A stretch of 64,000 nucleotides of DNA from Candidatus Omnitrophota bacterium. GTDB taxonomy: Bacteria; Omnitrophota; Omnitrophia; Omnitrophales; Aquincolibacteriaceae. The DNA is taken from contig JAKJDL010000002.1 of the NCBI GenBank assembly GCA_022705945.1, forward strand, positions 191,150-255,149, in the 5' to 3' direction. This document shows positions 1 through 64,000 of the stretch, in pieces. The number at the start of each line of letters is the position of its first letter. Within the stretch, counting starts at the first letter, position 1. A model generated the notes under the pieces. The model ran no database searches and was not told where the DNA came from. It saw only the letters and a program-made list of their open reading frames with translations. The position numbers were made by a program, and so were the translations under genes.

Positions 1-48
1 GAAGACTCGAAACATTCTTCGGGCCGTCCGGGAAAGGAATTTCTCACT

Positions 49-705
49 ATGGGAGCAGAAAAGATCAAAAGACTGGTTTTTCGTTTTTTTTCCCGCCTGC
101 TGATCCTTTTCGGGAAGCTCTGGTTCAGGCTGACGGTCCAGGGTTACGAAAACCTTCCGGTGTGCGGGCCCTGCATTTTAACGGCCAACCATCAAAGCTA
201 CCTCGACATTCTTGCGATCGCGATGCTGCTTGACCGGAAAGAGCTTTTGCACCGGACCTCGTGGGTCATCGGGAAGTCCACTTCCCGGAACCCCTTCCTT
301 CGTCCTCTTTTTCTTGTCTCTCCCTTGATCGTCGTGAACGGAACCGTAAGAAAAGCGGAGGCGGAACTGAAGAAAAACCGCATGCTTGTGATCTTCCCCG
401 AAGGTTTTTACGCTTGGCGCAAATATCTTTTTGAGAGGGGAAAAGAGGCGGCGGAGCCCCGGCGGCAGATCGGAACGAGCGCGGCGATCCTCGGCCTCAA
501 GACAGGATGTGAGATCGTTCCTATCGGAATCCGCGGCACTTATGAAGCCATGCCTCCCTACAGCTTTTTCGCGAAACCGGGAAACCTCTGCCTGCGGATC
601 GGAAAACCGTTCCGCTTTGAAGTTCCCGAGCCGGAGGAAATAATGGACGGGATGATCTCAGAGAAGACAAACCGCGTTATAGCCGAGATCGATGCCCTTC
701 GCTAG
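49..705 (+). CDS. lysophospholipid (1-acyl-sn-glycerol-3-phosphate-type) acyltransferase, PlsC-like
   Basis: HxxxxD motif (NHQSYLD), FPEG block, size about 218 aa; RBS GGAAAGGAA before the ATG. Confidence 0.75.
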   Translation: MGAEKIKRLVFRFFSRLLILFGKLWFRLTVQGYENLPVCGPCILTANHQSYLDILAIAMLLDRKELLHRTSWVIGKSTSRNPFLRPLFLVSPLIVVNGTVRKAEAELKKNRMLVIFPEGFYAWRKYLFERGKEAAEPRRQIGTSAAILGLKTGCEIVPIGIRGTYEAMPPYSFFAKPGNLCLRIGKPFRFEVPEPEEIMDGMISEKTNRVIAEIDALR

Positions 706-828
706 GGATCCGGGCGCTCCCGGTTTCCGGTCTTAAGTTCTCCCGTTGTTCCCATTGTTTATTTCGCGCTTTCCCTCAAAATAAAGCTGATTGGGCCGAT
801 AATCTTTGTCAGGATATAGGAGTGTGCA

Positions 829-2409
829 ATGAGCCATCTGGGAGAGCCTTTTTGCGTTCAGGTAAGCCGGATCCTATCGGTCCAGCCGGGAGATATTTTA
901 CGGCTGATGGGGCAGACCGAGATTTTTTTAAAAGACCTTCCGTTCGTCAAGGAATGCCGCCTCATTAGCAGGGAAGGGTATCGTTCCGTGACTTTCTGGA
1001 GGGTCGAGATCGATCACGTTCCGATATCCTGGAAAGAAGAGTCGATTTTTGATCTCCGGAACGGCACCGTATCTTTCAGGGCTCTTGAGGGAGATCTCCG
1101 GGTGCTCGAGGGAGTCTGGAAACTCACGGAATGCCCGCAGGGAGGAACCGAGGTTTGGATCGAGGCGAAGGTCGAGATCGGCATTCCGGCCGTTTTTGAA
1201 AAGGCCGTCGGAGGGATGATCGTCGAAAAGATCCGGAAATTTTTTGAAACAGTTCTTGATTCGATGGAGGAGAGGATCGGTTTCGAGCGTTACCGGCGAA
1301 AGAATGAAAAATCATCCCGCATTTCCGGGTTCGGGGTAATCGGTCACCCCTACAATTATCAGCATTTTTTGAAAAACCTTCATCTCCTCAAGCTCGATTT
1401 CAAAGCGCCTTCACCCGAATTTTTAACCAAGGTTTTTGATCTGACACCTTCCTACATTTCCTACGGCGTGCAGGAGTTCCGTGACTCGGCCGGAAAAACG
1501 ACCCGCGGGGCTTTTATCGCCTGCAATATCATCCCCGAAATGCTCACGGTCGATATCCGGAAAACCGTGGCCAAGGTGGTGGAATCCTGCAAGGTCGCGG
1601 AACGGCACGGGTTCGGGATCGTCGCACTCGGAGGTTTTACATCGATCGCGGGAGAGAAATACGGCGAAGAATTCCTGAAACAGATACATATTCCCGTGAC
1701 GACCGGGAATACGCTGACGGCCGCGCTCGCGGTCGAGGGAGTCCTCAAAGCGGCGCGTCTCATGGAGACCGATATTTCCAAAGCCAAGGTCGCGGTGATC
1801 GGGGGCGCGGGGGATATCGGGAGCGCTTGCGCCCGCGTCATGGCGTTCTCGGCCAAGGAAGTCACGATCGTGAGCCGCAGTCCGGCAAACCTCAGGAAAA
1901 TGGAAAAAGAGATCAAATCGATCCGGCATGCGAAATTTCACGGCACATCGGACGCGGTGAAAGCGGTTCGGGATGCGGATATCGTGATCGGGGCGGCAAG
2001 CTCCCCCCATTCACTTCTGGAGCTCCGGCATTTCAAAAACGGGGCGATCGTCTGTGACGTCGGATTCCCGAAAAACATTGTCTACGGGGACGTGGACCGC
2101 GGCGATATCCTTGTCTTTGCCGGGGGGATTTGCTCGATCCCCTGTGAATTTCAGACCGGCCTTGAGATCGGACTGCCGTCGACCCGGATGCTTTACGGAT
2201 GTTTTTCCGAAGCGATTGTGCTGGCGCTCGAGGAGCGTTATGAGAATTTTTCGTGGGGGAAAGGCCATATTACCAGGGAGAAGATGGACGAGATCCTGGA
2301 GCTTGCCCAAAAACACGGGTTTTCGCTGGCGCCTTTCTTCTGGTCCGGAGGGATTATCACGGACGACGAGGTTCGCGCGATCGGGACGGGACTCAGGGCC
2401 GGGGTTTGA
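829..2409 (+). CDS. SRPBCC (polyketide cyclase/START-like) N-domain fused to an acyl-ACP reductase (AAR)-family NAD(P)-binding reductase
   Basis: C-terminal 350 aa aligns block-for-block with cyanobacterial AAR (FGVIGH, IPEML, ALGGFTSI, TTGNTLTA, VAVIGGAGDIGSA, DVGFPKN, ENFSWGKGHITREKMDEILELAQKHGF); N-terminal 170 aa has an SRPBCC-like pattern. Confidence 0.8.
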   Translation: MSHLGEPFCVQVSRILSVQPGDILRLMGQTEIFLKDLPFVKECRLISREGYRSVTFWRVEIDHVPISWKEESIFDLRNGTVSFRALEGDLRVLEGVWKLTECPQGGTEVWIEAKVEIGIPAVFEKAVGGMIVEKIRKFFETVLDSMEERIGFERYRRKNEKSSRISGFGVIGHPYNYQHFLKNLHLLKLDFKAPSPEFLTKVFDLTPSYISYGVQEFRDSAGKTTRGAFIACNIIPEMLTVDIRKTVAKVVESCKVAERHGFGIVALGGFTSIAGEKYGEEFLKQIHIPVTTGNTLTAALAVEGVLKAARLMETDISKAKVAVIGGAGDIGSACARVMAFSAKEVTIVSRSPANLRKMEKEIKSIRHAKFHGTSDAVKAVRDADIVIGAASSPHSLLELRHFKNGAIVCDVGFPKNIVYGDVDRGDILVFAGGICSIPCEFQTGLEIGLPSTRMLYGCFSEAIVLALEERYENFSWGKGHITREKMDEILELAQKHGFSLAPFFWSGGIITDDEVRAIGTGLRAGV

Positions 2410-2411
2410 TT

Positions 2412-5072
2412 ATGACGGCGCTGGTCACGGGTGGAACGGGATTTATCGGTTCCGCGCTGGTTCGCCATCTGCTTGCGGCCGGTTACCGCGTCCGGGTGCT
2501 GGTCCGCCAGAAAAAAGACAGCCTACTTCTTGAAAACCTTCCCGTGGAGGTGATCAACGGCGATGTAACGAACGCCCGCGCCGTCGACAAGGCCGTGGAG
2601 GGCTGTTCCGTTGTTTTCAACCTTGCCTCGCTTTATGCCTTCTATCCTTTCTGGATGAAACATCCGAAGGCAATCTACAGGATCAACGTTGACGGTACGG
2701 TCAATATGCTTGAGGCTTCGTTGCGCCACGGCGTAAAAAAATTCATTCACACAAGCACCATTGCCGTCCTTAACCGTCCCGTGGATGGCGGTTCCGTGGA
2801 CGAGAACGCCGGCTTTGATCCGCGTGGTGCGAGCCATTATGCCCGATCGAAATATCAGGCCGAACGGGAAGTCCTTAAGTATTATTCCCGCGGATTGCCG
2901 GCCGTGATCCTGAATCCGGCCGTTGTATTCGGGGAACGCGACCACAAACCGACCCCGTCGGGGGACGTGATCGTGAAATTCCTGAACCGGAGTTATCCCG
3001 GTTATTTTGATACCCTTTGGTCCGTGGCCGATGCCGACGATGTCGCAAAAGCTCATCTTGCGGCCGTGGAGCGGGGAAAGGCGGGCGAGAGGTATATCCT
3101 TGCGAGCGGCGGGCATTACACGCTGAGGGAGATCTTCGGAATACTTGAAAAAATCACCGGGATCAAGGCGCCGCGTCTCCGGATTCCTTACGCAGTTCTT
3201 TTTAGTTTCACTTACCTTGAAGAAGCCGTCGCGTATTTTCTTTTCAGGACCAAGCCGCTTATAGCGACCGAGGGCGTGAAGTTCTGCAAAGCATCCCTTC
3301 CATGTGACGGCTCCAAAGCGATTCGGGATCTCGGATATGCGCCGACGCCGTTTGAGGAAACACTTGCCACGGCCGTCGCCTGGTACCGGAAGAACGGTTA
3401 CGTGGAGCCGAGAGGTTTTTTCCGGATCAGAACCCACGGGTCACGTCTCGTCCGTTTTTTGATGCGCCGGCTGGGTATGGCAGGTTATACGGACAGATTG
3501 AGCCCGGGAACAATCTTTTTTTTCGGCATCGTCAAGCTGCTGAATCTGCTCAAAAAGGCCGGGGCCGGGCGGGGCGAGGACGGTTGGAGGAAGGTGACAC
3601 AGTGTTATCTGAGGACGGAGCAGGCCAAATTTATCCTGACGGTCTTCAATCTGGATTTTCGCTCGGATCTGAAAACAAAAAACGAAATGACCTGCGACGA
3701 TGCCAAACGGCATTTTATTCGGAGATTCGCAAAGTTTCTGAAAACCCAGCCGCTTTTTTGTCAAAAGCTCGAATGGCACAGGTTCTGCGCGAAGTCGGGG
3801 CCGCAGCCTTTTGCGGATATCGTTCAGGCCGAGTTTGACGCCTCCGGAAATCTTCTGCGCTTTGAACCCCGGTTCGATCCGGATGACGAACGAGGGAGGT
3901 TCGAAGCTATGCCGACCGAGCTCAAAGAGCTGCTTTTTGAGGGTCTGCGTCAGGTTTACAACGCTACCCTCGAACTTCCGGATAAAAAACGGCCGCTTCG
4001 TCTCAAAGCGGAGTGGCACCGATGGCTCTCGAAACATTCCGGCTGTTTTTCTGGCGAATGGTTCAAGCGCGCGAAAGAATTGGGCGAGCGTGTGATGAGC
4101 GCCGCATTCATACGTTTTGAGACGCTGCCGGCCGGGCTTTCCGCCCGGGGTTCCGGACGTTTCCGGGTTCCCTGGTTCATCCGTTCCAAACATCCCGGCT
4201 ACGGTCCGCTCACCATCGTGTGCCGCCTGACGCCGGACCTTGAAGCGGCAGACATCTGGATTCAGTTTAGCCATGTGCCTGTTGACGGGGTCCCGGCCCA
4301 GGAAGTGCTGAACAAAATAAAAAAGGAATGGGGGACGAAGGGTGATCTTCCGTTTCCGGCTTCCGGATACCGGCAGGATATGACCCCGGAGGTGTGTTCT
4401 TCCGGCCGTACCGCTGACGGGACCGTGCATGTCTATCAATGTCTTGATTTCCAGCCTTTTCTTCAAGTGAGGAATCAGCTGAACAAACGTTTTGGAGGCC
4501 GCGCGAAGCAGGTGATCTCCTCGGCGGCGCTCCTGATCTGGAAGCTCTCCCAATACCGCGAATTTGAGGACATCAAGTTCGCGGTGCCGGTGGATCTGCG
4601 TGCGGCGGGGGGAAGGGAGCGGACACTCGGTTTTATCTTCATCCGTCCGGCTGTCTATTTTGACAAACAACGCGCCGACCGCGGATTTTTTTCATTCCAA
4701 CAGGAATTTAATCGCCAGCTCTTTTCGGCCCGTAAGCGGCGCGGCGAGAGCTACCGCCTTCTTGAAATTTACACGGCGGCCCCGCACGCCCTTTATGCCG
4801 TGACCGCAAAATTCCTTATGAGGCCTCTCCAGGATTTTGTCGGCTCGCTCGGGATCACGATTATCAAGAAGGCCGATTTTTTTGTGGCGCCGGCAAGCGA
4901 TGTTCATACGGACGGTTTTATCGCGTTCAGCAATTTTACGCTTCCTTCCGAGGACGGCGGGAAAGTAGGCGTCGTTAGCATGAAGGGGCCGAGGGAAAAG
5001 GTTGAAAAATACATGAATGTTCTTCATGATGTCATGCACAGGGCGATCCGGCGCGATGAACTCTATTTTTGA
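2412..5072 (+). CDS. bifunctional protein: N-terminal NAD-dependent epimerase/dehydratase (extended SDR, 3beta-HSD-like) reductase + about 500 aa C-terminal domain with an HxxxDG acyltransferase-like motif
   Basis: TGGTGFIGS Rossmann motif and YxxxK (YARSK) in the first 340 aa. C-terminal region contains IWIQFSHVPVDGVP, which resembles the catalytic HHxxxDG of WS/DGAT, PapA5 and condensation-domain enzymes. ATG at 2412 is 2 nt after the upstream stop; the track start at 2253 lies inside the upstream gene. Confidence 0.65.
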   Translation: MTALVTGGTGFIGSALVRHLLAAGYRVRVLVRQKKDSLLLENLPVEVINGDVTNARAVDKAVEGCSVVFNLASLYAFYPFWMKHPKAIYRINVDGTVNMLEASLRHGVKKFIHTSTIAVLNRPVDGGSVDENAGFDPRGASHYARSKYQAEREVLKYYSRGLPAVILNPAVVFGERDHKPTPSGDVIVKFLNRSYPGYFDTLWSVADADDVAKAHLAAVERGKAGERYILASGGHYTLREIFGILEKITGIKAPRLRIPYAVLFSFTYLEEAVAYFLFRTKPLIATEGVKFCKASLPCDGSKAIRDLGYAPTPFEETLATAVAWYRKNGYVEPRGFFRIRTHGSRLVRFLMRRLGMAGYTDRLSPGTIFFFGIVKLLNLLKKAGAGRGEDGWRKVTQCYLRTEQAKFILTVFNLDFRSDLKTKNEMTCDDAKRHFIRRFAKFLKTQPLFCQKLEWHRFCAKSGPQPFADIVQAEFDASGNLLRFEPRFDPDDERGRFEAMPTELKELLFEGLRQVYNATLELPDKKRPLRLKAEWHRWLSKHSGCFSGEWFKRAKELGERVMSAAFIRFETLPAGLSARGSGRFRVPWFIRSKHPGYGPLTIVCRLTPDLEAADIWIQFSHVPVDGVPAQEVLNKIKKEWGTKGDLPFPASGYRQDMTPEVCSSGRTADGTVHVYQCLDFQPFLQVRNQLNKRFGGRAKQVISSAALLIWKLSQYREFEDIKFAVPVDLRAAGGRERTLGFIFIRPAVYFDKQRADRGFFSFQQEFNRQLFSARKRRGESYRLLEIYTAAPHALYAVTAKFLMRPLQDFVGSLGITIIKKADFFVAPASDVHTDGFIAFSNFTLPSEDGGKVGVVSMKGPREKVEKYMNVLHDVMHRAIRRDELYF

Positions 5073-7284
5073 TCCGAATCAGTATTACTGGAACGTGTAT
5101 GCGCTCCCGCATTTCATTGTCGGGGTGCTTATCATACTTGAGGGTCTGTTCGTGTTCCTTCAGGGTAAACGGACCGTCACACACGTTGCCTACGCGATCA
5201 CGAATTGGACGGCGGGTATCTGGCTTACCGGGGTCGGGATCGTCTGTTCAATGACGGATGAGACGGCGGCGGTCATTGTTTCGCGCTGGTACACCTGGTT
5301 CGGGATCATTTTTATCACGCCCGCCGTTTATTTTTTTATCGCATCGTGGGACCCCGGATTCCTCAGGCGCAAGGCGAAATGGGTCGTGATTCACTATTTT
5401 TGCGCACTTGGCTTTTATCTCGCCTGCGGCCTCACGCCCTGGATCGTTGCGACGGTGTATCCGTATTCGACCGGTTTTTTCCCGAAGGCCGGCCCTCTGG
5501 AAGGGGTGTTCATCGTTTGGTTCTATGCGCTCATGATTCTTTCGTTCGCCAATTTCATGCGGATTTGCCGGAAGGCCGATACCCCTATCCTCAAGAAGAA
5601 TACAAAGCTTATGTTTGTTGCCTATGCGATTGCCTTCCTCGGCTCCATCGAATACCTGCCCAATTACGGAATCCATATTTTCCCGGTTGCGTTCCTGCCG
5701 ATGTTTGTTTTCACGACAATCATCGGCTACTGCGTGATCCGCTACCGCCTCATGGATATCGAGACCGTGATCCACAAAACGGTCATGTGGTTTGTGACGA
5801 GCGCCGTGGCCGTGCTTCCCTTTGCCGGGATCATCTCTTCGGTTCAGCCGATGATGAGGGATTTGAAGCCTGCGGCCGCGGGATTTTATTTCCTGGCGAT
5901 GCTTTTCATTTTCTATTTTTATTACCGCGCCGTGCAGCCGCGTCTCGACCGCCTCTTCCAGTGGCGGCAGACGAACCTGATGGCCGTTCTCGACGGGTTT
6001 TTGAGTGAGCTGGTCCACCTCAAGAATATCCGCGATCTCCTTCAGAGCTTCTCGCGTCTGATGCGCCGTGAGCTTTTTGTGAGGCGGCTTTCGGTTTATC
6101 TTTATGATGAGCAGTCGAAACACTTTGTCCCCGCCATCGCGAAAGGGATCCGCAGTCTCCGTCCCGTGCCCCAGGGAAGCCGATTGCTTCAGTGGCTTGC
6201 GGAGACCGACGGAGCCGTGATCGGTGAGCTTGCCGTGAGCGATCCTGCGGTCGACGAGTTCCGTTCCGAAATGGAAAACTTTTTTTCTGATACGGGCACC
6301 CTGGCCGTATTGCCCTTTGTGCTGGGCGACCGCCTGATCGGCTTTGCGAACCTCGGGAGGAAAAGTAACCTGCGCCGCTACGGTTTCAACGAGATCCGGT
6401 TCCTGAACCGCCTCAAGGTGCCCGTCACGATCGCTCTTTCAAATTCGATGCGGTATGAGGATATCCGCAAGCTTTCCGACGAACTCCAGCTCTGGAACCA
6501 GGCTCTCGAGGAGCGCGTCGACCAGAGGACGCGCGAGCTCGCGAAGACGCAGGAACAGCTCGTGCAGGCCGAAAAGCTCGCGACGCTCGGAACGCTCGCG
6601 GGCGGAGTCGCGCACGAGATCAATAACCCCCTCACGGCGGTACTCACAAACGCGCAGATCCTCCGTATGAGCGCACGGGAGGACGATATCGAATCGATCT
6701 CCCTGATTGAGGAAGGTGCGAAACGATGCCAGGGGATCGTACACAAGCTCATGAAATACGCCCGGAAAACCACTGAGGAAGCGCCTTTGAAAGCGATTGA
6801 TCTTGGCGAGGTTGTGAAGGGAACGGTGGCTCTTCTGGGTTTTCAATTCAAACAGGAAAATATTGAGGTCAAAACGAGGCTTGCGAAGACCCCGCCCGTC
6901 CGGGGAATCGCGGGGGAGATTGAGCAGGTCCTCACGAACCTTCTTGTGAACGCGAAAGACGCGATCCTCGCGGTCCGTCTCCCCGCATCTGCGGGGAATA
7001 CGGCACCCGGGCAGGGAAAGATCATCATAGAAACCCGCAAAGCTCCGGATGCGGTCGAGCTGATAGTGACTGACGACGGCGCGGGTATCCCTAAAGAAAA
7101 TCTTAAAAAGATATTCGATCCTTTCTTTACGACCAGGGATGTCGGCGCAGGCACCGGGCTCGGCCTTTCGGTCAGCCTCGGTATCCTAAAGCGCCACGGC
7201 GCCGCGATTTCGGTCGTGAGCGAGCCCGGCCGCGGCTCCGCCTTTACCATCCGGTTTCCCGATCAAGATCCTGTCTCAAAATGA
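5017..7284 (+). CDS. sensor histidine kinase (N-terminal 7TM sensor, GAF-like, HisKA, HATPase_c)
   Basis: 7 predicted TM helices, HEINNPLT H-box, N/G1/G2 boxes (DDGAGIP, GTGLGLS). Start is ambiguous (5017 or 5056) and overlaps the upstream stop. Confidence 0.85.
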   Translation: MFFMMSCTGRSGAMNSIFDPNQYYWNVYALPHFIVGVLIILEGLFVFLQGKRTVTHVAYAITNWTAGIWLTGVGIVCSMTDETAAVIVSRWYTWFGIIFITPAVYFFIASWDPGFLRRKAKWVVIHYFCALGFYLACGLTPWIVATVYPYSTGFFPKAGPLEGVFIVWFYALMILSFANFMRICRKADTPILKKNTKLMFVAYAIAFLGSIEYLPNYGIHIFPVAFLPMFVFTTIIGYCVIRYRLMDIETVIHKTVMWFVTSAVAVLPFAGIISSVQPMMRDLKPAAAGFYFLAMLFIFYFYYRAVQPRLDRLFQWRQTNLMAVLDGFLSELVHLKNIRDLLQSFSRLMRRELFVRRLSVYLYDEQSKHFVPAIAKGIRSLRPVPQGSRLLQWLAETDGAVIGELAVSDPAVDEFRSEMENFFSDTGTLAVLPFVLGDRLIGFANLGRKSNLRRYGFNEIRFLNRLKVPVTIALSNSMRYEDIRKLSDELQLWNQALEERVDQRTRELAKTQEQLVQAEKLATLGTLAGGVAHEINNPLTAVLTNAQILRMSAREDDIESISLIEEGAKRCQGIVHKLMKYARKTTEEAPLKAIDLGEVVKGTVALLGFQFKQENIEVKTRLAKTPPVRGIAGEIEQVLTNLLVNAKDAILAVRLPASAGNTAPGQGKIIIETRKAPDAVELIVTDDGAGIPKENLKKIFDPFFTTRDVGAGTGLGLSVSLGILKRHGAAISVVSEPGRGSAFTIRFPDQDPVSK

Positions 7285-7742
7285 TCCCGGAAACCGGGTC
7301 ATGGAAGTATGAAATAGCGTCAGGCTCTGAAAGGGCCGTAATCCATGAAACCGTATGGTTTTTCCGCCCCTCGTTTTGGTTTTTGTAGTTTTTTTCTGGG
7401 GCTCCTAATTTGGTTAAAACGAGATGACCTTATTGGAAAAACATTTTTTATTTTTACGGTTTTTATTGGTGGGCGGGGAGTGCTTTTCGGCTTTGATTTA
7501 TTTGTGCCTATATTAATAAAAGAGATAAATGCTTGTGAAACCGCCTCTCGTCTTGTCGCGGGTAAAGCTGGGCTATGGGGGAAACTCGAAAAGCGATCCG
7601 GATACAGTTATCTGGGGTTTTGTACCCGGCCCTTCAACTCAGCGCCCCCAAATCAGCTTAACCCGTTGATCGGATTACAGTTAAATTTCTAAATACCGAT
7701 ATAAGTAGAGGGGAAGGGTGTGTTCAACGCGAGGATTTCAAT

Positions 7743-8279
7743 ATGAAAAAAATACTGGTAATAGATGATGATGTTCTTGTCCTGAGGGCGATCAGCAAGT
7801 TGCTTACGATGAACAATTACAACGTGACAGAAGCTAAATCCGGCGAGGAGGCGGCGGGAATATTAAGTAGTGCCGATTTTGATTTAATAGTGTCCGACAT
7901 TAGGATGGCGGGGATGGACGGGATTCAGCTTGTTGAACGTTTGAGGAGTTCCGGCAAGAACACGCCGGTGATTTTCGTGACGGGGTATGCGAGCGAAAAT
8001 GCGCCGGTGGAAGCTTATCGGCTTGAGGTTAAGGACTATGTGTTGAAACCCTTTGATAAGGATGATTTGCTTCGCAAAGTCGAAAAGAATCTGGCTCTTC
8101 GGGAAGCGGAATTTGCAAAAAAGGGTGATTTGTGTCGAACCGTGCGTGGCTTGGTGAGAGATTTTGAAAAAAACAATAGCATGAATATTTACGAAAATGA
8201 AAACCTGAAGAAGTTTATCAGCGAACTCAACGCTGCGCTTTTTGCAGAGGAAAAAGAGCAGGCAAAAAAGTATGAATAA
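7743..8279 (+). CDS. response regulator, stand-alone receiver domain with C-terminal coiled-coil tail
   Basis: KILVIDDD..., D at the phospho-site (LIVSDIRM), conserved T/K (FVTGY, LKPF); no DNA-binding output domain. Confidence 0.85.
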   Translation: MKKILVIDDDVLVLRAISKLLTMNNYNVTEAKSGEEAAGILSSADFDLIVSDIRMAGMDGIQLVERLRSSGKNTPVIFVTGYASENAPVEAYRLEVKDYVLKPFDKDDLLRKVEKNLALREAEFAKKGDLCRTVRGLVRDFEKNNSMNIYENENLKKFISELNAALFAEEKEQAKKYE

Positions 8280-9186
8280 TAGAAAGTTGGGATTTTTTTT
8301 GAGCGTTCTTCGGAAAGAGGCGAATTATTTTTGGGAGCGGCTGGTAGTTTTTTCAATTCGGGTAAGATATCGCTATTGGCGGCGTTTATTATGCCGAGTT
8401 GTTGGCAATGCGACATCTCTTGCGGCTCTGTATTACCGTGTTTTTAGACGCCTAAGATTTCGCACAATTCGGTTGTTTGTGTTTTTTGTTTGGAAATTGT
8501 GGCTGGATAAGGTTGAGGGGTTTGAGAATATTTCCTGGAATGAATCTGCGGTTATCGTTTCAAATCATCTCAGTTACTATGATTTCTTTGTTTTGGCGTC
8601 TGTTCTTGAGCGTCAAACCGTATTCATTGCTACCAAAGGGCTAAATGACAGATCGTTTGTGGGATGGTTTATGAAACTGGACACGATTGTTTATGTTGAT
8701 CGCGAAAAGCCGGGTTACGGTTTTTTTAAGGAAATGGTCAGGCAGACGAAGATGAAAAAAAATGTTGTCATCTATCCTGAAGGAACGAGGTCCCGAAGCG
8801 GAAAGATGTTGGCCCCCAAACCGGGATTTATCAAATTGGCGCTTCTTTGCGGAGTGCCCGTCATCCCTCTGGCGATGCGGGGTACTTATGAAATTCTTCC
8901 GCCGCATGAGCATGTTCCCAAGATGAAAAAGTGCAGCATTCATATAGGCGAGAAGCTTTATATTTCACCTTCCAATCCGCTTTTTCGGGATGTTTTTTAC
9001 CGTTGCGCGAAGGATGGCAAGTATACGAATCTGACAGACGAAGGGATCGAAGAAATTGCATTCCGGATTATGAACCGGATCAGGTTAATGTCCGGGCAGG
9101 AGTGGGATGAAAGCGCTCTCCCCAAGGCCAGATTATACGGTCTTGCGGATGCTTCGCCGAGGGCGGTCGAGTTTTGTTGCCAATGA
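8272..9186 (+). CDS. PlsC-like lysophospholipid acyltransferase (second copy)
   Basis: NHLSYYD (HxxxxD) and PEGTRSRSG blocks; ATG at 8272 chosen (the track TTG at 8242 overlaps the RR stop). Confidence 0.8.
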   Translation: MNNRKLGFFLSVLRKEANYFWERLVVFSIRVRYRYWRRLLCRVVGNATSLAALYYRVFRRLRFRTIRLFVFFVWKLWLDKVEGFENISWNESAVIVSNHLSYYDFFVLASVLERQTVFIATKGLNDRSFVGWFMKLDTIVYVDREKPGYGFFKEMVRQTKMKKNVVIYPEGTRSRSGKMLAPKPGFIKLALLCGVPVIPLAMRGTYEILPPHEHVPKMKKCSIHIGEKLYISPSNPLFRDVFYRCAKDGKYTNLTDEGIEEIAFRIMNRIRLMSGQEWDESALPKARLYGLADASPRAVEFCCQ

Positions 9187-9836
9187 AAAAGGCGGCCTTT
9201 TTTGATGTCGATGGCACGCTGGTTGCATGCCAGTCGCAAAAAAAATTTTCCGATTTTTTATTTTCAGAAAAGATACTCGGAGTTTTCCACATTCTTGTAA
9301 TCTCCTGTTGGTTTGCGGGATATCGGCTTGGACTGTTAAGAAGCAGCATTGGCATGAGAAGAGTTTTTTATCGGTTCCTTTCTTTTGATTCGGCCGAGCG
9401 CGTAAACAATCTGATGATAAAGGCATATCAGGATCTTATCCGTCCGGCATTAAACCTGTTCCTGAAAGAGCGTATTTTGGGTCTGAAAAAGCAAGGCTAT
9501 TTGATTGTTCTGCTTTCAGGGACCCTTCAGCAGTTTTGCAACCTGATTGCGGATGAGTTTGGTGCGGATCAAGCTTTCGGGACGAGGCTGATCGTAGAAG
9601 ACGGACATTTCAGAGGGAAATGGGAGGGAGACATTTTAGAAGGAGAGGCAAAGGCCAGGTTTGTGAAGAAATATTCCAAGGCGAATGACATCAGTTTGGA
9701 ACAGAGCATCGCTTATAGTGATAGTTCGGCGGACTTGCCTCTTTTGGAGATTTGCGGTTCTTCCGTTGCGGTCAATCCTGACCCGGCTCTTAAAACAATC
9801 GCTCAATCGCGCTCCTGGGAAATTTTGAATGGCTAA
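9183..9836 (+). CDS. HAD-superfamily hydrolase, subfamily IB (phosphoserine-phosphatase-like)
   Basis: FFDVDGTLV motif I, S/T motif II (LLSGT), K and DSSAD motif III/IV; ATGA overlap with the upstream acyltransferase stop. Confidence 0.75.
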   Translation: MKKAAFFDVDGTLVACQSQKKFSDFLFSEKILGVFHILVISCWFAGYRLGLLRSSIGMRRVFYRFLSFDSAERVNNLMIKAYQDLIRPALNLFLKERILGLKKQGYLIVLLSGTLQQFCNLIADEFGADQAFGTRLIVEDGHFRGKWEGDILEGEAKARFVKKYSKANDISLEQSIAYSDSSADLPLLEICGSSVAVNPDPALKTIAQSRSWEILNG

Positions 9837-12141
9837 TCTTCTGGAACAATACCTGTTGGCGTCGGTACTTACGGCAATCCTGACATTTTTTTTGGCCGTT
9901 CTTGTCAGCTGGAAGAACTACAGGCGGAAGTTGAACATCCTGTATTCGTTTTGGGCGTGCACAGTTGCCCTGTGGAGTCTGATGCTGGTTTTCAACGTGC
10001 TGGCTAAAGACCACGGCACGGCTTTACTATGTGTACGGCTGCTTCATTTCTGGGCGATCCTCCTGCCTGCGGTATATGTTCATTTTGTCTTGCTCTTTCT
10101 CTGCAAGGACGCGGCATTCAACGCGCTTATTAAGGGGACGTATGCCTTTTCGTTTTTACTGATTGCGCTGAATTTCTCACCCTGGTTTTTGTCTGTCGAA
10201 TATCGGGAGAAATTTCGTTTTTTTGCGGCGAAACCCCTCGCTTTTTACCCCATACATATAGCGATGTTCATTGCCTGTGTATGCTTCGCGATCATACAGC
10301 TTTATCTCAGCTGGCGAAAAGCCGAGGGCAGTTTCAAACGGCAGATCTGGTACTTTTTGCTGGCAACCTTAATTGGATATTCGGGCGGGATCACGAATTA
10401 TCTGATTAATTACAACATCCTTATCTATCCTCTTTATCCGTTTGGAAACTTCACAATTTGCGCTTATGTCATTGTGATCGGTTTCGGTATTCTCAAGTAT
10501 CAACTGATGGATATTTCCGTCATCATCAAGCGGACGGTGGTTTTTACTGGGCTGTTCGGTATTTTAATGGCTGTGGTGGGGATAGTTACGACGCTTGCTC
10601 ACAACTATTTGGGACAATTTATCGGGATCGGGCAGACAACACGTCAGATACTGAGCATCCTCATCGCGATGCTGCTGGCTGACCCGATCAGGAAGCTTCT
10701 GGTCAATCTCACGGACAGGTTCCTGTTCCAGAAAAAATATAATTATCACAAGCTCCTGAAAGACGCTTCGCGGGGGATGTCGAACATCGAATCCCTCGAG
10801 CACCTGCTCGGCCTTGTGGTCCATTTCGTGACGATGAAAATGCGCGTGAAGAACGCGTCGGTGCTGATGCGCGACATCCATTCGAGCGATTTCAATCTCG
10901 TTTACCAGCGCGGTTACGACAAAAAATTCCTTTCACTGACCCTGAATGACGAGGATCCGCTGATTGACTATATCGGGCATCATAAGGAGGCGGTCGATAT
11001 CGAGAGGATCAAGGAGAAGATCGAGGCGGCGCGCTACGGACGCAAGGATAAAAAAGAGGCCGATCATTGGGACTATGAGGCGATCCGGGACAGGATGATC
11101 TACCTGCAGGCGACCTGCTGCGTGCCGAGCTTCCTGGGTCGCGAGCTCAAGAACATCCTGATGCTTGGAGAAAAAAAATCGGGCGAACATTACTCTACTG
11201 AGGACCTGAACCTTCTTTACACACTCGCGCAGGAATCCGCTATCGCGATCGAGAACGCGCGGCTCTATGACGAGGCAAAGCGCCGCTCGCTTGATCTCGA
11301 ACAGATCAACGATCAACTTGAGCGTTCACGGGGCCTTTTAGAGCGCGCGCTAAACGAGGCCGAAGGTGCCAATAAACAGCTCCAGGACGCGCAGGCCCAG
11401 CTCATCCACGAGCAGAAGATGGCGACCCTGGGACGTCTGGCGGCTTCGGTCGGTCATGAGGTCAATAACCCGCTCACGATCCTTTCGATGAACGTGTCTC
11501 GCGCGATACTCAAATACCGCAAAGATCCGGATCTCAAGGTCTCCGAGATCATGGATGTGTTCGACAAGATGGAGAAAAATATCGAGCGCATCAAGGCGGT
11601 CGTGAATACCCTCACGGGGCTTCTCAAAAAGTCGGAGAAAGGGAAGTTTGAACCGCTTTCGCTCAAGCTGATCCTGGAAGAGACGCTTCCGCTCGTTCAG
11701 TTTCAGACCTATCTCGATAATCTTTCCGGGACGGAAGTGGATTTCAATGTGCCTGGCAATATCCCGCTCATCCGCGGCGACCTGGAGCGTTTGCAGGAAG
11801 TTTTCCTTAATATGTTCATCAACGCCTATCACGCGATGGCGGGCAAGCGTCACCGGAAGATCGCGGTGCGAGCCGAGATTGATCAGGAAAATCAGGGGAT
11901 GGTCGCGATCCATTTTACCGATAACGGCTGCGGGATGACGGAAGAGGTCCGGAAGAAAATTTTCAATTACGGGTTCACGACGAAGCCCTCCGGCAAAGGG
12001 TCCGGCCTCGGGCTTTACATGTGCAAATATATTATCGAGCTGCACGGCGGCACGGTTTTGGTGAAGTCGCGTCTCGGCGAAGGGACGACGTTTACGCTTA
12101 CGCTTCCGGTGTATGGGGAAGACTTTAAAATCAGCTCATAG
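9829..12141 (+). CDS. sensor histidine kinase, paralog of 5017..7284 (7TM sensor, GAF-like, HisKA, HATPase_c)
   Basis: Same architecture and shared blocks (YQLMDISVIIKRTV vs YRLMDIETVIHKTV; HEVNNPLT). Start overlaps the HAD stop by 8 nt. Confidence 0.85.
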   Translation: MANLLEQYLLASVLTAILTFFLAVLVSWKNYRRKLNILYSFWACTVALWSLMLVFNVLAKDHGTALLCVRLLHFWAILLPAVYVHFVLLFLCKDAAFNALIKGTYAFSFLLIALNFSPWFLSVEYREKFRFFAAKPLAFYPIHIAMFIACVCFAIIQLYLSWRKAEGSFKRQIWYFLLATLIGYSGGITNYLINYNILIYPLYPFGNFTICAYVIVIGFGILKYQLMDISVIIKRTVVFTGLFGILMAVVGIVTTLAHNYLGQFIGIGQTTRQILSILIAMLLADPIRKLLVNLTDRFLFQKKYNYHKLLKDASRGMSNIESLEHLLGLVVHFVTMKMRVKNASVLMRDIHSSDFNLVYQRGYDKKFLSLTLNDEDPLIDYIGHHKEAVDIERIKEKIEAARYGRKDKKEADHWDYEAIRDRMIYLQATCCVPSFLGRELKNILMLGEKKSGEHYSTEDLNLLYTLAQESAIAIENARLYDEAKRRSLDLEQINDQLERSRGLLERALNEAEGANKQLQDAQAQLIHEQKMATLGRLAASVGHEVNNPLTILSMNVSRAILKYRKDPDLKVSEIMDVFDKMEKNIERIKAVVNTLTGLLKKSEKGKFEPLSLKLILEETLPLVQFQTYLDNLSGTEVDFNVPGNIPLIRGDLERLQEVFLNMFINAYHAMAGKRHRKIAVRAEIDQENQGMVAIHFTDNGCGMTEEVRKKIFNYGFTTKPSGKGSGLGLYMCKYIIELHGGTVLVKSRLGEGTTFTLTLPVYGEDFKISS

Positions 12142-12338
12142 CTATTATCTCTTGGTGAAGTTTCTGAGTTTTTGCTATAAGCTATTGACTGCAGGATATC
12201 AGGCTGTTGAAGCGGCCAAAATGCTGAAACGGTTTGATCAGAGCGAAAAAACCTGGCCGGTAGCCTGTGGCAAATTCCGCAGGTTTGGGGTTATCGGTCT
12301 CAAGCTAAGGACCGTCGGCTATAAGCTACGGGTTGCAT
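12133..12338. repeat. intergenic repeat family, copy A (AGCTCATAG...TTTTTGCTATAAGCTATTG... plus a GGTTATCGG / GTCGGCTATAAGCTA unit)
   Basis: Shares its core with the copies at 12695, 13349 and 14254; starts at the HK stop codon. Confidence 0.7.
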
Positions 12339-12339
12339 A

Positions 12340-12696
12340 ATGAAAAAAATCCTGATCGTTGACGACGAGACGGGCATCGTCGAGGAGATCAAAAGTTTCC
12401 TCGCCGAGGAGGGTTATGAAGTGAGGACTGCGGATACCGCGAAGTCGGGGATCCAGGTCCTCGAGGAAATGAACCCGGACGTCGTTTTCATTGACGTGAA
12501 GCTTCCGGATATGTCCGGGATCGAGGTGCTCAGGTTCGCGAAGGAAAAGCATCCGCGGACAAGGACGGTGATGGTCACAGGATATGTGGACCAGAACCTG
12601 ATGGATGAAGCGGAGTCGCTTGGGCGGGACGCGTTTCTCCAGAAGCCCTTTGACCTTATCAGGATCGTGGAAGAAATCGAGTGCCTCACGGCGTAG
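12340..12696 (+). CDS. response regulator, stand-alone receiver domain
   Basis: KILIVDDE, phospho-Asp (VFIDVKLPDMSG), T (MVTGY), K (QKPF); 118 aa. Confidence 0.85.
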   Translation: MKKILIVDDETGIVEEIKSFLAEEGYEVRTADTAKSGIQVLEEMNPDVVFIDVKLPDMSGIEVLRFAKEKHPRTRTVMVTGYVDQNLMDEAESLGRDAFLQKPFDLIRIVEEIECLTA

Positions 12697-12800
12697 CTCA
12701 TGGTCAAGAATCCTCGGTGAATATCTTTTTGATTTTGCCGCAAGCTATTGGCTATAGGTTGTCAGCCGAATGCTGTTGGCTACAGGTTATCGGCTAACCC
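12695..12800. repeat. intergenic repeat family, copy B
   Basis: AGCTCATGGTCAAGAATCCTCGGTGAATATCTTTTTGATTTTGCCGCAAGCTATTGGCTATAGGTTGTCAGCC...GGCTACAGGTTATCGGCTAA. Confidence 0.7.
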
Positions 12801-12814
12801 CGGAGTAATGCCCG

Positions 12815-13357
12815 ATGAATTTTATTCGCACGGAAATAGACGGTGTTGTGATCATTGACCCGAAGGTTTATTCGGACGCGCGGGGTTTCTTCTTTGAAAG
12901 CTACCGCCGGGACATTTTTTTCAAAGAGGGGATCGTGGAGGAATTTGTCCAGGATAATTACAGCTCGTCCCGGAAGGGGGTGCTCCGGGGGCTTCATTTT
13001 CAGATTGAGCCGGAGGCGCAGGCGAAGCTTGTGCGGGTGACGAGGGGTTCGGTTTTTGATGTTGCCGTGGACCTGAGGAAGGGTTCAGGAACGTTCGGGA
13101 AATATTGCGCGGTGACGCTCTCGGCCGAAAACAAAAAGATGCTTTATATTCCCAAAGGGTTCGCTCACGGGTTTTGTGTGCTGGAAGACAACACCGAGTT
13201 CTTCTATAAATGCTCCGGATACTATTCGCCCGCGCACGAGCGAGGGATCATCTGGAATGACCCGCAGCTTGCGATCCCATGGCCGAAGCTCAACTGCGAG
13301 TTCATCCTTTCCGATAAGGACAGGAAGTATCCCACCCTGGAAGCTTATAGCTCATAG
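12815..13357 (+). CDS. rfbC: dTDP-4-dehydrorhamnose 3,5-epimerase
   Basis: Cupin-type RmlC signature (DPKVYSDARGFFFE, GLHFQ, KGFAHGF). Confidence 0.9.
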   Translation: MNFIRTEIDGVVIIDPKVYSDARGFFFESYRRDIFFKEGIVEEFVQDNYSSSRKGVLRGLHFQIEPEAQAKLVRVTRGSVFDVAVDLRKGSGTFGKYCAVTLSAENKKMLYIPKGFAHGFCVLEDNTEFFYKCSGYYSPAHERGIIWNDPQLAIPWPKLNCEFILSDKDRKYPTLEAYSS

Positions 13358-13410
13358 CCAAGAACCTTCGGGAAGTGTTTTTGGGATTTCGCTATCAGCT
13401 GATTTTCGGG
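13349..13410. repeat. intergenic repeat family, copy C
   Basis: AGCTCATAGCCAAGAACCTTCGGGAAGTGTTTTTGGGATTTCGCTATCAGCTGATTTTCGGGG; supplies stop codons to both convergent genes. Confidence 0.65.
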
Positions 13411-13837
13411 GCCGGATATTCCAGCTGTGGGGGAGTGTGACGGGGGCCTTATGCCTGATCTCGACGGGGAAGGTTTTTTTGAAGGTATCATAGAAGCACA
13501 TGCCGGATTCTTTGTGGCAGTAATAGAAAACACCCGTCAAAGTTACGTTCGTTTTTCCCGGGGAACCCCGAAAGAGCAGCTTGTAGGGCGGATTGAACGG
13601 GCTGAAATCCTTGCCACATGTCCGGCCGAAATTGACAATCGAAGCGTCCTCCGAACTGCAACTGAGTTTATAGGGGGAATCCGTTGTGAACTGATATCCC
13701 TCGGGAAGGCTGAAGCGGAGGGCGATTACAGAGGGCTCACCCTCAGGCGTTTTCCCCCGGTCTTTCGGTATCGTGAGGATCAGGAAGAGGGCGACGGCGC
13801 CTGTAGCCAAAACAGCGAAAAGCATCTTCGTTTTCAA
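13352..13837 (-). CDS. hypothetical signal-anchored/secreted protein
   Basis: N-terminal hydrophobic helix (MKTKMLFAVLATGAVALFLILTIP); the last 15-19 codons run into repeat copy C; AT-rich divergent promoter region upstream of its start. Confidence 0.4.
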   Translation of the reverse strand: MKTKMLFAVLATGAVALFLILTIPKDRGKTPEGEPSVIALRFSLPEGYQFTTDSPYKLSCSSEDASIVNFGRTCGKDFSPFNPPYKLLFRGSPGKTNVTLTGVFYYCHKESGMCFYDTFKKTFPVEIRHKAPVTLPHSWNIRPRKSADSEIPKTLPEGSWL

Positions 13838-13965
13838 GAAAACTCCTCCGTCCCTAAAATATTTTATCGCTGCGCCTGTCAGGAAAGTTTAAAATAGTGT
13901 CGCTATGCGCGAAATATTCATAAAATATTATCGTCAAGGATTATTTTATTCCAAACCCTAATTTT

Positions 13966-14011
13966 CACCCACTCCAACACCCGGGCCTAAGTCCCGGTGT
14001 TGGAGTGGGTG
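13966..14011. promoter_or_regulatory. near-perfect 19-20 bp inverted repeat (hairpin, 7-nt loop)
   Basis: CACCCACTCCAACACCCGGG-cctaagt-CCCGGTGTTGGAGTGGGTG, immediately upstream of the RBS/GTG of the DUF167 gene. Confidence 0.5.
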
Positions 14012-14027
14012 AGAGGATGGAAAAGCG

Positions 14028-14246
14028 GTGAAGATTACGGTTACGGTGAAGGCGAATTCGAAAGAGGAGAAAATCGAGGAAACCGGCCCCGGGGAATATC
14101 GCTTGCGGGTCAAGGCCCCGCCGGTTGAGGGCCGTGCGAACGAGGCCGTGATCAAACTTCTCGCCGCTCATTTCGGGGTTCCGAAGAGCCGTGTCGAGAT
14201 CCTGGCGGGCACTTCCTCAAAACGGAAGCTTGTGAGTATCGGATAG
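14028..14246 (+). CDS. DUF167/YggU-family small protein
   Basis: VEGRANEAVIKLLAAHFGVPKSRVEILAGTSSKRKLV matches the YggU consensus; GTG start with a GAGAGGA RBS. Confidence 0.8.
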   Translation: MKITVTVKANSKEEKIEETGPGEYRLRVKAPPVEGRANEAVIKLLAAHFGVPKSRVEILAGTSSKRKLVSIG

Positions 14247-14253
14247 TTCGCGC

Positions 14254-14340
14254 AACTCACAGCCAAGAATCTTCGACGAATACTTTTTTGATTTTGCTAT
14301 ACAGGCCTCAGGCTGTCGGCTATATACTGCAGGCTGAGAG
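14254..14340. repeat. intergenic repeat family, copy D
   Basis: AACTCACAGCCAAGAATCTTCGACGAATACTTTTTTGATTTTGCTATACAGGCCTCAGGCTGTCGGCTATATACTGCAGGCTGAG. Confidence 0.7.
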
Positions 14341-14416
14341 AGTTGAGGGTTTGAATCTGCAGACCGCAGTCGCAGGTTTGTTTCCGCAATCGTTATGCAA
14401 TGCCCGTTGAACGTTG

Positions 14417-14425
14417 TGCTAGAAT
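14417..14425 (+). promoter_or_regulatory. extended -10 promoter element (TGcTAGAAT), 8 nt upstream of the ATG; leaderless candidate
   Basis: TTGAAC at 14407 is too close to act as a -35. TAGAAT ends 8 nt before ATG 14434 and there is no SD. Confidence 0.4.
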
Positions 14426-14433
14426 AAAAAATC

Positions 14434-16782
14434 ATGTTCCGAAAAATCGCCGAATTTATCGATCACTTCCGCTGGCCCGTATTGCTCGCGATGATCGTGA
14501 GTCTTTTCATAATGGGCAACGCGGCCATGCGCCTCAAGGTCGATCCCTCCATCGAGCCCCTCTTCATCAAAAAATCCGAGGAATACAAGTATTACCAGGC
14601 TTACCGCGAGAAATACGGCTCCGACCAGATGATCGCCGTCGCGATGGCCACCGATGATCTTTTTACGGACGAGAACTTCAGGATCCTCAAGAATGTCACA
14701 AAAGGCATCCAGAGCTTCGACCGGGTCGAGCGCGTGATCAGCCTCGCGAACGCCCAGGATATCCGCCACAAATTCCTCGGCGTGAAGACCGAGCTTGCCT
14801 TCAAGGAGGTCGAGGAGGGCGATAAAAGTGTTGCGCAAATGAAAAAGCGCATCCTCGCCAACGAGCTTTACGTGAGCAATATCGTTTCCAAGGACGGAAG
14901 GATAGGGAATATCGTCGTCTATCTGAAAACCGACGGTGATCCTTCCGCAAACGGCGTTTTCATCCAAGACCTCAAAAAATACCTGGAGGATTTTGAAAGG
15001 CCGGGGCTCAAGTTTTACATGGCCGGCGCGCCGGTCGAACAGTATGAGTTTATTCATCTGATCCACCGCGACCAGATGGTCTTTATCCCGACGATCACGG
15101 TGATCCTGATCCTTGTGACTTTTTTGATCTACCGGAGCTTCGCGTGCATGTTCCTCTCCATGTCGATCGTGTTCACGACGCTCGTCTGGACCATGGGGAC
15201 GATCGCGCTCCTCGGCCAGGAGTTGAACCTTATGACTTCGCTCCTCGCGCCCGTGATCATGATCGTCGCGGTGCTGAATGCGACCTACCTGATCAACCTG
15301 TTTTTCGAGATCCGCCCGCATCATGCCAGCCTCAAGGAGTGTGTGCTGTTGACGATCCAGCAGCTCGGGCTTCCGTGTTTCCTCACGCATTTTACGGCGG
15401 TGCTCGGATTTTCGTCGCTCGCCCTGAGCCCGATCCCCGCGATCCAGAGCTTCGGTCTCTACGCCGCGCTCGGGACATTTTACGCTTATATCATCGAGAT
15501 CGTGCTGACGGTGCTTCTACTCCCGATCCTTCCTTACCGACCGAAAAAGATAGACGCTTTCGATGAAAGCCATTTTTTCAACCGGGTTCTGATCGGGTTC
15601 CTCGAGAACCTGGAAGCCCGCTGGCGCTGGCTGATCCTGCTGGTGACGGGTGCCGTTCTCGTTTTATCGATCTTCGGCATCCGGAAGATCGAAGTCGACA
15701 CGAATATCGTCAAGCAGATGAAGCCCAGTCTGCCGCTCGCGATCGCGACCCGTTTTATCGATGAGAACCTCACCGGAGTTTATTCGCTTGGATTCGTGAT
15801 GCGCCGCAAGGACGGCGAGACGATGGTAGATCCGGCCACGCTCAGGCGTCTTGATGAGTTCAAGACCTATCTTGAAGGCGAGCCGGGGATCGCCAAGGTG
15901 AACTCGATCACGACCCTTGTGAAAAAGATCAATGAGGCCCGGGCGGGGGACGACGATAAATACGAGATCCCGGGGAAGCCGGAACTCCTGAAGCTTTATT
16001 TCAAGGGGATGGTGAAATCGGGGGATCCCGAGCTTTGGAAGATGATCTCCGAAGATCTCAAAGAGGTCCGGATCGAGGCCCGGATGAAGGCTATCGGCAC
16101 GACGCAGGGGGCGGCCCTGGAAGACAGGATCCGGGAGTATCTGGACACGAACATGAGCCGTTATTTTGAATACAAGCTGACGGGGAACGTGGTCCTGCTC
16201 GGAAAGATTTCAAAAGCGCTTGTTCACGAGCAGTCGCAGAGATTCGGGTTTGCCTTTGCTTCCATCCTGACCGTGATCGTTCTTATCTTCCGCTCCCTGC
16301 GCCTGGGAATGCTTGCCGCGATCCCGAATCTTCTTCCGATCCTCGCGGTCTACGGGTTCATGGGCTACGTGGGGATCGAACTTTCAACGGCGACGGCGAT
16401 GATCGCTTCAATCGTGCTCGGGCTTGTGGTGGACGCGTCGATCCAGTTCATCTACCGTTTCGAAAAAGAGTTCCAGCACCGTTTCCACTACCTGCAATCC
16501 CTCCACCACACCTACCGGAACGTCGGTCAGTCGATGGTGCTTTCGGCGCTGATCCTCTGCCTGGGGTTTGCGTCGAGTGTTTTCGCTAGCTTCAGGATCA
16601 CGGTCCATTTCGGGGTTCTGACAAGCCTCACGATTTTTCTCGCGCTCCTCTGCTCGCTTCTTGTTATGCCGGTGTTTCTCGTGATGATCAAGCCCTTCGG
16701 GCCCCAGCGGCTTTTTAAGAGAAAGCTCAAGGGGGGGGATTCGTTCCACGGCCAGCGGCCCGGCCCGCCTGATGGTATATAA
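14434..16782 (+). CDS. MMPL/RND-superfamily exporter (HpnN-like, sterol-sensing-domain type)
   Basis: 782 aa with two 6-TM bundles, each preceded by a large periplasmic loop; MMPL-like topology and motifs. Confidence 0.85.
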   Translation: MFRKIAEFIDHFRWPVLLAMIVSLFIMGNAAMRLKVDPSIEPLFIKKSEEYKYYQAYREKYGSDQMIAVAMATDDLFTDENFRILKNVTKGIQSFDRVERVISLANAQDIRHKFLGVKTELAFKEVEEGDKSVAQMKKRILANELYVSNIVSKDGRIGNIVVYLKTDGDPSANGVFIQDLKKYLEDFERPGLKFYMAGAPVEQYEFIHLIHRDQMVFIPTITVILILVTFLIYRSFACMFLSMSIVFTTLVWTMGTIALLGQELNLMTSLLAPVIMIVAVLNATYLINLFFEIRPHHASLKECVLLTIQQLGLPCFLTHFTAVLGFSSLALSPIPAIQSFGLYAALGTFYAYIIEIVLTVLLLPILPYRPKKIDAFDESHFFNRVLIGFLENLEARWRWLILLVTGAVLVLSIFGIRKIEVDTNIVKQMKPSLPLAIATRFIDENLTGVYSLGFVMRRKDGETMVDPATLRRLDEFKTYLEGEPGIAKVNSITTLVKKINEARAGDDDKYEIPGKPELLKLYFKGMVKSGDPELWKMISEDLKEVRIEARMKAIGTTQGAALEDRIREYLDTNMSRYFEYKLTGNVVLLGKISKALVHEQSQRFGFAFASILTVIVLIFRSLRLGMLAAIPNLLPILAVYGFMGYVGIELSTATAMIASIVLGLVVDASIQFIYRFEKEFQHRFHYLQSLHHTYRNVGQSMVLSALILCLGFASSVFASFRITVHFGVLTSLTIFLALLCSLLVMPVFLVMIKPFGPQRLFKRKLKGGDSFHGQRPGPPDGI

Positions 16783-16800
16783 AAAAAAGTATAAAAAAAA

Positions 16801-16829
16801 GATGCAAATATTTTGTTTATGGATATAAT
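16801..16829 (+). promoter_or_regulatory. promoter-like -10 (GATATAAT) upstream of the DUF11 lipoprotein gene
   Basis: TATAAT at 16824-16829 in an A-rich spacer; a 65-nt leader with a strong SD (AAGGAGG) follows. Confidence 0.35.
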
Positions 16830-16894
16830 CAACGCCTGCTGACAGTTATCGTAGACTGAGCTAACACAGCTTTAACCAACCAAGGAGGCATCAA

Positions 16895-18367
16895 ATGAAG
16901 CTCTCAAAGAGTCTCATGACGGTACTCGCCCTGGTTCTTGTTGTCGGAACGGGATTGGTCCTTTCCGGCTGCGCGACCTGTTGTGGTGAGTCAGCTCCTG
17001 CAAAACCGGCAATGAAGTGCGCGTTCGGTGTGCAGGGGTGCAATAAAGACGCAAGCGCGGTTTGGATCGAGAAATCGATGCCTGACCAGGTTGTGGTCGG
17101 ACAACCTTTTCAATACACTCTTCAGGTGACAAATCTTCGGGGCTGCGCTCTGGAAGATGTGGTCATAGTTGAGCGTGCATCGGATGGACTGCAGATTCAA
17201 TCCGGTGAAGAGGGTCTGAATATTGGTTTCATGAAACCTAATGAAGTGAGACAGATTGTTTTGACGGCCGTTGCGAGTCAGGGCGGCAGTCCTTCGACCT
17301 GCACGACGGCAGATTACAAGCCGGTGCTGTGCTGCGGGACGGAAGCGATCTCTCCGAGCCTGGCGATAGCGCTTGAGGCTCAGGCTACGGGCACACCGTG
17401 CGATGTTATCCCTGCGAAAGTCACCGTTTCGAACCCCGGAACGGGCATGGCTCGCAATGCCAACATCAGCATGGATCTTCCGAAGGGTCTCACGACGACG
17501 GATGGCCAGTCCAGCGTGATGATCAATGTCGGCGATCTTGCCGGCAATGATGCGAAGGCTTACAACGTCAACTTGAAATCCGCGCAGTCGGGTTCTTACT
17601 CGATTAAGGCGAATGCGGAGGCTTCGGGTCTGACGGCTGCGTCCAACGCGGTAACGATTGACGTGAGAAACTGCGACCTGAACGCCAGCGTGAGCGGTCC
17701 GGCCAAGGTATTCATCACGAAGGATGCAAGCTATAAAGTTTCGGTGCAGAACACCGGTGACGCGGATGCCGCCAGTACGGACGTGACGGCGAGCATTCCC
17801 GCCGGAATGAAGTATGTATCGGCTTCAAACGGCGGTTCGGTGTCCGGCAATTCCGTGGTTTGGAATGTCGGGACGCTCGGGGCGGGGAAGAGCGTATCGA
17901 TGGATATGACTCTTAACGCTGTGAGCGGCGGTTCCGGCATGAGCGTGGCGACGGCGAAAGCCTATTGCTGCCAGGGTGAGGGAAGCTGCCCGACCAACAT
18001 CGAAGGGATCCCGGCGCTTCTGTTGGAAGCGATTGACGTGGCAGACCCGATCCAGGTTGGGGGTACGGAGAAGTATTACATCACCGTGACCAACCAGGGC
18101 TCGGCGCCTGATACGAACATCGTTTTGAGCGTCGGCTTTGAGGAGCAGTTTGATTACCAGTCCTCGAATGGTCCGACGGCCGCGGTGAAAGAAAGCGTCA
18201 AGAGCGTGGAATTTGCACCGCTAGCCTCTCTTGCGGCGGGTCAGAAAGCGACTTGGGAAGTGATTGGCAAGGCCAAGTCGGTTGGTGATCACCGCACCTC
18301 CATCAAGATCACGAGCGATTTTCTCAAGAGATCGGTGGACGAGACAGAATCAACCCACGTTTATTAA
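16895..18367 (+). CDS. cell-surface lipoprotein with DUF11 (conserved repeat domain) repeats
   Basis: Lipobox LVLSGC; repeated V(T/S)VxNxG...blocks typical of DUF11; several Cys pairs. Confidence 0.75.
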   Translation: MKLSKSLMTVLALVLVVGTGLVLSGCATCCGESAPAKPAMKCAFGVQGCNKDASAVWIEKSMPDQVVVGQPFQYTLQVTNLRGCALEDVVIVERASDGLQIQSGEEGLNIGFMKPNEVRQIVLTAVASQGGSPSTCTTADYKPVLCCGTEAISPSLAIALEAQATGTPCDVIPAKVTVSNPGTGMARNANISMDLPKGLTTTDGQSSVMINVGDLAGNDAKAYNVNLKSAQSGSYSIKANAEASGLTAASNAVTIDVRNCDLNASVSGPAKVFITKDASYKVSVQNTGDADAASTDVTASIPAGMKYVSASNGGSVSGNSVVWNVGTLGAGKSVSMDMTLNAVSGGSGMSVATAKAYCCQGEGSCPTNIEGIPALLLEAIDVADPIQVGGTEKYYITVTNQGSAPDTNIVLSVGFEEQFDYQSSNGPTAAVKESVKSVEFAPLASLAAGQKATWEVIGKAKSVGDHRTSIKITSDFLKRSVDETESTHVY

Positions 18368-18388
18368 TCGAGGGTTGTAAGATCATGC

Positions 18389-18425
18389 AAAAGCGCCCCG
18401 TTGTAAAACGGGGCGCTTTTGTTTT
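18389..18425 (+). terminator. rho-independent terminator
   Basis: AAAAGCGCCCCG-ttgtaaaa-CGGGGCGC followed by TTTTGTTTT. Confidence 0.8.
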
Positions 18426-18453
18426 ATGAACTGAATCAAAGGGAGACTGAAAA

Positions 18454-18633
18454 ATGAGAACATTATTGGGTCTGATTATCCTGGCGCTCGACATCATCGC
18501 GATCATTGACTGCGCCAAAAGCTCGAAGACGATGGTAAAGAAAGTACTCTGGATCATCCTCGTGCTGGTCCTCCCGATTGTCGGAATGATCCTTTATTTC
18601 TGGCTCGGACGGGAAAAGAAAGCAGCGGCGTAA
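18454..18633 (+). CDS. PLDc_N-family (phospholipase-D/nuclease N-terminal domain-like) small membrane protein, 59 aa
   Basis: MRTLLGLIILALDIIAIIDCAK...VLWIILVLVLPIVGMILYFWLGREKK matches the PLDc_N small-protein consensus; RBS GGGAGA; below the track's length cutoff. Confidence 0.6.
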   Translation: MRTLLGLIILALDIIAIIDCAKSSKTMVKKVLWIILVLVLPIVGMILYFWLGREKKAAA

Positions 18634-18645
18634 GAATTTAAATAT

Positions 18646-18685
18646 AAAAAATCCCCCGCACCTAACGGTTCGGGGGATTTTTTTG
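18646..18685 (+). terminator. rho-independent terminator
   Basis: AAAAA-ATCCCCCG-loop-CGGGGGAT-TTTTTTT. Confidence 0.8.
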
Positions 18686-18906
18686 CCTTGGCGGCGATAT
18701 TAATAACCTTATCCCGGGGAGTTACGTTGAGCGTGTGCGCGTTTTAAAGCAACGTTTCCTTTATTTTTTTTGATGTTTCCTGTAGAATGCGCGCTCCGAA
18801 CGGTGGTTTTGTGCGCCGTTGAGTCTTTCACCCTTCCGCGATTCCTCGCGGGTGGACAGTCGGTGGTCTGTTGCCGGCTCAATGATATTTTCGGAGTAAT
18901 GTTTTT

Positions 18907-18979
18907 GCTGGCGTAGCTCAGTTGGTAGAGCAGCTGTTTTGTAAACAGCGGGTCGGGGGTTCAAATCCCTCCGCCAGCT
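18907..18979 (+). tRNA. tRNA-Thr (anticodon UGU)
   Basis: Cloverleaf: GCTGGCG acceptor, GCTC/GAGC D-stem, GCTGT/ACAGC anticodon stem with loop TTTGTAA, GGGGG-TTCAAAT-CCCTC T-arm. Confidence 0.9.
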
Positions 18980-19058
18980 TGTTTGTAGGGCCATGCCGGC
19001 TGATTTTTGATATGATTCGTGCGCGCATTATTAGAAACGAGATGTTTCTGTCTGACGC

Positions 19059-19141
19059 GGGGAGTTGCCCGAGCGGCCAAAGGGGACAGACTGTAAATCT
19101 GTTGGCTTATGCCTTCAGTGGTTCGAATCCACTACTCCCCA
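19059..19141 (+). tRNA. tRNA-Tyr (anticodon GUA), long variable arm
   Basis: Near-identical layout to E. coli tRNA-Tyr (CCCGAGCGGCCAAAGGG D-arm, CAGACTGTAAATCTG anticodon arm, 13-nt variable arm, TTCGAAT T-loop). Confidence 0.9.
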
Positions 19142-19524
19142 TTCGCCTTTACCAAGGCTCCGGCGAATGTGTATTCCAAAACAATAGCGTGTCTTCTAAA
19201 GAGCCCTGCAATGCCGTTGCAAAGGCGAATGGGCCTGCCGAAGCTTTTATGAGGCGAAAAGCAGGGGAGGGCCTTATGCACTATGCCTATTTATTACGCG
19301 GTATTTCTTTTCCCCCGCCAAACCTGCGCAGGCGTAACGGCTAATCTCAAGAAACGGGGCTCGCTGAGAATGCAATTCAAGGCGATTCTCTCATACTTCC
19401 AATAACCGTTTTGAGCTCCACGGGCTTGCACGTGGGCATCTACGCATGTTAGTATTTTTACAGAGGAATCCCCAAAACATACAGTGGCTATATTCCGTTA
19501 TAGCGGCGATCAAGGAAGCAAGTA

Positions 19525-21696
19525 ATGAACAAAAAAACGGTTCGAATCCTTGTGATTGAAGATGATCCGAATTATTTTGTTCTGCTTAATGAGTGGCTCG
19601 TGCAGTGTCGTGAGCCTTCTTTTGAAGTTGTCCGGGCAAAACTTCTCCAGTCCGGAATTGACCGGCTCAAAGCCGGCGATATAGACCTGATCCTTTTGGA
19701 TCTCACGCTTCCTGACAGCTCCGGTTTCAATACGATATCTTCTGTTCGAAAGGCGGCCCCCCAGGTTCCTGTGATCATTCTTACCGGTGTCGACGATTCA
19801 GCGCTTGCTTCCAAAGCGATTGCGGGCGGTGCCCAGGATTATCTTGTGAAAGGCAGTTTTGACCGGGAGCTTCTTAATAGAAGCATTCTTTACGCTCTCA
19901 ACCGGTTTGAATCCCAGGCGGAGCTTCAGAAGTACTACGCGGAAAACCAGCAATCCCAGCGGTCCCTGGCTGACAAGGAAGAGAGGTTTCGGAGCCTTGT
20001 TTCGAATATCCCTGGCGCGGTTTATCGCTACAGCATTAACTCAAGCGGAGTCTGGGAGATCGAATACATCAGTTCCGCGGTCGGGGATATTGCCGGGGTG
20101 AGCGACAAGATCCTGACCGGTCAGGGAATTCAAAAGTATTTTGACATGATCCTGCCCCAAGACCGTGAAATGGTACGGGATACCTTCAACAAGACCATCC
20201 AGTCCGCCTCGGCCTTCAGCATTGATTACCGGATTCATTACCGAAGCGGGGATTTCCGGTGGATTCATGACCAGGGCCGCGGTGTCCTCGGAGCCGAGGG
20301 CAAGGTAACCCATGTGGACGGGGTTATGTTCGATGTGACGGAACGGACCAGGGAAAAGGAGCAGTTTCACCAGCTTGTTTATTATGATTCGCTGACCAGT
20401 CTGCCTAATCGGGAGCTTTTCATGGACCGCCTCGACCAGGCTGTCAAGGAAGCCCGCCGAAAAAAAGATATCGGCGCCATGCTGATCCTGGACCTGGACC
20501 ATTTCAAGCGCATCAACGATACGCTGGGACACAGCGTTGGGGATCAGCTTATCAAGGCGGTTGCGGTAAGGCTTCAGAAAACCATGTATGAATCCGATAC
20601 GATCTCCCGGATTGGCGGAGGGAGCTTTATGTTCCTTTTGCCGAGGATTGCGAAGAGCGAACATGTCGAAAATGTGGCCAACAAGCTTTTAATGGCGTTT
20701 AAATCCCCGTTTCGCACTCAGGAGCACGAGCTTTTTACAAGCTGCAGCATCGGGATCGCGCTTTTCCCCCAGGACGGGGAGGACGCCCAGTCGCTTATGA
20801 AGAACGCGGATGCCGCCATGCATTTAGCCAAGGACCGGGGTAAAGACCGGTATCAACTTTACTCCTCCTCGATCGCAAACAACAGTTTTGAGCGGCTTGT
20901 TCTTGAGAACAGCCTCCGTCGGGCACTTGAAAAAGACGAGTTCAGGCTTTACTATCAACCGCAGCTTGATCTCCGGACCGGGAAGGTCAGCGGAGTGGAG
21001 TCTCTTATCCGGTGGCAGCACCCGGATCTCGGATCGATTCCGCCGCTCGAGTTTATTCCAATCGCGGAAGAAACAGGGTTGATCCACCCGATAGGGGAAT
21101 GGGTCCTTCGGACGGCCTGCGAACAAAAACGCATCTGGCAGAAACAGGGATTCCGCTCTCTGAGCGTTTCAGTGAATCTTTCGGCGAAGCAATTCCACTA
21201 TGTCAACATGGTTGACATGGTCATGAGCGTTCTCCAGCAGACCCAGATTGATCCGAAGTCGCTTGATCTTGAAATTACAGAAAGTACGATCATGGAGCAT
21301 CTTGAGGAAACCACCGAAACTCTGCGCCGCCTCAAGGAAATGGGATGCCATATCACGATTGATGATTTCGGGACAGGGTATTCCTCCCTGACGTATCTGA
21401 AGACCTTCCCGATCGACATGCTCAAGATTGACCGATCCTTTGTCAAGGACATCGTTACAAACCCGGACGATCGGGCGATCACCCAGGCTATTATTTCCAT
21501 GGCGCATAGCCTGAAGCTGGAAGTGGTCGCCGAAGGGGTTGAAGAGGAACCTCAGCTTGAGATCCTCAAATCCCAGGGCTGCGATATCCTCCAGGGTTAT
21601 CTTTTTAGCAAACCCCTGCCGGCCGCTGATGTGACCAAGATCCTTGAGGAAACGGCGGAGAGGGTCCCGACAGACCAATTTCATTCCAAAGACTGA
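19525..21696 (+). CDS. response-regulator receiver + PAS + degenerate GGDEF + EAL protein (likely c-di-GMP phosphodiesterase)
   Basis: REC (RILVIEDDP...[11 protein letters not shown]), PAS, GGDEF site degenerate (RIGGGSF), EAL domain with [23 protein letters not shown] and EGVE motifs. Confidence 0.9.
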
Positions 21697-22193
21697 CCCC
21701 CAGCAGCCGGGCATAAGATTTCGCGATAGAAAAATTCTCGCCTTTTTCATGCGGACCCGGCAGTTTTTATCTTCCCCGACATGATTCAAGTTCCCGTGCC
21801 TTTCCATCGGTAGAAGGCGTAGAACAAAGCCGGAAGCCGATGCCGGTTTTTCACTTTCCGGAGGCCCCCGGTGAGGGAGGATAAAAGCTCCGGCGGTTCC
21901 AAAGCACAACTTTTTCCTTTTTCTGCGGGCCGGATTGATCCTGCTTTTGGTCCTGATCCTTGTCGGGGCCGCTTTTTCCCGGGTTTCCCTTAGGGCCTCC
22001 CCGAAGTGCTGAGACCGGATTTCCGATCCGTGAAATTTTCTCCCGAAATAAGCGTACCGGTTTTTTGTGACGAGAAACAGCTTGAGCGGAATCTCGACGA
22101 GATGCCTTTTTTCTTGTCGCACGGTTTCGACTTCATCACAAGCATGATGTCATCTTGGTATCCCATCGGGCTGTTTTTGCGGTGGGCGGGAGA

Positions 22194-22222
22194 CTGACAC
22201 AGCGCTTTGCTTGGTGTATAAT
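22194..22222 (+). promoter_or_regulatory. sigma-70-type promoter (CTGACA-N17-TATAAT) for a leaderless mRNA
   Basis: -35 CTGACA at 22194, 17-nt spacer, TATAAT at 22217; the ATG at 22229 is 6 nt downstream with no SD. Confidence 0.55.
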
Positions 22223-22228
22223 CCCCCC

Positions 22229-23506
22229 ATGCCTAATTACAAATTCACCTGTACTCATTGCGGTAAATCCTTTGAACAAGATCTTCCCGAGGTAAAGGAG
22301 TGTCCTTTCTGTTTTTGGACATCCTCGGTTAAGCGGGATGATGAGCTGGATGCGGAAAATAAAGCTGCGGCCGGTGCCCGCGAAAAAAAAAGAGATACCG
22401 GTATACGTGTGTTATTTCCGGCGGTTTCCGGGTTTTTTCGCTGGGTTCTTCTGATCGGGATTTTTGCGGGAGCCGTTTTTCTTGGAGTCCGGTTGTATCC
22501 CGGGTGGCGCGCCGACGAGGCCCCGGTCTCGATTCGGGGGGATCAAAAGGCTATTCCGGGAGAAACCGGTAAAAAGGCCAAAACGCAGGTTCCGGTAACT
22601 CCGGAGGAGCTTAGCGAGGCCGACGGGAAGGTTCTTTTGCGCGAATTATCTTCGTCCCCGGAACCGAGCGAAGCGGAAATGATTGTGCTTGCCCGGAATG
22701 TGCAATTCAGTACCGGTTGGAGCGAGCGGCTTCCTTCTCCAGCCTGGACTCTTTCCCAATATGAGCAGCTGATCGCGGATCAGGAGCGCTTTTATAAGAT
22801 TACGCTCCCGAGGAGCTATAAAAAAAATTTAAGGTCCCTTTTTGAAGAAAAATATCTGGCGGGGGCTGAAGCGTTTGGGAAAGGGGACCTTTTGCCGGCG
22901 AGGGATCTTTGGATCGAGTCGCTCGTTTTTCCTCTTTACTCGACCAATATCCAAAAACACAGGGGGGTGGTGCTGACCATGCTCCGGTCCTTCATTAACG
23001 ACACGCTTTCGAAGATTGCGGCCCTGAATTACAGCCTTGCCGAGCGGGAGGGGCGGGTAAGAGAAAGGTCGGCCGCGGAAGCTTACGGGGCCCTGTTAAG
23101 GTTGATACAAGAAAAACAGTGGAGCGAGGCTTTGAAGCGGATCGATCAGAAAAAACCGGCGCCCCCGCCTTACCCTTTGTCGATTACGAAAGTGGATCAG
23201 GATATTCAGCGCACGCTTGCAGGCTTGATGGAACCGGCTCCCGTGAGCACGGCTGATTTCCTCGCGATGCGGGACGATCTTGCGCGGAAAAAAGATATTC
23301 TCGAGGACCTTTCGGAAGAAAACTATCGCAAGAGCCTGACCCTTCATCGGGAGGGGATCGTGAAGATCCGCGAAGGAGATTATCCCGGAGCGATTAAAGT
23401 GTTATCCGGTATCCGGGGGCCTGAGGTCTTAAGGTCGGATGCGCAGGCGAAGCTGGCGCTTCTTCAAAAAATGACAGGGGCCGATGCGCCGGGAGAAGCG
23501 CGCTAA
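22229..23506 (+). CDS. hypothetical membrane protein with N-terminal zinc ribbon (CxxC...CxxC), one TM helix and a C-terminal helical/TPR-like domain
   Basis: CTHCGKSF...CPFC; TM segment VLLIGIFAGAVFLGVRLY; the track TTG start at 22211 lies inside the promoter. Confidence 0.6.
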   Translation: MPNYKFTCTHCGKSFEQDLPEVKECPFCFWTSSVKRDDELDAENKAAAGAREKKRDTGIRVLFPAVSGFFRWVLLIGIFAGAVFLGVRLYPGWRADEAPVSIRGDQKAIPGETGKKAKTQVPVTPEELSEADGKVLLRELSSSPEPSEAEMIVLARNVQFSTGWSERLPSPAWTLSQYEQLIADQERFYKITLPRSYKKNLRSLFEEKYLAGAEAFGKGDLLPARDLWIESLVFPLYSTNIQKHRGVVLTMLRSFINDTLSKIAALNYSLAEREGRVRERSAAEAYGALLRLIQEKQWSEALKRIDQKKPAPPPYPLSITKVDQDIQRTLAGLMEPAPVSTADFLAMRDDLARKKDILEDLSEENYRKSLTLHREGIVKIREGDYPGAIKVLSGIRGPEVLRSDAQAKLALLQKMTGADAPGEAR

Positions 23507-23910
23507 TGACGGTTATGGACCCGCTTGATCACGGGGTTGTGAATACAGGCAGCTTTGTTTACGGGCTCGTTCGTGATATGCCGGTGGCCGGGCAGCTTGT
23601 GAAGTGCGCCGGGCGTTTCGGCCTCAAGGCCAGGATTTTTGACCGCGCCGAAACTCTTTTGCGGGAGGTCGGGGAGGCGAAACCTTTTTTGATCATTCTT
23701 GATTTTGATCATCTTGAAAATGAAGCGTATAAAGTCCTCAAAGAGGCCCGGCAAAATGCCGATTCTAAGGATGTGCCGCTCGTCGGATTTGTGAGCCAGC
23801 CGCGGGCGGCTGTCAAACAAGAAGCCCAACAATCCGGTTGCGATCGTGTCTACATGAAGACCGAATTTAACAGGGAGCTTCCGGATATCGTGACGAGGTA
23901 TGCGAAATGA
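23506..23910 (+). CDS. hypothetical protein, receiver (REC)-like fold lacking the N-terminal acidic pair
   Basis: Alternating beta/alpha pattern with FLIILDFD (phospho-Asp position), VGFVSQ (T/S) and YMK (Lys); start overlaps the upstream stop (TAATGA). Confidence 0.45.
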   Translation: MTVMDPLDHGVVNTGSFVYGLVRDMPVAGQLVKCAGRFGLKARIFDRAETLLREVGEAKPFLIILDFDHLENEAYKVLKEARQNADSKDVPLVGFVSQPRAAVKQEAQQSGCDRVYMKTEFNRELPDIVTRYAK

Positions 23911-24212
23911 TCCTGCATCTGGGGTATGAGCTTCCGGTGGAATCGCCGAAAACGATGGCTGAAGACCAGGAGCGGTTTACGCCCGAAGAAGTCAGGATCG
24001 TAAAGCGGCAAATCCGACGGAATCTGGAGATGATCGACGCTTATATCAAAAAGGTCGATCTGTTTGTCAATCAGGAGCGGTACCCGCACCGGGAAGAATT
24101 TATTGAGAAACTTCGCAAGCGCCTTTTCCTTTTGATGGAAGAGAACGATACTTTCAGAAAAGTACTCTGGAAACATTTTCAACAGGAAACTGTGGGGGTG
24201 GTGAGAACATGA
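23907..24212 (+). CDS. hypothetical protein (101 aa)
   Basis: ATGA overlaps at both ends couple it between the REC-like gene and glgC; codon usage typical for the window. Confidence 0.45.
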   Translation: MILHLGYELPVESPKTMAEDQERFTPEEVRIVKRQIRRNLEMIDAYIKKVDLFVNQERYPHREEFIEKLRKRLFLLMEENDTFRKVLWKHFQQETVGVVRT

Positions 24213-25471
24213 CCGGCCAAGTAACAACTTTGATCCTGGGAGGCGGGCAGGGGAAAAGGCTTTTTCCGCTTACGAGTTACCGTTCCAAACCCGCGGTTCC
24301 GATCGGGGGGAAATACCGCCTTGTCGATATTCCGATCTCGAACGCGATCAACTCGGGTCTCAAGCTGATCTACGTTTTGACCCAGTTTAATTCCGCGTCG
24401 CTTCACCGTCATATCCACCGCACTTATCCCTATGAGGCGTTTACGAAAACGAGCGTTGAACTGCTAGCCGCCGAGCAGACGACGGATAATACCGACTGGT
24501 TCCAGGGCACGGCGGATGCTGTCCGGAAATGCCTGCCGCATTACCGGATCGACGTTGTTGAATCGTTCCTGATTCTTTCCGGAGATCATCTTTACCGGAT
24601 GAATTACCGCGAGATTCTGGGTTTTCATAAAATGCAAAAGGCCGATGTCACGGTCGCAACCGTTCCCGTTCCGGAGAGGATGATCAAGGGATTCGGGATT
24701 ATGAAGGTCACCAGGGACGGGAAGATTACGGAATTCCTTGAAAAGCCGGGCAAAAACGATGATCCGTCTTCCTATGTCATGCCCAAGAGTCTTTGCGATC
24801 TCTACCGCGTGAAATCCAAGAGTCCCATGTATCTGGCGTCGATGGGAATCTATGTCTTCAGGCGGGATGTGCTGCTCGACATCCTGAAGGGCAACGAAAA
24901 GGATTTCGGCAGGGAAATCATTCCGAAGGCGATCAAACAGTATAAGGTTTACAGTCATGTCTATACGGGATACTGGCGCGATATCGGGACGATCGGAAGT
25001 TTTTACGAATCCAGCATCGAGATGACGCATCCGAATCCTCCGTTCAGCTTTTTGATGCAGGAAGGCCGTATTTTCACCCGTCCCAGGTTCCTGCCGCCCT
25101 CCAAGATCATCGACACCGAGCTGGACCATGTGCTGATGTCCGAGGGCTGTATTCTGACGGGAGCCAAAATCAAGAGCTCGGTGATCGGGCTCCGCTCGGT
25201 GGTCGGGCAGGGAACCGTGATCAACAAGAGTGTTTTGATGGGAAATGATTACCATGAGTGGCCCAGGTCCAGCGAAGAAAGAAAGATCGGGATCGGCAAG
25301 AACTGCGTGATCGAAAAATGTATCCTCGATAAGAATGTTTACATCGGCGATAACGTTCGTATCACCAACAGTCGCGGAATTGAGGAGAAGGACGGTGAGA
25401 ACTACTATATTCGCGACGGGGTCGTGATTATTCCTAAAGAAGCCCGCATCGCGGCCGGGACCAAGATCTGA
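24209..25471 (+). CDS. glgC: glucose-1-phosphate adenylyltransferase
   Basis: ILGGGQGKRLFPLTSYRSKPAVPIGGKYRLVDIPISNAINSG and a left-handed beta-helix C-terminus. Confidence 0.9.
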   Translation: MTGQVTTLILGGGQGKRLFPLTSYRSKPAVPIGGKYRLVDIPISNAINSGLKLIYVLTQFNSASLHRHIHRTYPYEAFTKTSVELLAAEQTTDNTDWFQGTADAVRKCLPHYRIDVVESFLILSGDHLYRMNYREILGFHKMQKADVTVATVPVPERMIKGFGIMKVTRDGKITEFLEKPGKNDDPSSYVMPKSLCDLYRVKSKSPMYLASMGIYVFRRDVLLDILKGNEKDFGREIIPKAIKQYKVYSHVYTGYWRDIGTIGSFYESSIEMTHPNPPFSFLMQEGRIFTRPRFLPPSKIIDTELDHVLMSEGCILTGAKIKSSVIGLRSVVGQGTVINKSVLMGNDYHEWPRSSEERKIGIGKNCVIEKCILDKNVYIGDNVRITNSRGIEEKDGENYYIRDGVVIIPKEARIAAGTKI

Positions 25472-25477
25472 AGAGCA

Positions 25478-25783
25478 ATGAAGGCCATCCTTTCTTTCAG
25501 GATAGCGTGCGGTTCGAGTGTGTTCCTGCTGGTGCTTTTTCTGACGCTCCCGGCGGCGAGGGCTTATGAAAATTCTGCTTTACGGGATGAGGCTTACGAT
25601 GATGCGGTCCGACGTGTCAGCCAGCAGGATGCCGTGGCGGGTGCCCAGGCGACCCTTGCGTCGCTTTTTGGCACGAATGCCGTGATTTCCCTGCCGCCCT
25701 CATTTTCGCGAAGTCCCATCGCGCTCCCTTCGTTTGATTCAAAAAATCTCGAGATCGATCAGGAAGCTGTAAACGACTCCTGA
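25478..25783 (+). CDS. hypothetical small secreted protein
   Basis: Signal-peptide-like N-terminus (SSVFLLVLFLTLPAARA); 6 nt downstream of glgC. Confidence 0.35.
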   Translation: MKAILSFRIACGSSVFLLVLFLTLPAARAYENSALRDEAYDDAVRRVSQQDAVAGAQATLASLFGTNAVISLPPSFSRSPIALPSFDSKNLEIDQEAVNDS

Positions 25784-25852
25784 ATACAGACTGCGGACGG
25801 TAAAACCTCCTAGGGGTATGACTGGTGCGCTGCAGGCAGTGTTCCGGGTTTT

Positions 25853-26950
25853 TTAGTAGTTCGCCCGATCGAACCGCAGGAAGGCGAATGTCGAAAAAAG
25901 TATATTCCCGCCCCATGCGCTCAGGAAAGGGAAGATCGCTCCGGATTTTCCAAGCGCCATGCTAACCGCTCCGAAGACGTGATAGGCGAAGATTAGTCCC
26001 GCGCATGTCAGAACATTGAATGCGATGGATTTCCGGGTGTGGATAGATGCCAGAAGCGGTATCGCGAGGAGCATCATCACCAGCCCTTTCCACGGTGACG
26101 CGAGCCGGTCATAAAGATCAACTTTTTCAGAATAGACCGCAATGCCGTTCTCTCTGAGTTTGTCGATTGTGTATTTCAATTCATGATAGGAAAGATAAAT
26201 GCTTTCGCTTGTTGCCATGATCAGATCGCGGGGAGTGACCTGCACGTCGGGATAACTTTTTTTCGTGATCATGACCGGGTTCCCGAATACCGCGCCCTGG
26301 ACATCAGTCTGATATTCCGTAATACCTTTAAATGTCCAGGAGCCGTTGCTAAAAGAACCTTCTTTGGCGAAGATTTTTTGAGTGGTCTGATTGGTTGTCG
26401 GATCCATCCAGAGGATGATGGCATCCTCGACGGTTTTAGCTTTTGGCATGAATTTCCGGAAATAGTAGAGAATATTGCCCCCGGAATAATACGTCACATT
26501 TTTCAGGACCTTCTTGTCTTCGGCCCCCTTTTTCTTCTCAATGTAGATTTCGAGGAGCTCGTTGGCGGTACGGAAGGTCGGGGGCACGATGCGGTCGCTG
26601 ACGAGGAATGTCAGGATGCCGATCAAAAGAGCGAGAAAGATCAAAGGGCGCACAATGGTTATGATCTTGAGTCCGGCGGCCTTCATGGCGATCAATTCGT
26701 TGTGGACGCCAAGATTGACCAGAAGGAAGATCGTTCCGAGCCAAACGGACCAGGAGATGGTCTGGCTGAACGCCATCGGGATCAGGCAGAGGTAATAGCG
26801 AAAGACCACCGGGATCGGGGTTTTATTCCTGAGAAGCTCGTCGAGATTATCGAAAAGATCGGCTACCAGAATAAGGAAAACAAGAGTAGCTGAGCAAAAA
26901 AGGATCGGGACGAGAAGTTCCCTTACAAGATAACGGTCCAGGACTTTCAA
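25853..26950 (-). CDS. LPS export ABC permease, LptF/LptG (YjgP/YjgQ) family
   Basis: MKVLDRYLVRELL... N-terminus, 6 TM helices, periplasmic beta-jellyroll insert; TTG start with an AAAGGGGG SD. Confidence 0.85.
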   Translation of the reverse strand: MKVLDRYLVRELLVPILFCSATLVFLILVADLFDNLDELLRNKTPIPVVFRYYLCLIPMAFSQTISWSVWLGTIFLLVNLGVHNELIAMKAAGLKIITIVRPLIFLALLIGILTFLVSDRIVPPTFRTANELLEIYIEKKKGAEDKKVLKNVTYYSGGNILYYFRKFMPKAKTVEDAIILWMDPTTNQTTQKIFAKEGSFSNGSWTFKGITEYQTDVQGAVFGNPVMITKKSYPDVQVTPRDLIMATSESIYLSYHELKYTIDKLRENGIAVYSEKVDLYDRLASPWKGLVMMLLAIPLLASIHTRKSIAFNVLTCAGLIFAYHVFGAVSMALGKSGAIFPFLSAWGGNILFSTFAFLRFDRANY

Positions 26951-27113
26951 GATGCCCCCTTTGGGTGTTTAGGTAAACGGAAGATACCTATATTATCCGC
27001 AGCGTCAGGTAATCTCAAACTATTTTTATGAAGTGCTCAATGGGCACAAGAAAGTAATTGTGAGTTTGATTCGCCGTCCCCGCCTTCGGCTGTTCGCTCA
27101 AATTCACAACTGC

Positions 27114-27869
27114 TTATGCCTTTCGCCTATCAGGAGAAGATGCGGTCTCTTTTTGGGACGGGTTGAGGTCCGATCGTCCGGTTCTGGCCAATGCCAAAAA
27201 GTCCACACGGAGAGCCCCCGCCGCCTTCAGGATTCGGGCAGCCTCATTGGCGGTGGATCCTGTCGTGAAAACATCGTTGAGTAAAAGAAGTTTTTTCCCT
27301 TTGACCTTGCGAGGAGCGCGAACCCTGAAAGCGCCGTAGGTATTGATGCTCCGCTCCCGGCGGCTGAGTGAGGTCTGGGAGTGGATCATGCGGGGTTTGA
27401 CCAGTATGTTTTTCAGGACAGGAAGTCTTGTGGATTTCCCGACCATGCGGGCCAGGGTTTCCGACTGGTTGAAATGACGGTGGAGCCGTTTTAGAGGATC
27501 GATCGGTATGGGAAGGACGGCATCGCAGGGGTATTCGGAGACAACGGCGAGGGCTAGTCTTGAAACGGAATCCTGAAAGATCTTCAGGAGATATTCTTTG
27601 CGGCTGTATTTGACGGCTCTTAATAATTCCTTGAGCGGGGACTCATAGGAATAAACAGCCCAGGTGTTTGACAGATGCTCAAGGGGAGCGGGATGATAAG
27701 CTTCCTCCCAGGGCCATTCGAGACGATCCAGTGTTTCTTTACAATTTTCGCAAAGCCGCATTTCGTTCAGCCGAAGTATTTTGCGGCAAACACCGCATGT
27801 TTCGGGATAAAAAATCCGTATGAGAGCTTCCTTGTAGCATGCAAATGTGGCCGGAGGGGGTTTTCTCAT
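27114..27869 (-). CDS. ComF-family protein (double zinc ribbon + phosphoribosyltransferase domain)
   Basis: CGVCRK...CENC, then LLLNDVFTTGSTANEAARIL PRTase motif. Confidence 0.8.
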   Translation of the reverse strand: MRKPPPATFACYKEALIRIFYPETCGVCRKILRLNEMRLCENCKETLDRLEWPWEEAYHPAPLEHLSNTWAVYSYESPLKELLRAVKYSRKEYLLKIFQDSVSRLALAVVSEYPCDAVLPIPIDPLKRLHRHFNQSETLARMVGKSTRLPVLKNILVKPRMIHSQTSLSRRERSINTYGAFRVRAPRKVKGKKLLLLNDVFTTGSTANEAARILKAAGALRVDFLALARTGRSDLNPSQKETASSPDRRKA

Positions 27870-28089
27870 GGATTAAATCGTATAATAATATTTATATTAA
27901 ATCAAATATATATTTAAGTTTAATTAAATATATGCAAGGGGGGAAGGTTTGAAAATTTCGGGATTCAATCCGTCCGACAGGGAACGATCTCGCCGTTGCA
28001 TTATCTTAATGGACAGGGGGAGGAGAGGATGGTGAAAAGCCCGGTTCCGGGTTCGGATTATTTTTCCCTTCGTGTTTTGAATGTCTGTA

Positions 28090-28097
28090 TGTATAAT
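28090..28097 (+). promoter_or_regulatory. TGTATAAT -10 element upstream of rpsU (about 145-nt leader)
   Basis: TATAAT at 28092-28097 with an adjacent TG; the leader contains a long-range CCGGATT/AATCCGG complement. Confidence 0.3.
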
Positions 28098-28242
28098 ACG
28101 CCGCTCAGTCCGGATTTTTCATGTGCTCGTGGAAAGTTCACCTACGGGGCCGATAAATTAAATCGTCATAGCGGTTTAATCCGGCTGTCGTGGTTGCCCT
28201 GAAAGCGGGCAAAACCAACCATCCAAGAAAGGGTGAGAACGC

Positions 28243-28419
28243 GTGTTAAAAGTCGATATCGGCGAACATGAACCTCTTGAAAAGGCCCTCAAGCGCTTGA
28301 AAAAGAAAATGGAGCGCGAAGGGATCCTGAAGCTTCTCAAGGCGCGCAAGCACTATGAGAAACCTTGCGAGAAGAGGCGCCGTAAAGCCCGCACTTCCAA
28401 ATCCCGCCGTCCATTCTAA
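28243..28419 (+). CDS. rpsU: 30S ribosomal protein S21
   Basis: VLKVDIGEHEPLEKALKRLKKKMEREGILKLLKARKHYEKPCEKRRRKARTSKSRR; GTG start after an AAGGGTGA RBS; 58 aa, so absent from the ORF track. Confidence 0.8.
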   Translation: MLKVDIGEHEPLEKALKRLKKKMEREGILKLLKARKHYEKPCEKRRRKARTSKSRRPF

Positions 28420-28565
28420 CCGGGGTTTTCTTGCCGGTACCTTCTCAGCGGAAAAAAACATGCGGGGCGTATTCCGTCTATGGAAATGACGGATTGCTTT
28501 TGATATCATTGCTTTTCCGGTCAGGTTATCTGAACGGAAGAAAGGGCGGAAACACTTAGAACCTT

Positions 28566-29822
28566 ATGGCATCGAAATTTCAGGGTTTCCCCGGGATGGA
28601 TGATATCCTTCCGGGAGAGATTGAGAAATGGCAATGGGTTGAGGAAAGAGCCCGTGCCTTTTTCGAAGCGGGCGGATTTAAAGAGATCCGGACTCCCATT
28701 CTGGAGCCTACCGAGCTTTTCGTCAGATCGATCGGGCAATCAAGCGATATTGTTCACAAGGAGATGTTTTCGTTCAAAGACCGCGGCGAACGCGATATGA
28801 CGATGCGGCCGGAAATGACGGCCTCGGTCGCCCGAGCGGTTATCGAACGGGGACTCCTGACCCAGGCGAAATCCCTTCGTCTTTATTATGTCGGCCCCAT
28901 GTTCCGCGCCGAACGCCCCCAGGCCGGCCGCAAGCGCCAGTTCCACCAGATCGGAGCCGAGATCATCAATGAAAACGAAGCGTCCGATTTTGACGCGATC
29001 GCGCTTGTCCATGGACTCCTTCATTACACGGGATTGAAAGAGTTTTCACTGAATCTGAACGATCTTGGCGATGAGGAGAGTCGGAAGAAAGTGAAAACGG
29101 CCCTGGCGGATTATTTTGAAAAAGAGAAAAACAGGCTTTGCAAGGATTGCCGGTGGCGGCTCGAAAAGAACGTGCTTCGCATTTTTGACTGTAAAATCGC
29201 CGAATGCCAGCCGGTGATCGAAAAAGCTCCCTGGGAACAATTTGCTCCCCTTGGCGCGAATTTCCGGAAGCTGACTGCCAAACTCGCGGATTACGGGATC
29301 CCCTGCAAGGTGAATCGGCGGCTTGTGCGGGGGCTCGATTATTACAACGGTGTTGTCTTCGAAATTACGGCAAGCGGTCTCGGGGCGCAGAATGCGGTTG
29401 CGGGCGGCGGACGATATGATAACCTTTATCAAGATCTCGGCGGTGCCGCTGTGCCCTGCACGGGGTTCAGTATCGGGTTTGAGAGATTGCTCACGGCGAT
29501 TCAGGCCCAGGATGAAAAGGCTTTTGAGGAGATCCGGACGAGGCGTGTTTACCTTGCGCCTCTTGAAGACTGCGCGGCGGTTCTGAATGTTGTCCGGGAA
29601 ACGGCGCTCCGGCTCCGGGAAAAGGGATTCCGGATCGAGATGTCTCCCGGTGTTTTTTCCCTGAGCCAGCATCTCAAAAAGGCCGACAAGCTCGGCGCGC
29701 GGTATGCCCTGATCGCGGGACTTGATGAAGTTTCCCGCGGTAAACTTGTCGTGAAGGATCTTGCAAAAAGAGAGCAGGCCGAGATCGAACCCGAAAAGAT
29801 CACTGCTTGTTTCGAACAGTGA
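28566..29822 (+). CDS. hisS: histidine--tRNA ligase
   Basis: Class II motifs and HisRS N-terminus (ILPGEIEKWQWVE, FRAERPQAGRKRQFHQIG, GGGRYDNL). Confidence 0.95.
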   Translation: MASKFQGFPGMDDILPGEIEKWQWVEERARAFFEAGGFKEIRTPILEPTELFVRSIGQSSDIVHKEMFSFKDRGERDMTMRPEMTASVARAVIERGLLTQAKSLRLYYVGPMFRAERPQAGRKRQFHQIGAEIINENEASDFDAIALVHGLLHYTGLKEFSLNLNDLGDEESRKKVKTALADYFEKEKNRLCKDCRWRLEKNVLRIFDCKIAECQPVIEKAPWEQFAPLGANFRKLTAKLADYGIPCKVNRRLVRGLDYYNGVVFEITASGLGAQNAVAGGGRYDNLYQDLGGAAVPCTGFSIGFERLLTAIQAQDEKAFEEIRTRRVYLAPLEDCAAVLNVVRETALRLREKGFRIEMSPGVFSLSQHLKKADKLGARYALIAGLDEVSRGKLVVKDLAKREQAEIEPEKITACFEQ

Positions 29823-29896
29823 GAACAGAAGTGCCCCCCTCGCGCGTTTGGTGGAGGAGCGGCCCTGTCATGAACTAAAGAATAGGTGATGCATTT

Positions 29897-31684
29897 ATGT
29901 TGCGGACAGTAACCTGCGGTGAACTTAACAGAGAGTTTAAAGGCAAGACGGAAACGCTGACCGGATGGGTGGATACGCGCCGTGATCATGGCAATTTGAT
30001 CTTCGTGGATCTCCGAGATCGGTGGGGTGTCACCCAGGTTGTTTTCAACCCCCAGACGAACGCCTCCATGCACAAGATTGCGGAAACCCTTCGCTCGGAA
30101 TTTGTAATCCTCGTAAGAGGTACGGTTCAGGAACGTCCCGCGGGGACCGTGAATGCGAAGATCCCGACGGGAGAGATCGAGCTTCAGGCCGAGTCACTCG
30201 AGATATTGAACACCTGCCAGCCGCTGCCGTTTGAACTGGGTGAGAAAAATGTCGGAGAGGAACTCCGGCTGCAATATCGTTTCCTTGATCTGCGTCGCCG
30301 CGACATGGTGGAAAGTCTGACGCTCCGGCACCGTGTCATGAAGCTTGTGCACGAATACCTCGACAAACAGCGTTTTATTGAAGTTGAGACGCCGTATTTA
30401 ACCAAAAGCACCCCCGAGGGCGCGCGCGACTTTTTGGTTCCTTCGCGGCTGAATCACGGAACCTTTTACGCGCTTCCTCAATCCCCGCAGCTTTTTAAAC
30501 AGATCCTGATGGTATCCGGTTACGACCGCTATTATCAGTTTGCCCGCTGTTTCCGGGATGAGGACCTTCGAAAAGATCGCCAGCCCGAACACACACAGAT
30601 CGATCTTGAAATGTCTTTTATCACAGAGGAAGACATTATGGGCGTCGTTGAAGGTATGGTCGTGCATGTTTTTAAGCATACCCAAAATATCGCGATCAAG
30701 CTTCCGCTTCGCCGCATGAGCTACCGAGAGGCGATGGAAAAATACGGCTCTGATAAGCCGGATCTCCGCTACGCGATGGAGATGAAAGACCTTTCGTCGG
30801 TGTTTGAAGCAAGCGGTTTCAAGGTGTTCGATGAAGTTCTTGCCCAAAAAGGGTCGATCCGGGGACTTTGCTTCACGCCCCCCGCCGGGACGGAATTTTC
30901 CCGCAAGGATTTTGACGATCTTACCCAGTGGATCAAGACTTACGGCGCCAAAGGCCTTGCCTGGTTCAAGGTGACGGGGCCGGATACGGTCGAGTCGCCG
31001 ATCCAGAAATTCTTTGACGGAGCCCGGATCCGGAAGGTGACGGAAACGATGGAGGCGAAAGCCGGCGACATCATTTTTCTTGTGGCGGATCAGTTCAGGA
31101 TCGCCTGTGTGGCGCTTGGGGCGCTCCGTTGTTTCCTCGCTGAGAAATACGGCATGATCCCGGAAGGGAAATTTGAACTTCTCTGGGTCGTTGATTTTCC
31201 TCTTTTCGAATGGAATGAAGAGGAGAAACGCTGTGACGCATGCCATCATCCGTTCACGTCCCCCAAACCCGAAGATATCCCGCTTTTGGATACCGAACCT
31301 TTAAAAGCGAGGGCCCGGGCTTACGATATCATATGTAACGGAACCGAAATGGGCGGCGGCAGCATCCGCATCCATGACAGGAATGTCCAGACGAAGATGT
31401 TTGAGCTTTTACAGCTGACCCCGGAACAAGCGGAGGCTCAATTTGGCTTCCTCTTAAAAGCCCTAGCGTTTGGCGCGCCTCCGCACGGCGGCCTCGCGAT
31501 CGGACTGGACCGTTTTATTACGCTTCTGCTTGCGAGGGATTCGATCCGGGAAGTGATCGCTTTCCCGAAGACCCAGAAAGGGACATGTCTTATGACTGAT
31601 GCTCCGTCTCCCGCGACCGAACGCCAGCTTAAGGAACTCGGTCTTGACGCGAAACGGATGTGGATCGGGCAGGGGAATAAATAA
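29897..31684 (+). CDS. aspS: aspartate--tRNA ligase
   Basis: OB-fold N-terminus (GWVDTRRDHGNLIFVDLRDRWG), QSPQLFKQ, FRDEDLRKDRQPEHTQID and GGGSIRIHD motifs; 595 aa bacterial type. Confidence 0.95.
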   Translation: MLRTVTCGELNREFKGKTETLTGWVDTRRDHGNLIFVDLRDRWGVTQVVFNPQTNASMHKIAETLRSEFVILVRGTVQERPAGTVNAKIPTGEIELQAESLEILNTCQPLPFELGEKNVGEELRLQYRFLDLRRRDMVESLTLRHRVMKLVHEYLDKQRFIEVETPYLTKSTPEGARDFLVPSRLNHGTFYALPQSPQLFKQILMVSGYDRYYQFARCFRDEDLRKDRQPEHTQIDLEMSFITEEDIMGVVEGMVVHVFKHTQNIAIKLPLRRMSYREAMEKYGSDKPDLRYAMEMKDLSSVFEASGFKVFDEVLAQKGSIRGLCFTPPAGTEFSRKDFDDLTQWIKTYGAKGLAWFKVTGPDTVESPIQKFFDGARIRKVTETMEAKAGDIIFLVADQFRIACVALGALRCFLAEKYGMIPEGKFELLWVVDFPLFEWNEEEKRCDACHHPFTSPKPEDIPLLDTEPLKARARAYDIICNGTEMGGGSIRIHDRNVQTKMFELLQLTPEQAEAQFGFLLKALAFGAPPHGGLAIGLDRFITLLLARDSIREVIAFPKTQKGTCLMTDAPSPATERQLKELGLDAKRMWIGQGNK

Positions 31685-31749
31685 GACATCGTCCGGGATT
31701 CCGGAGATAAAGGTTTTTACCATTTTAAACCAACGAAAGGATTCAGACT

Positions 31750-32706
31750 TTGCAAAAAATCATCAAGCTCCACTCGAATGCCGAAGCGGCCGCGCTTTAC
31801 GGGAATCTGGATCAGAATATCCGGCAGGCGGAAAAGGATTACAGGGTCCGCCTGATAGCGAAAAATGACCGTTTAAAGATATCAGGCGATAAAAAGGACG
31901 TTGAAAATGCTTATGACCATTTCATGAGGCTTCTTGAGGCGAATCGCAAGGGGGGACGGGGTTCTGACCGGCGCGTGTCCGACGATCCCGTGATAAAGGA
32001 AGCCAAAACGGAGACACCCGCGAAAGGCGTGATTCATTTTTTTCACAGAGGCAAAGTGGTTCAGGCGAAAAGCGAGAATCAGCTCGCGTACCTGCGTGCG
32101 ATCCAGTCCAAGGACATCGTGATCTCGATCGGCCCCGCCGGTACCGGGAAGACCTATTTAGCGATGGCGGCCGCGGTCGAGGCCCTGAAGAAGAAATATG
32201 TGGGCCGAATCATCCTGACGCGTCCCGCGGTTGAAGCGGGTGAAAGTCTCGGGTTTCTTCCGGGGGATCTTGCGGCCAAGGTGAATCCTTATCTGAGGCC
32301 CTTGTATGACGCGCTCTATGATATGCTCGAATATGAGGAAGTTGCCCGCTACACCGAACGCGGTGCGATTGAGATTGCTCCGATTGCCTATATGCGCGGA
32401 CGCACCCTAAATGATTCTTTCGTGATCCTTGATGAAGCCCAGAACTGCACGCATAATCAGATGAAGATGTTCCTGACGCGTATGGGACAGACCTCCAAGG
32501 TTGTGATCACCGGGGATATCACGCAGGTCGATCTTCCGGCCGGAAAGAAGTCGGGACTGATCGAGATCCGGCAGATACTTTCGGACATTCCGGATATCCA
32601 GTTCATTTATCTGAACGAGACCGATGTGGTTCGTCATCCTCTGGTGCAGCAGATCATCAAAGCTTATGAAAAACATGAACGCCGGAAAACGCATGCCGAG
32701 TCCTGA
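31750..32706 (+). CDS. phoH: PhoH-like ATPase
   Basis: Walker [20 protein letters not shown]; conserved phoH-yqfF-ybeY context. Confidence 0.9.
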
Positions 32707-34912
32707 CAAGGCCGCCCGCACAAAGGCCACCGGGAAACTGATCCCGTCCGGGATCTTTGCCGTCGGAGCGGTTCTTGCCTGTTTGCTTCTTTTCTGGAAC
32801 CGTCCCTGGACATTGGAGCAACAGGAATTCCTGCTGGGAGAACCCTCCCTCCGATCTTATTTTGCACCCTTGTCGTTTACTTTTGTGGACGAAAAGAGGA
32901 CCGAATCGGTTCGAGCCGAAAAATTAAAAGAACTTCCGCCGGCCTATCGCATTGATCCCGCAGTCACCGCGGAGATCCGAGAACTGCACGACCGGTTTTG
33001 GAGGGTTTTGATTGAGGTCCAGGAGGAAAAACGAAAGACGGGAGAAACGCGCTGGAAGGAGCTTCCGATTCCATTGCCGACAGGTGCTTTGGACACATTG
33101 CTTTCCTCGGAGAATCTTCCGGAGTTTCGATCGCAGACAGCCGCTATCCTTGATGCGCACTTATCCCTTGGGATCTGGGATCATGCTTTGAGGCAAAGAT
33201 TTATGAATTCGAACAACGCATGGGTTTTGATCACGAATGAGGACGGGCGCGAAGAGAGGCGGGTTGCTCCCCAGGGGCTCTTGACGGTTGATGAGGCTCT
33301 CCGGAATATTTCGGGAATGCTTCCCCCGGAAATCGATCGAAAAAAACAATTCCGCTCCGCGGTTCTCCAGGTCTTTGAAAATGTCGTAAAAACCAATGTC
33401 GTGGCGGATGATGAAAAGGTCCTGGAGCTTCGGAAAAAGGCCCTGCTTTCTGTTCTTCCGGTCGAAATCACCGTCAAAAAGAACGAATTGATAGTCCAAA
33501 AGGGGATGCTTGTTACGGAAAAGATCAAGGGAGTGCTTGATCATATTCATCAGCGGCTTGCGGCCCGGAAACAGCAAATCCAGATTGTAATGGGGGTCCT
33601 TTTGATCACGCTCCTTTATCTTTTCTCCGCGCTTTATCTCGCCGCTTTCGAGCCCGGAACATTCTATGACCGGGACAGGCTCCTTCTCTTTCAGGCGGTT
33701 CTTCTGATCGGTCTCGGACTTTCGAAACTTGTTACGGTTCTGCCCGATGTCTCGATCTACCTGATGCCTACGGCTCTGATTTCGCTGCTGCTGACCCTGC
33801 TTTTTCACAACCGGATCGGAATCCTTGGCGGTGTCATAATGACTGTGATGAGCGGGTTTCTTTCGGGTTTTCGAATCGATATTATGCTGGCAACGCTTTT
33901 TGCATCCCTCGCTTCAACCATTCTTGCCCACCGCGTTCTTAAGAGAAGCCACTTTCTGAGGATCGGATTGGGAATTGGGGCAGCTTATTTTTTGGTGATT
34001 ACAAGTTATCAGATCGCTCAAAATCTCCCGTGGCGCGAGGCGGTTCAGTTTGGATTTCTCGGATTTTTGAACGCGCTTTTCACGGCCGTTGCAAGCTACT
34101 TGGTGCTTCCTGTTCTGGAACATTTTTTTGATGCGATTACGGATGTAACGCTCCTCGAGTTGTCCGACCTGAACCATCCGCTGATGCGGAGGATGATGGT
34201 TGAAGCGCCCGGCACCTATCACCACAGCCTGATGGTCAGCTCCCTTGCGGAAAATGCGTGCGAACGGATCGGGGCTCATGCGCTCCGAGCCAAGGTCGGA
34301 TGCTACTTTCATGATATCGGGAAACTCGAAAAACCAGAATATTTCACCGAAAACCAAGGACACCTTTACGCAAATTGTCACGAAAACCTTTCTCCCCGGG
34401 TGAGTTTTGAGACTATCGTGAACCATGTCCGCGACGGTGTGCGGATCGCAAAAAAATACAAATTGCGTCGGGCCATTACGGATTTTATACGCGAACATCA
34501 GGGGACCGGTGTCATTTATTATTTTTTCAAAAAGGCCACGGATATGGCGGCTCCCAAGGAACAGGTGCGGGTTGATGATTTCCGTTATCCCGGCCCCAAA
34601 CCCCAGAGCCGTGAAACGGCCGTGGCGTTGCTGGCGGATTCGACCGAGGCAGCATGCCGCGCGCTGAAAGATCCGACGCCTGATTCAATCCAGCAGCTCG
34701 TTCGGAAAGTCATCAACGATAAATTTATTGACGGACAGCTCGATGAGTGCGAACTGACTCTCCAGGATCTTCACAAGATTCAGGCGAGTTTTTTCGGGAA
34801 TTTGACCGCCATGTTTCACACGAGACTGAAATATCCGACGGTCGAACGCCCCGCGATGGAGCCGGATATTTTTGGGAAAAACCAGTTTCATAAATTCAGG
34901 GCGGACGAGTAG
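32666..34912 (+). CDS. 7TM receptor with intracellular HD hydrolase (PgpH/YqfF-type, c-di-AMP phosphodiesterase family)
   Basis: Extracellular domain, 7 TM helices, HD domain (HHSLMVS...HDIGK); start uncertain (32624, 32666 or 32693) and overlaps the phoH 3' end. Confidence 0.8.
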
Positions 34913-34915
34913 AAA

Positions 34916-35443
34916 ATGCCCGGCGCCCGGGAACTTCATCGGGGTTTCGAAATTAACATTCTGAACGAATGCTCCCGGGAAGTTTCGGAAACAAGACTTG
35001 TGAAAGTTGCCGGTCAGATCCTTCGTGACCTTGGGTTCAAGAAAGCTGTTTTGAGCATACTCCTTGTGGGAGACAGGAAGATGCGTGAATTGAACCGCAA
35101 ATACCTGAAACACGCGTGGTCCACGGATGTGCTCGCGTTCGCGGAAGGCAAGATTATCAAGGCCGCGAAGCTCCGGAAAGCGACGCGCAAGGTTCCGTCT
35201 CTCCGGTATTCGGCAGGCGCTGCTCCGGATTTTCTTGGCGATATCGCACTTTGTATCCCTACCATTGAGGGGCAGGCGGAAGAATACGGCCATACTTTTC
35301 TGGAAGAGTTGGACTATTGCCTGTGTCACGGCATCTTGCATCTTCTGGGTCACGATGACAAGACCCGTTCGGGGCACAAACAGATGCATCAAAAGCAGAA
35401 ACAGATTCTGAAGCATATCCTTCCGTCCCGCTCCGGGACATGA
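34916..35443 (+). CDS. ybeY: rRNA maturation endoribonuclease YbeY
   Basis: HGILHLLGHDD zinc-binding motif. Confidence 0.85.
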   Translation: MPGARELHRGFEINILNECSREVSETRLVKVAGQILRDLGFKKAVLSILLVGDRKMRELNRKYLKHAWSTDVLAFAEGKIIKAAKLRKATRKVPSLRYSAGAAPDFLGDIALCIPTIEGQAEEYGHTFLEELDYCLCHGILHLLGHDDKTRSGHKQMHQKQKQILKHILPSRSGT

Positions 35444-35450
35444 GAATTCC

Positions 35451-36212
35451 ATGAGTATTCACAAGGTCGAAGGGATCATTCTGAGGAACCAGCCCTTCCG
35501 CTCGAGCTCTCTGATCGTTACCTTTTTTACCCGCGAAGCCGGCAAGATCCGGGGGGTGGCCAAGGGGGTTCACCGGGAAAGGGAGAACCGTCAGGCCGGC
35601 TTTGAGATTTTCACCCTGGCCGAGTTCATTTTTTATGAAAAAAAACGATCCGATCTGCATCTGATATCGGATGCGACGATCCTGGAGAGCAATGATGTGC
35701 TTCGCGTTCGTTTGGAAAGTATTGCCTACGGCAGTTATTTCTGCGAACTTGTAGATGAGTTGACCGAAGTTCAGGACCCGCATCCCCGCATTTTCGATTT
35801 CTTGCAAACGGCACTCAAATACTTGCCCGTGATCTCCCCTGAAAGGCTCACGCTCATTTTCACGGTAAAGCTTCTCGGAGAGATGGGATGGATTCCTTAT
35901 ACGGACGGGTGCGTTTTCTGTGACGCAAAACCGCTGGAAAGAGGGTATTTTTCGATAAAACAGGGCGCCCTGCTTTGTGACGGTTGCCGGAGCAAGGATC
36001 AAGGCGCGCCGGCCATCAGCCCGGCGTGCCTGGAATTGATCCGGATGTATTCCCGGCAGGAGATGGCATCCTGTCTGGAGCGAGCGAGTTCCATCCATGC
36101 TGTTAACGAATTACAGCGTCTTCTTACCCAGTTCCTGAATTACCGTCTCGGAAAAATCCTCCGATCCCGGCGATTTCTTGAATCCGTTCGTCCCTCCCTC
36201 CGCAATACTTAA
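35451..36212 (+). CDS. recO: DNA repair protein RecO
   Basis: N-terminal OB fold (VEGIILRNQPFRSSSLIVTFFTREAGKIRGVAKG) and C-terminal CxxC...CxxC zinc motif. Confidence 0.85.
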   Translation: MSIHKVEGIILRNQPFRSSSLIVTFFTREAGKIRGVAKGVHRERENRQAGFEIFTLAEFIFYEKKRSDLHLISDATILESNDVLRVRLESIAYGSYFCELVDELTEVQDPHPRIFDFLQTALKYLPVISPERLTLIFTVKLLGEMGWIPYTDGCVFCDAKPLERGYFSIKQGALLCDGCRSKDQGAPAISPACLELIRMYSRQEMASCLERASSIHAVNELQRLLTQFLNYRLGKILRSRRFLESVRPSLRNT

Positions 36213-36359
36213 ATCCACATATAAAGCTGTAACAATATATCAATAAACAACTTACGGTTTTTATCTATTGAAAATTTGACAGATTAATAATGCCATGATA
36301 AGTTTTATTTAGAGCAGAAAAGCATATATTAAATAGTAGTTGTTATATAATGATCAATT

Positions 36360-37151
36360 ATGAAAGATAATCCAATGGGTCAAAAAACTATGGGTGGATT
36401 TCTTTTTTTCCAGCTCAGCAATGAGGAACGCGAATCTGCGATTCGCTACCTGCTGGAAGCAATCCTGAAGGTCCGTGACAGCGATCCCGAACTTGCTCGG
36501 GGGAATTTCTTTGACGAGGATGTGAACGTTTATCTCGCGCATCTTCTTTTCGCCATGTCACTGCCCGAATATCACGATATGGCGGACCCTTTTTTGTCCA
36601 GCGAACCCAAAGAGATCACGGAATGGGTCAAACAGACGGATGATCCGATGCTGCGATATTTCATTTACAAGGTGAATGCCGATCACAGGCTGGTCCATTC
36701 AACGATTTTTTCGGATCGCCCGGCAGCTGAAATAAAAAGAATTATTTTTCGCAGAGAAGAGAACGGGGAGAGCCGACTTGCGGTCGCCTATTATGATCAT
36801 GCGTCCCGATACCATAAAGGGATATATCATAAGCGGACAGGCGTTGGTGAGGTTTTGGACAAGATCGCCGCAAGGTTTGATGTGTATAGCCGCGTTCTTT
36901 TCAGGATCCGGGAAGATTATTTTCAGTTTGTTGACTGTTTTCGGGAACAGGCTTTCCGCCATTTCTTTTTGAAGTTGGAACGGTATGAAAAGGAGTCCCG
37001 CAAGGATTTGACGCTCGACCGTTTTTTGGAGGCCTACCAGAAATGGCTTAGTCTACGGACGCCCGAGGCCAGGCGGGAAACATTGGCTTTGGCCGGGGAA
37101 CTTGCCGAGATTGACCCGAACTTCCGCTTCGACCCTTCCAAGCTAGGCTGA
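36360..37151 (+). CDS. hypothetical protein (263 aa, helical, no recognisable family)
   Basis: Long ORF with window-typical codon usage after an AT-rich 5' end; TATAAT 8 nt upstream of the ATG (leaderless candidate). Confidence 0.5.
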   Translation: MKDNPMGQKTMGGFLFFQLSNEERESAIRYLLEAILKVRDSDPELARGNFFDEDVNVYLAHLLFAMSLPEYHDMADPFLSSEPKEITEWVKQTDDPMLRYFIYKVNADHRLVHSTIFSDRPAAEIKRIIFRREENGESRLAVAYYDHASRYHKGIYHKRTGVGEVLDKIAARFDVYSRVLFRIREDYFQFVDCFREQAFRHFFLKLERYEKESRKDLTLDRFLEAYQKWLSLRTPEARRETLALAGELAEIDPNFRFDPSKLG

Positions 37152-37259
37152 GTTTTTCCGCATTTTCCGTGCAATCATTCCGGTTTTCAGAAGCTGCCTT
37201 GATCCCTTGTTTCTGAAAACTCGGGGGAGTGGATGCTTATTTTCAAGCGTCCCTAAGTT

Positions 37260-37268
37260 TGATATAAT
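37260..37268 (+). promoter_or_regulatory. extended -10 promoter (TGaTATAAT) for the aminotransferase gene
   Basis: TTGATATAATTCC at 37259; a 45-nt leader with a GGAAAGGAA SD precedes ATG 37325. Confidence 0.45.
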
Positions 37269-37324
37269 TCCGCATAATTCCACACGACTTCACTTCATAT
37301 TCAGACTTTCTGGGAAAGGAATTT

Positions 37325-38521
37325 ATGCTTAAGACACCGCTCACGATCGAACCCACGGGCCGGCTCCAAAAACTGCCCCCCTACCTTTTTGCCGAGATTG
37401 ACCGGAAGAAGCGTGAACTCATCGCCAAGGGCAAGGATGTGATCGATCTGGGGGTGGGTGATCCGGACATTCCGACACCGGACTTTATTGTCCGGGCGCT
37501 TCAGAAAGCGGCCGAGAATCCGAAAAACCACCGCTACGCCTTGGATCAGGGGATGCCCGAACTCAGGGAGGCAATCTGCGACTGGTTCCTCGAACGTTTT
37601 CAGGTCAAACTTGACGCTGATAAGGAGATACTCCCTCTTATCGGTTCCAAGGAAGGGATCGGCCACCTTCCCCTTGCGGTGATCAACCCCGGGCAGGTCT
37701 GTCTGATTCCGGATCCGGGATACCCTGTTTACCGTTCGGGCACGCTGTTTGCGGAAGGGATCCCTTACACGATGCCGCTTCTTGAGCAGAATCATTACCT
37801 TCCGGATTTCAGCGCGATTCCCGCAGATGTGCTCAAAAACGCAAAGTTGATGTTTCTGAATTACCCGAACAACCCGACCTCGCAAGTCGCAACCAGGGCC
37901 TTTTTTGAGGAGGCTGTTAAATTCGCCCACCAACATAAGATCCTGATTGCCCATGACGCGGCCTATTCGGAGATGACTTATGACGGTTACAAGTCTCCGA
38001 GCATTCTCGAATTGCCGGGAGCCAAGGAAGTGGCGGTTGAACTTTTTTCGCTTTCAAAAACCTATAACATGACGGGATGGCGCATCGGGTTTGCGGTCGG
38101 CCATCCCCAAGCGCTTTCGCTGCTCGCAAAGGTGAAATCCAATCTTGATTCCGGTATATTCCAGGCTGTTCAGATTGCCGGGATTGCGGCGCTTAAAGAA
38201 GGGGCAGAGGCGCTTCAGCAGAATCTCAAGATCTACCGGGAACGTCGAGATCTTCTGATCGGTGGCCTGAACCAGCTCGGATTCAAAGTGGATCCTCCGC
38301 GCGCGACGTTCTACTGCTGGATTCCGGTTCCCCCCGGTTATACGTCCGCAGAGCTTTGCCTGAAATTCCTTGAGGAGATGAACATTGTGGTTACTCCGGG
38401 GAACGGGTTCGGGCCGAACGGGGAAGGCTACTTCAGGATTTCCCTCACGGTTGCGGAATCCAGGTTGATGGAAGCTCTCGACCGGATCAGGAAAAGTCAT
38501 CCGAACCGTTCCCAACTTTAA
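37325..38521 (+). CDS. class I/II aminotransferase, LL-diaminopimelate aminotransferase (DapL)-like
   Basis: PLP-lysine region SLSKTYNMTGWRIGF, LFAEIDRK N-terminus typical of DapL-type enzymes, NYPNNPT. Confidence 0.75.
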   Translation: MLKTPLTIEPTGRLQKLPPYLFAEIDRKKRELIAKGKDVIDLGVGDPDIPTPDFIVRALQKAAENPKNHRYALDQGMPELREAICDWFLERFQVKLDADKEILPLIGSKEGIGHLPLAVINPGQVCLIPDPGYPVYRSGTLFAEGIPYTMPLLEQNHYLPDFSAIPADVLKNAKLMFLNYPNNPTSQVATRAFFEEAVKFAHQHKILIAHDAAYSEMTYDGYKSPSILELPGAKEVAVELFSLSKTYNMTGWRIGFAVGHPQALSLLAKVKSNLDSGIFQAVQIAGIAALKEGAEALQQNLKIYRERRDLLIGGLNQLGFKVDPPRATFYCWIPVPPGYTSAELCLKFLEEMNIVVTPGNGFGPNGEGYFRISLTVAESRLMEALDRIRKSHPNRSQL

Positions 38522-38534
38522 GATATCCGCTTAC

Positions 38535-39032
38535 TTGTCGGTTTTACTTACGGCATCACGAGGTCTTGTGCCCACGGTTTTTGTCGGAGTCGGTTCCAAT
38601 CTCGGAGACAGGGAGTCGTTTTTCAGTTTTGCCCGCGCCCGCTTGGAGGATCACCCGGGGATTTCGCGGGTAGCGTGTTCCCCGACTTATGAGACCGACC
38701 CCGTGGACGCAGAGGGAGGCAAATTTCTCAACGCGGTCTGGAGATTCGAGACGGATCTTGTCGCCCATGATGTGCTGGAACTTTTGCGGGAAATCGAAAA
38801 CGGGGCGGGCAGGACCCGTAGCGGCCGTCATAATGCGAGGACGCTTGATCTGGATCTGCTTGTTTATGGCGAGGAAATGATCCATGAAAAAGGGATGACG
38901 GTTCCGCACCCGAGAATGCATGAACGGTATTTTGTGCTGAAGCCGTTTTGTGATCTCGCGCCTGAATGGACGCATCCGGTATTGAAACGGACAGCGAGAG
39001 AGCTTTTGACCGGTTTGGGACGGGGGAAATAA
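38535..39032 (+). CDS. folK: 2-amino-4-hydroxy-6-hydroxymethyldihydropteridine pyrophosphokinase
   Basis: GSNLGDRE, YETDPV, LDLDLL, HPRMHERYFVL motifs. Confidence 0.85.
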   Translation: MSVLLTASRGLVPTVFVGVGSNLGDRESFFSFARARLEDHPGISRVACSPTYETDPVDAEGGKFLNAVWRFETDLVAHDVLELLREIENGAGRTRSGRHNARTLDLDLLVYGEEMIHEKGMTVPHPRMHERYFVLKPFCDLAPEWTHPVLKRTARELLTGLGRGK

Positions 39033-39072
39033 AAGATGCGGGATTTTTAAAAGAACGGCTGAAATCTGAAAT

Positions 39073-39933
39073 ATGAAGATCATCAAGGATCCGGTTCAAT
39101 TAAAGCAGATACTGGTCGGGGAAAGAAAACTTGGGAGAACGGTAGGGTTTGTACCCACAATGGGCGCTCTCCATGAGGGACATCTTTCGCTGGTCCGCGC
39201 TTCGAAATGCGAGAATGATATTACCGTCGTCAGTATCTTCGTCAATCCGACCCAGTTTGCCCCGGGGGAGGACCTGAAGAAATATCCCCGGGTTTTCAAA
39301 AGGGACTGCGGGATGCTCGGTAAATGCGGGGTGGATTATCTTTTTTATCCTTCCGTCCGGGCGATGTATCCCGAAGGGTTTTCGAAACCCCTACGCATCA
39401 GAAACGCAAAATGGCCGCGACTGGCAAGGTCCCTGTGCGGGAAGTTCCGTCCCGGACACTTCCGGGGCGTTGTGACCGTTGTCGCGAAACTGCTCGATAT
39501 TGTTTTTCCGGATAAGCTCTATCTTGGATCGAAGGATTATCAGCAGGCCGCGGTTCTGCAACAGATGGTGAAGGATCTCCGGTTGAATGTTAAGGTGCGG
39601 TTAATGCCGACCGTGCGTGAAAAAAGCGGTCTGGCGATGAGCTCTCGCAACCGGTATCTTTCGATCGTGGATCGAAAACGGAGTGAAAAGATATCCCGGG
39701 TTCTTCTCGAGCTCGGCAGGGAGCTTGAAAAAAACAAGGAGCCGGTTTCTAAACTGAAAAGCAGGGCGCTGTCTGAATTAAAAAAACATGTCGATCGGGT
39801 CCAATATCTTGAAATCGTGAACGCCCGGACACTGGCTCCGGTTCGGGCCCGGTGTGCGGAAATGGGGGTTCTGACGGCCTGTTTTGTTGGCAAGACAAGG
39901 CTGATCGATAATGTTATAATCCGAAGCCGTTGA
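39073..39933 (+). CDS. panC: pantoate--beta-alanine ligase
   Basis: VGFVPTMGALHEGHLSLV HIGH-like motif and overall PanC layout. Confidence 0.9.
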   Translation: MKIIKDPVQLKQILVGERKLGRTVGFVPTMGALHEGHLSLVRASKCENDITVVSIFVNPTQFAPGEDLKKYPRVFKRDCGMLGKCGVDYLFYPSVRAMYPEGFSKPLRIRNAKWPRLARSLCGKFRPGHFRGVVTVVAKLLDIVFPDKLYLGSKDYQQAAVLQQMVKDLRLNVKVRLMPTVREKSGLAMSSRNRYLSIVDRKRSEKISRVLLELGRELEKNKEPVSKLKSRALSELKKHVDRVQYLEIVNARTLAPVRARCAEMGVLTACFVGKTRLIDNVIIRSR

Positions 39934-40018
39934 CGCATCGAACGGGACGCAGGGCTGACAGAAAAGAATTCTCTCAGGTTGATTATTTCCCATATGGTTT
40001 TCTTGGAACGGAGAATGT

Positions 40019-40375
40019 ATGTTAAGACAAATGCTTAAAGGAAAGATCCACCGCGCGACGGTGACCGAAGCATGTATTGATTATGAAGGAAGCGTTACGA
40101 TTGATAGCAAGCTTTTGAAAGCCGCTGATATTTTGCCTTATGAAAAAGTCCTTATTGCGAATCTCAACAATGGCTCCCGCATCGAAAGTTATGCGATCGG
40201 CGGCGCTCCCGGGTCCGGAGTTGTTTGCCTTAACGGGGGAGCGGCCCGGCACGGTAAGCCGGGAGATATCCTTATCATTTTGGCCTTCGGGGTTTTTTCT
40301 CCCGGGGAAGTCCGGAGATACCGTCCCAGGGTTGTTTATGTCGATGGCAAGAACCGGATTATTAAAAAACGGTGA
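40019..40375 (+). CDS. panD: aspartate 1-decarboxylase
   Basis: [29 protein letters not shown] with the G-S self-cleavage site. Confidence 0.9.
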
Positions 40376-40405
40376 TGGGGAAAATCTGACGGTCTTTTCA
40401 ATACG

Positions 40406-41236
40406 ATGAGAAAATTTAAAGTAGGGATTATCGGATGCGGGGCTATCGGGACGGCGTTGGCCCGCGTCCTTATCCGGGACCGGAAGCTCAGTTTTCGTGC
40501 GGTTCTCTCGGCTGTTTCCGACAAGGATCCGAAACAGGCTGAAAAACTTCTTGCGCGGATCGGGAAAAAACTCCCGGTCGTTTCGATACCGGCGATTGTC
40601 AAACATTGCGATTTCATCATCGAAGCCGCCCATCCCGGCATATCGTCTTCAGTCGCATCTCTTGCCCTCAAGAACAACAAATACGTTCTAATCATGAGCG
40701 TCGGGGGACTTTTAAAATTCCCGTTCAACAGGCTCAAAGCGCTCATCGCAAAAACGTCGGGACGTCTTTACTGCCCGTCCGGAGCGATTGCGGGTGTCGA
40801 CGCATTACTTGCTACGCAGACGACCAAAGGGCTTCGTCGCGTCCGGCTTAAGACGACCAAGCCGCTCCGGGCTTTAAAGGGCGCGCCGTATTTTGAAAAG
40901 CATCCCTTTCCTGTTTTTAAATCGGGGGAAGAGAAAAAGCTGATTTTTCGAGGAAATGCGCTTCAGGCGAGCCGGGCGTTCCCGCAGAATATCAACGTGG
41001 CGGCGATTCTGAGTCTGGCCGGGCTCGGCCCCCAAAAAACTGAAGTTGAGATCTGGGCGGCACAGATTGCCGGAACGAACCGGCACGAGATCTGCATCGA
41101 AGGGGATTTCGGCACGATCCGCACAACAACCGATAATTTCCCCGCTCCTGATAATCCGAAGACGAGCTATTTGGCGATTCTTTCCGCAGAAGCGACTCTC
41201 CGAAAAGCTTTTACGACTCTCCGGCTCGGAACCTGA
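40406..41236 (+). CDS. L-aspartate dehydrogenase (NadX/DUF108 family)
   Basis: Blocks shared with Thermotoga-type AspDH: IGCGAIG, CPSGAIAGVDAL, FPQNINVAA, APDNPKTSYL. Confidence 0.75.
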   Translation: MRKFKVGIIGCGAIGTALARVLIRDRKLSFRAVLSAVSDKDPKQAEKLLARIGKKLPVVSIPAIVKHCDFIIEAAHPGISSSVASLALKNNKYVLIMSVGGLLKFPFNRLKALIAKTSGRLYCPSGAIAGVDALLATQTTKGLRRVRLKTTKPLRALKGAPYFEKHPFPVFKSGEEKKLIFRGNALQASRAFPQNINVAAILSLAGLGPQKTEVEIWAAQIAGTNRHEICIEGDFGTIRTTTDNFPAPDNPKTSYLAILSAEATLRKAFTTLRLGT

Positions 41237-41245
41237 TAAAGGGAT

Positions 41246-44023
41246 ATGAGGGAAGCCATTGAGGTCCGGGGGGCACGTGAACACAATCTCAAATCCCTGT
41301 CAGTCAGAATACCCCGCAATCAGTTCACTGTAATCACGGGTCTTTCCGGCTCAGGGAAGTCCTCGCTGGCCTTTGATACCATCTACGCCGAAGGCCAGCG
41401 CCGTTACCTCGAAAGTCTCTCCTCCTACGCCAAACAATTTCTTGAAAAGATGAAAAAGCCGGATGTGGATTATATATCCGGACTTTCCCCCGCGATCGCG
41501 ATCGAACAACGCTCGGCTACCCACAATCCGCGCTCAACGGTAGCGACCGTCACGGAGATCTACGATTATTTAAGACTTCTTTTCGCGAAAGTCGGAACGG
41601 CGCATTGTCCTTCCTGCGCACTTCCGTTGAAAGGTCAATCGAGGGAGGATATTTTCAGAGATATCCTGAATTCCTTCAACGGCCGTGAGGTCCAGATATT
41701 GGCGCCGATCGTTCGCGGCCGCAAAGGGGAGTATCAGAAGGTTTTCCGGGATATTTTGAAAAAAGGGCATGATCGTGTCAGGATTGACGGCGAGGAGAAG
41801 TTTCTCACTCCTGAAACCAAATTGAGAAAATCGGTCCGCCACGACATTGAAATCATTGTTGACGAACTGGTTGTTGAGAAGGGAGCCGATCTCAGGCGTT
41901 TCCGGGGTTCGCTTGACTGCGCGCTTGAACTTACGGAAGGCCATGCCGCGGTTCTGGATAAAGACTCCCGGGAGCGCGATCCCCGTTTTTTTTCCACATC
42001 AAAGAGTTGCCCTTCCTGTCAAATCAGCCTGCCGGATCTCACGCCGAACATGTTTTCGTTCAATAGCCCTTATGGCGCCTGCCCCAAATGCAAGGGGTTG
42101 GGGAAGCTGTCGCAGATCTACTCCAGGGGAGTGATCGCGGACCCGTCGAAACCTTTTATGAACGCCCTGAACAAGGATGTTTTCTTTTCATTCAATAAAT
42201 ATTTTTTCGAAGATCTCCTGCATGATCTTTCACATAAATATAACTTTGAATGGAATACCCCTTACGGAGAGTGGCCCGAAGAGGCAAGGGAAGCGTTTTT
42301 GCTGGGGGACGGGGATATTTCGGGTCTTGCTGAAGAATGGGAGCGGTTGTTTCATGAAACAGATTCGGAAATGATTCGCTCGAAGATTCGTAAGTTCCTC
42401 CGCGAGGAGATTTGTAAAGAATGTGACGGAAAGCGGCTCCGTAAAGAAAGTCTTGGCGTCAGGGCGGGAGGAAAAAACATCGCGGAAGTCACCGGGATGG
42501 CAGTGGAGGATGCGGTTCCGTTTTTTAACGGACTTTCTTTTGACGGTAACGAAGCGTTGATTGCGACACCGATCCTCCGCGAAGTTCGCGAGCGTCTCTC
42601 GTTTCTTTCGGATATCGGGCTCGGTTACCTCACGCTTGACCGGGCGGTTTCGTCGCTTGCGGGAGGCGAGCTTCAACGGATCCGGCTTGCAGCTCAGATC
42701 GGACTCGGACTGACGGGGGTTCTTTATGTGCTGGATGAGCCGAGTATCGGATTGCATCCCAGGGACAACAAAAAACTTCTGGATGCCCTTGAGAGGCTCC
42801 GCGATTTGAAAAATACGGTTCTGGTCGTGGAGCACGACGAAGAAACGATCCGTCGCGCCGACCATGTGATTGACCTCGGTCCTGGCGCCGGAACGGAAGG
42901 CGGGGAGGTTGTCGCCGAAGGAGCGGTCGGCAATATGGGGGACTGCCCCCGTTCGGTCACAATGAAATACCTTCGGGGAGAGCTTTCCATTGATGTTCCG
43001 GAAAAAAGAAAAGACTATCGCAGGGCGCCGAAATTAAAATTGAAAGGATGCGCCGAGCACAACCTGAAGGGGTTCGATGTCGAATTCCCGCTGGGTCTTT
43101 TGGTGTGTGTGACGGGTGTTTCGGGTTCCGGGAAAAGCACGATGGTTCACGATATTCTTTATAAGGAATTGCATAACCGGCTCTGGAAAACCGGATATCA
43201 TGTCGGCAAATTCGATTCAATCGAGGGCGCGTCCCGGATCGACAAGGTGATCGAGATCGATCAGGCTCCGATCGGCCGGACCCCGAGGTCGAATCCCGCC
43301 ACATACACGGACATTTTCGGTTTTATCAGGCGGCTTTTCAGCTCGCTTGAAATTTCGAAGCTTCGGAGGTATTCGCAGTCCCGTTTCAGTTTTAATTTAA
43401 AAGGAGGACGCTGCGAAAAATGCCGCGGTGCCGGTTTTGAAAAGCTCGAAATGAGCTTTATGCCCGACATCTTTGTTGTTTGCGAGGAATGCCGGGGGAA
43501 ACGATATAACTTGCCGACACTCGAGGTCCGTTATCAGGGGAAGAACATTGCGGAAGTTTTGGACCTCTCGGTCCGTGACGCGAAGGAGTTTTTCTCAAGG
43601 TTCTCCGTGATCCGGGAAAAGTTGGAAGTTCTGGATTCGATTGGCCTCGGATACGTCAAGCTTGGCCAGCCTTCGATAACCCTTTCGGGAGGGGAGGCGC
43701 AGCGCATCAAGATAGCTTCCGAACTCATGAAAAAAGCGACCGGGAAAACTCTTTATCTTTTGGATGAACCGACGACCGGACTCCACTTTGCCGATATCAA
43801 AAATCTTCTTCGGGCGCTTTTTGATCTTCGTGAGCAGGGCAATACCGTTGTGGTGATCGAGCATCATCTTGACGTGATCAAAACGGCCGATTACCTGATT
43901 GATCTGGGCCCGGAAGGCGGGCGGGAAGGAGGGAAAGTGGTTGCCTGCGGCTCGCCGGAAGAGGTTGCGGGGGTTGAAACCTCCTATACAGGACGGTTCT
44001 TGAAAGAAATGCTTCGCGGATGA
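41246..44023 (+). CDS. uvrA: excinuclease ABC subunit A
   Basis: Two ABC ATPase modules with Walker A (GLSGSGKSSLAFDTIYAEGQRRY, GVSGSGKST) and zinc-finger Cys clusters. Confidence 0.95.
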   Translation: MREAIEVRGAREHNLKSLSVRIPRNQFTVITGLSGSGKSSLAFDTIYAEGQRRYLESLSSYAKQFLEKMKKPDVDYISGLSPAIAIEQRSATHNPRSTVATVTEIYDYLRLLFAKVGTAHCPSCALPLKGQSREDIFRDILNSFNGREVQILAPIVRGRKGEYQKVFRDILKKGHDRVRIDGEEKFLTPETKLRKSVRHDIEIIVDELVVEKGADLRRFRGSLDCALELTEGHAAVLDKDSRERDPRFFSTSKSCPSCQISLPDLTPNMFSFNSPYGACPKCKGLGKLSQIYSRGVIADPSKPFMNALNKDVFFSFNKYFFEDLLHDLSHKYNFEWNTPYGEWPEEAREAFLLGDGDISGLAEEWERLFHETDSEMIRSKIRKFLREEICKECDGKRLRKESLGVRAGGKNIAEVTGMAVEDAVPFFNGLSFDGNEALIATPILREVRERLSFLSDIGLGYLTLDRAVSSLAGGELQRIRLAAQIGLGLTGVLYVLDEPSIGLHPRDNKKLLDALERLRDLKNTVLVVEHDEETIRRADHVIDLGPGAGTEGGEVVAEGAVGNMGDCPRSVTMKYLRGELSIDVPEKRKDYRRAPKLKLKGCAEHNLKGFDVEFPLGLLVCVTGVSGSGKSTMVHDILYKELHNRLWKTGYHVGKFDSIEGASRIDKVIEIDQAPIGRTPRSNPATYTDIFGFIRRLFSSLEISKLRRYSQSRFSFNLKGGRCEKCRGAGFEKLEMSFMPDIFVVCEECRGKRYNLPTLEVRYQGKNIAEVLDLSVRDAKEFFSRFSVIREKLEVLDSIGLGYVKLGQPSITLSGGEAQRIKIASELMKKATGKTLYLLDEPTTGLHFADIKNLLRALFDLREQGNTVVVIEHHLDVIKTADYLIDLGPEGGREGGKVVACGSPEEVAGVETSYTGRFLKEMLRG

Positions 44024-44131
44024 TGATGCTTGCTAGTTTTTATTATTACAAATTCCTTTCGCTTAAAGTTTTTTCATGTTACATTATGCCATAGGGTTTA
44101 ATGTAAATTCACTGATTGGAGGACCCCCCAA

Positions 44132-44335
44132 ATGATCATGGAGATTGGAATTGTAGCTGGTGAGATATGGCATTATCTTGATGAGTGTCATAGCGCCAAT
44201 CTTGATCAGCTAACGAAAGGGACCAAGCGTCCGCGGGAACTCGTGCTGATGAGTCTTGGTTGGCTTGCGCGCGAAGGCCATGTGTCACTGGGAACGCCGG
44301 AAGGCGGTTATACCGCAACGTTGAACCGTAGATAA
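44132..44335 (+). CDS. small winged-helix domain protein (hypothetical)
   Basis: 67 aa with a GGAGGA RBS; helix-turn-wing pattern. Confidence 0.5.
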   Translation: MIMEIGIVAGEIWHYLDECHSANLDQLTKGTKRPRELVLMSLGWLAREGHVSLGTPEGGYTATLNRR

Positions 44336-44340
44336 TCCGA

Positions 44341-44661
44341 GTGAAACACTGTTGCATCGTTTCCGCTGTTTCAAATCTTAAAGAGGCCCGCAAAATAGCG
44401 GGCCTTTTGCTTTTCAAAAAACTTGCCGCATGTGTCCAGCTTGTTCCCGGCATGGAATCACATTACAGATGGAAAGGGAAGAAAGAGACAGCCGGGGAAA
44501 TTCTCGTTTTGATCAAAACCCGAATGTCCCTTTACAAAAAGGTCGAGTCGGCTATCTTGAAACATCATCCCTACGAAGTCCCCGAAATTATCTGCCTGCC
44601 TGTTTCAAAGGGAAGTAAAGTCTATCTGGATTGGATGAGTTCTGAAACGTCCGCGAAGTAA
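44341..44661 (+). CDS. cutA: divalent-cation tolerance protein CutA
   Basis: CutA1 fold signature (CIVSAVSNLKEARKIAGLLLFKKLAACVQL...YRWKGK...HPYEVPE). Confidence 0.85.
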   Translation: MKHCCIVSAVSNLKEARKIAGLLLFKKLAACVQLVPGMESHYRWKGKKETAGEILVLIKTRMSLYKKVESAILKHHPYEVPEIICLPVSKGSKVYLDWMSSETSAK

Positions 44662-45216
44662 TCAGATTTTCGGGGGGGAAACAGCGATAAAAACTTTTAC
44701 GGGTTTTGCGCTTTCGTTCGAGATCTGATGCGGCAGGGAAGCATCGAAGTAAAGCGATTCTTGGGATTTTAGAACGATCTCTTCCTGATCCAGTTTGACC
44801 TTGACGCTTCCGTCCAGTACCCAGATGAACTTTTCGACGCCGCGTTCGTTAGATTCTTTTTCGGTTTTCCCGCCCCCCTGAAGGGTCAATAGGAGGGGGG
44901 TGATCTTTTTCTTGGAGCTTTCCTGGGTCAGCAGTTCGACGTGAATGTCCTTGGTGTGGAGGGTGATCTTGCGCGCATCCTTGCCCTGGCGGGCGATCTG
45001 CTCATAGCGTTTATCAACGCCGGAGTAAAACTCGGCAAGGCCGATTCCCAGGGCCTCTGCGACCTTTTCATGGCACTCCACCGTGCCGATCATGATCCCG
45101 GTTTCAATGCGTGAGAGGGTGGCTTGGGCGACTCCGGTCTTTTCGGAAATTTCAACTAAAGTAAGCCCCTTGGCTTTTCTGAGTGTCCGCATTCGCTGTC
45201 CCAGGTTCTTGAGCAT
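44662..45216 (-). CDS. XRE-family HTH transcriptional regulator with C-terminal cupin domain
   Basis: HTH_3 (LRKAKGLTLVEISEKTGVAQATLSRIE) plus a cupin beta-barrel; a TAGAAT -10 sits 6 nt upstream of the ATG on the minus strand (leaderless candidate). Confidence 0.8.
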   Translation of the reverse strand: MLKNLGQRMRTLRKAKGLTLVEISEKTGVAQATLSRIETGIMIGTVECHEKVAEALGIGLAEFYSGVDKRYEQIARQGKDARKITLHTKDIHVELLTQESSKKKITPLLLTLQGGGKTEKESNERGVEKFIWVLDGSVKVKLDQEEIVLKSQESLYFDASLPHQISNESAKPVKVFIAVSPPKI

Positions 45217-45363
45217 GGCACCATTCTATTCGGTACAGACTTTAAGTCAACATAGATATGAAAGAAAAGCATAATTATAAATATGTAAATAAATAATATT
45301 AATATTGACAAAATTCAAACTCAGTGATATTGTTTCACCAAAATCAACATAGGAGGTGTTTCA

Positions 45364-45693
45364 ATGTCAAAGCAAGCGAAGATAAAGAAAATCATGGGGA
45401 CGTTTCTGGTGGTGACGTTTTTGGCCGGTGGCCTTACCCTGGCGGCCGCAACGAAGGTTCATGCCGCGCCCAAAGCGGCGGCTCCGGCTGTTAGTGCCCC
45501 GGCGATGATCAATATCAATAAGGCCAACGTTGAAGAGCTGGACAAGATCCGGGGGATCGGACCTGCGATGGCGCAACGGATCGTCGATTTTCGAACGCAA
45601 AACGGCCCGTTCAAGAGCGTTGATGACCTTGTTCAGGTTCGCGGGATCGGCGGCTCCAAGCTCCAGCAGATCAAAAGTCAGGTCACGGTCTGA
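45364..45693 (+). CDS. ComEA-like helix-hairpin-helix DNA-binding protein (secreted)
   Basis: Signal peptide, then tandem HhH (INKANVEELDKIRGIGPAMAQRIVDFR...LVQVRGIGGSKL); strong promoter TTGACA-N16-GATATT and SD. Confidence 0.8.
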   Translation: MSKQAKIKKIMGTFLVVTFLAGGLTLAAATKVHAAPKAAAPAVSAPAMININKANVEELDKIRGIGPAMAQRIVDFRTQNGPFKSVDDLVQVRGIGGSKLQQIKSQVTV

Positions 45694-45781
45694 GCGTTTG
45701 ACCCGTAAGAGGACGTTCCTTGCCGGACCGGTAAGAACCCTGGGGGGGGCCGGCGGGGGATGTCTTCACGATGCCGCTAAA

Positions 45782-46081
45782 ATGAACGATACCGTGAACT
45801 TTAAAATGTCGGAAGGGTATGTAAGATGCCTTCGGAAAGCGGTCGGTCGCACAAGGAATCTGTTTGAATTTCAGGACGGAGTCCCGGATGCAGAGCATAT
45901 TCATGCCGTGAAATCACTCCTTTATGCCGCAATTGAAAGGGCCTGGATGGAATCGGAACGTCTTCTTGGTATCCAGAGGATGTTGAGAGAACTTTTGATG
46001 CTGACGGGGATGCACGGCGATTCAAAATCCGAAGATCGGGAACAGGCCATCCGTATCCTTGCCCGGCTGGATGATTATTAA
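45782..46081 (+). CDS. hypothetical protein (99 aa; may start at TTG 45698)
   Basis: ORF with typical codon usage, no family match; preceded by a G8/G5 homopolymer tract. Confidence 0.3.
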   Translation: MNDTVNFKMSEGYVRCLRKAVGRTRNLFEFQDGVPDAEHIHAVKSLLYAAIERAWMESERLLGIQRMLRELLMLTGMHGDSKSEDREQAIRILARLDDY

Positions 46082-46262
46082 AATTATCGGAATGTGCGTG
46101 ATCTTTAAAACTCAAAGGATGACAATCCCTCAACATCCGGCTTATCGAGACACGGCTTGGCTTGATTAGGGGAGTCCTTTCTGATAGAATTTTCGGACTT
46201 TTAGCCTTCCTGACGGAGTTTGGATTTTCCTAAGGAACCCACATAGAGGCGGATTGGTCCGA

Positions 46263-47171
46263 ATGCCTAAGCCATTGACATTTCAAGGGTTAATACAAGC
46301 GCTGAACCATTATTGGGCTTCCCGGGGTTGTCTTATCATGCAGCCTTACGATCTTGAGGTTGGTGCCGGAACTTTTTCTCCCCATACATTCCTGAGGGCC
46401 CTTGGACCGGAGCCTTGGAGAGCTGCTTATGTGGAGCCTTCCCGTCGCCCCACGGACGGCCGTTATGGAGAGAACCCTCACCGGACCCAACACTACTTCC
46501 AATACCAGGTCATCCTTAAGCCCTCTCCCGAAAATGTTCAGGAGCTTTATCTCGACAGCCTTCGCGCGGTAGGGATCTATCCTCTGGCTCATGATATCCG
46601 TTTCGTGGAAGATGATTGGGAGTCCCCGACACTTGGTTCCTGGGGACTGGGATGGGAGGTCTGGCTTGACAGCCTTGAGATTACCCAGTTCACTTATTTC
46701 CAGCAATGCGGGTCGATCGATCTCGATGTCATCTCTTGCGAGATCACCTACGGTCTTGAGCGTATCGCGATGTTCCTCCAGAAAAAGGATTCGCTTTTCG
46801 ATATCCGGTGGAACGATCACGTGACCTACGGGGATGTCTACTTGCAGAACGAAAGGGAATTTTCGAAGTTTAATTTTGAGGGTTCTGATCCCGAAGTTTA
46901 CAAACGCCACTTTGAGGATTATGAAAAACAGGCCGAGCGGTTGATCGGGCAGGGGATGATACTTCCGGCTTACGATTGTTGCCTCAAAACTTCTCACACA
47001 TTCAACCTGCTTGATGCCCGCGGCGCGGTCAGCGTGAACGAACGACCCCGCTATATTGCCCGGGTCCGCGCTCTCGCCCGGAAGTGTGCCGAAGGATATC
47101 TTAAAAGCCGCGAAGCCCAAGGGTTTCCTCTTCTAAAGAAAAAACCTTCCGGTCGCCGGACGGGGAATTGA
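46263..47171 (+). CDS. glyQ: glycine--tRNA ligase alpha subunit
   Basis: [18 protein letters not shown]...[17 protein letters not shown]-type blocks. Confidence 0.95.
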
Positions 47172-49273
47172 TCATGCCTAATCTACTCGTTGAAATCGGA
47201 ACCGAAGAACTTCCTGTCGCGGTGCTGGATGTGATCTACGATGAGTTGGCGGTTAAGCTGCGTCAGGGGCTTGCGGACGAACGGCTTGATTTTGGCGAGC
47301 TCAAAGTTGAGGCGACACCCCGAAGGATCGCGATCTTTATCGAAAATATCGTCAAGTTCCAGAAAGACCGGGAATTTGAGATTTCAGGCCCTGCCCGGGA
47401 AAAATGCTACGATGCTGAGGGACGTGCCACCCAGGTTCTCCGGGGATTTCTCAAAAGCAAAAGCGCGACCGAAAAAGATATTGAGATCCGCCAAACCCCG
47501 AAAGGGGAATTTGTTTTTCTCCGCAAGTTTGAAAAGGGACGATCGACTGCGGCTGTTTTTCCCGAGATATTAAAAAACGTCATCATGTCGCTTGGATTCC
47601 CGAAATTCATGCGATGGGACGCCTCGGGGTTTCGTTTTCCTCGACCTGTCCGATGGTTGGTTGCGTTGATGGACGGCAAAGTGATCCCCATGCGGATTGC
47701 GGACGTCAAATCCGGTGCGAAAAGTTTCGGCCACCGGTTCCTTGCCCCTCAGGCATTCACTCTCCCGAAAGCGGATTGGAAGCTTTATAAAAACCTTCTC
47801 GAAAAGAAACATGTTTTGCTGGATCTTGCGGCCCGCGAGGATGTGATACGCGGCGCCCTGAGGAAAAGGTTTGCTCAAAAGCGTGTTGACGAGGAGCTTG
47901 TCCACATCAACGCGCATCTTACCGAAGAGCCTTTTATGCTTCAGGGAACCTTCTCCAAAGACTATCTGGATCTTCCGGCCGAGGTGCTTGCGAGCTGTAT
48001 GAAAAAGAACCAGAAGATCTTCGCGTGTTATGACGCGAAGGGCCGGCCGGTGAACAAGTTTGTTGCCGTAATGAACGGGAAACGCTCGGGGCTCGCCAAG
48101 ATCGGAGCCGATTATGAAAATGTGCTCGAATCGCGCCTTAAAGACGCCCGCTATTTTTATGACGCGGATACGAAAGAAAAACTCGAAACGAAAAAAGGCC
48201 TTTTAAGCCAGCTCGTCTACCTCGGCAAGCTGGGCTCCATGCTCGATAAAACCGAGAGGATCGAAAGGCTCGCGCCTGTTTTTGCGGAAGCGCTTGGCGA
48301 AAAGGAAATGGCCGGGGATCTCACGAGGACCGCGTGTCTTTCCAAGATCGATCTTATGACCCATCTTGTTTACGAAATGCCCGACCTTCAGGGAATCGTG
48401 GGCCGGGAATACGCGCTGGAGTCCGGTGAAAAAGAAACGGTGGCCTCTGCGATCGGGACGCAGTATCTTCCCAAGAATCTCACCGAGGATTACCGGTTGA
48501 TTCCGGATTCCATGACGTTGCTTGGAGCGGCCTTCGGAGTTATGGACCGGCTTGATCTTTTGACGGGGGCTTTCGGGACCGGAATTGAACCGAGCGGGAG
48601 CCAGGATCCGTTTGCGCTCCGGCGTTCCGGCGGGGCCATTGTGAAGCTTGTCCGCGCTTTCAGCCTTCATTTTTCCTTGAGCAGTATTATTGACGAAAAT
48701 ATAAAACTCTATGGCGACCGGTTGAATAAAAAAGAACAGTTGCGGGAACGGTTGCTTCGTTTCCTTCAGGATCGCACGGTTTTTGAAACGGGCGTCAGAC
48801 CCGGAACCCGGCCTTTTGAAATTTTGCAGGCCGTCATGCGTTCCTCATTCGACGATCTTGCTGATGTTTTTGAAAGGTTTGAGGTTTTGTCCGGTATGAA
48901 TGAGTCGGTGTTGATCAAAGCGGCCAAGGTGATTCAGCGGACCACCAATATGCTGAAAGGGTATGGGAAGGTGCCCGGGGAAATCAATCCCGGCATTTTG
49001 ACCGAGGAATACGAACACAGGCTTTATGATGCTCTTTGCTCAAAGGCACCGGAGGTCAGAAGGTTTATTGAAAACAGGGAATACGCGAAAGGGACAGAGC
49101 TCTTTGCGGCTGTGTTTCCGGGTCCGCTCCATGATTTCTTCGATCATGTTCTGGTGAATGCCGAGGACCCCGTGGTCAGGGAGAACCGGATGGCCCTGGT
49201 CCAGACCGTGAACCGCCTCTATACAGAGGGTTTGGCTGACCTTTCTTTGCTATCCAGACTTGACGAAGAGTGA
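47168..49273 (+). CDS. glyS: glycine--tRNA ligase beta subunit
   Basis: [12 protein letters not shown]-terminus and 701 aa GlyS layout; ATGA overlap with glyQ. Confidence 0.9.
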
Positions 49274-49279
49274 TATAAT
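49271..49279 (+). promoter_or_regulatory. extended -10 element TGaTATAATCCC overlapping the glyS stop codon
   Basis: Identical 12-mer to the glnS promoter at 63282; would yield an about 250-nt leader/sRNA ahead of ppdK. Confidence 0.35.
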
Positions 49280-49538
49280 CCCGGTTCTTCTTGCCCTACC
49301 TGAAACCCCATGAGGGGCAGTCTGAGGGGTAGATTCGGTTTTCCGTTTTTTACCGGAAGGGCTCATCCCGAGCGAGTGAAACGGGCCGAAAATTCTTGGA
49401 ATTTTTGAAAACTGTTTAGCAAAATTAACAAAATCCGTTGCAAGGTTTGGCGGATTCAATTCGTCCCGTCGCTGTGCTTTGTTTCACAATCAGAGCATAA
49501 CGGCCAGGGACTCATATAACAAGGAGTGAAAGAAACAC

Positions 49539-52241
49539 ATGAGTACCGCTACATGTAAGAAATCCCGCAAATCCGGTTCTAAATCAAAATCCAAATCCAG
49601 ATCCAAATCTTCAAAATATGTCTATTTTTTCGGTTCAGGGAAGGCCGAAGGCGACGCCAAAATGAAAAGCCTTCTTGGCGGCAAAGGTGCGAACCTGGCC
49701 GAGATGACCAATCTCGGGATTCCTGTGCCTGCCGGGTTCACGATCACGACTGAAACCTGCGATCTCTTCTATAGAAACGAAAAAAAATGGCCGTCGGGTC
49801 TTGAGCAGCAGGTTCGTGAAAACATCGTTAAGCTCGAAAAGTCCATGGGGCTCAAATTCGGTGACCGCAATAACCCGCTCCTCGTTTCTGTTCGCTCCGG
49901 TGCCGCGGTGTCGATGCCCGGCATGATGGACACGGTCCTCAATCTTGGTCTCAACTCCGATGTGGTCCAGGGGCTTATCGTAAAAACCGAGAACGAGCGT
50001 TTCGCGTGGGACTCTTACCGCCGTTTCATCCAGATGTTCGGCGATGTCGTGATGGAAGTTCCGCACGATGATTTTGAGCATGTCCTCGAAAAGAAAAAAC
50101 AGCAGGTCGGTGCGAAAGCCGATACGGAACTCAGCGCGAACGATCTGAAGGACGTTGTCCGGCAGTATAAAAAAGTTTATCAGGATCATACGGGCGAAGA
50201 GTTTCCGCAGGACCCGTTTGAACAGCTTGTCAAGGCTGTGAACGCGGTGTTCAACTCCTGGAATTGCCCGCGCGCCCTCAAATATCGCCAGATCAATGAG
50301 ATCCGCGGTCTGCTCGGGACGGCCGTGAACGTTCAGGCGATGGTGTTCGGCAATATGGGCGAGACCTCCGGGACCGGCGTCTGTTTTACCCGTAATCCTT
50401 CGACGGGTGAGAACAAATTCTACGGCGAATACCTTATCAACGCACAAGGTGAAGACGTTGTGGCCGGTATCCGCACGCCGGAACCGATCTCGGTGTTGGC
50501 CCAGAAATGGCCCTCGGTTTACAAACAGCTTGACACGCTGCGCCTGCGTCTTGAGAAGCACTATCGCGACATGCAGGATATCGAGTTTACGATCCAGGAA
50601 GGAAAACTCTACATCCTTCAGACCCGGAGCGGAAAACGCACCGCGGCCGCCGCTGTTCGCACGGCAGTTGAGATGGTGAAGGAAAAGATGATCTCCCGGA
50701 AAGAGGCTATCCTCCGCGTGGATCCCAAACAGCTGGATCAGCTATTGCATCCGATGTTTGATCCGAAACAACAAAAAACAAAAACGCCGATCGCGACGGG
50801 TCTTCCGGCTTCTCCCGGCGCCGCGACGGGGAGAGTCGTTTTTACGGCTGATGAAGCCGAGGTATGGGCCGAGAAAGGTGAAGTAGTTATCCTCGTCCGT
50901 ATCGAAACCTCTCCGGAAGATATCGGCGGTATGAACGTCGCGAAAGGGATTTTGACCTCGCGCGGCGGTATGACATCGCACGCGGCCGTTGTTGCCCGCG
51001 GAATGGGCAAGTGCTGTGTCGCCGGTGTGAGCGGTATCGCGATCGATTACAAGGCGAAGCAGTTCACGGCCGGTAAAGTGACCGTCAAGGAAGGGGATTA
51101 TATCTCCCTCGACGGCACCCTCGGTTATGTTTACGAGGGCAAGCTCAACACCATCGAACCGACGCTCTCCGGCGATTTCGGAACGCTTATGAAGTGGGTT
51201 GATGCCGCCCGCGTTCTTAAAGTCCGCACAAACAGCGACACGCCGCTCGATGCGACCGTGGCACGGAAGTTCGGAGCCGAAGGTATCGGACTTTGCCGCA
51301 CTGAACACATGTTCTTTGAAGGGGATCGCATCATCGCGGTTCGTGAGATGATTCTGGCGGACGATACCGCCGGCCGGGAGAAGGCTCTCGCGAAGCTCCT
51401 GCCGATGCAGCGCGGGGACTTTGAGGGGATCTTTGAGGCGATGAAAGGATTTCCCGTGACGATCCGTCTTCTGGATCCGCCGCTTCATGAATTCCTCCCG
51501 CAGGAAGATGAAAATCAGCAAGAAATGGCAAAGATCATGAATGTGTCGATCGATGTGATCAAACAAAAGGTGAGCGCTCTCCATGAGTTCAATCCCATGC
51601 TTGGTCACCGCGGCTGCCGCCTCGGTATCACGTATCCCGAGATCTATGCCATGCAGGTTCGCGCCATCATGGAGGCCGCCTGCAATCTCAAGAAGAAGGG
51701 GGTCAAGGTCATTCCCGAGATCATGATCCCGCTTATCGGGACCAAGAAGGAACTCGATATCCTGAAGGACCTTTCGATCGCGACGATCAATAAGGTTTTC
51801 GACGAGAAGAAAACCAGGGTTGAATACATGATCGGGACGATGATTGAAGTTCCGCGCGCGGCTCTTACGGCGGATCGCGTTGCCGAGACTGCGGAGTTCT
51901 TTTCTTTCGGAACCAATGACCTTACCCAGATGACCCTCGGGTTTTCGCGCGATGATTCCGGGAACTTCATGGGCGCGTATCTGGAGCAGGGTATCTTCGA
52001 GAAAGATGTTTTCCAGTCCATTGATGAGGAGGGCGTCGGCTCTCTGGTTAAACTTGCGGTTGAAAAAGGCCGTAAAACAAGAAAAGATCTCAAGATCGGT
52101 ATATGCGGCGAACATGGCGGAGATCCGGATTCGGTGAATTTTTGTCACCGGGCCAAAATGAATTATGTCAGCTGTTCTCCTTACCGTGTTCCGATCGCAA
52201 GGCTTGCGGCGGCGCAGGCAGCGCTCAGGGAGAAAAAGTAG
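49539..52241 (+). CDS. ppdK: pyruvate, phosphate dikinase
   Basis: YVYFFGSG...LLGGKGANLAEM, catalytic His region (GGMTSHAAVVARGMGKCCV) and PEP-utilising C-terminal domain; unusual K/S-rich 26-aa N-terminal extension. Confidence 0.95.
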   Translation: MSTATCKKSRKSGSKSKSKSRSKSSKYVYFFGSGKAEGDAKMKSLLGGKGANLAEMTNLGIPVPAGFTITTETCDLFYRNEKKWPSGLEQQVRENIVKLEKSMGLKFGDRNNPLLVSVRSGAAVSMPGMMDTVLNLGLNSDVVQGLIVKTENERFAWDSYRRFIQMFGDVVMEVPHDDFEHVLEKKKQQVGAKADTELSANDLKDVVRQYKKVYQDHTGEEFPQDPFEQLVKAVNAVFNSWNCPRALKYRQINEIRGLLGTAVNVQAMVFGNMGETSGTGVCFTRNPSTGENKFYGEYLINAQGEDVVAGIRTPEPISVLAQKWPSVYKQLDTLRLRLEKHYRDMQDIEFTIQEGKLYILQTRSGKRTAAAAVRTAVEMVKEKMISRKEAILRVDPKQLDQLLHPMFDPKQQKTKTPIATGLPASPGAATGRVVFTADEAEVWAEKGEVVILVRIETSPEDIGGMNVAKGILTSRGGMTSHAAVVARGMGKCCVAGVSGIAIDYKAKQFTAGKVTVKEGDYISLDGTLGYVYEGKLNTIEPTLSGDFGTLMKWVDAARVLKVRTNSDTPLDATVARKFGAEGIGLCRTEHMFFEGDRIIAVREMILADDTAGREKALAKLLPMQRGDFEGIFEAMKGFPVTIRLLDPPLHEFLPQEDENQQEMAKIMNVSIDVIKQKVSALHEFNPMLGHRGCRLGITYPEIYAMQVRAIMEAACNLKKKGVKVIPEIMIPLIGTKKELDILKDLSIATINKVFDEKKTRVEYMIGTMIEVPRAALTADRVAETAEFFSFGTNDLTQMTLGFSRDDSGNFMGAYLEQGIFEKDVFQSIDEEGVGSLVKLAVEKGRKTRKDLKIGICGEHGGDPDSVNFCHRAKMNYVSCSPYRVPIARLAAAQAALREKK

Positions 52242-52366
52242 ATTCCCCGGAGGGTTTGTCCCGGTTGTTTTGAACGGTTGTTTGGCGGAACACCCGGGGC
52301 GACGCCCGCTCCAACCGCCCCGTATCGTTTGTCTCACTTGAATTTTACGGCGAAAAACGGAGCTTA

Positions 52367-53545
52367 TTGACTGCTGGCATGGCAGGAAAAAAGAAGAAAA
52401 AGAAAACAGGCTCGGTCCGCCGGGCCCAAGCGCGGAGACTCTTGAAAAAAACAAGGCGGGGGCGCACCAAGCGTTCCCGCCTTATGTCTCATCCGTCCAG
52501 GAAAAGCCGTTCATCTTTCCAACCTTCCGCAGCCTCCCGTCAAACCGAGATCCTTCTCGAGCGCGAAAAAGCGTTTCAAAAAGAAGCGGAAAGCATTGTT
52601 GAAAAAGAAGCATCCCTTGCGGATTCCGCGGAGCGCCGCAAACGGTCGCGTGTCGACGAAGATGAGGATGACGCTTCGGAGGACTCGATGGAGCAGACGC
52701 TAGACCGCACTCCGATGAAGATCTATCTCGATCAGATCGAGCATATCCCGCTGTTGACCCCCGAGGAAGAGATCTCGCTTTCCCAAAAAGTTCATGCGGG
52801 CGGTTCCGGCGGCGAAGAGGCGCGCCACCGTATGATCCGGTCGAATCTGAGGCTCGTGATCGCTATCGCGAAACGCTACACTCATATGGGACTCCCGTTC
52901 TCGGACCTTGTCGAAGAAGGTAATATCGGGCTTATGCGCGCCGTGGAAAAATTTGATCCGGCGAGAGGTTATCGGTTTTCCACTTATGCGTCCTGGTGGA
53001 TCAAGCAGGGGATGATGCGGTCGCTTTCCAATCACGGCAAAACGATTCGTATTCCGATCTACATGTATGACATTATTTCAAAATGGCGCAGGGTCCGTGA
53101 TGCTTTGACGCAGCGGCTTAACCGGGTTCCGACGCGCCGTGAAATCGCAAAGGTTCTCGAGATTCCGGTTGCGAAGGTCCGCGAGATCGAGAATATCGTG
53201 AATAAACCCAGTTCGCTTAACACGCCTATCAGCCTTGACGGGACAGCCGAGCTGATTGATCTGATCGAGGATGATGTGGCCCGCAAGCCCGACGTGCAGG
53301 TCGGGGAAGTCCTCAAGAGTGAGAGGGTTCAAAAACTTCTTGATTGTTTGGATGACCGGGAGCGCAAGATCCTGACCCTTCGTTTCGGTTTTGGCGAGCA
53401 CGATCCGCATACTCTCGAAGAGGTGGCCGGTCATTTCGGCGTGACGCGGGAAAGGATCCGTCAGCTTGAAGCCGTCGCTCTGAAAAAAATTCGGGCCAAG
53501 TTGGTTTTGGAAGGGGATCTTTTCGAGAATTATCTGGCGCATTGA
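52367..53545 (+). CDS. RNA polymerase sigma-70 family factor (RpoD-like; regions 1.2, 2, 3, 4)
   Basis: Region 2 ([54 protein letters not shown]) and region 4 HTH; TTG start with a GGAG RBS; basic N-terminal low-complexity tail. Confidence 0.85.
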
Positions 53546-53582
53546 GCATTTCCAAATTTTATTGCACTCCGGGAGGAATTTT

Positions 53583-54104
53583 ATGAGCATAGCTTCACTC
53601 AAAGCGAGAGTCCGCGATATCCCTGATTTCCCCAAAAAAGGTATTTTGTTCCGGGACATCACACCGCTCCTGAAAGAACCCGATGCGTTTCGCGAGATCG
53701 TGGCGCGCCTGGCGAGGGCCGTCAAACGTTCGGGGGCCGACCTTGTCGTGGGGATCGAATCCCGCGGATTTCTTTTCGGGGCTCCCGTTGCCACGAAACT
53801 GGGGATTGGTTTTGTCCCTGTTCGTAAAAAAGGAAAGCTGCCCTGGAAAACAAAACGGGTTGCGTACACGCTCGAATACGGCCGGGAGATCCTCGAGATC
53901 CATGCCGACGCAGTCAAACCCGGTCAAAAATCCGTGATCATTGACGATCTGCTTGCCACCGGAGGGACGGCGGCCGCGGCCGCCCGGCTTGTGAAAAAAC
54001 TTGGCGGGAAGGTCTCCTTGATGGCATTTGTTATCGAGCTTGAGTTTTTGAAAGGCCGAAAAAAGCTGAAAGGCTGTGAAGTCCTTTCCTTGTTGAAATA
54101 TTAG
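53583..54104 (+). CDS. apt: adenine phosphoribosyltransferase
   Basis: [16 protein letters not shown] and PRPP motif [13 protein letters not shown]; SD GGGAGGAA. Confidence 0.9.
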
Positions 54105-54261
54105 TGTCAAATTGCGGTATGTTGCCGTTTGAATAAAAGGCCGGAGTTCTGAAATCGCGTCTCCCAAACCTCCCGCGGGACTATCAACCTGCAGGGTCGT
54201 AGACAATCGGGACAATCCAATTTCGCTATGGTAATATGTCATCATAATCTTTTAGCCATCT

Positions 54262-54335
54262 GCCCCCATAGCTCAATTGGATAGAGCATCTCCGTCCTAA
54301 GGAGAGGGTTCCCTGTTCGATTCAGGGTGGGGGCG
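54262..54335 (+). tRNA. tRNA-Arg (anticodon CCU)
   Basis: GCCCCCA acceptor, GCTC/GAGC D-stem, TCTCC/GGAGA anticodon stem with loop GTCCTAA, CCCTG-TTCGATT-CAGGG T-arm. Confidence 0.9.
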
Positions 54336-54359
54336 TTTTACCTGTCTTGTAAGGATAGA

Positions 54360-55004
54360 ATGAACATTCGAAAACTTGCCTTCATCTCGATCCTGCTCGT
54401 GATCTTCGCGGGGGCCTCGCCCGTATCAGCTTCGGAAACGTCCGGAAAAGTTGAAGATAAGAAGCCCGATCCCCAGACGGTGGCGGAATTTGAAGCGATG
54501 AAATCCGAATGGCAGAGCATACGGGACCGGCAGATCCTGATGATCCAGGAAAAAGAAGATGAGCTTGAACGCCTGAAGGAAGAACTTTTCCGGAAAGTCC
54601 GTCAGGAGAATATTACCGGTCTTCCGGCCGCTTTAACTCCGGAAGACGAGAGCGGGGAAAAAGTTGCGGATTCCGAAAGACTTGCGTCCGCCGCCGCGGA
54701 TCCCCGGGTGATTGAATCCTTTGAACAAAAAATAGCCGATCTCAAAGAAGCGAACCGGAAACTGGCGGCGGAGATATCGGAACTCAGGGCCAAGAACCGG
54801 GAGTTTGAATCTAGGCGGGGAGGATCGGTTTCGGATCACGAGCGTGAGGAATTGCGGAAGGAAAAAGAAGCGCTTGACGCTCAAAAAGCCGCATTCCAGA
54901 AGGAGCGAAAGAAGTTTTTCGAAGAGATGGCGCGCCAGCGCGAGCGGCTCCTGGAACTCCGGGAAGATCCGGCTGGGGATGGCCCCCAAGCGCCCCACGA
55001 ATGA
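54360..55004 (+). CDS. hypothetical secreted coiled-coil protein
   Basis: Signal peptide (MNIRKLAFISILLVIFAGASPVSA), then an E/K/R-rich heptad-like sequence; the track start at 54327 overlaps tRNA-Arg. Confidence 0.5.
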   Translation: MNIRKLAFISILLVIFAGASPVSASETSGKVEDKKPDPQTVAEFEAMKSEWQSIRDRQILMIQEKEDELERLKEELFRKVRQENITGLPAALTPEDESGEKVADSERLASAAADPRVIESFEQKIADLKEANRKLAAEISELRAKNREFESRRGGSVSDHEREELRKEKEALDAQKAAFQKERKKFFEEMARQRERLLELREDPAGDGPQAPHE

Positions 55005-55007
55005 TCC

Positions 55008-55562
55008 ATGCGAAAACTTTTCATCAAACGGAAGCTCAGGCGGGAACTTTTGAATAAAAGGGCGGCAATTCCTTTTTCATCCCGCGTCAAAAAAAGCCGC
55101 CGGATCGCGGCGAAACTTCTCAAAGAACCTCTTTTGAATAAGGCTCGACGGGTGGCTTTGTACCGGGATGTCCCGCCGGAGGTTCGCGTGAGCGCTCTCT
55201 TTGGAACGATCCTAAAATCCAAGGAGCTTTTTTTGCCCTGCACGAACACCGTCAAAAAAACACTTTCGCTGAGGCGAGTCCGTTCCGTCAAAAAAGATCT
55301 TTGTCGCGGAGCATACTCGATCCCGGAACCGCGGAAGCGTTGTCCGGAACTTCCCGCATCGCAAATGGATTTGATCATCATTCCCGGAGTGGGATTTGAC
55401 CGGAAGGGGAACCGTTTGGGACGCGGGGGCGGATATTATGACCGGCTTCTCAGAAAAGCTCCGAAAGTGCCGAAGATAGGCGTTTGTTTTAAAGAGCAGT
55501 TTGTTAAAAAAATCCCGGTGTCGCGGCACGATATCCCGGTAGATCGGGTCATTACGGATTAA
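55008..55562 (+). CDS. 5-formyltetrahydrofolate cyclo-ligase
   Basis: IIIPGVGFDRKGNRLGRGGGYYDR motif. Confidence 0.85.
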   Translation: MRKLFIKRKLRRELLNKRAAIPFSSRVKKSRRIAAKLLKEPLLNKARRVALYRDVPPEVRVSALFGTILKSKELFLPCTNTVKKTLSLRRVRSVKKDLCRGAYSIPEPRKRCPELPASQMDLIIIPGVGFDRKGNRLGRGGGYYDRLLRKAPKVPKIGVCFKEQFVKKIPVSRHDIPVDRVITD

Positions 55563-55564
55563 AA

Positions 55565-56809
55565 ATGGATGATCGGGTAACGGATGGAATTATGACAGGT
55601 GAAAAGCTGAGCGGCCGGAAGATCTATACGGTAAGTGAGATCAACAAAGAGGTTCGAGGTGTTCTTGAATCCCGGTATGCCGGCGTCTGGCTTGAAGGTG
55701 AGATCTCGAACTACAAGCGACACAGCTCCGGCCACATCTATCTCACGCTGAAAGACGAACAATCCCAGATATCCGCCGTCTTTTTCAGTTTCTATCACCG
55801 CAATCTGAAATTCGAACTCGAGGACGGGATTAAGGTCCTTGCGTTCGGCCGTGTTTCCGTCTATGAGGCGCGGGGGCAATATCAATTCTATATCGAACGC
55901 GTTGAGGCCAAAGGCGCCGGAGCGCTTCAGCTTGCCTTCCAGCAGATGAAAGAAAAACTTGAAAAGGAAGGTCTCTTCCGGCCGGAACGCAAGAGGGCCA
56001 TCCCCCGGTTTCCCAAAACGGTCGGAGTGATTACGTCGTCCGCCGGGGCCGCCATCCATGATATTCTGAATGTTATAAGCAGACGGTTCGGCGGAACGAA
56101 TGTGCTTTTGTGTCCGGTCAAAGTCCAGGGCGAGGGTGCGGCCGAAGAAATAGCGGAAGGCATCCGGATGATGAATGCGCAGGGAGAGCCGGACGTTCTG
56201 ATCGTCGGCCGCGGCGGCGGGAGCATCGAGGACCTTTGGGCGTTCAATGAAGAGCCCGTTGCGCGTGCTATTTATGAATCCCGGATACCGGTAATTTCGG
56301 CCGTAGGGCATGAGACCGACTGGACGATCGCTGATTTTGTCGCGGATCTTCGCGCGCCAACTCCCTCGGCCGCGGCGGAACTCGTTGTCTCAAGCCGGCT
56401 TGAGCTCGAGGAAAAGCTAGAGGGATGGTCGGAGCGTTTGCGCGGCAGCATGGAAGGGGTTGTGGACCGATATCGTGAAAAACTTGAGGCGGTAAGGGCG
56501 AGCGCGGCTTTCAAACAACCGAGGTATCTTTTGGAGCGTTTCACGGAACGGACGGACGAGTTTATGAGAAGGATCCATGGCTCTTTCGCGAATTGGCTTG
56601 TTCTCAAAAAACAGATTTTTCGAGCGGTTGCGGGGCAGTTGAACGTTTTGAATCCCCTTGGTATTCTGGAGCGCGGTTATTCGGTCTCATTTGCCCCGTC
56701 GGGCACGGTCCTGAAAGATGCCGCGTCGGTCCGATGCGGGGAGGAGATCACGACAAGACTTCACAAGGGAAGCATCGTTTCGAGAGTCATCAAAACCGAA
56801 AAGGAATGA
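55565..56809 (+). CDS. xseA: exodeoxyribonuclease VII large subunit
   Basis: OB-fold N-terminus (YTVSEINKEVRGVLE...VWLEGEISN) and catalytic domain. Confidence 0.9.
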   Translation: MDDRVTDGIMTGEKLSGRKIYTVSEINKEVRGVLESRYAGVWLEGEISNYKRHSSGHIYLTLKDEQSQISAVFFSFYHRNLKFELEDGIKVLAFGRVSVYEARGQYQFYIERVEAKGAGALQLAFQQMKEKLEKEGLFRPERKRAIPRFPKTVGVITSSAGAAIHDILNVISRRFGGTNVLLCPVKVQGEGAAEEIAEGIRMMNAQGEPDVLIVGRGGGSIEDLWAFNEEPVARAIYESRIPVISAVGHETDWTIADFVADLRAPTPSAAAELVVSSRLELEEKLEGWSERLRGSMEGVVDRYREKLEAVRASAAFKQPRYLLERFTERTDEFMRRIHGSFANWLVLKKQIFRAVAGQLNVLNPLGILERGYSVSFAPSGTVLKDAASVRCGEEITTRLHKGSIVSRVIKTEKE

Positions 56810-56811
56810 TT

Positions 56812-57102
56812 ATGGCGGACAAAAACGAGAAACCGGATTTCGAAAAATCGATGGAAACCCTCGAGAAGATAGTCGAATCCCTCGAAGGAGGAGATCTCTC
56901 GCTTGACCAGGCCCTCAAAAAATACGAAGAAGGTGTCGGGCTTGTGCGCGTCTGTCAATCAAGGCTCGCGGAAGCCGAGAAGAAAATCGAGGTCCTGACC
57001 AAAACGCTGGACGGATCCTTTGAAAAGGCGCCTTTCGGGGATGTCAAACCTTCGGTGAAGAACAAAAAGAAGGGCGGACGGTCGGGAGACAGGGCGGCAT
57101 AA
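56812..57102 (+). CDS. xseB: exodeoxyribonuclease VII small subunit
   Basis: FEKSMETLEKIVESLEGGDLSLDQALKKYEEGVGLVRVCQSRLAEAE; ATG 2 nt after the xseA stop. Confidence 0.85.
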   Translation: MADKNEKPDFEKSMETLEKIVESLEGGDLSLDQALKKYEEGVGLVRVCQSRLAEAEKKIEVLTKTLDGSFEKAPFGDVKPSVKNKKKGGRSGDRAA

Positions 57103-57104
57103 AA

Positions 57105-57938
57105 ATGGAATACGGGATTTTTTTTAAAAAGCATCTCGGGCTGATCGAGAGGGAAATCCGGAAGCTTATGAAAAAGTGCGAGGGTCGGCCGCTTTCGATC
57201 CATCGGGCGATGCAGTATGCGGTGTTCACGGGCGGGAAACGGTTTCGGCCCGTTCTGACGCTTGCGGTTTGTGAGGCCTGTGGCGGCCGCTTAAAAGACG
57301 CTATTCCGGCGGCGTGCGCGATCGAGTTGATCCACACATATTCTTTGGTCCATGATGATCTTCCGGCACTTGATAATGACAATGAGCGGCGCGGGAAACC
57401 GTCTTGTCACAAGAAATTTGGTGAAGCGGCGGCAATCCTGGCCGGGGACGGACTTTTGACGCTCGCTTTTCAGGTGCTTGGCGGAGTGAAACCGTTTGAT
57501 CGCGCGGCCCGGCTTGTGCTTGAGGTATCGACTGCGGCCGGTGCGGGCGGCATGATCGGCGGACAGGTTGAGGATATTGAAACGGCAGAAAACAAAATCG
57601 ATCTTGCCGCCCATGATTTCATCTGTGCCGGTAAAACGGGAGCGCTGATCCGTGCCGGTGCTGTGGCCGGGGCAATCTCGGCGGGAGCATCTTCGAAAAA
57701 GATAGCCATGGCGGGACGTTACGGCGCATTGATCGGGCTGGCATTTCAGGTTGTTGACGACCTTCTGGACGGCGACGGCTACTGTCGCTTCATGCCCCGG
57801 GATAAGGCCGTCAAAAAAGCCGAGAGGTTGATCCGTGAGGCAAAGAAGACAGCCGTAAAACTCGGCCGGGAATGTCGGGGACTCGGTTATCTCGCCGATT
57901 TCTTGGGAGCGAGGATCCCGAAAAATAACCGGGAATAA
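57105..57938 (+). CDS. ispA: polyprenyl (farnesyl/geranylgeranyl) diphosphate synthase
   Basis: First and second Asp-rich motifs (LVHDDLPALDNDNERRGKP; FQVVDDLLD). Confidence 0.9.
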   Translation: MEYGIFFKKHLGLIEREIRKLMKKCEGRPLSIHRAMQYAVFTGGKRFRPVLTLAVCEACGGRLKDAIPAACAIELIHTYSLVHDDLPALDNDNERRGKPSCHKKFGEAAAILAGDGLLTLAFQVLGGVKPFDRAARLVLEVSTAAGAGGMIGGQVEDIETAENKIDLAAHDFICAGKTGALIRAGAVAGAISAGASSKKIAMAGRYGALIGLAFQVVDDLLDGDGYCRFMPRDKAVKKAERLIREAKKTAVKLGRECRGLGYLADFLGARIPKNNRE

Positions 57939-57942
57939 ATTT

Positions 57943-59814
57943 ATGACAAAATGGATACAAAATATCAATTGTCCCGAGGACCTCAAAAAGGTCCCTCTTG
58001 AAAGTCTGCCTGAGGTTGCGGCGGAATACCGGCAATTTTTGATCGAGTCGATCGCAAAAACCGGAGGGCACCTGGGCGCGAGTCTTGGAACGCTCGAGCT
58101 TACGATAGCCCTCCACTATGTGCTCAATTCTCCCGAGGACAAGATCTGCTGGGATGTCGGGCACCAGGCTTATGTCCACAAAATGATCACGGGCCGCCGC
58201 GAACGGATGTCGACCATGAGGCAGGCGGGTGGTTTGAGCGGATTCCCGAGCCCGTGGGAAAGTTGTCACGATCCGTTCATTGTGGGGCATGCCGGCACGG
58301 CGATCTCCCAGGCTGTCGGGCTTGCTTGCGCACGTGATCTCAAAAGGGGACAGGAGAAGGTGGTTGCACTTGTGGGAGACGGTGCCATGACGGCGGGGCT
58401 TTCGTTTGAAGCCCTGAACCATGCCGGGCATCTCAAAAAGAGCATGCTGGTAATTCTCAATGACAACGAAATGTCGATCGCCAGGAACGTCGGAGCGATC
58501 AGCCGCTATCTTAATAAAGTTCTCACGAATCCCATTTATAACAGGGTTCGGGGTGAAGTCGAGCGGCAACTCCAGAAGTTCCCGAGGTTGCGGCGCCTCG
58601 CCAACATTTCCTTGGAAGGGATGAAGCATCTTTTCGTCCCGGGTGTTCTTTTTGAAGAGCTCGGCTACCGGTATTTCGGTCCGGTGGATGGACACAACGT
58701 GGTCCAGCTGGTAGGGATCCTGAAGGATGTGCTTGCGCTTAACAGCTGCTGCTTGCTGCATGTGATCACGAAAAAGGGTAAGGGATGTGAATTTGCGGAG
58801 CGGGATGAAGAAAAAGGACACGGGGTGGTGCCGTTTGATATTAAAACAGGCGAGAAGATCAAGGGAGCCCGGGAAGATGTCCCGCACGGGATCTCGTTCA
58901 CCCAGGCTTTTTCAGATGCCCTTCTGAAACTCGCACGTCGTGATCCCGCGGTTGTTGCGGTGACAGCGGCAATGCCGACGGGAACCGGCCTCCATGACTT
59001 TCAAAAGATATTTCCCGAAAGGTGTTTTGATGTGGGAATTGCGGAACAGCACGCAGTTACCTTTGCCGGTGCGATGGCAAAGCGGGGTCTGAAGCCCGTT
59101 GTCGCGGTGTATTCGACTTTCATGCAGCGTTCTCATGATTCCGTGATGCATGATGTCGCTCTCCAGCGGACCGGAGTGGTGCTTGCCCTTGATCGGGCGG
59201 GTCTTGTCGGAGCGGATGGAGCGACCCATCAAGGGATTTTTGATATTGCTTATTTGGGGTCGGTACCGGGAATCATTCTTGGGGCTCCGAAGGATGAATT
59301 TGAAATGGAAAAGATGCTTGAGCTGGGCCTTGAATCTTCTGTGCCGTTCGCGATCCGATATCCGCGCGCGCACATTTCAAAGCTCTTTGACGAACTCCCC
59401 AAGAAATCTTTTCAGACAGGGGAAGGGGAGGTGATGTTCGACGGGAGCGATGTGACGCTTCTTGCTATCGGCAGTATGGTGGAGGCCGCCTGCAAGGCGC
59501 ATACTTTGCTGAAAGACAAAGGGGTTTCGGTTCGCGTCGTGAACATGCGCTTTATAAAACCTCTTGATGAGATTTTGATCCTGGAATCCATCGAGAAAAC
59601 CAAAATGATTTTTACGCTTGAAGAACATGTCATAACGGGCGGATTCGGTTCCAAGGTTTTGGAATTTTTGGAAGAGCGGCGGCTCGGCCAGATTCTTGTA
59701 AGACGGCTCGCGCTTCCGGACGAATTTATCGAGCACGGTTCTCGCGAGACACAGCTTGATCATTTCGGCCTTTCTCCGGAAAAAATAGCCGCGTCGATAA
59801 TGAAGGAACTCTAG
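57943..59814 (+). CDS. dxs: 1-deoxy-D-xylulose-5-phosphate synthase
   Basis: TPP-binding GDGAMTAG, transketolase-like domains; 623 aa. Confidence 0.95.
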   Translation: MTKWIQNINCPEDLKKVPLESLPEVAAEYRQFLIESIAKTGGHLGASLGTLELTIALHYVLNSPEDKICWDVGHQAYVHKMITGRRERMSTMRQAGGLSGFPSPWESCHDPFIVGHAGTAISQAVGLACARDLKRGQEKVVALVGDGAMTAGLSFEALNHAGHLKKSMLVILNDNEMSIARNVGAISRYLNKVLTNPIYNRVRGEVERQLQKFPRLRRLANISLEGMKHLFVPGVLFEELGYRYFGPVDGHNVVQLVGILKDVLALNSCCLLHVITKKGKGCEFAERDEEKGHGVVPFDIKTGEKIKGAREDVPHGISFTQAFSDALLKLARRDPAVVAVTAAMPTGTGLHDFQKIFPERCFDVGIAEQHAVTFAGAMAKRGLKPVVAVYSTFMQRSHDSVMHDVALQRTGVVLALDRAGLVGADGATHQGIFDIAYLGSVPGIILGAPKDEFEMEKMLELGLESSVPFAIRYPRAHISKLFDELPKKSFQTGEGEVMFDGSDVTLLAIGSMVEAACKAHTLLKDKGVSVRVVNMRFIKPLDEILILESIEKTKMIFTLEEHVITGGFGSKVLEFLEERRLGQILVRRLALPDEFIEHGSRETQLDHFGLSPEKIAASIMKEL

Positions 59815-59894
59815 CTTTAAAAAACAAACCTCAGGATCATGCTCTGATCGCGTGATCTTGCGGCCGAGGTTATCCCATACTAAAGGAGCGAGAC

Positions 59895-60158
59895 ATGGAA
59901 GAGAACGAGCATCCCAACGAAGGCGCCGGGGGCGCGACGGGCGAGACAAAAGAAGCGCGTTTTAAAAGACTTGCCGAGCAAAGGGTGGCTGCGACGCTCG
60001 ACAAGATTCGACTGATCGGGAATTTGGCGACTTCGCAATATTCCTATAACGGCGACCAGGTGGCGAAAATCTTCGCGGCCCTGAAAGAAGCGATCTCTGA
60101 TGTCGAAGATAAGTTTCAGCGCACGCTTGAGCGGAAAAGGGAAAAGTTTCATTTGTGA
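59895..60158 (+). CDS. hypothetical small protein (87 aa)
   Basis: ORF with an AAAGGAGCGAGAC RBS; charged helical sequence with no family match. Confidence 0.4.
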   Translation: MEENEHPNEGAGGATGETKEARFKRLAEQRVAATLDKIRLIGNLATSQYSYNGDQVAKIFAALKEAISDVEDKFQRTLERKREKFHL

Positions 60159-60354
60159 TTTTGGAACAGCCCCGGATGAGAAGGATTATCGAAAAATCCA
60201 TGAATGAGGTCATCGCCCCGGAGGCGTCCCGGAGGTCGGTAATGGTGGACAGGGCTACTTGCGGGCATAGAATGATGGCCGGGGTTTTGGTTTTCACACA
60301 GTTTACTCAATAAAGAAAGCCCGAGCCTGAGTTTTGAAGTTTTGGAATTTTCCC

Positions 60355-60386
60355 GATGATCTTCCGGCTGTGGCCGGGGGATCATC
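60355..60386 (+). promoter_or_regulatory. 14-bp stem hairpin (GATGATCTTCCGGC-tgtg-GCCGGGGGATCATC) 18 nt upstream of a small ORF
   Basis: Perfect Watson-Crick stem except two G-U wobble pairs; no downstream U-tract, so probably not a terminator. Confidence 0.4.
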
Positions 60387-60404
60387 AAACGAAAGGAGCG
60401 GATT

Positions 60405-60596
60405 ATGGGAGAACAAAAAGAAAAGAAATCAGGATCCTGCGGATGCGGAGCCTTGATCGGCGCTCTCGTGATAGTTTTTGCATGGTGGCAAGTGAGTTGG
60501 GGAACAATCGCATTAACTGTTCTCGGCGGCGTGATTATTCTCAAGGAGCTTTCAGGCATTTGCTGTTGCAGGAAAGACAAGGCTTGTAAAAGCTAG
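60405..60596 (+). CDS. hypothetical Cys-rich small membrane protein (63 aa)
   Basis: AAGGAG SD 6 nt upstream; GSCGCG...(two TM-like stretches)...GICCCRKDKACKS. Confidence 0.5.
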   Translation: MGEQKEKKSGSCGCGALIGALVIVFAWWQVSWGTIALTVLGGVIILKELSGICCCRKDKACKS

Positions 60597-60679
60597 AGAA
60601 TGGTTGCGACAGAGTTTTGATGGCTTGAATGAAAGCACAGAGAATCCTTTAAAAAGAACGGGCTTTCTGTCCGGAAATT

Positions 60680-61531
60680 TTGGGAGTCCCAGTTATGAAA
60701 AAGGTCGGGATCGTAGTAAATCAGAAAAAACAAGGAGCCGTGGAACTCACGGCTAAAATCCGCACATGGCTTGAAAAACGGGATGTTGTTGTCACGGACA
60801 CGCTGAGTCAGCCGATCGGGCAAATGATCGAGAGTGCGGATTTTCTGATCTCGCTTGGCGGAGACGGCACGATGCTTTCGATCGTCAGCCATCTTCGGCA
60901 CCGCTCCGTGCCCGTTCTCGGAGTAAATCTCGGGAGTCTCGGGTTTTTGACGGAGGTCAAACAGGCCGAGGTGTTCGAAGAGCTCGCGGCTTTTTTTCAA
61001 AAGCCCGAGATCGAAGACAGGTTGATGATTTCCTGCGTGGCGTGGAGCAAGACACGCAAAGTGGAACGCCGGTTCCTTGCCCTGAACGATATTGTCATCG
61101 GTCGGGAAGGGCTTGCCCGGATCCTCCGGCTTGACGTTTTTGTCTCCGGTGAAAAATTGACAAGCTTTCGGGGTGACGGAGTCATTATCGCGACGCCGAC
61201 CGGATCGACCGCCTATTCGCTTTCCGCCGACGGTGCTGTTGTGCATCCCAAACTGGAAGCGCTCATCGTTACCCCTATCTGCCCGCACGCACTTAGTCTC
61301 CGATCCCTTGTGATCGGTGCGGACGAGAAAATTATTGTCCAGGTGCGGACGGAAGATCCTTCAGAAAAAGCTCTTTTGACTGCGGACGGTCAAGAAAAGG
61401 TTGAAATCGACGATAGTTATACCGTCGAAGTGGGCCGGTCCAGCGCTCCTTTCAAGCTGATTAAAAGCACGAAGCGGAGCTATCTCGAGACGCTCCGGGA
61501 AAATTTCAAGCTTCCGGATTCCGAGAAATAA
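60680..61531 (+). CDS. nadK: NAD kinase
   Basis: GGDGT motif (ISLGGDGTMLS), NLGSLGFLTE, NDIVI. Confidence 0.9.
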   Translation: MGVPVMKKVGIVVNQKKQGAVELTAKIRTWLEKRDVVVTDTLSQPIGQMIESADFLISLGGDGTMLSIVSHLRHRSVPVLGVNLGSLGFLTEVKQAEVFEELAAFFQKPEIEDRLMISCVAWSKTRKVERRFLALNDIVIGREGLARILRLDVFVSGEKLTSFRGDGVIIATPTGSTAYSLSADGAVVHPKLEALIVTPICPHALSLRSLVIGADEKIIVQVRTEDPSEKALLTADGQEKVEIDDSYTVEVGRSSAPFKLIKSTKRSYLETLRENFKLPDSEK

Positions 61532-61556
61532 GGCCCCCGGCAGGGAGGGCGGCGCC

Positions 61557-61925
61557 ATCGTCAGGATACTCATTGTCGATGATGAAAAAGCGATTTGCGA
61601 GGAATTCCTCGAAACTTTGGGACAAGAGGGGTTTGAGGTCGAATACGCGAATTCCGGGGAAGACGGTCTTAAGAAAATCAACGAACAGGACTATCAGATC
61701 GTTTTTCTCGATGAAAGCATGCCTCGGATGACGGGGGGCCAGGCTTTTAAAAAGATACGGAAGTTTAGCCGGGTGCCTGTTGCCTTTATTTCCGGCTTTA
61801 TTACACCCGAAAAAAAACGGCAGGTCATGGCCATGGGGGCCGTCTCATGTCTCGAGAAGCCATTGGACCTTGCCCGGGTCAAATCTCTCATCCATACTGT
61901 GGCACAACGCAATTTTCAGAACTGA
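61557..61925 (+). CDS. response regulator, stand-alone receiver domain; no canonical start codon (putative AUC or other non-AUG start)
   Basis: (I)VRILIVDDEKAI...phospho-Asp (IVFLDESMP), conserved Lys. There is no ATG, GTG or TTG between the upstream in-frame stop (61458) and the conserved N-terminus; AGGGAGGG SD 7 nt before ATC 61557. Confidence 0.7.
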   Translation: MVRILIVDDEKAICEEFLETLGQEGFEVEYANSGEDGLKKINEQDYQIVFLDESMPRMTGGQAFKKIRKFSRVPVAFISGFITPEKKRQVMAMGAVSCLEKPLDLARVKSLIHTVAQRNFQN

Positions 61926-61941
61926 TAGGGAATAGCTCCGG

Positions 61942-63243
61942 ATGTCCAATTCATCTGCAATCCGTGTCCGTTTTGCCCCTTCCCCGACGGGTTATCTCCA
62001 TATCGGAGGGGTCCGGACAGCTCTCTTCAATTATCTTTATGCCCGTCAGCAGGGAGGCAAATTCCTTCTCCGTATCGAAGACACGGATCGTGTGCGGTCT
62101 ACCCCCGAATTTGAACAGGAGATTCTGGAGTCGCTTAAATGGTTGGGGCTTGAATGGGATGAAAAAATCGAACACCAAAGCGCGAGGATCGACCGTTATC
62201 GGGAAGTCGCTAAAGAGTTGGTTGATAAAGGGCTTGCCTATGAACAGGGGGACTCGGGCAAAGTGGCGCTCACCTTCAGAATCCCCAAAACCAAAGTCAC
62301 CTTTACCGATCTTGTGCACGGGGATGTTACCTACGATTCCAATGAATTTGACGATCTCGTGATCATGAAATCCGACGGTTTCCCGACATTTCATTTGGCA
62401 GTGGTGGTGGATGATCACGACATGGGCATCACGCATATCGTCCGGGGGGATGATCATCTTCCCAACACGCCGCGGCATATCCTTCTTTATCAGGCGCTCG
62501 GCTGGAGGCCGCCGAAATACGCGCACCTTCCTCTGATTATGGGCGCGGACGGCACACCTCTTTCCAAGCGTCACGGCGCTGTAGCGGTCAGTGCGTACCG
62601 CAGCGAAGGTTATCTCCCGGAAGGTCTTCTGAATTATCTCGCGCTTCTCGGCTGGAATCCGGGGACGAACCAGGAAATATTGAAGATGCCGGAGCTTATC
62701 AAACAGTTCGGTTTCAGGCGTGTGGTTAAATCAAATGCCCAGTTTGATCCCGAGAAGCTCCGCTGGCTGAATGGACAGCATATACGGATGCTCGCCGGCG
62801 AGGATTATGAAAAACGGATCACGGATTTCTGGAAAACGAAAGGTCCGCTTCCGGATAAAGACAGATGGCGGAAGCTGATCACGCTTTACCGCCCCCGCAT
62901 CGAAACTTTCGGGAAGCTTATGGACCAGGCATCTTATTGTTTCAATGAACCTGAATATAAGGATGCCGCCATGCTTCAAGAGATCAAATCGAATCAGACC
63001 TCGATCGGTCTTCTGCGGCAGCTGTTCGAGATTCTCCGGGACATGGGGGATTTTGAGGATGTCCACCTTTTGGATCAAAAGACAAGACAGGTTGTTGAGA
63101 CTGCCGGTCTCAAGCCCAAAGATATCATTCATCCGCTGCGGTTTGTTCTGACGGGCGGCACCGCGAGTCCCGGCATTTTCGACCTCATGAGCCTTCTCGG
63201 CAAAGACGCTTGCCTCAAGCGCCTCTCGGCCTTCATCACGTGA
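61942..63243 (+). CDS. gltX: glutamate--tRNA ligase
   Basis: HIGH (PSPTGYLHIGG) and KMSKS-like (PLSKRHG) motifs. Confidence 0.9.
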   Translation: MSNSSAIRVRFAPSPTGYLHIGGVRTALFNYLYARQQGGKFLLRIEDTDRVRSTPEFEQEILESLKWLGLEWDEKIEHQSARIDRYREVAKELVDKGLAYEQGDSGKVALTFRIPKTKVTFTDLVHGDVTYDSNEFDDLVIMKSDGFPTFHLAVVVDDHDMGITHIVRGDDHLPNTPRHILLYQALGWRPPKYAHLPLIMGADGTPLSKRHGAVAVSAYRSEGYLPEGLLNYLALLGWNPGTNQEILKMPELIKQFGFRRVVKSNAQFDPEKLRWLNGQHIRMLAGEDYEKRITDFWKTKGPLPDKDRWRKLITLYRPRIETFGKLMDQASYCFNEPEYKDAAMLQEIKSNQTSIGLLRQLFEILRDMGDFEDVHLLDQKTRQVVETAGLKPKDIIHPLRFVLTGGTASPGIFDLMSLLGKDACLKRLSAFIT

Positions 63244-63281
63244 TGCTCATTCCGGACCTGATGTGGAATTTAGCTAAAATC

Positions 63282-63290
63282 TGATATAAT
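63282..63290 (+). promoter_or_regulatory. extended -10 promoter TGaTATAATCCC for leaderless glnS
   Basis: TATAAT ends 7 nt before ATG 63298; no SD. Confidence 0.45.
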
Positions 63291-63297
63291 CCCGCCC

Positions 63298-64000
63298 ATG
63301 GAACCCGAAAAAAAAGCCTCCAATTTTATCCGCGATATTGTGGATAGGGATATTGCGAGCGATAAGCATGGCGGTCGTGTTCATACGCGTTTTCCGCCCG
63401 AGCCGAACGGCTACCTTCATATCGGTCATGCGAAAGCTATCTGCATTTCTTTTGGAATCGCACGCGACTACAAAGGGCTGTGCAATCTCCGTTTTGACGA
63501 CACGAATCCCGAGAAAGAAGAAGTCGAATACGTCGATTCCATCCGTGAAGACGTCCGCTGGCTTGGCTTCGACTGGGGGAATCGGGAATTTTACGCATCG
63601 GATTATTTCGATCAGCTCTATCAGCACGCCCTCGCGCTTATCAAAAAAGGGAAGGCCTACGTCTGCGATCTGAGCGCCGATGAACAGCGCGATTACCGCG
63701 GAACTTTGACGCAGCCCGGCAAGAATAGTCCCTGCCGCGAACGGACGGTCGAAGAAAATCTGGATCTTTTCGAACGGATGCGCCAGGGGGAGTTCCCGGA
63801 CGGCACGCGTGTCCTGCGCGCCAAGATCGATATGGCCTCGCCGAACATGAATATGCGCGACCCTACGATGTATCGGATCAAAAAAACGTCGCATCACCGC
63901 ACGGGCGACAAATGGTGCATCTACCCGATGTATGATTTCACGCACTGTATTTCGGATTCGATCGAGGGGATCACGCATTCACTCTGCACGCTCGAGTTCG
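63298..64000 (+). CDS. glnS: glutamine--tRNA ligase (5' part, runs off the window end)
   Basis: [40 protein letters not shown] (GlnRS HIGH region); not in the ORF track because no stop falls inside the window. Confidence 0.85.

Follow-up and report, generated by a model that had tools for sequence, protein, structure and literature searches.

Two anciently diverged, similarly built histidine kinases frame a replaceable block of receiver, lipid-enzyme and sensor sequences in Omnitrophota, which suggests control of lipid chemistry at the enzyme and not through transcription

Introduction

The membrane-fluidity system DesK-DesR of Bacillus subtilis resembles the locus described here in having a multi-pass membrane kinase with no large extracellular domain that is tied to control of a lipid-modifying enzyme. 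DesK, however, combines five transmembrane helices with a HisKA_3 core, DesR is a DNA-binding regulator of desaturase transcription, and the system has neither an enzyme-coupled receiver nor cassette variation. The present locus lies in a 64,000-nt stretch of DNA, hereafter the window, from a Candidatus Omnitrophota bacterium (GCA_022705945.1 JAKJDL010000002.1:191150-255149). To our knowledge, the Omnitrophota, which are possibly a host-dependent phylum, have no cultured representatives.

In the phcBSRQ system of Ralstonia, the gene for the methyltransferase PhcB adjoins those for the membrane kinase PhcS and for PhcR and PhcQ, receivers without DNA-binding domains (PMC8578825). As in the Omnitrophota locus, a lipid-modifying enzyme is found next to a membrane histidine kinase and non-DNA-binding receivers, and synthase and sensor sequences group by signal type. 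The two differ in that the sensor domain of PhcS is of another kind, in that phcBSRQ contains one kinase as opposed to two of like build and in that its receiver is neither fused nor translationally coupled to the enzyme, output being through the LysR regulator PhcA; furthermore, phcBSRQ has a signal whereas the Omnitrophota locus is known from genes alone.

In the polymorphic quorum-sensing loci comQXPA of Bacillus (PMC4008528) and agrBDCA of staphylococci (PMC8768832), one or more hypervariable signal-making enzymes and the polytopic N-terminal half of the kinase co-evolve as a block, while the response regulator and the remaining, cytoplasmic part of the kinase stay conserved. The signals of these systems are peptides, and ComA and AgrA bind DNA and bring about transcriptional autoinduction. 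The Omnitrophota locus, in contrast, encodes lipid enzymes and no DNA-binding regulators, and its copies differ in entire enzyme classes, not in alleles of a single enzyme.

Response regulators with enzymatic output, including CheB, PleD/WspR and RpfG, are also known (general statement, PMC5847659). Similarly, relatives of the present locus encode an enzyme linked to a canonical receiver that retains every phospho-acceptor residue, so that catalysis would come under phosphorylation control. The outputs in these relatives differ, being PlsC, ketosynthase, HMG-CoA reductase, aldehyde dehydrogenase and alpha/beta hydrolase, and the window encodes its receiver and enzyme in separate, overlapping genes. 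No description of any of these enzymes as a receiver output was found in the literature searched, and searches for the locus itself and for receiver-acyltransferase fusions returned nothing specific. Bifunctional PlsC-HAD proteins (the relatives P0368, P0369, P0375 and P0385, and those of the mycobacterial Rv2483c type) have the same domain order as PlsC2 and HAD in the window; there, however, the two domains are encoded by overlapping genes that follow a receiver gene and precede a sensor kinase gene.

Materials and methods

The whole analysis was based on comparative genomics of metagenome-assembled genomes. A scan of a genome collection that held one genome per species identified 67 Omnitrophota loci with the same gene order, and a metagenome scan identified 80 further loci. 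The combined set comprised 127 unique loci, labeled L followed by three digits. Receivers were classified by a profile-scoring test, trained on position alone, which was used in place of a neighbour-joining bootstrap of 150 receiver domains in which support for exact clades was weak (30/100 for the RR2 group and 8/100 for the RR1 group).

Results and discussion

Gene positions in the window indicated the order HK1, kinase relic, RR1, PlsC2, HAD, HK2 and RR2, all on the + strand, and confirmed both the gene positions and the placement of PlsC and HAD genes between the kinases that had been proposed in an earlier reading of this DNA (the sequence-only reading). The features of the region were as follows.

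829-2409, + strand: SRPBCC domain and acyl-ACP-reductase-like enzyme (AAR homologue), first gene of the upstream operon (TIGR04058, Polyketide_cyc)
2412-5072, + strand: HpnA-like SDR fused to a 546-aa C-terminal domain (SDR-CT550; TIGR03466, 327 bits against a cutoff of 368)
5056-7284 (alternative start 5017), + strand: HK1, sensor histidine kinase with nine transmembrane helices (7TM core), putative GAF, DHp and CA (Pfam HisKA, HATPase_c, weak GAF_3)
7345-7590, within an open reading frame at 7345-7692, + strand: 5' relic (first 50-80 codons) of a third, short 7TM histidine kinase (tblastn)
7743-8279, + strand: RR1, receiver (residues 1-118) with a 60-aa helical tail (Pfam Response_reg, 108.5 bits)
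8272-9186, + strand: PlsC2, acyltransferase of the PlsC/LPLAT family (Pfam Acyltransferase PF01553, 96.2 bits)
9183-9836, + strand: HAD-IB family phosphatase, partner of PlsC2 (TIGR01490, 130.2 bits against a cutoff of 98.3)
9829-10690, + strand: membrane sensor half of HK2, codons 1-287, nine transmembrane helices (HisKA_7TM, AlphaFold2 model)
10691-12141, + strand: cytoplasmic half of HK2 with GAF-like domain, coiled coil, DHp and CA (conservation against L042 and orthologues)
12340-12696, + strand: RR2, stand-alone 118-aa receiver, conserved partner of HK2 (Pfam Response_reg)
7214-10690, + strand: mosaic block of kinase relic, RR1, PlsC2, HAD and HK2 sensor half (blastn against L042)
12815-16782, + strand: downstream frame of RmlC-like epimerase, DUF167 and predicted HAE3/MMPL lipid exporter (Pfam, NCBIfam)

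HK1 begins before the upstream SDR gene ends (stop codon at 5072), in agreement with the proposed overlap of HK1 with the end of the AAR operon. From RR1 through HK2 (9829-12141 for the whole gene), successive genes overlap by 4-8 nt, the overlap between the RR1 stop and the PlsC2 start being 8 nt, and RR2 begins 198 nt after HK2. Predicted promoters and terminators in a scan of positions 7000-13000 were no commoner than in shuffled sequence, and operon boundaries are therefore based on gene overlaps only. The catalytic motifs were intact, i.e., the kinase H-boxes, the receiver residues D8, D9, D52, T80 and K102, HX4D and EGTR of PlsC2 (HLSYYD at residue 99 and PEGTR at residue 169) and DxDGT, the nucleophile motif of HAD (DVDGT at residue 8). 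An additional open reading frame between HK2 and RR2 (orf75, 12113-12340) was rejected as a gene; it occurs only in copies of the same sequence.

The proposal that each kinase is followed by a receiver needs qualifying for HK1, which is separated from RR1 by a gap of 458 nt that contains the relic of a third kinase. In tblastn searches with 25 intact short kinases of related loci, the relic was matched from residue 1 with E values down to 8e-14, and three intact copies of the short kinase are present in L020 where the window has the relic.

Alignment of HK1 with HK2 by BLASTP revealed 24% identity over their full length (E 3e-45), and profile-profile comparison of the corresponding families by hhalign gave a probability of 100% (E 5e-79, 716 aligned columns). 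A common topology was also seen in AlphaFold2 models (pLDDT 75.8 for HK1), each with seven transmembrane helices, of which TM4 is separated from TM5 by a beta hairpin, then two more transmembrane helices (7+2), an alpha/beta domain that resembles GAF, a long helix, and DHp and CA. HisKA and HATPase_c were identified in both kinases, with H-boxes AHEINNPLT and GHEVNNPLT and with G boxes visible in the translations. Thus, judged from alignments and predicted folds, HK1 and HK2 are true paralogues of the same architecture rather than members of unrelated subfamilies. The common architecture noted in the sequence-only reading was accordingly upheld, while the long conserved blocks also noted there proved to be limited to the kinase core.

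Detection of individual domains varied between the two proteins. HisKA_7TM (PF16927) was significant in the window for HK2 only (46.8 bits against a cutoff of 28.6) and was matched by all 22 HK2 orthologues; HK1, in which Pfam does not detect this domain, is a predicted member of the HisKA_7TM type by profile and fold only. GAF_3 was below the cutoff of 27 in HK1 of the window (24.3 bits) but was found in most HK1 orthologues, and a GAF domain, undetected in HK2 of the window, was detected as GAF_3 in 15 of 22 HK2 orthologues; both models place an alpha/beta domain where GAF is expected. A Foldseek search of the PDB with the full HK2 model matched kinase cores only (ZraS, WalK and HK853), with no match for the membrane or GAF parts. 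We know of no ligand for the HisKA_7TM family, and a literature search on the function of this domain returned nothing specific.

The identity of 24% between HK1 and HK2 compares with 50-78% among HK1 orthologues and 53-76% among HK2 orthologues across the Omnitrophota, which indicates that the split between the two kinases is ancient. Judged from its gene content and order, the window region represents a locus that recurs throughout this phylum, with HK1 upstream in 50 of 69 loci and a stand-alone RR2 directly downstream of HK2 in 82 of 105. The position between the kinases is occupied by at least 10 alternative lipid-enzyme cassettes among the 127 loci, RR-PlsC-HAD being one. These include, besides PlsC+HAD, methyltransferases, ketosynthase/ACP/hydratase/lipase, thioesterases+PEMT, HMG-CoA reductase and aldehyde dehydrogenase, and FadL/TodX genes are present inside some cassettes.

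These findings bear on the suggestion of the sequence-only reading that an HK-RR module was locally duplicated in tandem in this genome and captured, or formed around, lipid-modifying enzymes. Although the kinases are alike from end to end in architecture and the receivers are related, such an event is hardly credible since the kinases are only 24% and the receivers only 30% identical, since each kinase is far closer to its own phylum-wide orthologous group than to the other kinase and since the arrangement predates diversification of the sampled Omnitrophota. Moreover, many other cassettes are found in place of the enzyme unit, and the sequence that moves includes the HK2 sensor half.

RR1 and RR2 were distinguished by profile scoring. 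RR1 scored 134.5 bits on the RR1-type profile as opposed to 90.4 on the RR2 profile, and RR2 scored 188.9 bits on the RR2 profile as opposed to 94.2 on the RR1 profile. Among 39 RR1-type receivers, D8, D9, D52, K102 and P103 were invariant and T80 was at least 90% conserved; RR2 has the same set of phospho-acceptor residues. Pfam identified no DNA-binding domain in RR1 or RR2, as the sequence-only reading had claimed, but its description of both as receiver-only overlooked the 60-aa tail of RR1. This tail was without a Pfam or other family match, and its motif is common to L020.

Evidence for the output of RR1 was provided by receiver-enzyme fusions in relatives, where the receiver is joined to PlsC in L009, to HMG-CoA reductase in L010, to aldehyde dehydrogenase in L019, to alpha/beta hydrolase in L024, L034, L040, L126 and L154 and to ketosynthase in L004, L100, L109 and L118. 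The fused receivers score as RR1-type and not RR2-type (e.g., 140 as opposed to 84 bits) and retain D8, D9, D52, T80 and K102. Where RR1 is unfused, its stop codon overlaps or abuts the start of the following enzyme gene. The best 120 matches in a profile search with the 39 RR1-type receivers were all stand-alone receivers of approximately 124 aa, with no new fusions. The nearest relatives of PlsC2 include PlsC-HAD fusions and one PilZ-PlsC fusion, and PlsC2 is 61% identical to the PlsC portion of the L009 fusion.

Since RR1-type receivers are fused to lipid enzymes in relatives, the likely output of RR1 is the adjacent enzyme. Signaling by protein-protein contact, as previously suggested, is therefore the best reading, and the possibility of an unnoticed output, raised at that time, holds in spirit for RR1, whose output appears to be a separately encoded neighbour. 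RR1 would thus be a phospho-switch that acts directly on this enzyme, by docking in the window and by covalent fusion in relatives, and lipid chemistry would thereby come under post-translational rather than transcriptional control. Divergence of RR1 between cassette types was greatest in alpha4 and beta5, which form the usual output face of receivers. Against a phospho-switch, RR1 and PlsC2 of the window are separate genes with no covalent fusion, and the tail of RR1 is missing from the L009 fusion. If RR1-type receivers do directly switch PlsC, ketosynthase, HMG-CoA reductase, aldehyde dehydrogenase and hydrolases, they would represent several new receiver output classes, and lipid metabolism would be added to the few processes that two-component systems are known to control post-translationally.

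The association of HK2 sensor type with the neighbouring enzymes was evident from comparisons of 2080 pairs. Identity between HK2 sensor halves was 40.8% for pairs with the same upstream gene family and 25.6% for pairs with different families (Mann-Whitney p 9.5e-53), whereas identity between cytoplasmic halves was 70% in both groups. The sensor effect was replicated in metagenome-only pairs (44.1% as opposed to 26.0%, p 1.9e-23). Some pairs were 95-97% identical in the cytoplasmic half and 19-32% identical in the sensor half, and pairing of sensor type with cassette persisted down to 58-63% identity of cytoplasmic halves. Similarly, the sensor type of HK1 followed the presence of the SDR-CT550 gene (70% as opposed to 31%).

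A mosaic structure was noted in the window. Its HK2 cytoplasmic half is 78-95% identical to that of L042, the nearest backbone relative, while its HK2 sensor half is 17-33% identical to that of L042 and 58-77% identical to that of L020. In blastn comparisons, the window and L042 were colinear over 1324-7213 and 10691-18500 with nothing between, the DNA of the HK2 sensor half included. One breakpoint (7213) is near the HK1 stop and the other (10691) just before T295 of HK2, where an invariant run begins; most columns of the cytoplasmic half are invariant across the 22 orthologues. GC content was 0.43-0.47 within the block as opposed to 0.51-0.58 outside, with GC3 of 0.48-0.51 for RR1, PlsC2 and HAD. 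No flanking repeats or signs of mobile elements were found in a repeat search of 6800-11000.

Two anciently diverged kinases of like build thus frame a replaceable module that consists of RR1, one or more lipid enzymes and the sensor half of HK2. This block suggests that lipid chemistry may be controlled at the enzyme and not through transcription. The interpretation we prefer, to which we would give slightly less than an even chance, is that lipid-sensing kinases are matched to neighbouring enzymes, that these enzymes are controlled post-translationally through RR1 and that the product is an envelope lipid. The membrane sensor halves of HK1 and HK2 would each be matched to the enzymes encoded immediately upstream, and the simplest reason for such matching would be that the sensor binds a lipid made by those enzymes, in product sensing or as a checkpoint. 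By position, HK1, together with short accessory kinases where present, would act on RR1 and HK2 on RR2. The putative kinase-receiver pairing is positional only, and RR1 and HK1 each occur without the other (RR1 without HK1 in L009, HK1 without RR1 in approximately 13 loci).

Co-inheritance of sensor and enzymes could also result from plain physical linkage between two conserved recombination anchors. Homologous recombination would then be anchored in the conserved 3' end of HK1 and in the highly conserved cytoplasmic region of HK2, and the block between would move with no functional matching. RR1 would be no more than a single-domain receiver of the common kind, serving as a phosphate sink or relay, and the enzymes would share a transcript with it and nothing else. 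Breakpoints located where strong conservation starts, the lack of mobile-element signatures and the frequent role of single-domain receivers as sinks or relays, discussed in PMC8578825, are all in keeping with linkage. We nevertheless consider it improbable because direct control seems needed to account for independent fusions of receivers with five enzyme classes, because pairing of sensor with cassette was kept across deep divergence of the backbone, because HK1 is coupled in like manner to a different neighbour and because the output face of RR1 diverges by cassette type.

A further alternative, drawn by analogy, is a lipid pherotype module by which each lineage would make and sense a private diffusible lipid-derived signal in a manner like quorum sensing. 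Thioesterases together with a methyltransferase could yield a fatty-acid methyl ester as the signal, or a crotonase a DSF-like acid; the sensor half of HK2 would be the cognate receptor, RR1 would provide post-translational autoinduction of the synthase and MMPL and FadL proteins would move the signal. As in comQXP and agr, enzyme genes co-vary with the sensor half of the kinase against a conserved background of kinase core and regulator, and the pairing of lipid methyltransferase, membrane kinase and receiver-only regulators in phcBSRQ, with PhcB and PhcS grouped by signal type, also favors this view. So do the presence of six different cassettes among lineages with 90-96% identical MMPL, the occurrence of different modules in L101 and L103, which are from one metagenome sample and have 95.5% identical kinase cores, and the FadL/TodX genes within some cassettes. 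On the other hand, PlsC+HAD, HMG-CoA reductase and PEMT resemble bulk membrane-lipid enzymes more than signal synthases, two sensor-enzyme pairs are present in series instead of one, and the locus lacks a DNA-binding regulator for transcriptional autoinduction. Moreover, the best relative of the window in the metagenome scan was only 88% identical, and polymorphism within a species could not be demonstrated. On balance a pherotype seems rather unlikely; were it true, the locus would do with lipids what agr and comQXP do with peptides.

Returning to control of an envelope lipid, the product would most likely be specific to each lineage, built by the AAR/SDR pathway encoded upstream and exported by the HAE3/MMPL pump encoded downstream. 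The 829-2409 product is, by its score, a homologue and not an equivalog of cyanobacterial acyl-ACP reductase (TIGR04058, 166.6 bits against an equivalog cutoff of 449.7), with an additional N-terminal SRPBCC domain; 43 of 69 loci carried the AAR homologue upstream of HK1. For the C-terminal domain of the SDR protein, neither Pfam nor the PDB gave a match even when E values of 1-10 were allowed, and its assignment as a CAT/condensation-like acyltransferase, a guess from an SHVPVDG motif, was unsupported. The MMPL/RmlC frame is a feature of the sub-clade of the window (85% identical to L042). Against a single envelope-lipid product, the enzyme classes are very diverse, so that the product is uncertain, and the MMPL/RmlC frame is kept in only about one-third of loci.

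Cassette-like exchange of a sensor and enzyme unit inside a conserved signaling frame occurs phylum-wide and bears on how Omnitrophota cells tailor or advertise their envelope. Covariation of the HK2 sensor with enzymes offers a rare handle on what HisKA_7TM domains sense, since no ligand is known for the family, and each cassette names a candidate ligand class.

Elsewhere in the window, a receiver at 61557-61925 is flanked by NAD kinase and GltX genes and has no relation to the kinase locus; no start codon is present at 61557, where the sequence reads ATC.

Organization of the locus

The locus consisted of the following features, in window coordinates.

49-705, +, PlsC1, PlsC-family acyltransferase
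829-2409, +, SRPBCC domain with AAR-like, acyl-ACP-reductase-like enzyme
2412-5072, +, SDR-CT550, HpnA-like SDR with a 546-aa C-terminal domain without classification
5056 (or 5017)-7284, +, HK1, first sensor histidine kinase, its start overlapping the SDR stop
7285-7742, 458-nt gap between HK1 and RR1, low in GC
7743-8279, +, RR1, receiver followed by a 60-aa tail
8272-9186, +, PlsC2, acyltransferase
9183-9836, +, HAD, HAD-IB phosphatase
9829-12141, +, HK2, second kinase
12340-12696, +, RR2, stand-alone receiver

In agreement with the sequence-only reading, HK1 overlapped the end of the AAR operon and an RR-PlsC-HAD unit (7743-9836) lay between the kinases. The same reading had each kinase followed by a response regulator; RR1 was not immediately adjacent to HK1 but separated from it by the 458-nt gap. 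Genes from RR1 to HK2 overlapped one another by 4-8 nt. There are apparently two operons, AAR to HK1 and RR1 to HK2, the latter probably including RR2; a consensus scan for promoter and terminator signals gave nothing above chance. The same HK2 was also present in MWBP01000026.1 (MAG Candidatus Omnitrophica bacterium ADurb.Bin277) and in two independent assemblies. One public annotation counts the 75-aa ORF that bridges HK2 and RR2 (12113-12340) among the genes. It occurred only in copies of this very sequence and is unlikely to be a real gene.

PlsC1, the other PlsC-family acyltransferase of the locus, is encoded immediately 5' of the AAR gene and had a counterpart in none of the related loci. 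Its position was occupied there by a thiolase or by two conserved genes of unknown type, with products of 199 aa and 202 aa, the 202-aa one being CBM_11-like and carrying a signal peptide. The AAR-like protein, in which an SRPBCC (polyketide-cyclase-like) domain is joined to an acyl-ACP-reductase homologue outside cyanobacteria, scored far under the equivalog cutoff and was kept 5' of HK1 in most loci. Pfam and PDB searches with the 546-aa domain of SDR-CT550 returned no matches; the fusion itself was kept in 7 of 30 related loci. A receiver-only ORF at 61557-61925, previously proposed as a third orphan receiver, lay between NAD kinase and glutamyl-tRNA synthetase genes with no link to the locus, and the codon at 61557 was ATC, not a start codon.

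Comparison of the two kinases and receivers

Pairwise alignment, proposed earlier as a check, indicated 24% identity between HK1 and HK2 over their whole length (BLASTP, E 3e-45) and 30% identity between RR1 and RR2. Profiles of the HK1 and HK2 families aligned over 716 columns (probability 100%, E 5e-79), and AlphaFold2 models (pLDDT 75.8 for HK1, 67.5 for HK2) predicted one topology for both. The membrane part comprised seven helices, the fourth and fifth separated by a small beta hairpin, and then two more; it was followed by a GAF-like alpha/beta domain and a long coiled helix leading to DHp and CA. The shared architecture described from the sequence was thus borne out, but its "long conserved blocks" were essentially the kinase core, and the kinases had nine membrane helices in the models rather than seven. 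With these two qualifications and that of the RR1 gap, the earlier observation was correct, and the locus is real and more interesting than was then described.

In the window, Pfam HisKA_7TM was significant for HK2 only, while GAF was under threshold in HK1 and was not detected in HK2; GAF was detected in 15 of 22 HK2 relatives and in most HK1 relatives. The receiver was the only Pfam domain found in RR1 and RR2, as expected from the claim that neither has a DNA-binding output, and no family match was found for the 60-aa RR1 tail. HK1 orthologues in seven loci (L052, 7298-10720; L028, L041, L053, L054, L061 and L064) were hybrids of 1140-1176 aa with two kinase cores and a receiver between them (7TM-GAF-HisKA-HATPase-REC-HisKA-HATPase).

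Orthologues of HK1 (50-78% identity) and HK2 (53-76%) were nearly all from Omnitrophota, many of both on the same contigs. Because these identities far exceed the 24% between HK1 and HK2, a recent form of the duplication that the gene order had suggested is excluded.

Distribution of related loci

Scans anchored on HK2 gave 67 Omnitrophota loci from genomes and 80 more from metagenomes, or 127 once duplicates were removed. A stand-alone RR2 followed HK2 in 82 of 105 loci. Upstream were HK1 (50/69), an AAR-like gene (43/69), an RR1-type receiver (38/69) and short kinases (36/69); downstream were RmlC (26/66) and an MMPL/HAE3 exporter (19/66), the RmlC-DUF167-MMPL/HAE3 frame being a feature of the window's sub-clade.

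A replaceable unit within a conserved frame

The genes between RR1 and HK2 (i.e., the cassette) differed between loci. PlsC and HAD were found in the window, L020, L009 and L044, whereas other cassettes comprised Methyltransf_20 enzymes (two kinds), ketosynthase with ACP, enoyl-CoA hydratase and GDSL lipase, ketosynthase with SDR and PEMT, two 4HBT thioesterases with a PEMT/ICMT-like methyltransferase, a PlsC-like with an AAR-like gene, HMG-CoA reductase, aldehyde dehydrogenase, alpha/beta hydrolase, FabH-like KAS III, HpaB or FadL/TodX outer-membrane channels; some relatives had no gene at all at this position. Empty loci aside, every cassette encoded enzymes acting on lipids or acyl chains, or else proteins that transport hydrophobic compounds. 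Six different cassettes occurred within a group of loci with 90-96% identical MMPL. FadL/TodX-type channels were noted in or beside cassettes in L029 (6476-7864), L044 (7035-8450), L055 (7527-8894), L101, L113 and L114.

Replacement was evident from comparison of the window with L042, its backbone sister (MMPL 85%, RmlC 83%, RR2 81% identity). The two DNAs were colinear over 1324-7213 and again over 10691-18500, but the stretch between these segments showed no similarity. The right breakpoint fell at HK2 codon 287, just past the ninth membrane helix and just ahead of an invariant run from T295. GC and GC3 were lower in the mosaic block than in its flanks, and no repeats were found in this region. 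HK2 residues 1-250, within the sensor half, were 58-77% identical to those of L020, which has the same cassette, and 17-33% identical to those of L042, whereas residues 300-770 were 78-95% identical to L042 and less so to L020.

Across loci, HK2 sensor-half clusters matched the identity of the gene immediately upstream. For 861 pairs with hand-assigned cassettes, sensor identity was 44% for the same and 24.5% for different cassettes while cytoplasmic halves were 71% identical in both groups, and identities of the two halves were uncorrelated (Spearman 0.03). Comparable values were obtained with automatic labels (65 non-redundant loci, 2080 pairs; 40.8% versus 25.6%, p 9.5e-53) and with metagenome-only pairs (44.1% versus 26.0%, p 1.9e-23). 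The upstream gene family was shared by 87% of pairs with sensor identity of at least 45% but by only 4% of those below 30%. In some pairs, cytoplasmic identity reached 95-97% against 19-32% for the sensor half; among them were L101 (Ga0247727_10000635; KS+PEMT-like cassette) and L103 (Ga0247727_10000761; Methyltransf_20) from one metagenome (95.5% and 31.7%), which hints at co-existing types. Among loci with SDR-CT550 upstream, HK1 sensor halves were 60-93% identical; comparisons of such loci with loci lacking the gene gave 27-36%, independent of C-terminal similarity. The locus is thus a conserved signalling frame with a replaceable unit of receiver, lipid enzymes and sensor half.

The same parts could instead make up a lipid-signal (pherotype) locus, in which a variable synthase is matched by a cognate variable sensor half. 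Such a combination, framed by a kinase and a regulator that are conserved, is characteristic of pherotype loci such as comQXP (PMC4008528) and agr (PMC8768832). In Ralstonia phcBSRQ, a membrane kinase and regulators consisting of a receiver only act with a lipid methyltransferase as a quorum-sensing unit (PMC8578825). We regard this main alternative as rather unlikely, though to be taken seriously.

Coupling of receivers to lipid enzymes

Receivers were fused in frame to PlsC (L009, 468 aa), HMG-CoA reductase (L010), aldehyde dehydrogenase (L019), ketosynthase (L004/L011, L100, L109, L118) and, with the receiver C-terminal, alpha/beta hydrolase (L024, L034, L040, L126, L154). Against profiles built from stand-alone receivers picked by position alone, all fused receivers scored far higher as RR1 than as RR2. 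The L009 fusion was 48% identical to RR1 and 61% to PlsC2, a 20-aa linker replacing the RR1 tail and the first 30 PlsC2 residues. Where RR1 was a separate gene, the enzyme gene that followed overlapped or abutted its 3' end, and a tail motif was common to the window and L020, the other separate-RR1 locus with a PlsC cassette. The acidic pair, acceptor Asp, Thr and Lys were kept across 39 aligned RR1-type receivers. RR1 differed most between cassette types in alpha4 and beta5, which commonly form the output face of receivers. Fusion of receiver and enzyme has thus occurred repeatedly. Catalytic and phospho-acceptor residues of the locus are intact, and it has no DNA-binding output.

The closest PlsC2 relatives included PlsC-HAD fusions with domains in the order of the window genes, and PlsC2 and HAD therefore make up a single functional unit. 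They also included one PilZ-PlsC fusion (P0377), in which a c-di-GMP-binding domain, another signalling input, is joined to an acyltransferase of the PlsC2 family; this enzyme family thus came under signalling-domain control more than once.

From these comparisons we infer that the enzyme is the output of the RR1-type receiver. Pure linkage of the genes between recombination anchors would leave the receiver-enzyme fusions without explanation and is considered improbable. In the proposed mechanism, phosphorylated RR1 would act directly on PlsC2 (with HAD), and the membrane domain of each kinase would recognise a lipid from the enzymes encoded just upstream. HK1 would pair with RR1 and HK2 with RR2, judged by position only. 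The product may be a lineage-specific envelope lipid, made first by AAR/SDR steps and leaving through the HAE3/MMPL pump. Support so far comes only from comparative genomics of uncultured bacteria. Receivers attached to metabolic enzymes are known in general (PMC5847659); no report was found among the papers searched of PlsC, ketosynthase, HMG-CoA reductase, aldehyde dehydrogenase or alpha/beta hydrolase as receiver outputs. The locus would be a variation on two-component systems with enzymatic outputs and on polymorphic synthase-sensor loci.

A kinase relic between HK1 and RR1

The first 50-80 codons of an ORF at 7345-7692 resembled, from residue 1 onward, the N-termini of 25 short (approximately 460 aa) 7TM kinases (E down to 8e-14), and short kinases of related loci lie between HK1 and RR1. 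By this similarity, the ORF is the 5' relic of such a kinase. Three intact short kinases were present in L020, the closest cassette relative, and up to four or five elsewhere; a third kinase class was therefore lost from the window by deletion. Tandem arrays held one to five intact copies (e.g., L034 1798-7766, L020 3350-7781).

A few kb 3' of the MMPL gene, a REC-PAS-GGDEF-EAL protein (19525-21696), kept in position in L042, L007, L008, L012, L017 and L019, may be one more target of phosphotransfer and would then tie the locus to c-di-GMP.

Follow-up and report, generated by a model that had tools for sequence, protein, structure and literature searches.

Four non-coding repeats of about 50 bases at successive stop codons of an Omnitrophota operon

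Within the 64,000-nucleotide stretch of DNA that was analysed (the window), from an uncultured Omnitrophota bacterium, the stop codons of four successive genes of one operon each coincide with or closely adjoin a related non-coding repeat of about 50 bases (copies A to D). The copies probably form a family of intercistronic, non-coding elements that is local and specific to its lineage: the version, in Candidatus Omnitrophica bacterium ADurb.Bin277, of the heptamer gap filler of related Omnitrophota, where "local" is judged within 64 kb of the host genome. The repeats are a rather decayed form of intergenic repeats of a known type and not a new regulatory system. Their key organising feature, absent from the initial annotation of this DNA, is a seven-nucleotide periodicity combined with inverted arms, which ties the element to the heptamer arrays found in the same gaps of many related Omnitrophota.

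Copies B, C and D share a core of about 48 nucleotides (12691–12738, 13345–13392 and 14250–14297, respectively, in the repeat search) at 67–79% identity: aligned without gaps, C and D are 69–79% identical to B, which served as reference, and the C–D pair is at 67%. The 23-nt core gave three matches at up to three mismatches where shuffles predicted none, and in leave-one-out nhmmer searches of the 64 kb every copy was the top match outside the training set (E = 8e-4 for A, 9e-10 for B, 3e-8 for C and 3.5e-8 for D). These results bear out the direct-repeat family of the initial annotation, including its count of four, with the qualification that A, a weaker yet significant member, is far more diverged than the others (44–50% ungapped identity). 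Overall, the copies differ from one another by 21–56%. All four have one orientation and a conserved interior in common, and B differs from D by 10 transitions and no transversions. The repeats had also been said to occur nowhere else in the 64 kb, and this holds: an nhmmer profile search of the window found no further site at E < 0.1, no additional copy lies across its approximately 55 gene boundaries, and the sub-unit motifs GGCTAYAGG, GGYTRTCRGC and GCTATAAGCTA are almost confined to 12.1–14.4 kb, with two single stray matches at 13800 (minus strand) and 16089. The sole other match in a metagenome scan was the same locus.

The core is built from a 10-nt arm AGCTCATAGC, a T-rich loop of about 31 nt and an inverted arm GCTATNAGCT (Table 1). 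Of the arm cells, 78% pair, versus 28–47% with the partner slid, and one change, A–U to G–C, is compensatory. As first described, the stop codons of HK and RfbC fall inside the cores of A and C, both within AGCTCATAG, and the other two copies are also at or near stops: the first AG of the 5′ arm of B is part of the RR stop TAG (12694–12696), and D starts 7 nt past the DUF167 stop. The repeats do not, as had been claimed, occupy every intergenic gap. RfbC and SEC, on opposite strands, overlap by 6 nt, the whole of copy C, read on the minus strand, is the final ~17 codons (KSADSEIPKTLPEGSWL and the stop) of the conserved SEC gene, and the true SEC–DUF167 gap (13838–14027) is without a copy. The sub-units reported to trail the core are present as degenerate, 7-nt-periodic strings after A, B and D, but none follows C. 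The string after A is 76% identical to the 3′ part of B over 33 nt, and a second copy of A's 3′ arm GCTATAAGCT lies within the distal string of the same gap (12318–12327). In D just 3–4 arm pairs are left; its string finishes in GCAG-type units (CTGCAGACCGCAGTCGCAGG, 14357–14376), a unit type present in the related locus L013 too.

Table 1. Genes, repeat cores and associated strings in the operon (window coordinates)
Feature	Coordinates	Strand	Remark
7TM histidine kinase (HK)	9829..12141	+	upstream of A
Copy A core: 5′ arm AGCTCATAGC	12133..12183 (arm 12133–12142)	+	includes HK stop TAG 12139–12141
Copy A core: 31-nt loop, then 3′ arm GCTATAAGCT	3′ arm 12174–12183	+	leave-one-out nhmmer E = 8e-4
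Degenerate heptamers after A: TGCTATA AGCTATT GACTGCA GGATATC AGGCTGT TGAAGCG	12173..12214	+	
Distal heptamers of the A gap, to RR start: TTATCGG TCTCAAG CTAAGGA CCGTCGG CTATAAG CTACGGG	12284..12337	+	
Receiver-only response regulator (RR)	12340..12696	+	between A and B
Copy B core: 5′ arm AGCTCATGGT, loop CAAGAATCCTCGGTGAATATCTTTTTGATTTT, 3′ arm GCCGCAAGCT	12695..12746	+	
Nine degenerate heptamers after B: CCGCAAG CTATTGG CTATAGG TTGTCAG CCGAATG CTGTTGG CTACAGG TTATCGG CTAACCC	12738..12800	+	
dTDP-4-dehydrorhamnose 3,5-epimerase (RfbC)	12815..13357	+	between B and C
Copy C core: 5′ arm AGCTCATAGC, loop, 3′ arm GCTATCAGCT	13349..13400	+	5′ arm holds RfbC stop 13355–13357
SEC, conserved secreted protein without assigned function	13352..13837	-	converges on RfbC; 3′ end is copy C
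DUF167/YggU-family protein	14028..14246	+	upstream of D
TTCGCGCAAC, remnant of GCGCAAC/CAACGNN 5′ array	14247..14256	+	array follows DUF167 stop in L058–L060
Copy D core: 5′ arm AACTCACAGC, loop CAAGAATCTTCGACGAATACTTTTTTGATTTT, degenerate 3′ arm GCTATACAGG	14254..14305	+	
Heptamer-periodic string after D: TGCTATA CAGGCCT CAGGCTG TCGGCTA TATACTG CAGGCTG ...	14295..14376	+	
Inverted CGTTGNN array remnant CGTTGAACGTTGTGC and conserved extended −10-like TGCTAGAAT	14405..14425	+	
MMPL-family transporter	14434..16782	+	downstream of D

Against dinucleotide shuffles, the 7/14-nt periodicity reaches z = 2.3 in the A gap and 4.3 in both the B and D gaps, the observed value being matched by 1 of 2000 shuffles for B and 0 of 2000 for D; z ranges from −2.4 to +1.7 in 11 other window gaps, and copy C shows no periodicity (z = 0.8). 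The string after B has a lag-7 match of 0.47 and a lag-28 match of 0.68. Pooled lag-7 matches come to 0.34 for the window gaps, 0.36 for 65 gaps of relatives and 0.22 for coding sequence. Tandem Repeats Finder detected nothing in the window, whose arrays are too degenerate for it, and none of these arrays passes a strict lag-7 threshold that arrays of the relatives do pass.

The comparison set comprised the HK–RR–RfbC–SEC–DUF167–MMPL operon at 19 loci from related Omnitrophota. The core, whose recurrence in related genomes had been put forward as a check, is present in none of the 19, and none of them has anything corresponding to its conserved 31-nt loop. L011, whose HK is the nearest full-length relative (76% identity), has co-directional genes that nearly abut, with gaps of 1–37 nt and no element. 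Many other relatives carry heptamer arrays of their own (octamer in one) at or within a few bases of stop codons, often followed before the next start by an inverted array, so that a long hairpin is possible. The strong arrays are almost restricted to gaps, and their unit families recur in different genomes; a single family may extend across consecutive gaps, as in L012 (GGATGGN), L059 (AGTGTCAG) and L060 (GACTGCA). In the relatives 46% of gaps fold with z < −2, and the stop- and start-proximal ends of one gap pair at −12.6 kcal/mol versus −9.5 kcal/mol in cross-genome controls (p = 1.5e-4); the window gaps, at −6.9, −9.2 and −12.2 kcal/mol versus a control mean of −9.5, do not show this pattern. 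Directly past the RfbC stop, L065 has CCGATAGCTAATAGCTCATAGC-loop-AGCTATAA, with arm sequence and position as in copy C. Furthermore, the D gap retains both flanks of the CAACG/CGTTG hairpin of L058–L060, with D inside: D starts immediately after the 5′ remnant, and the 3′ remnant segment, which lies outside the repeat family and is orthologous to L058–L060 (86% over 37 nt to L059), includes the extended −10-like element (14417–14425) that ends 8 nt upstream of the MMPL ATG (14434). As the 31-nt loop is without counterpart in the relatives, the link to the heptamer-array class rests on arms, periodicity and position. The same gaps of relatives also take up inserted GIY-YIG and 23S-rRNA-IVS-protein genes, and some of the intercistronic stems hold a PF05635 23S_rRNA_IVP gene in the loop.

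Slippage would give rise to the heptamer arrays, and gene conversion or template switching would then copy the arrays, or a small nested element, into neighbouring gaps; such copying would place one unit family in several consecutive gaps of a genome. If active, the elements would act in mRNA by providing a stem-loop or spacer at each cistron end, and either of these could separate or process cistrons or shield upstream 3′ ends. Most likely, their role would be that of a spacer or hairpin acting at the RNA level where cistrons end, and the present copies may be near-neutral products of decay: because their arms are short and their folds weak, they are probably decaying and close to neutral.

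It is possible, though unlikely, that the core is a tiny non-autonomous (MITE-like) mobile element, four same-orientation insertions of which entered pre-existing heptamer arrays or hairpins past stop codons, with a parallel in the small dispersed repeats of cyanobacteria. The element-free, nearly abutting genes of L011, the ancestral 5′ and 3′ hairpin flanks kept around D, and the single orientation and conserved interior of all copies are consistent with insertion, as are the gene insertions accepted by the same gaps in relatives and the final 2–4 residues of HK (…EDFKISS) and RfbC, which are unlike those of orthologues, as if the element had brought the stop codon. However, the copies show neither terminal inverted repeats nor target-site duplications in any consistent form, none of the ~50 ORFs of the window is a transposase, RAYT, integrase or reverse transcriptase, and neither the 64 kb with its gene boundaries nor the metagenome scan contains a copy at another locus. 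Given the divergence among copies, any spread would be old.

A structured RNA that acts in cis as an attenuator, stability element or processing site through one specific, conserved fold, with selection on the ~50-nt core tuning the relative levels of HK, RR, RfbC, DUF167 and MMPL, would agree with the sense orientation of the core at cistron 3′ ends, the purely transitional B–D differences and the long hairpins at the same places in relatives. The arms are able to pair, and an inner helix CAAGAA/UUUUUG with a conserved G–U is possible in B, C and D. We nevertheless consider such an RNA improbable. The "structured" character ascribed to the element is unsupported, as fold z-scores lie between +0.4 and −1.7 for copies and whole gaps alike, none better than shuffles, and minimum-free-energy structures vary from copy to copy. 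Covariation across the four copies is likewise no better than shuffles, with a single compensatory change (A–U to G–C, in the arms); Rfam yielded no match even at E ≤ 10, and no copy contains a terminator-like site. The core is missing from all compared relatives with the same operon, and copy C lies within a coding region of the opposite strand. Nor do the Rfam, folding and covariation results support the small-RNA family raised in the initial annotation.

Searches for terminators, small RNAs, small ORFs, attC sites and an operator array found no support for any of them. An array of operators or binding sites recognised by a local DNA-binding regulator, one of the candidates of the initial annotation, would suit a motif that is repeated solely within one two-component-system operon and has quasi-palindromic AGCT/ATAGCTAT units resembling protein-binding sites, but it is very unlikely: the two response regulators nearby consist of a receiver alone, and Pfam shows no DNA-binding, ANTAR or other output domain in either, the relatives keep regulators and gene order without the motif, the sites are at gene ends, one of them inside a gene, and not at promoters, and the only conserved promoter-like motif, TGnTARAAT before MMPL, falls outside the repeat. 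Even harder to credit is a coding role for the repeats, be it for small proteins or for C-terminal extensions in a shifted frame, such as a MIRU-like 75-aa ORF in A (12113–12340) that overlaps the HK end and the RR start, where it ends in TAATG. Although all four copies leave one frame (AHSQESS..FLIL..GYxLxA) open and some B–D differences appear synonymous, minus-strand frames look as "synonymous", the 7-residue pattern is expected from a 7-nt DNA period (3×7=21), the open frame is in differing phases relative to the upstream genes, the B and D frames stop ahead of the next start codon, a distance of 28 nt puts the two "GYRLSA" units of B in different frames, and the 75-aa ORF matches only itself among 5.8 billion proteins and has no Pfam match. 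Integron-type cassette recombination sites (attC), suggested by a repeat after the stops of several consecutive, functionally unrelated small genes, are refuted, since RYYYAAC ... GTTRRRY core sites are at no copy's ends, the window has no integrase, and the same gene order without repeats in relatives means that the genes are not cassettes.

Among known systems, the nearest are the heptameric repeats found between genes in cyanobacteria and Xanthomonas, followed by REP/BIME and MIRU. A functional analogy only may be drawn with the RNase III hairpins between cistrons of phage T7 early mRNA and with 23S rRNA intervening-sequence stems, which the long imperfect intercistronic stems of relatives, some with a PF05635 gene in the loop, resemble; the window stems, at ~9–10 bp, are short of a canonical RNase III site. 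MIRUs, reportedly first found in the senX3-regX3 two-component operon by Supply and colleagues in 1997, are tandem direct copies with small ORFs overlapping the upstream stop and downstream start. Like them, the window elements are 40–100-bp repeats in operon gaps, including that of a kinase–regulator pair, in gene-sense orientation and overlapping stop codons; unlike them, they occur as one copy per gap, and only A has a stop/start-overlapping ORF, which is without homologues. REP/BIME are species-specific extragenic repeats at gene 3′ ends, including inside operons, with a proposed function in mRNA 3′-end protection, and REPs, compact 20–40-nt palindromes linked to a RAYT transposase, number tens to hundreds per genome. 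REPINs are the subject of PMC3116915. The REP/BIME-like label first given to the repeats is apt insofar as these, like REP/BIME and REPINs, are extragenic, non-coding and lineage- or species-specific, with imperfect inverted symmetry, at gene 3′ ends within an operon, but they form no compact palindrome (10-nt arms, 31-nt loop), number four within 64 kb, where they belong to a single operon, and have no RAYT in the window.

The heptameric repeats of Calothrix and Nostoc go by the name STRR and were reportedly described by Mazel and colleagues in 1990. Unlike the heptameric repeats, the window units are highly degenerate and invisible to Tandem Repeats Finder, surround a conserved non-periodic 31-nt loop common to the four copies, belong to several unit families in one genome, show no evident G-quadruplex potential and occur in another phylum, Omnitrophota. 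In Xanthomonas, Nostoc and Calothrix, heptameric intergenic repeats lie near upstream ORF ends, sometimes as inverted pairs, with units such as GGGGAYT in Nostoc and GGGAATC in Xanthomonas; polymerase slippage is their proposed source (PMC4692102). The Omnitrophota elements share with them (PMC4692102) the 7-nt unit, the intergenic position, close to where the upstream ORF ends and often flanked by genes of one orientation, the inverted pairs in some species, the lineage-specific units, and a sequence and length that vary widely among related genomes while the flanking genes stay constant.

The four copies that the initial annotation had placed at the ends of neighbouring genes (A–D) form a genuine direct-repeat family, as was confirmed both by reading positions 11800-14700 and by a repeat search. 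The cores of copies B, C, and D, ~48 nt in length, align without gaps at a pairwise identity of 67-79%. Copy A is a true but much more diverged member of the family, with an ungapped identity to the others of just 44-50%; in leave-one-out profile searches, the omitted copy was the best new match each time (E = 8e-4 for A, 9e-10 for B, 3e-8 for C, and 3.5e-8 for D). The 23-nt core originally proposed was recovered as three matches with ≤3 mismatches versus none in 100 shuffles. A profile HMM of the four copies matched those four sites alone in the 64-kb window, in agreement with the earlier claim, and no further core copy is present in the ~3 kb gained beyond the window by an exact-protein look-up extension. 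Almost all matches to the sub-unit motifs lie within 12.1-14.4 kb, but two single stray matches were found elsewhere. The repeat is real and of an ordinary kind, a decayed new variant of lineage-specific intergenic repeats that is confined, within these 64 kb, to one operon. The B and D cores differ by 10 transitions and 0 transversions, and the transition:transversion counts for B-C and C-D are 11:4 and 12:4, a strong transition bias overall.

Positions of genes, repeat copies, and associated features in the window, and distribution of heptamer unit families among the loci
Feature	Position in window	Strand	Loci
7TM histidine kinase (HK)	9829-12141		
75-aa ORF BWY42_01015	12113-12340		
Copy A	from 12133		
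HK stop codon	12139-12141		
Receiver-only response regulator (RR)	12340-12696		
Copy B	from 12695; core 12691-12738		
RfbC	12815-13357		
Copy C	from 13349; core 13345-13392		
Secreted-protein gene (SEC)	13352-13837	minus	
RfbC stop codon	13355-13357		
SEC-DUF167 gap	13838-14027		
Inverted repeat TCACCCACTCCAACACCCGG / CCCGGTGTTGGAGTGGGTGA	13965-14012		
DUF167	14028-14246		
Retained hairpin end TTCGCGCAAC	14247-14256		
Copy D	from 14254; core 14250-14297		
Retained hairpin end CGTTGAACGTTGTGC	14405-14419		
Extended -10-like TGnTA(G/A)AAT	14417-14425		
MMPL	14434-16782		
GACTGCA/GACTAGA unit family			L013, L056, L060, L063, L069
GGCGTAC unit family			L056, L065, L066, L069; weak form L062
CAACGNN unit family			L058-L060
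AGTGTCAG unit family			L054, L059, L067, L068; inverted form L064
GGATGGN unit family			L012, L063; weak form L053
ATAGCTN unit family			window, L065, L066, L067, L012 470-560

Each core is built of a 10-nt 5′ arm, AGCTCATAGC, a T-rich loop of 31-33 nt, CAAGAAYCYTCGGNGAA...TTTTTGATTTT, and an inverted 3′ arm, GCTATNAGCT. The arms match over 10 nt with one mismatch, and just 3-4 arm pairs are left in copy D. Pairing was found in 78% of cells versus 28-47% when the partner column was slid, and includes one A-U to G-C compensatory change; coming from four sequences, this signal is not above shuffles. Degenerate strings with a 7-nt period run on from the cores of A, B, and D, that of B reading CCGCAAG CTATTGG CTATAGG TTGTCAG CCGAATG CTGTTGG CTACAGG TTATCGG CTAACCC. 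Relative to dinucleotide shuffles, the lag-7/14 periodicity has z = 2.3 in the HK-RR gap (A gap), 4.3 in the RR-RfbC gap (B gap), and 4.3 in the DUF167-MMPL gap (D gap), while copy C has z = 0.8 and the eleven other intergenic gaps of the window, used as controls, range from -2.4 to +1.7. A simple lag-7 scan along the whole window was not significant by itself, Tandem Repeats Finder (score ≥30) reported no array at 12.1-14.4 kb bar a 2-copy 10-mer inside RfbC, and a strict lag-7 identity of 0.68, which many relatives reach, is attained by no 28-nt stretch of positions 8001-18000, a slice that includes the locus. It is the per-gap shuffle tests and the comparison with relatives, and only these, that make the periodicity convincing. 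The sole other array-like sequence seen in the window is a short heptamer-like string, GGTGGACAGTCGGTGGTCTGTTGCCGG, at 18848-18880, just upstream of a tRNA at 18907; it has GTCGGTGGTCTG in common with an array of a related locus (L012).

Copies A, B, and D begin 0-7 nt from the stop codon of the upstream gene, as do the arrays of the relatives described below. The two opening bases of B belong to the RR stop, 7 nt separate the DUF167 stop from the downstream copy D, and the stops of HK and RfbC are, as first noted, located inside AGCTCATAG of copies A and C, respectively. The proposal that the family occupies every intergenic gap from HK to MMPL fails at SEC. This is a real gene, homologues of which align in all relatives with the invariant residues Y.C..S.MCF and a signal-peptide-like N-terminus. 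As RfbC and SEC are convergent and overlap by 6 nt, copy C lies outside any intergenic gap, and its reverse complement codes for the C-terminal ~17 residues of SEC. No copy occurs in the actual SEC-DUF167 gap.

That gap, which separates the divergent SEC and DUF167 starts, contains a near-perfect 20-bp inverted repeat with an 8-nt loop. The gap as a whole folds with z = -7.1 versus shuffles, and its hairpin is unrelated to the repeat family. SEC is inverted relative to the operon in the window and in related loci L011, L053/L055 (which are identical in sequence), L065, and L066, and is co-oriented with it in 13 others (the group given as L013, L054, L056-L064, and L067-L069); the single-gene flip concerns a region bordered by inverted-array elements. 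In L069 (5362-5442) and L056 (3338-3378), the SEC frame continues through heptamer arrays, as it does with copy C, and such arrays, having no in-frame stop, become variable C-terminal tails of SEC. Elsewhere in the window, positions 829-2409 are not a 700-nt gap but code for a 526-aa AlaDH/shikimate-DH-like protein (public gene calls; L070 930-2510).

The same operon was retrieved from related Omnitrophota by exact-protein look-up (five loci) and by a SEC-alignment search (15 loci), which left 19 distinct relative loci once L055 was dropped. The order HK-RR-RfbC-SEC-DUF167-MMPL is kept throughout. The window locus was found on ten contigs from anaerobic-digester data sets at 99.9-100% identity, nine of them identical, and there is thus no within-species variation to use. 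The core was absent from all five relatives searched by profile, and none was visible on inspection of the relatives' gap sequences; when the A and D gaps were compared with the 19 loci by short-word blastn, a shared D-gap 3′ end was the only match. A core pattern scan of GTDB representative genomes, a set without the source genome, gave 0 matches. The corresponding metagenome scan gave 39, of which the only real one (L044) is the window's own locus and the other 38 are due to chance. Most of the chance matches read L-T/I-V/A-K-N-L-R in their own frame, a peptide typical of ABC-ATPase N-termini; the idea of an ABC-ATPase 5′-end relic was set aside as a coincidence of a common peptide word, and none of these chance matches extends into the rest of the core. 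The operon combines stable genes with complete gap turnover.

The genes nearly abut in L011, the nearest of the full-length relatives (kinase identity 76%), with gaps of 37, 1, 12, and 6 nt, which shows that the elements are dispensable for the operon. In many other relatives, the gaps measure 60-200 nt and follow a shared plan: (i) 3-7 degenerate heptamers, replaced by octamers in L059, in a forward array that starts at the stop codon or a few bases from it, (ii) a central loop, often containing a run of T/A or an internal hairpin of G+C, and, in many gaps, (iii) an inverted array directly ahead of the following start. Little or no array is seen in several gaps, among them some of L054, L057, and L068. 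The unit families vary by genome and by gap, yet recur across genomes, and one family frequently occupies several consecutive gaps of one genome (L012, L059, L060), as in the window. The pooled lag-7 match in 65 gaps of the relatives is 0.36 versus a background of 0.25 and 0.22 in coding sequence, and strong arrays are found almost exclusively within gaps. A fold z below -2 was obtained for 46% of the relatives' gaps. Furthermore, within a gap, the 25 nt next to the stop pair with the 30 nt next to the start at a mean of -12.6 kcal/mol versus -9.5 kcal/mol for cross-genome controls (Mann-Whitney p = 1.5e-4), a stop-to-start pairing that is absent from the window gaps.

Two direct links tie the window copies to these arrays. 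Directly after the RfbC stop, L065 carries CCGATAGCTAATAGCTCATAGC-TTTTGAAATTATC-AGCTATAA, the arm sequence and position of which are those of copy C. In the window, the D gap still has the two ends of the CAACG/CGTTG hairpin seen in L058-L060, and copy D fills the interior between these retained flanks. We read the four copies as the form taken in "Candidatus Omnitrophica bacterium ADurb.Bin277", under which name the kinase is annotated, by the intercistronic heptamer arrays, often hairpin-paired, that many related Omnitrophota have between the genes of this operon. What is unusual in the window is a conserved, non-periodic 31-nt loop common to the copies and the strong decay of the arrays.

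The gaps of the relatives also host small genes. In the HK-RR gaps of L056 (1164-1644), L060 (661-1198), L012 (10308-11053), and L069 (3212-4391), such genes lie between forward and inverted heptamer arrays: a PF05635 23S-rRNA-intervening-sequence protein in L056 and L060, and a GIY-YIG nuclease in L012 and L069, in the latter together with a nucleotidyltransferase. The GIY-YIG genes are bordered by TCGCAATGAC-type hairpin repeats. The middle section of the window's A gap (12216-12283) has no similarity to the genes inserted in the relatives' HK-RR gaps. At the other end of the operon, an extended -10-like element (TGCTAGAAT, a candidate promoter) is located 6-9 nt before the MMPL start, with the same position in L053-L069, and is conserved almost throughout the genomes compared; MMPL may accordingly be transcribed from a promoter of its own, onto an mRNA with a very short leader or none.

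The spread to four neighbouring junctions could have come about in two ways: gene conversion or template switching may have homogenised the arrays of adjacent gaps; alternatively, a small element may have inserted repeatedly into pre-existing arrays. The retained D-gap flanks, the changed C-terminal residues of HK and RfbC, and the empty junctions of L011 favour a component of insertion. An active mobile element is disfavoured by the lack of terminal repeats, of target duplications, and of other copies in the window, and by the absence from it of a transposase, RAYT, integrase, or reverse transcriptase. As to function, the position of the elements and the long stems of the relatives suggest a role at the mRNA level, in which a 3′ stem-loop might protect or process the cistrons or, alternatively, bring stop and start codons together. 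The window's own copies, with their short arms and weak folds, appear to be close to neutral.

A wider reading, which we put forward as an improbable one, is that the window repeats are but the part so far in view of an undescribed feature of this group of Omnitrophota, seen here for this operon alone, in which heptamer-array insertions would fold the stop and start codons to the base of one long hairpin. The insertion would be looped out and translational coupling kept, or RNase III-type processing sites made; small selfish genes (GIY-YIG, 23S-rRNA-IVS protein) would find landing sites in the arrays, and a dedicated or polymerase-specific mechanism would make the arrays and keep those of adjoining gaps alike.

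Among the identities first considered for the window copies, a REP/BIME-like element fares best, as the intra-operon, stop-codon-adjacent location is shared. The defining features of that class are, however, lacking within the window: a REP is a compact, imperfect palindrome of 20-40 nt, whereas the arms here are 31-33 nt apart and the folds are not above shuffles, and a REP has a high copy number and a RAYT, whereas there are four copies in 64 kb and no Y1 transposase among about 50 window ORFs. The initial annotation had also judged the element too long and structured for a terminator. None of the copies contains a terminator-like site, a G+C-rich stem with a U tract after it, and the T-run sits within the loop, ahead of the 3′ arm. 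Structure, however, is not detectable: the fold energies of the copies and whole gaps deviate from those of dinucleotide shuffles by +0.4 to -1.7 sd, and single-sequence folds on both strands with pair counting revealed no significant structure or covariation and no consistent fold. A small RNA family or structured cis-RNA finds no support in the same results or in Rfam, which at gathering thresholds found 3 tRNAs and nothing else in the window and, at E ≤ 10 in 12050-14480, just sub-threshold chance matches outside the copies. The operator array of a local regulator is disfavoured, since both RRs (178 and 118 aa) are receiver-only, with no ANTAR or DNA-binding domain at E ≤ 0.1, relatives with the same regulators are without the motif, and one copy lies inside a gene. 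A promoter scan gave nothing inside the copies, where -35/-10 candidates picked by eye do not agree from one copy to another.

Small ORFs were entertained because of an open frame through all copies, synonymous-looking differences between B and D, and two GYRLSA units. The coding reading was dropped because the open frame changes phase with respect to the preceding genes, the opposite strand appears just as "synonymous", and the ORF is without homologues. In B, moreover, 28 nt separate the two GYRLSA units, which hence fall in different frames. The 7-nt period itself accounts for the open frames and for a GYxLxxA pattern, 7 residues in length, whose differences look synonymous (three heptamers are 21 nt, or seven codons). 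The 75-aa ORF spanning copy A, annotated in GenBank as a hypothetical protein, has no Pfam match, and a search of 5.8 billion proteins gave no homologue apart from the ORF itself; the gene call is probably spurious. Integron attC sites were rejected, with no RYYYAAC / GTTRRRY core sites (regex, four copies, both strands) and no integrase in the window.

The practical outcome is negative in that the repeats are not an operator set, an sRNA family, or gene cassettes, and are properly annotated as non-coding intercistronic repeats. They are valuable chiefly because they lead to a pattern common to related Omnitrophota loci, and not as a regulatory device in their own right. The gaps of the operon have been repeatedly refilled by 7-nt-periodic strings running from stop codons, often as inverted arrays, and the loci offer a natural series for the effect of such strings on polycistronic mRNAs, from abutting genes (L011) via long perfect hairpins (L060, L063) to decayed copies (window).

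Two further classes of known repeats invite comparison. MIRUs are likewise intra-operon and stop-codon-adjacent, but the ORF of a MIRU unit spans the upstream stop and the downstream start, whereas here only A has such an ORF (with a TAATG end) and the open frames of B and D finish 16-27 nt before the next start codon. Heptameric intergenic repeats are known in Calothrix, Nostoc, and Xanthomonas, where they are located near the 3′ terminus of the preceding ORF, in part as inverted pairs, and vary strongly between related genomes with conserved flanks; polymerase slippage has been proposed as their cause (PMC4692102). We found no published account of such arrays in Omnitrophota in a limited literature search. 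The window differs from these STRR-like repeats in having no perfect or near-perfect head-to-tail copies, but resembles them in the 7-nt units of the A, B, and D gaps (copy C alone is without) and in an intergenic location nearer to the upstream 3′ end, the same bias as in PMC4692102. The arrays extend this poorly understood phenomenon of cyanobacteria and xanthomonads to an uncultured phylum.
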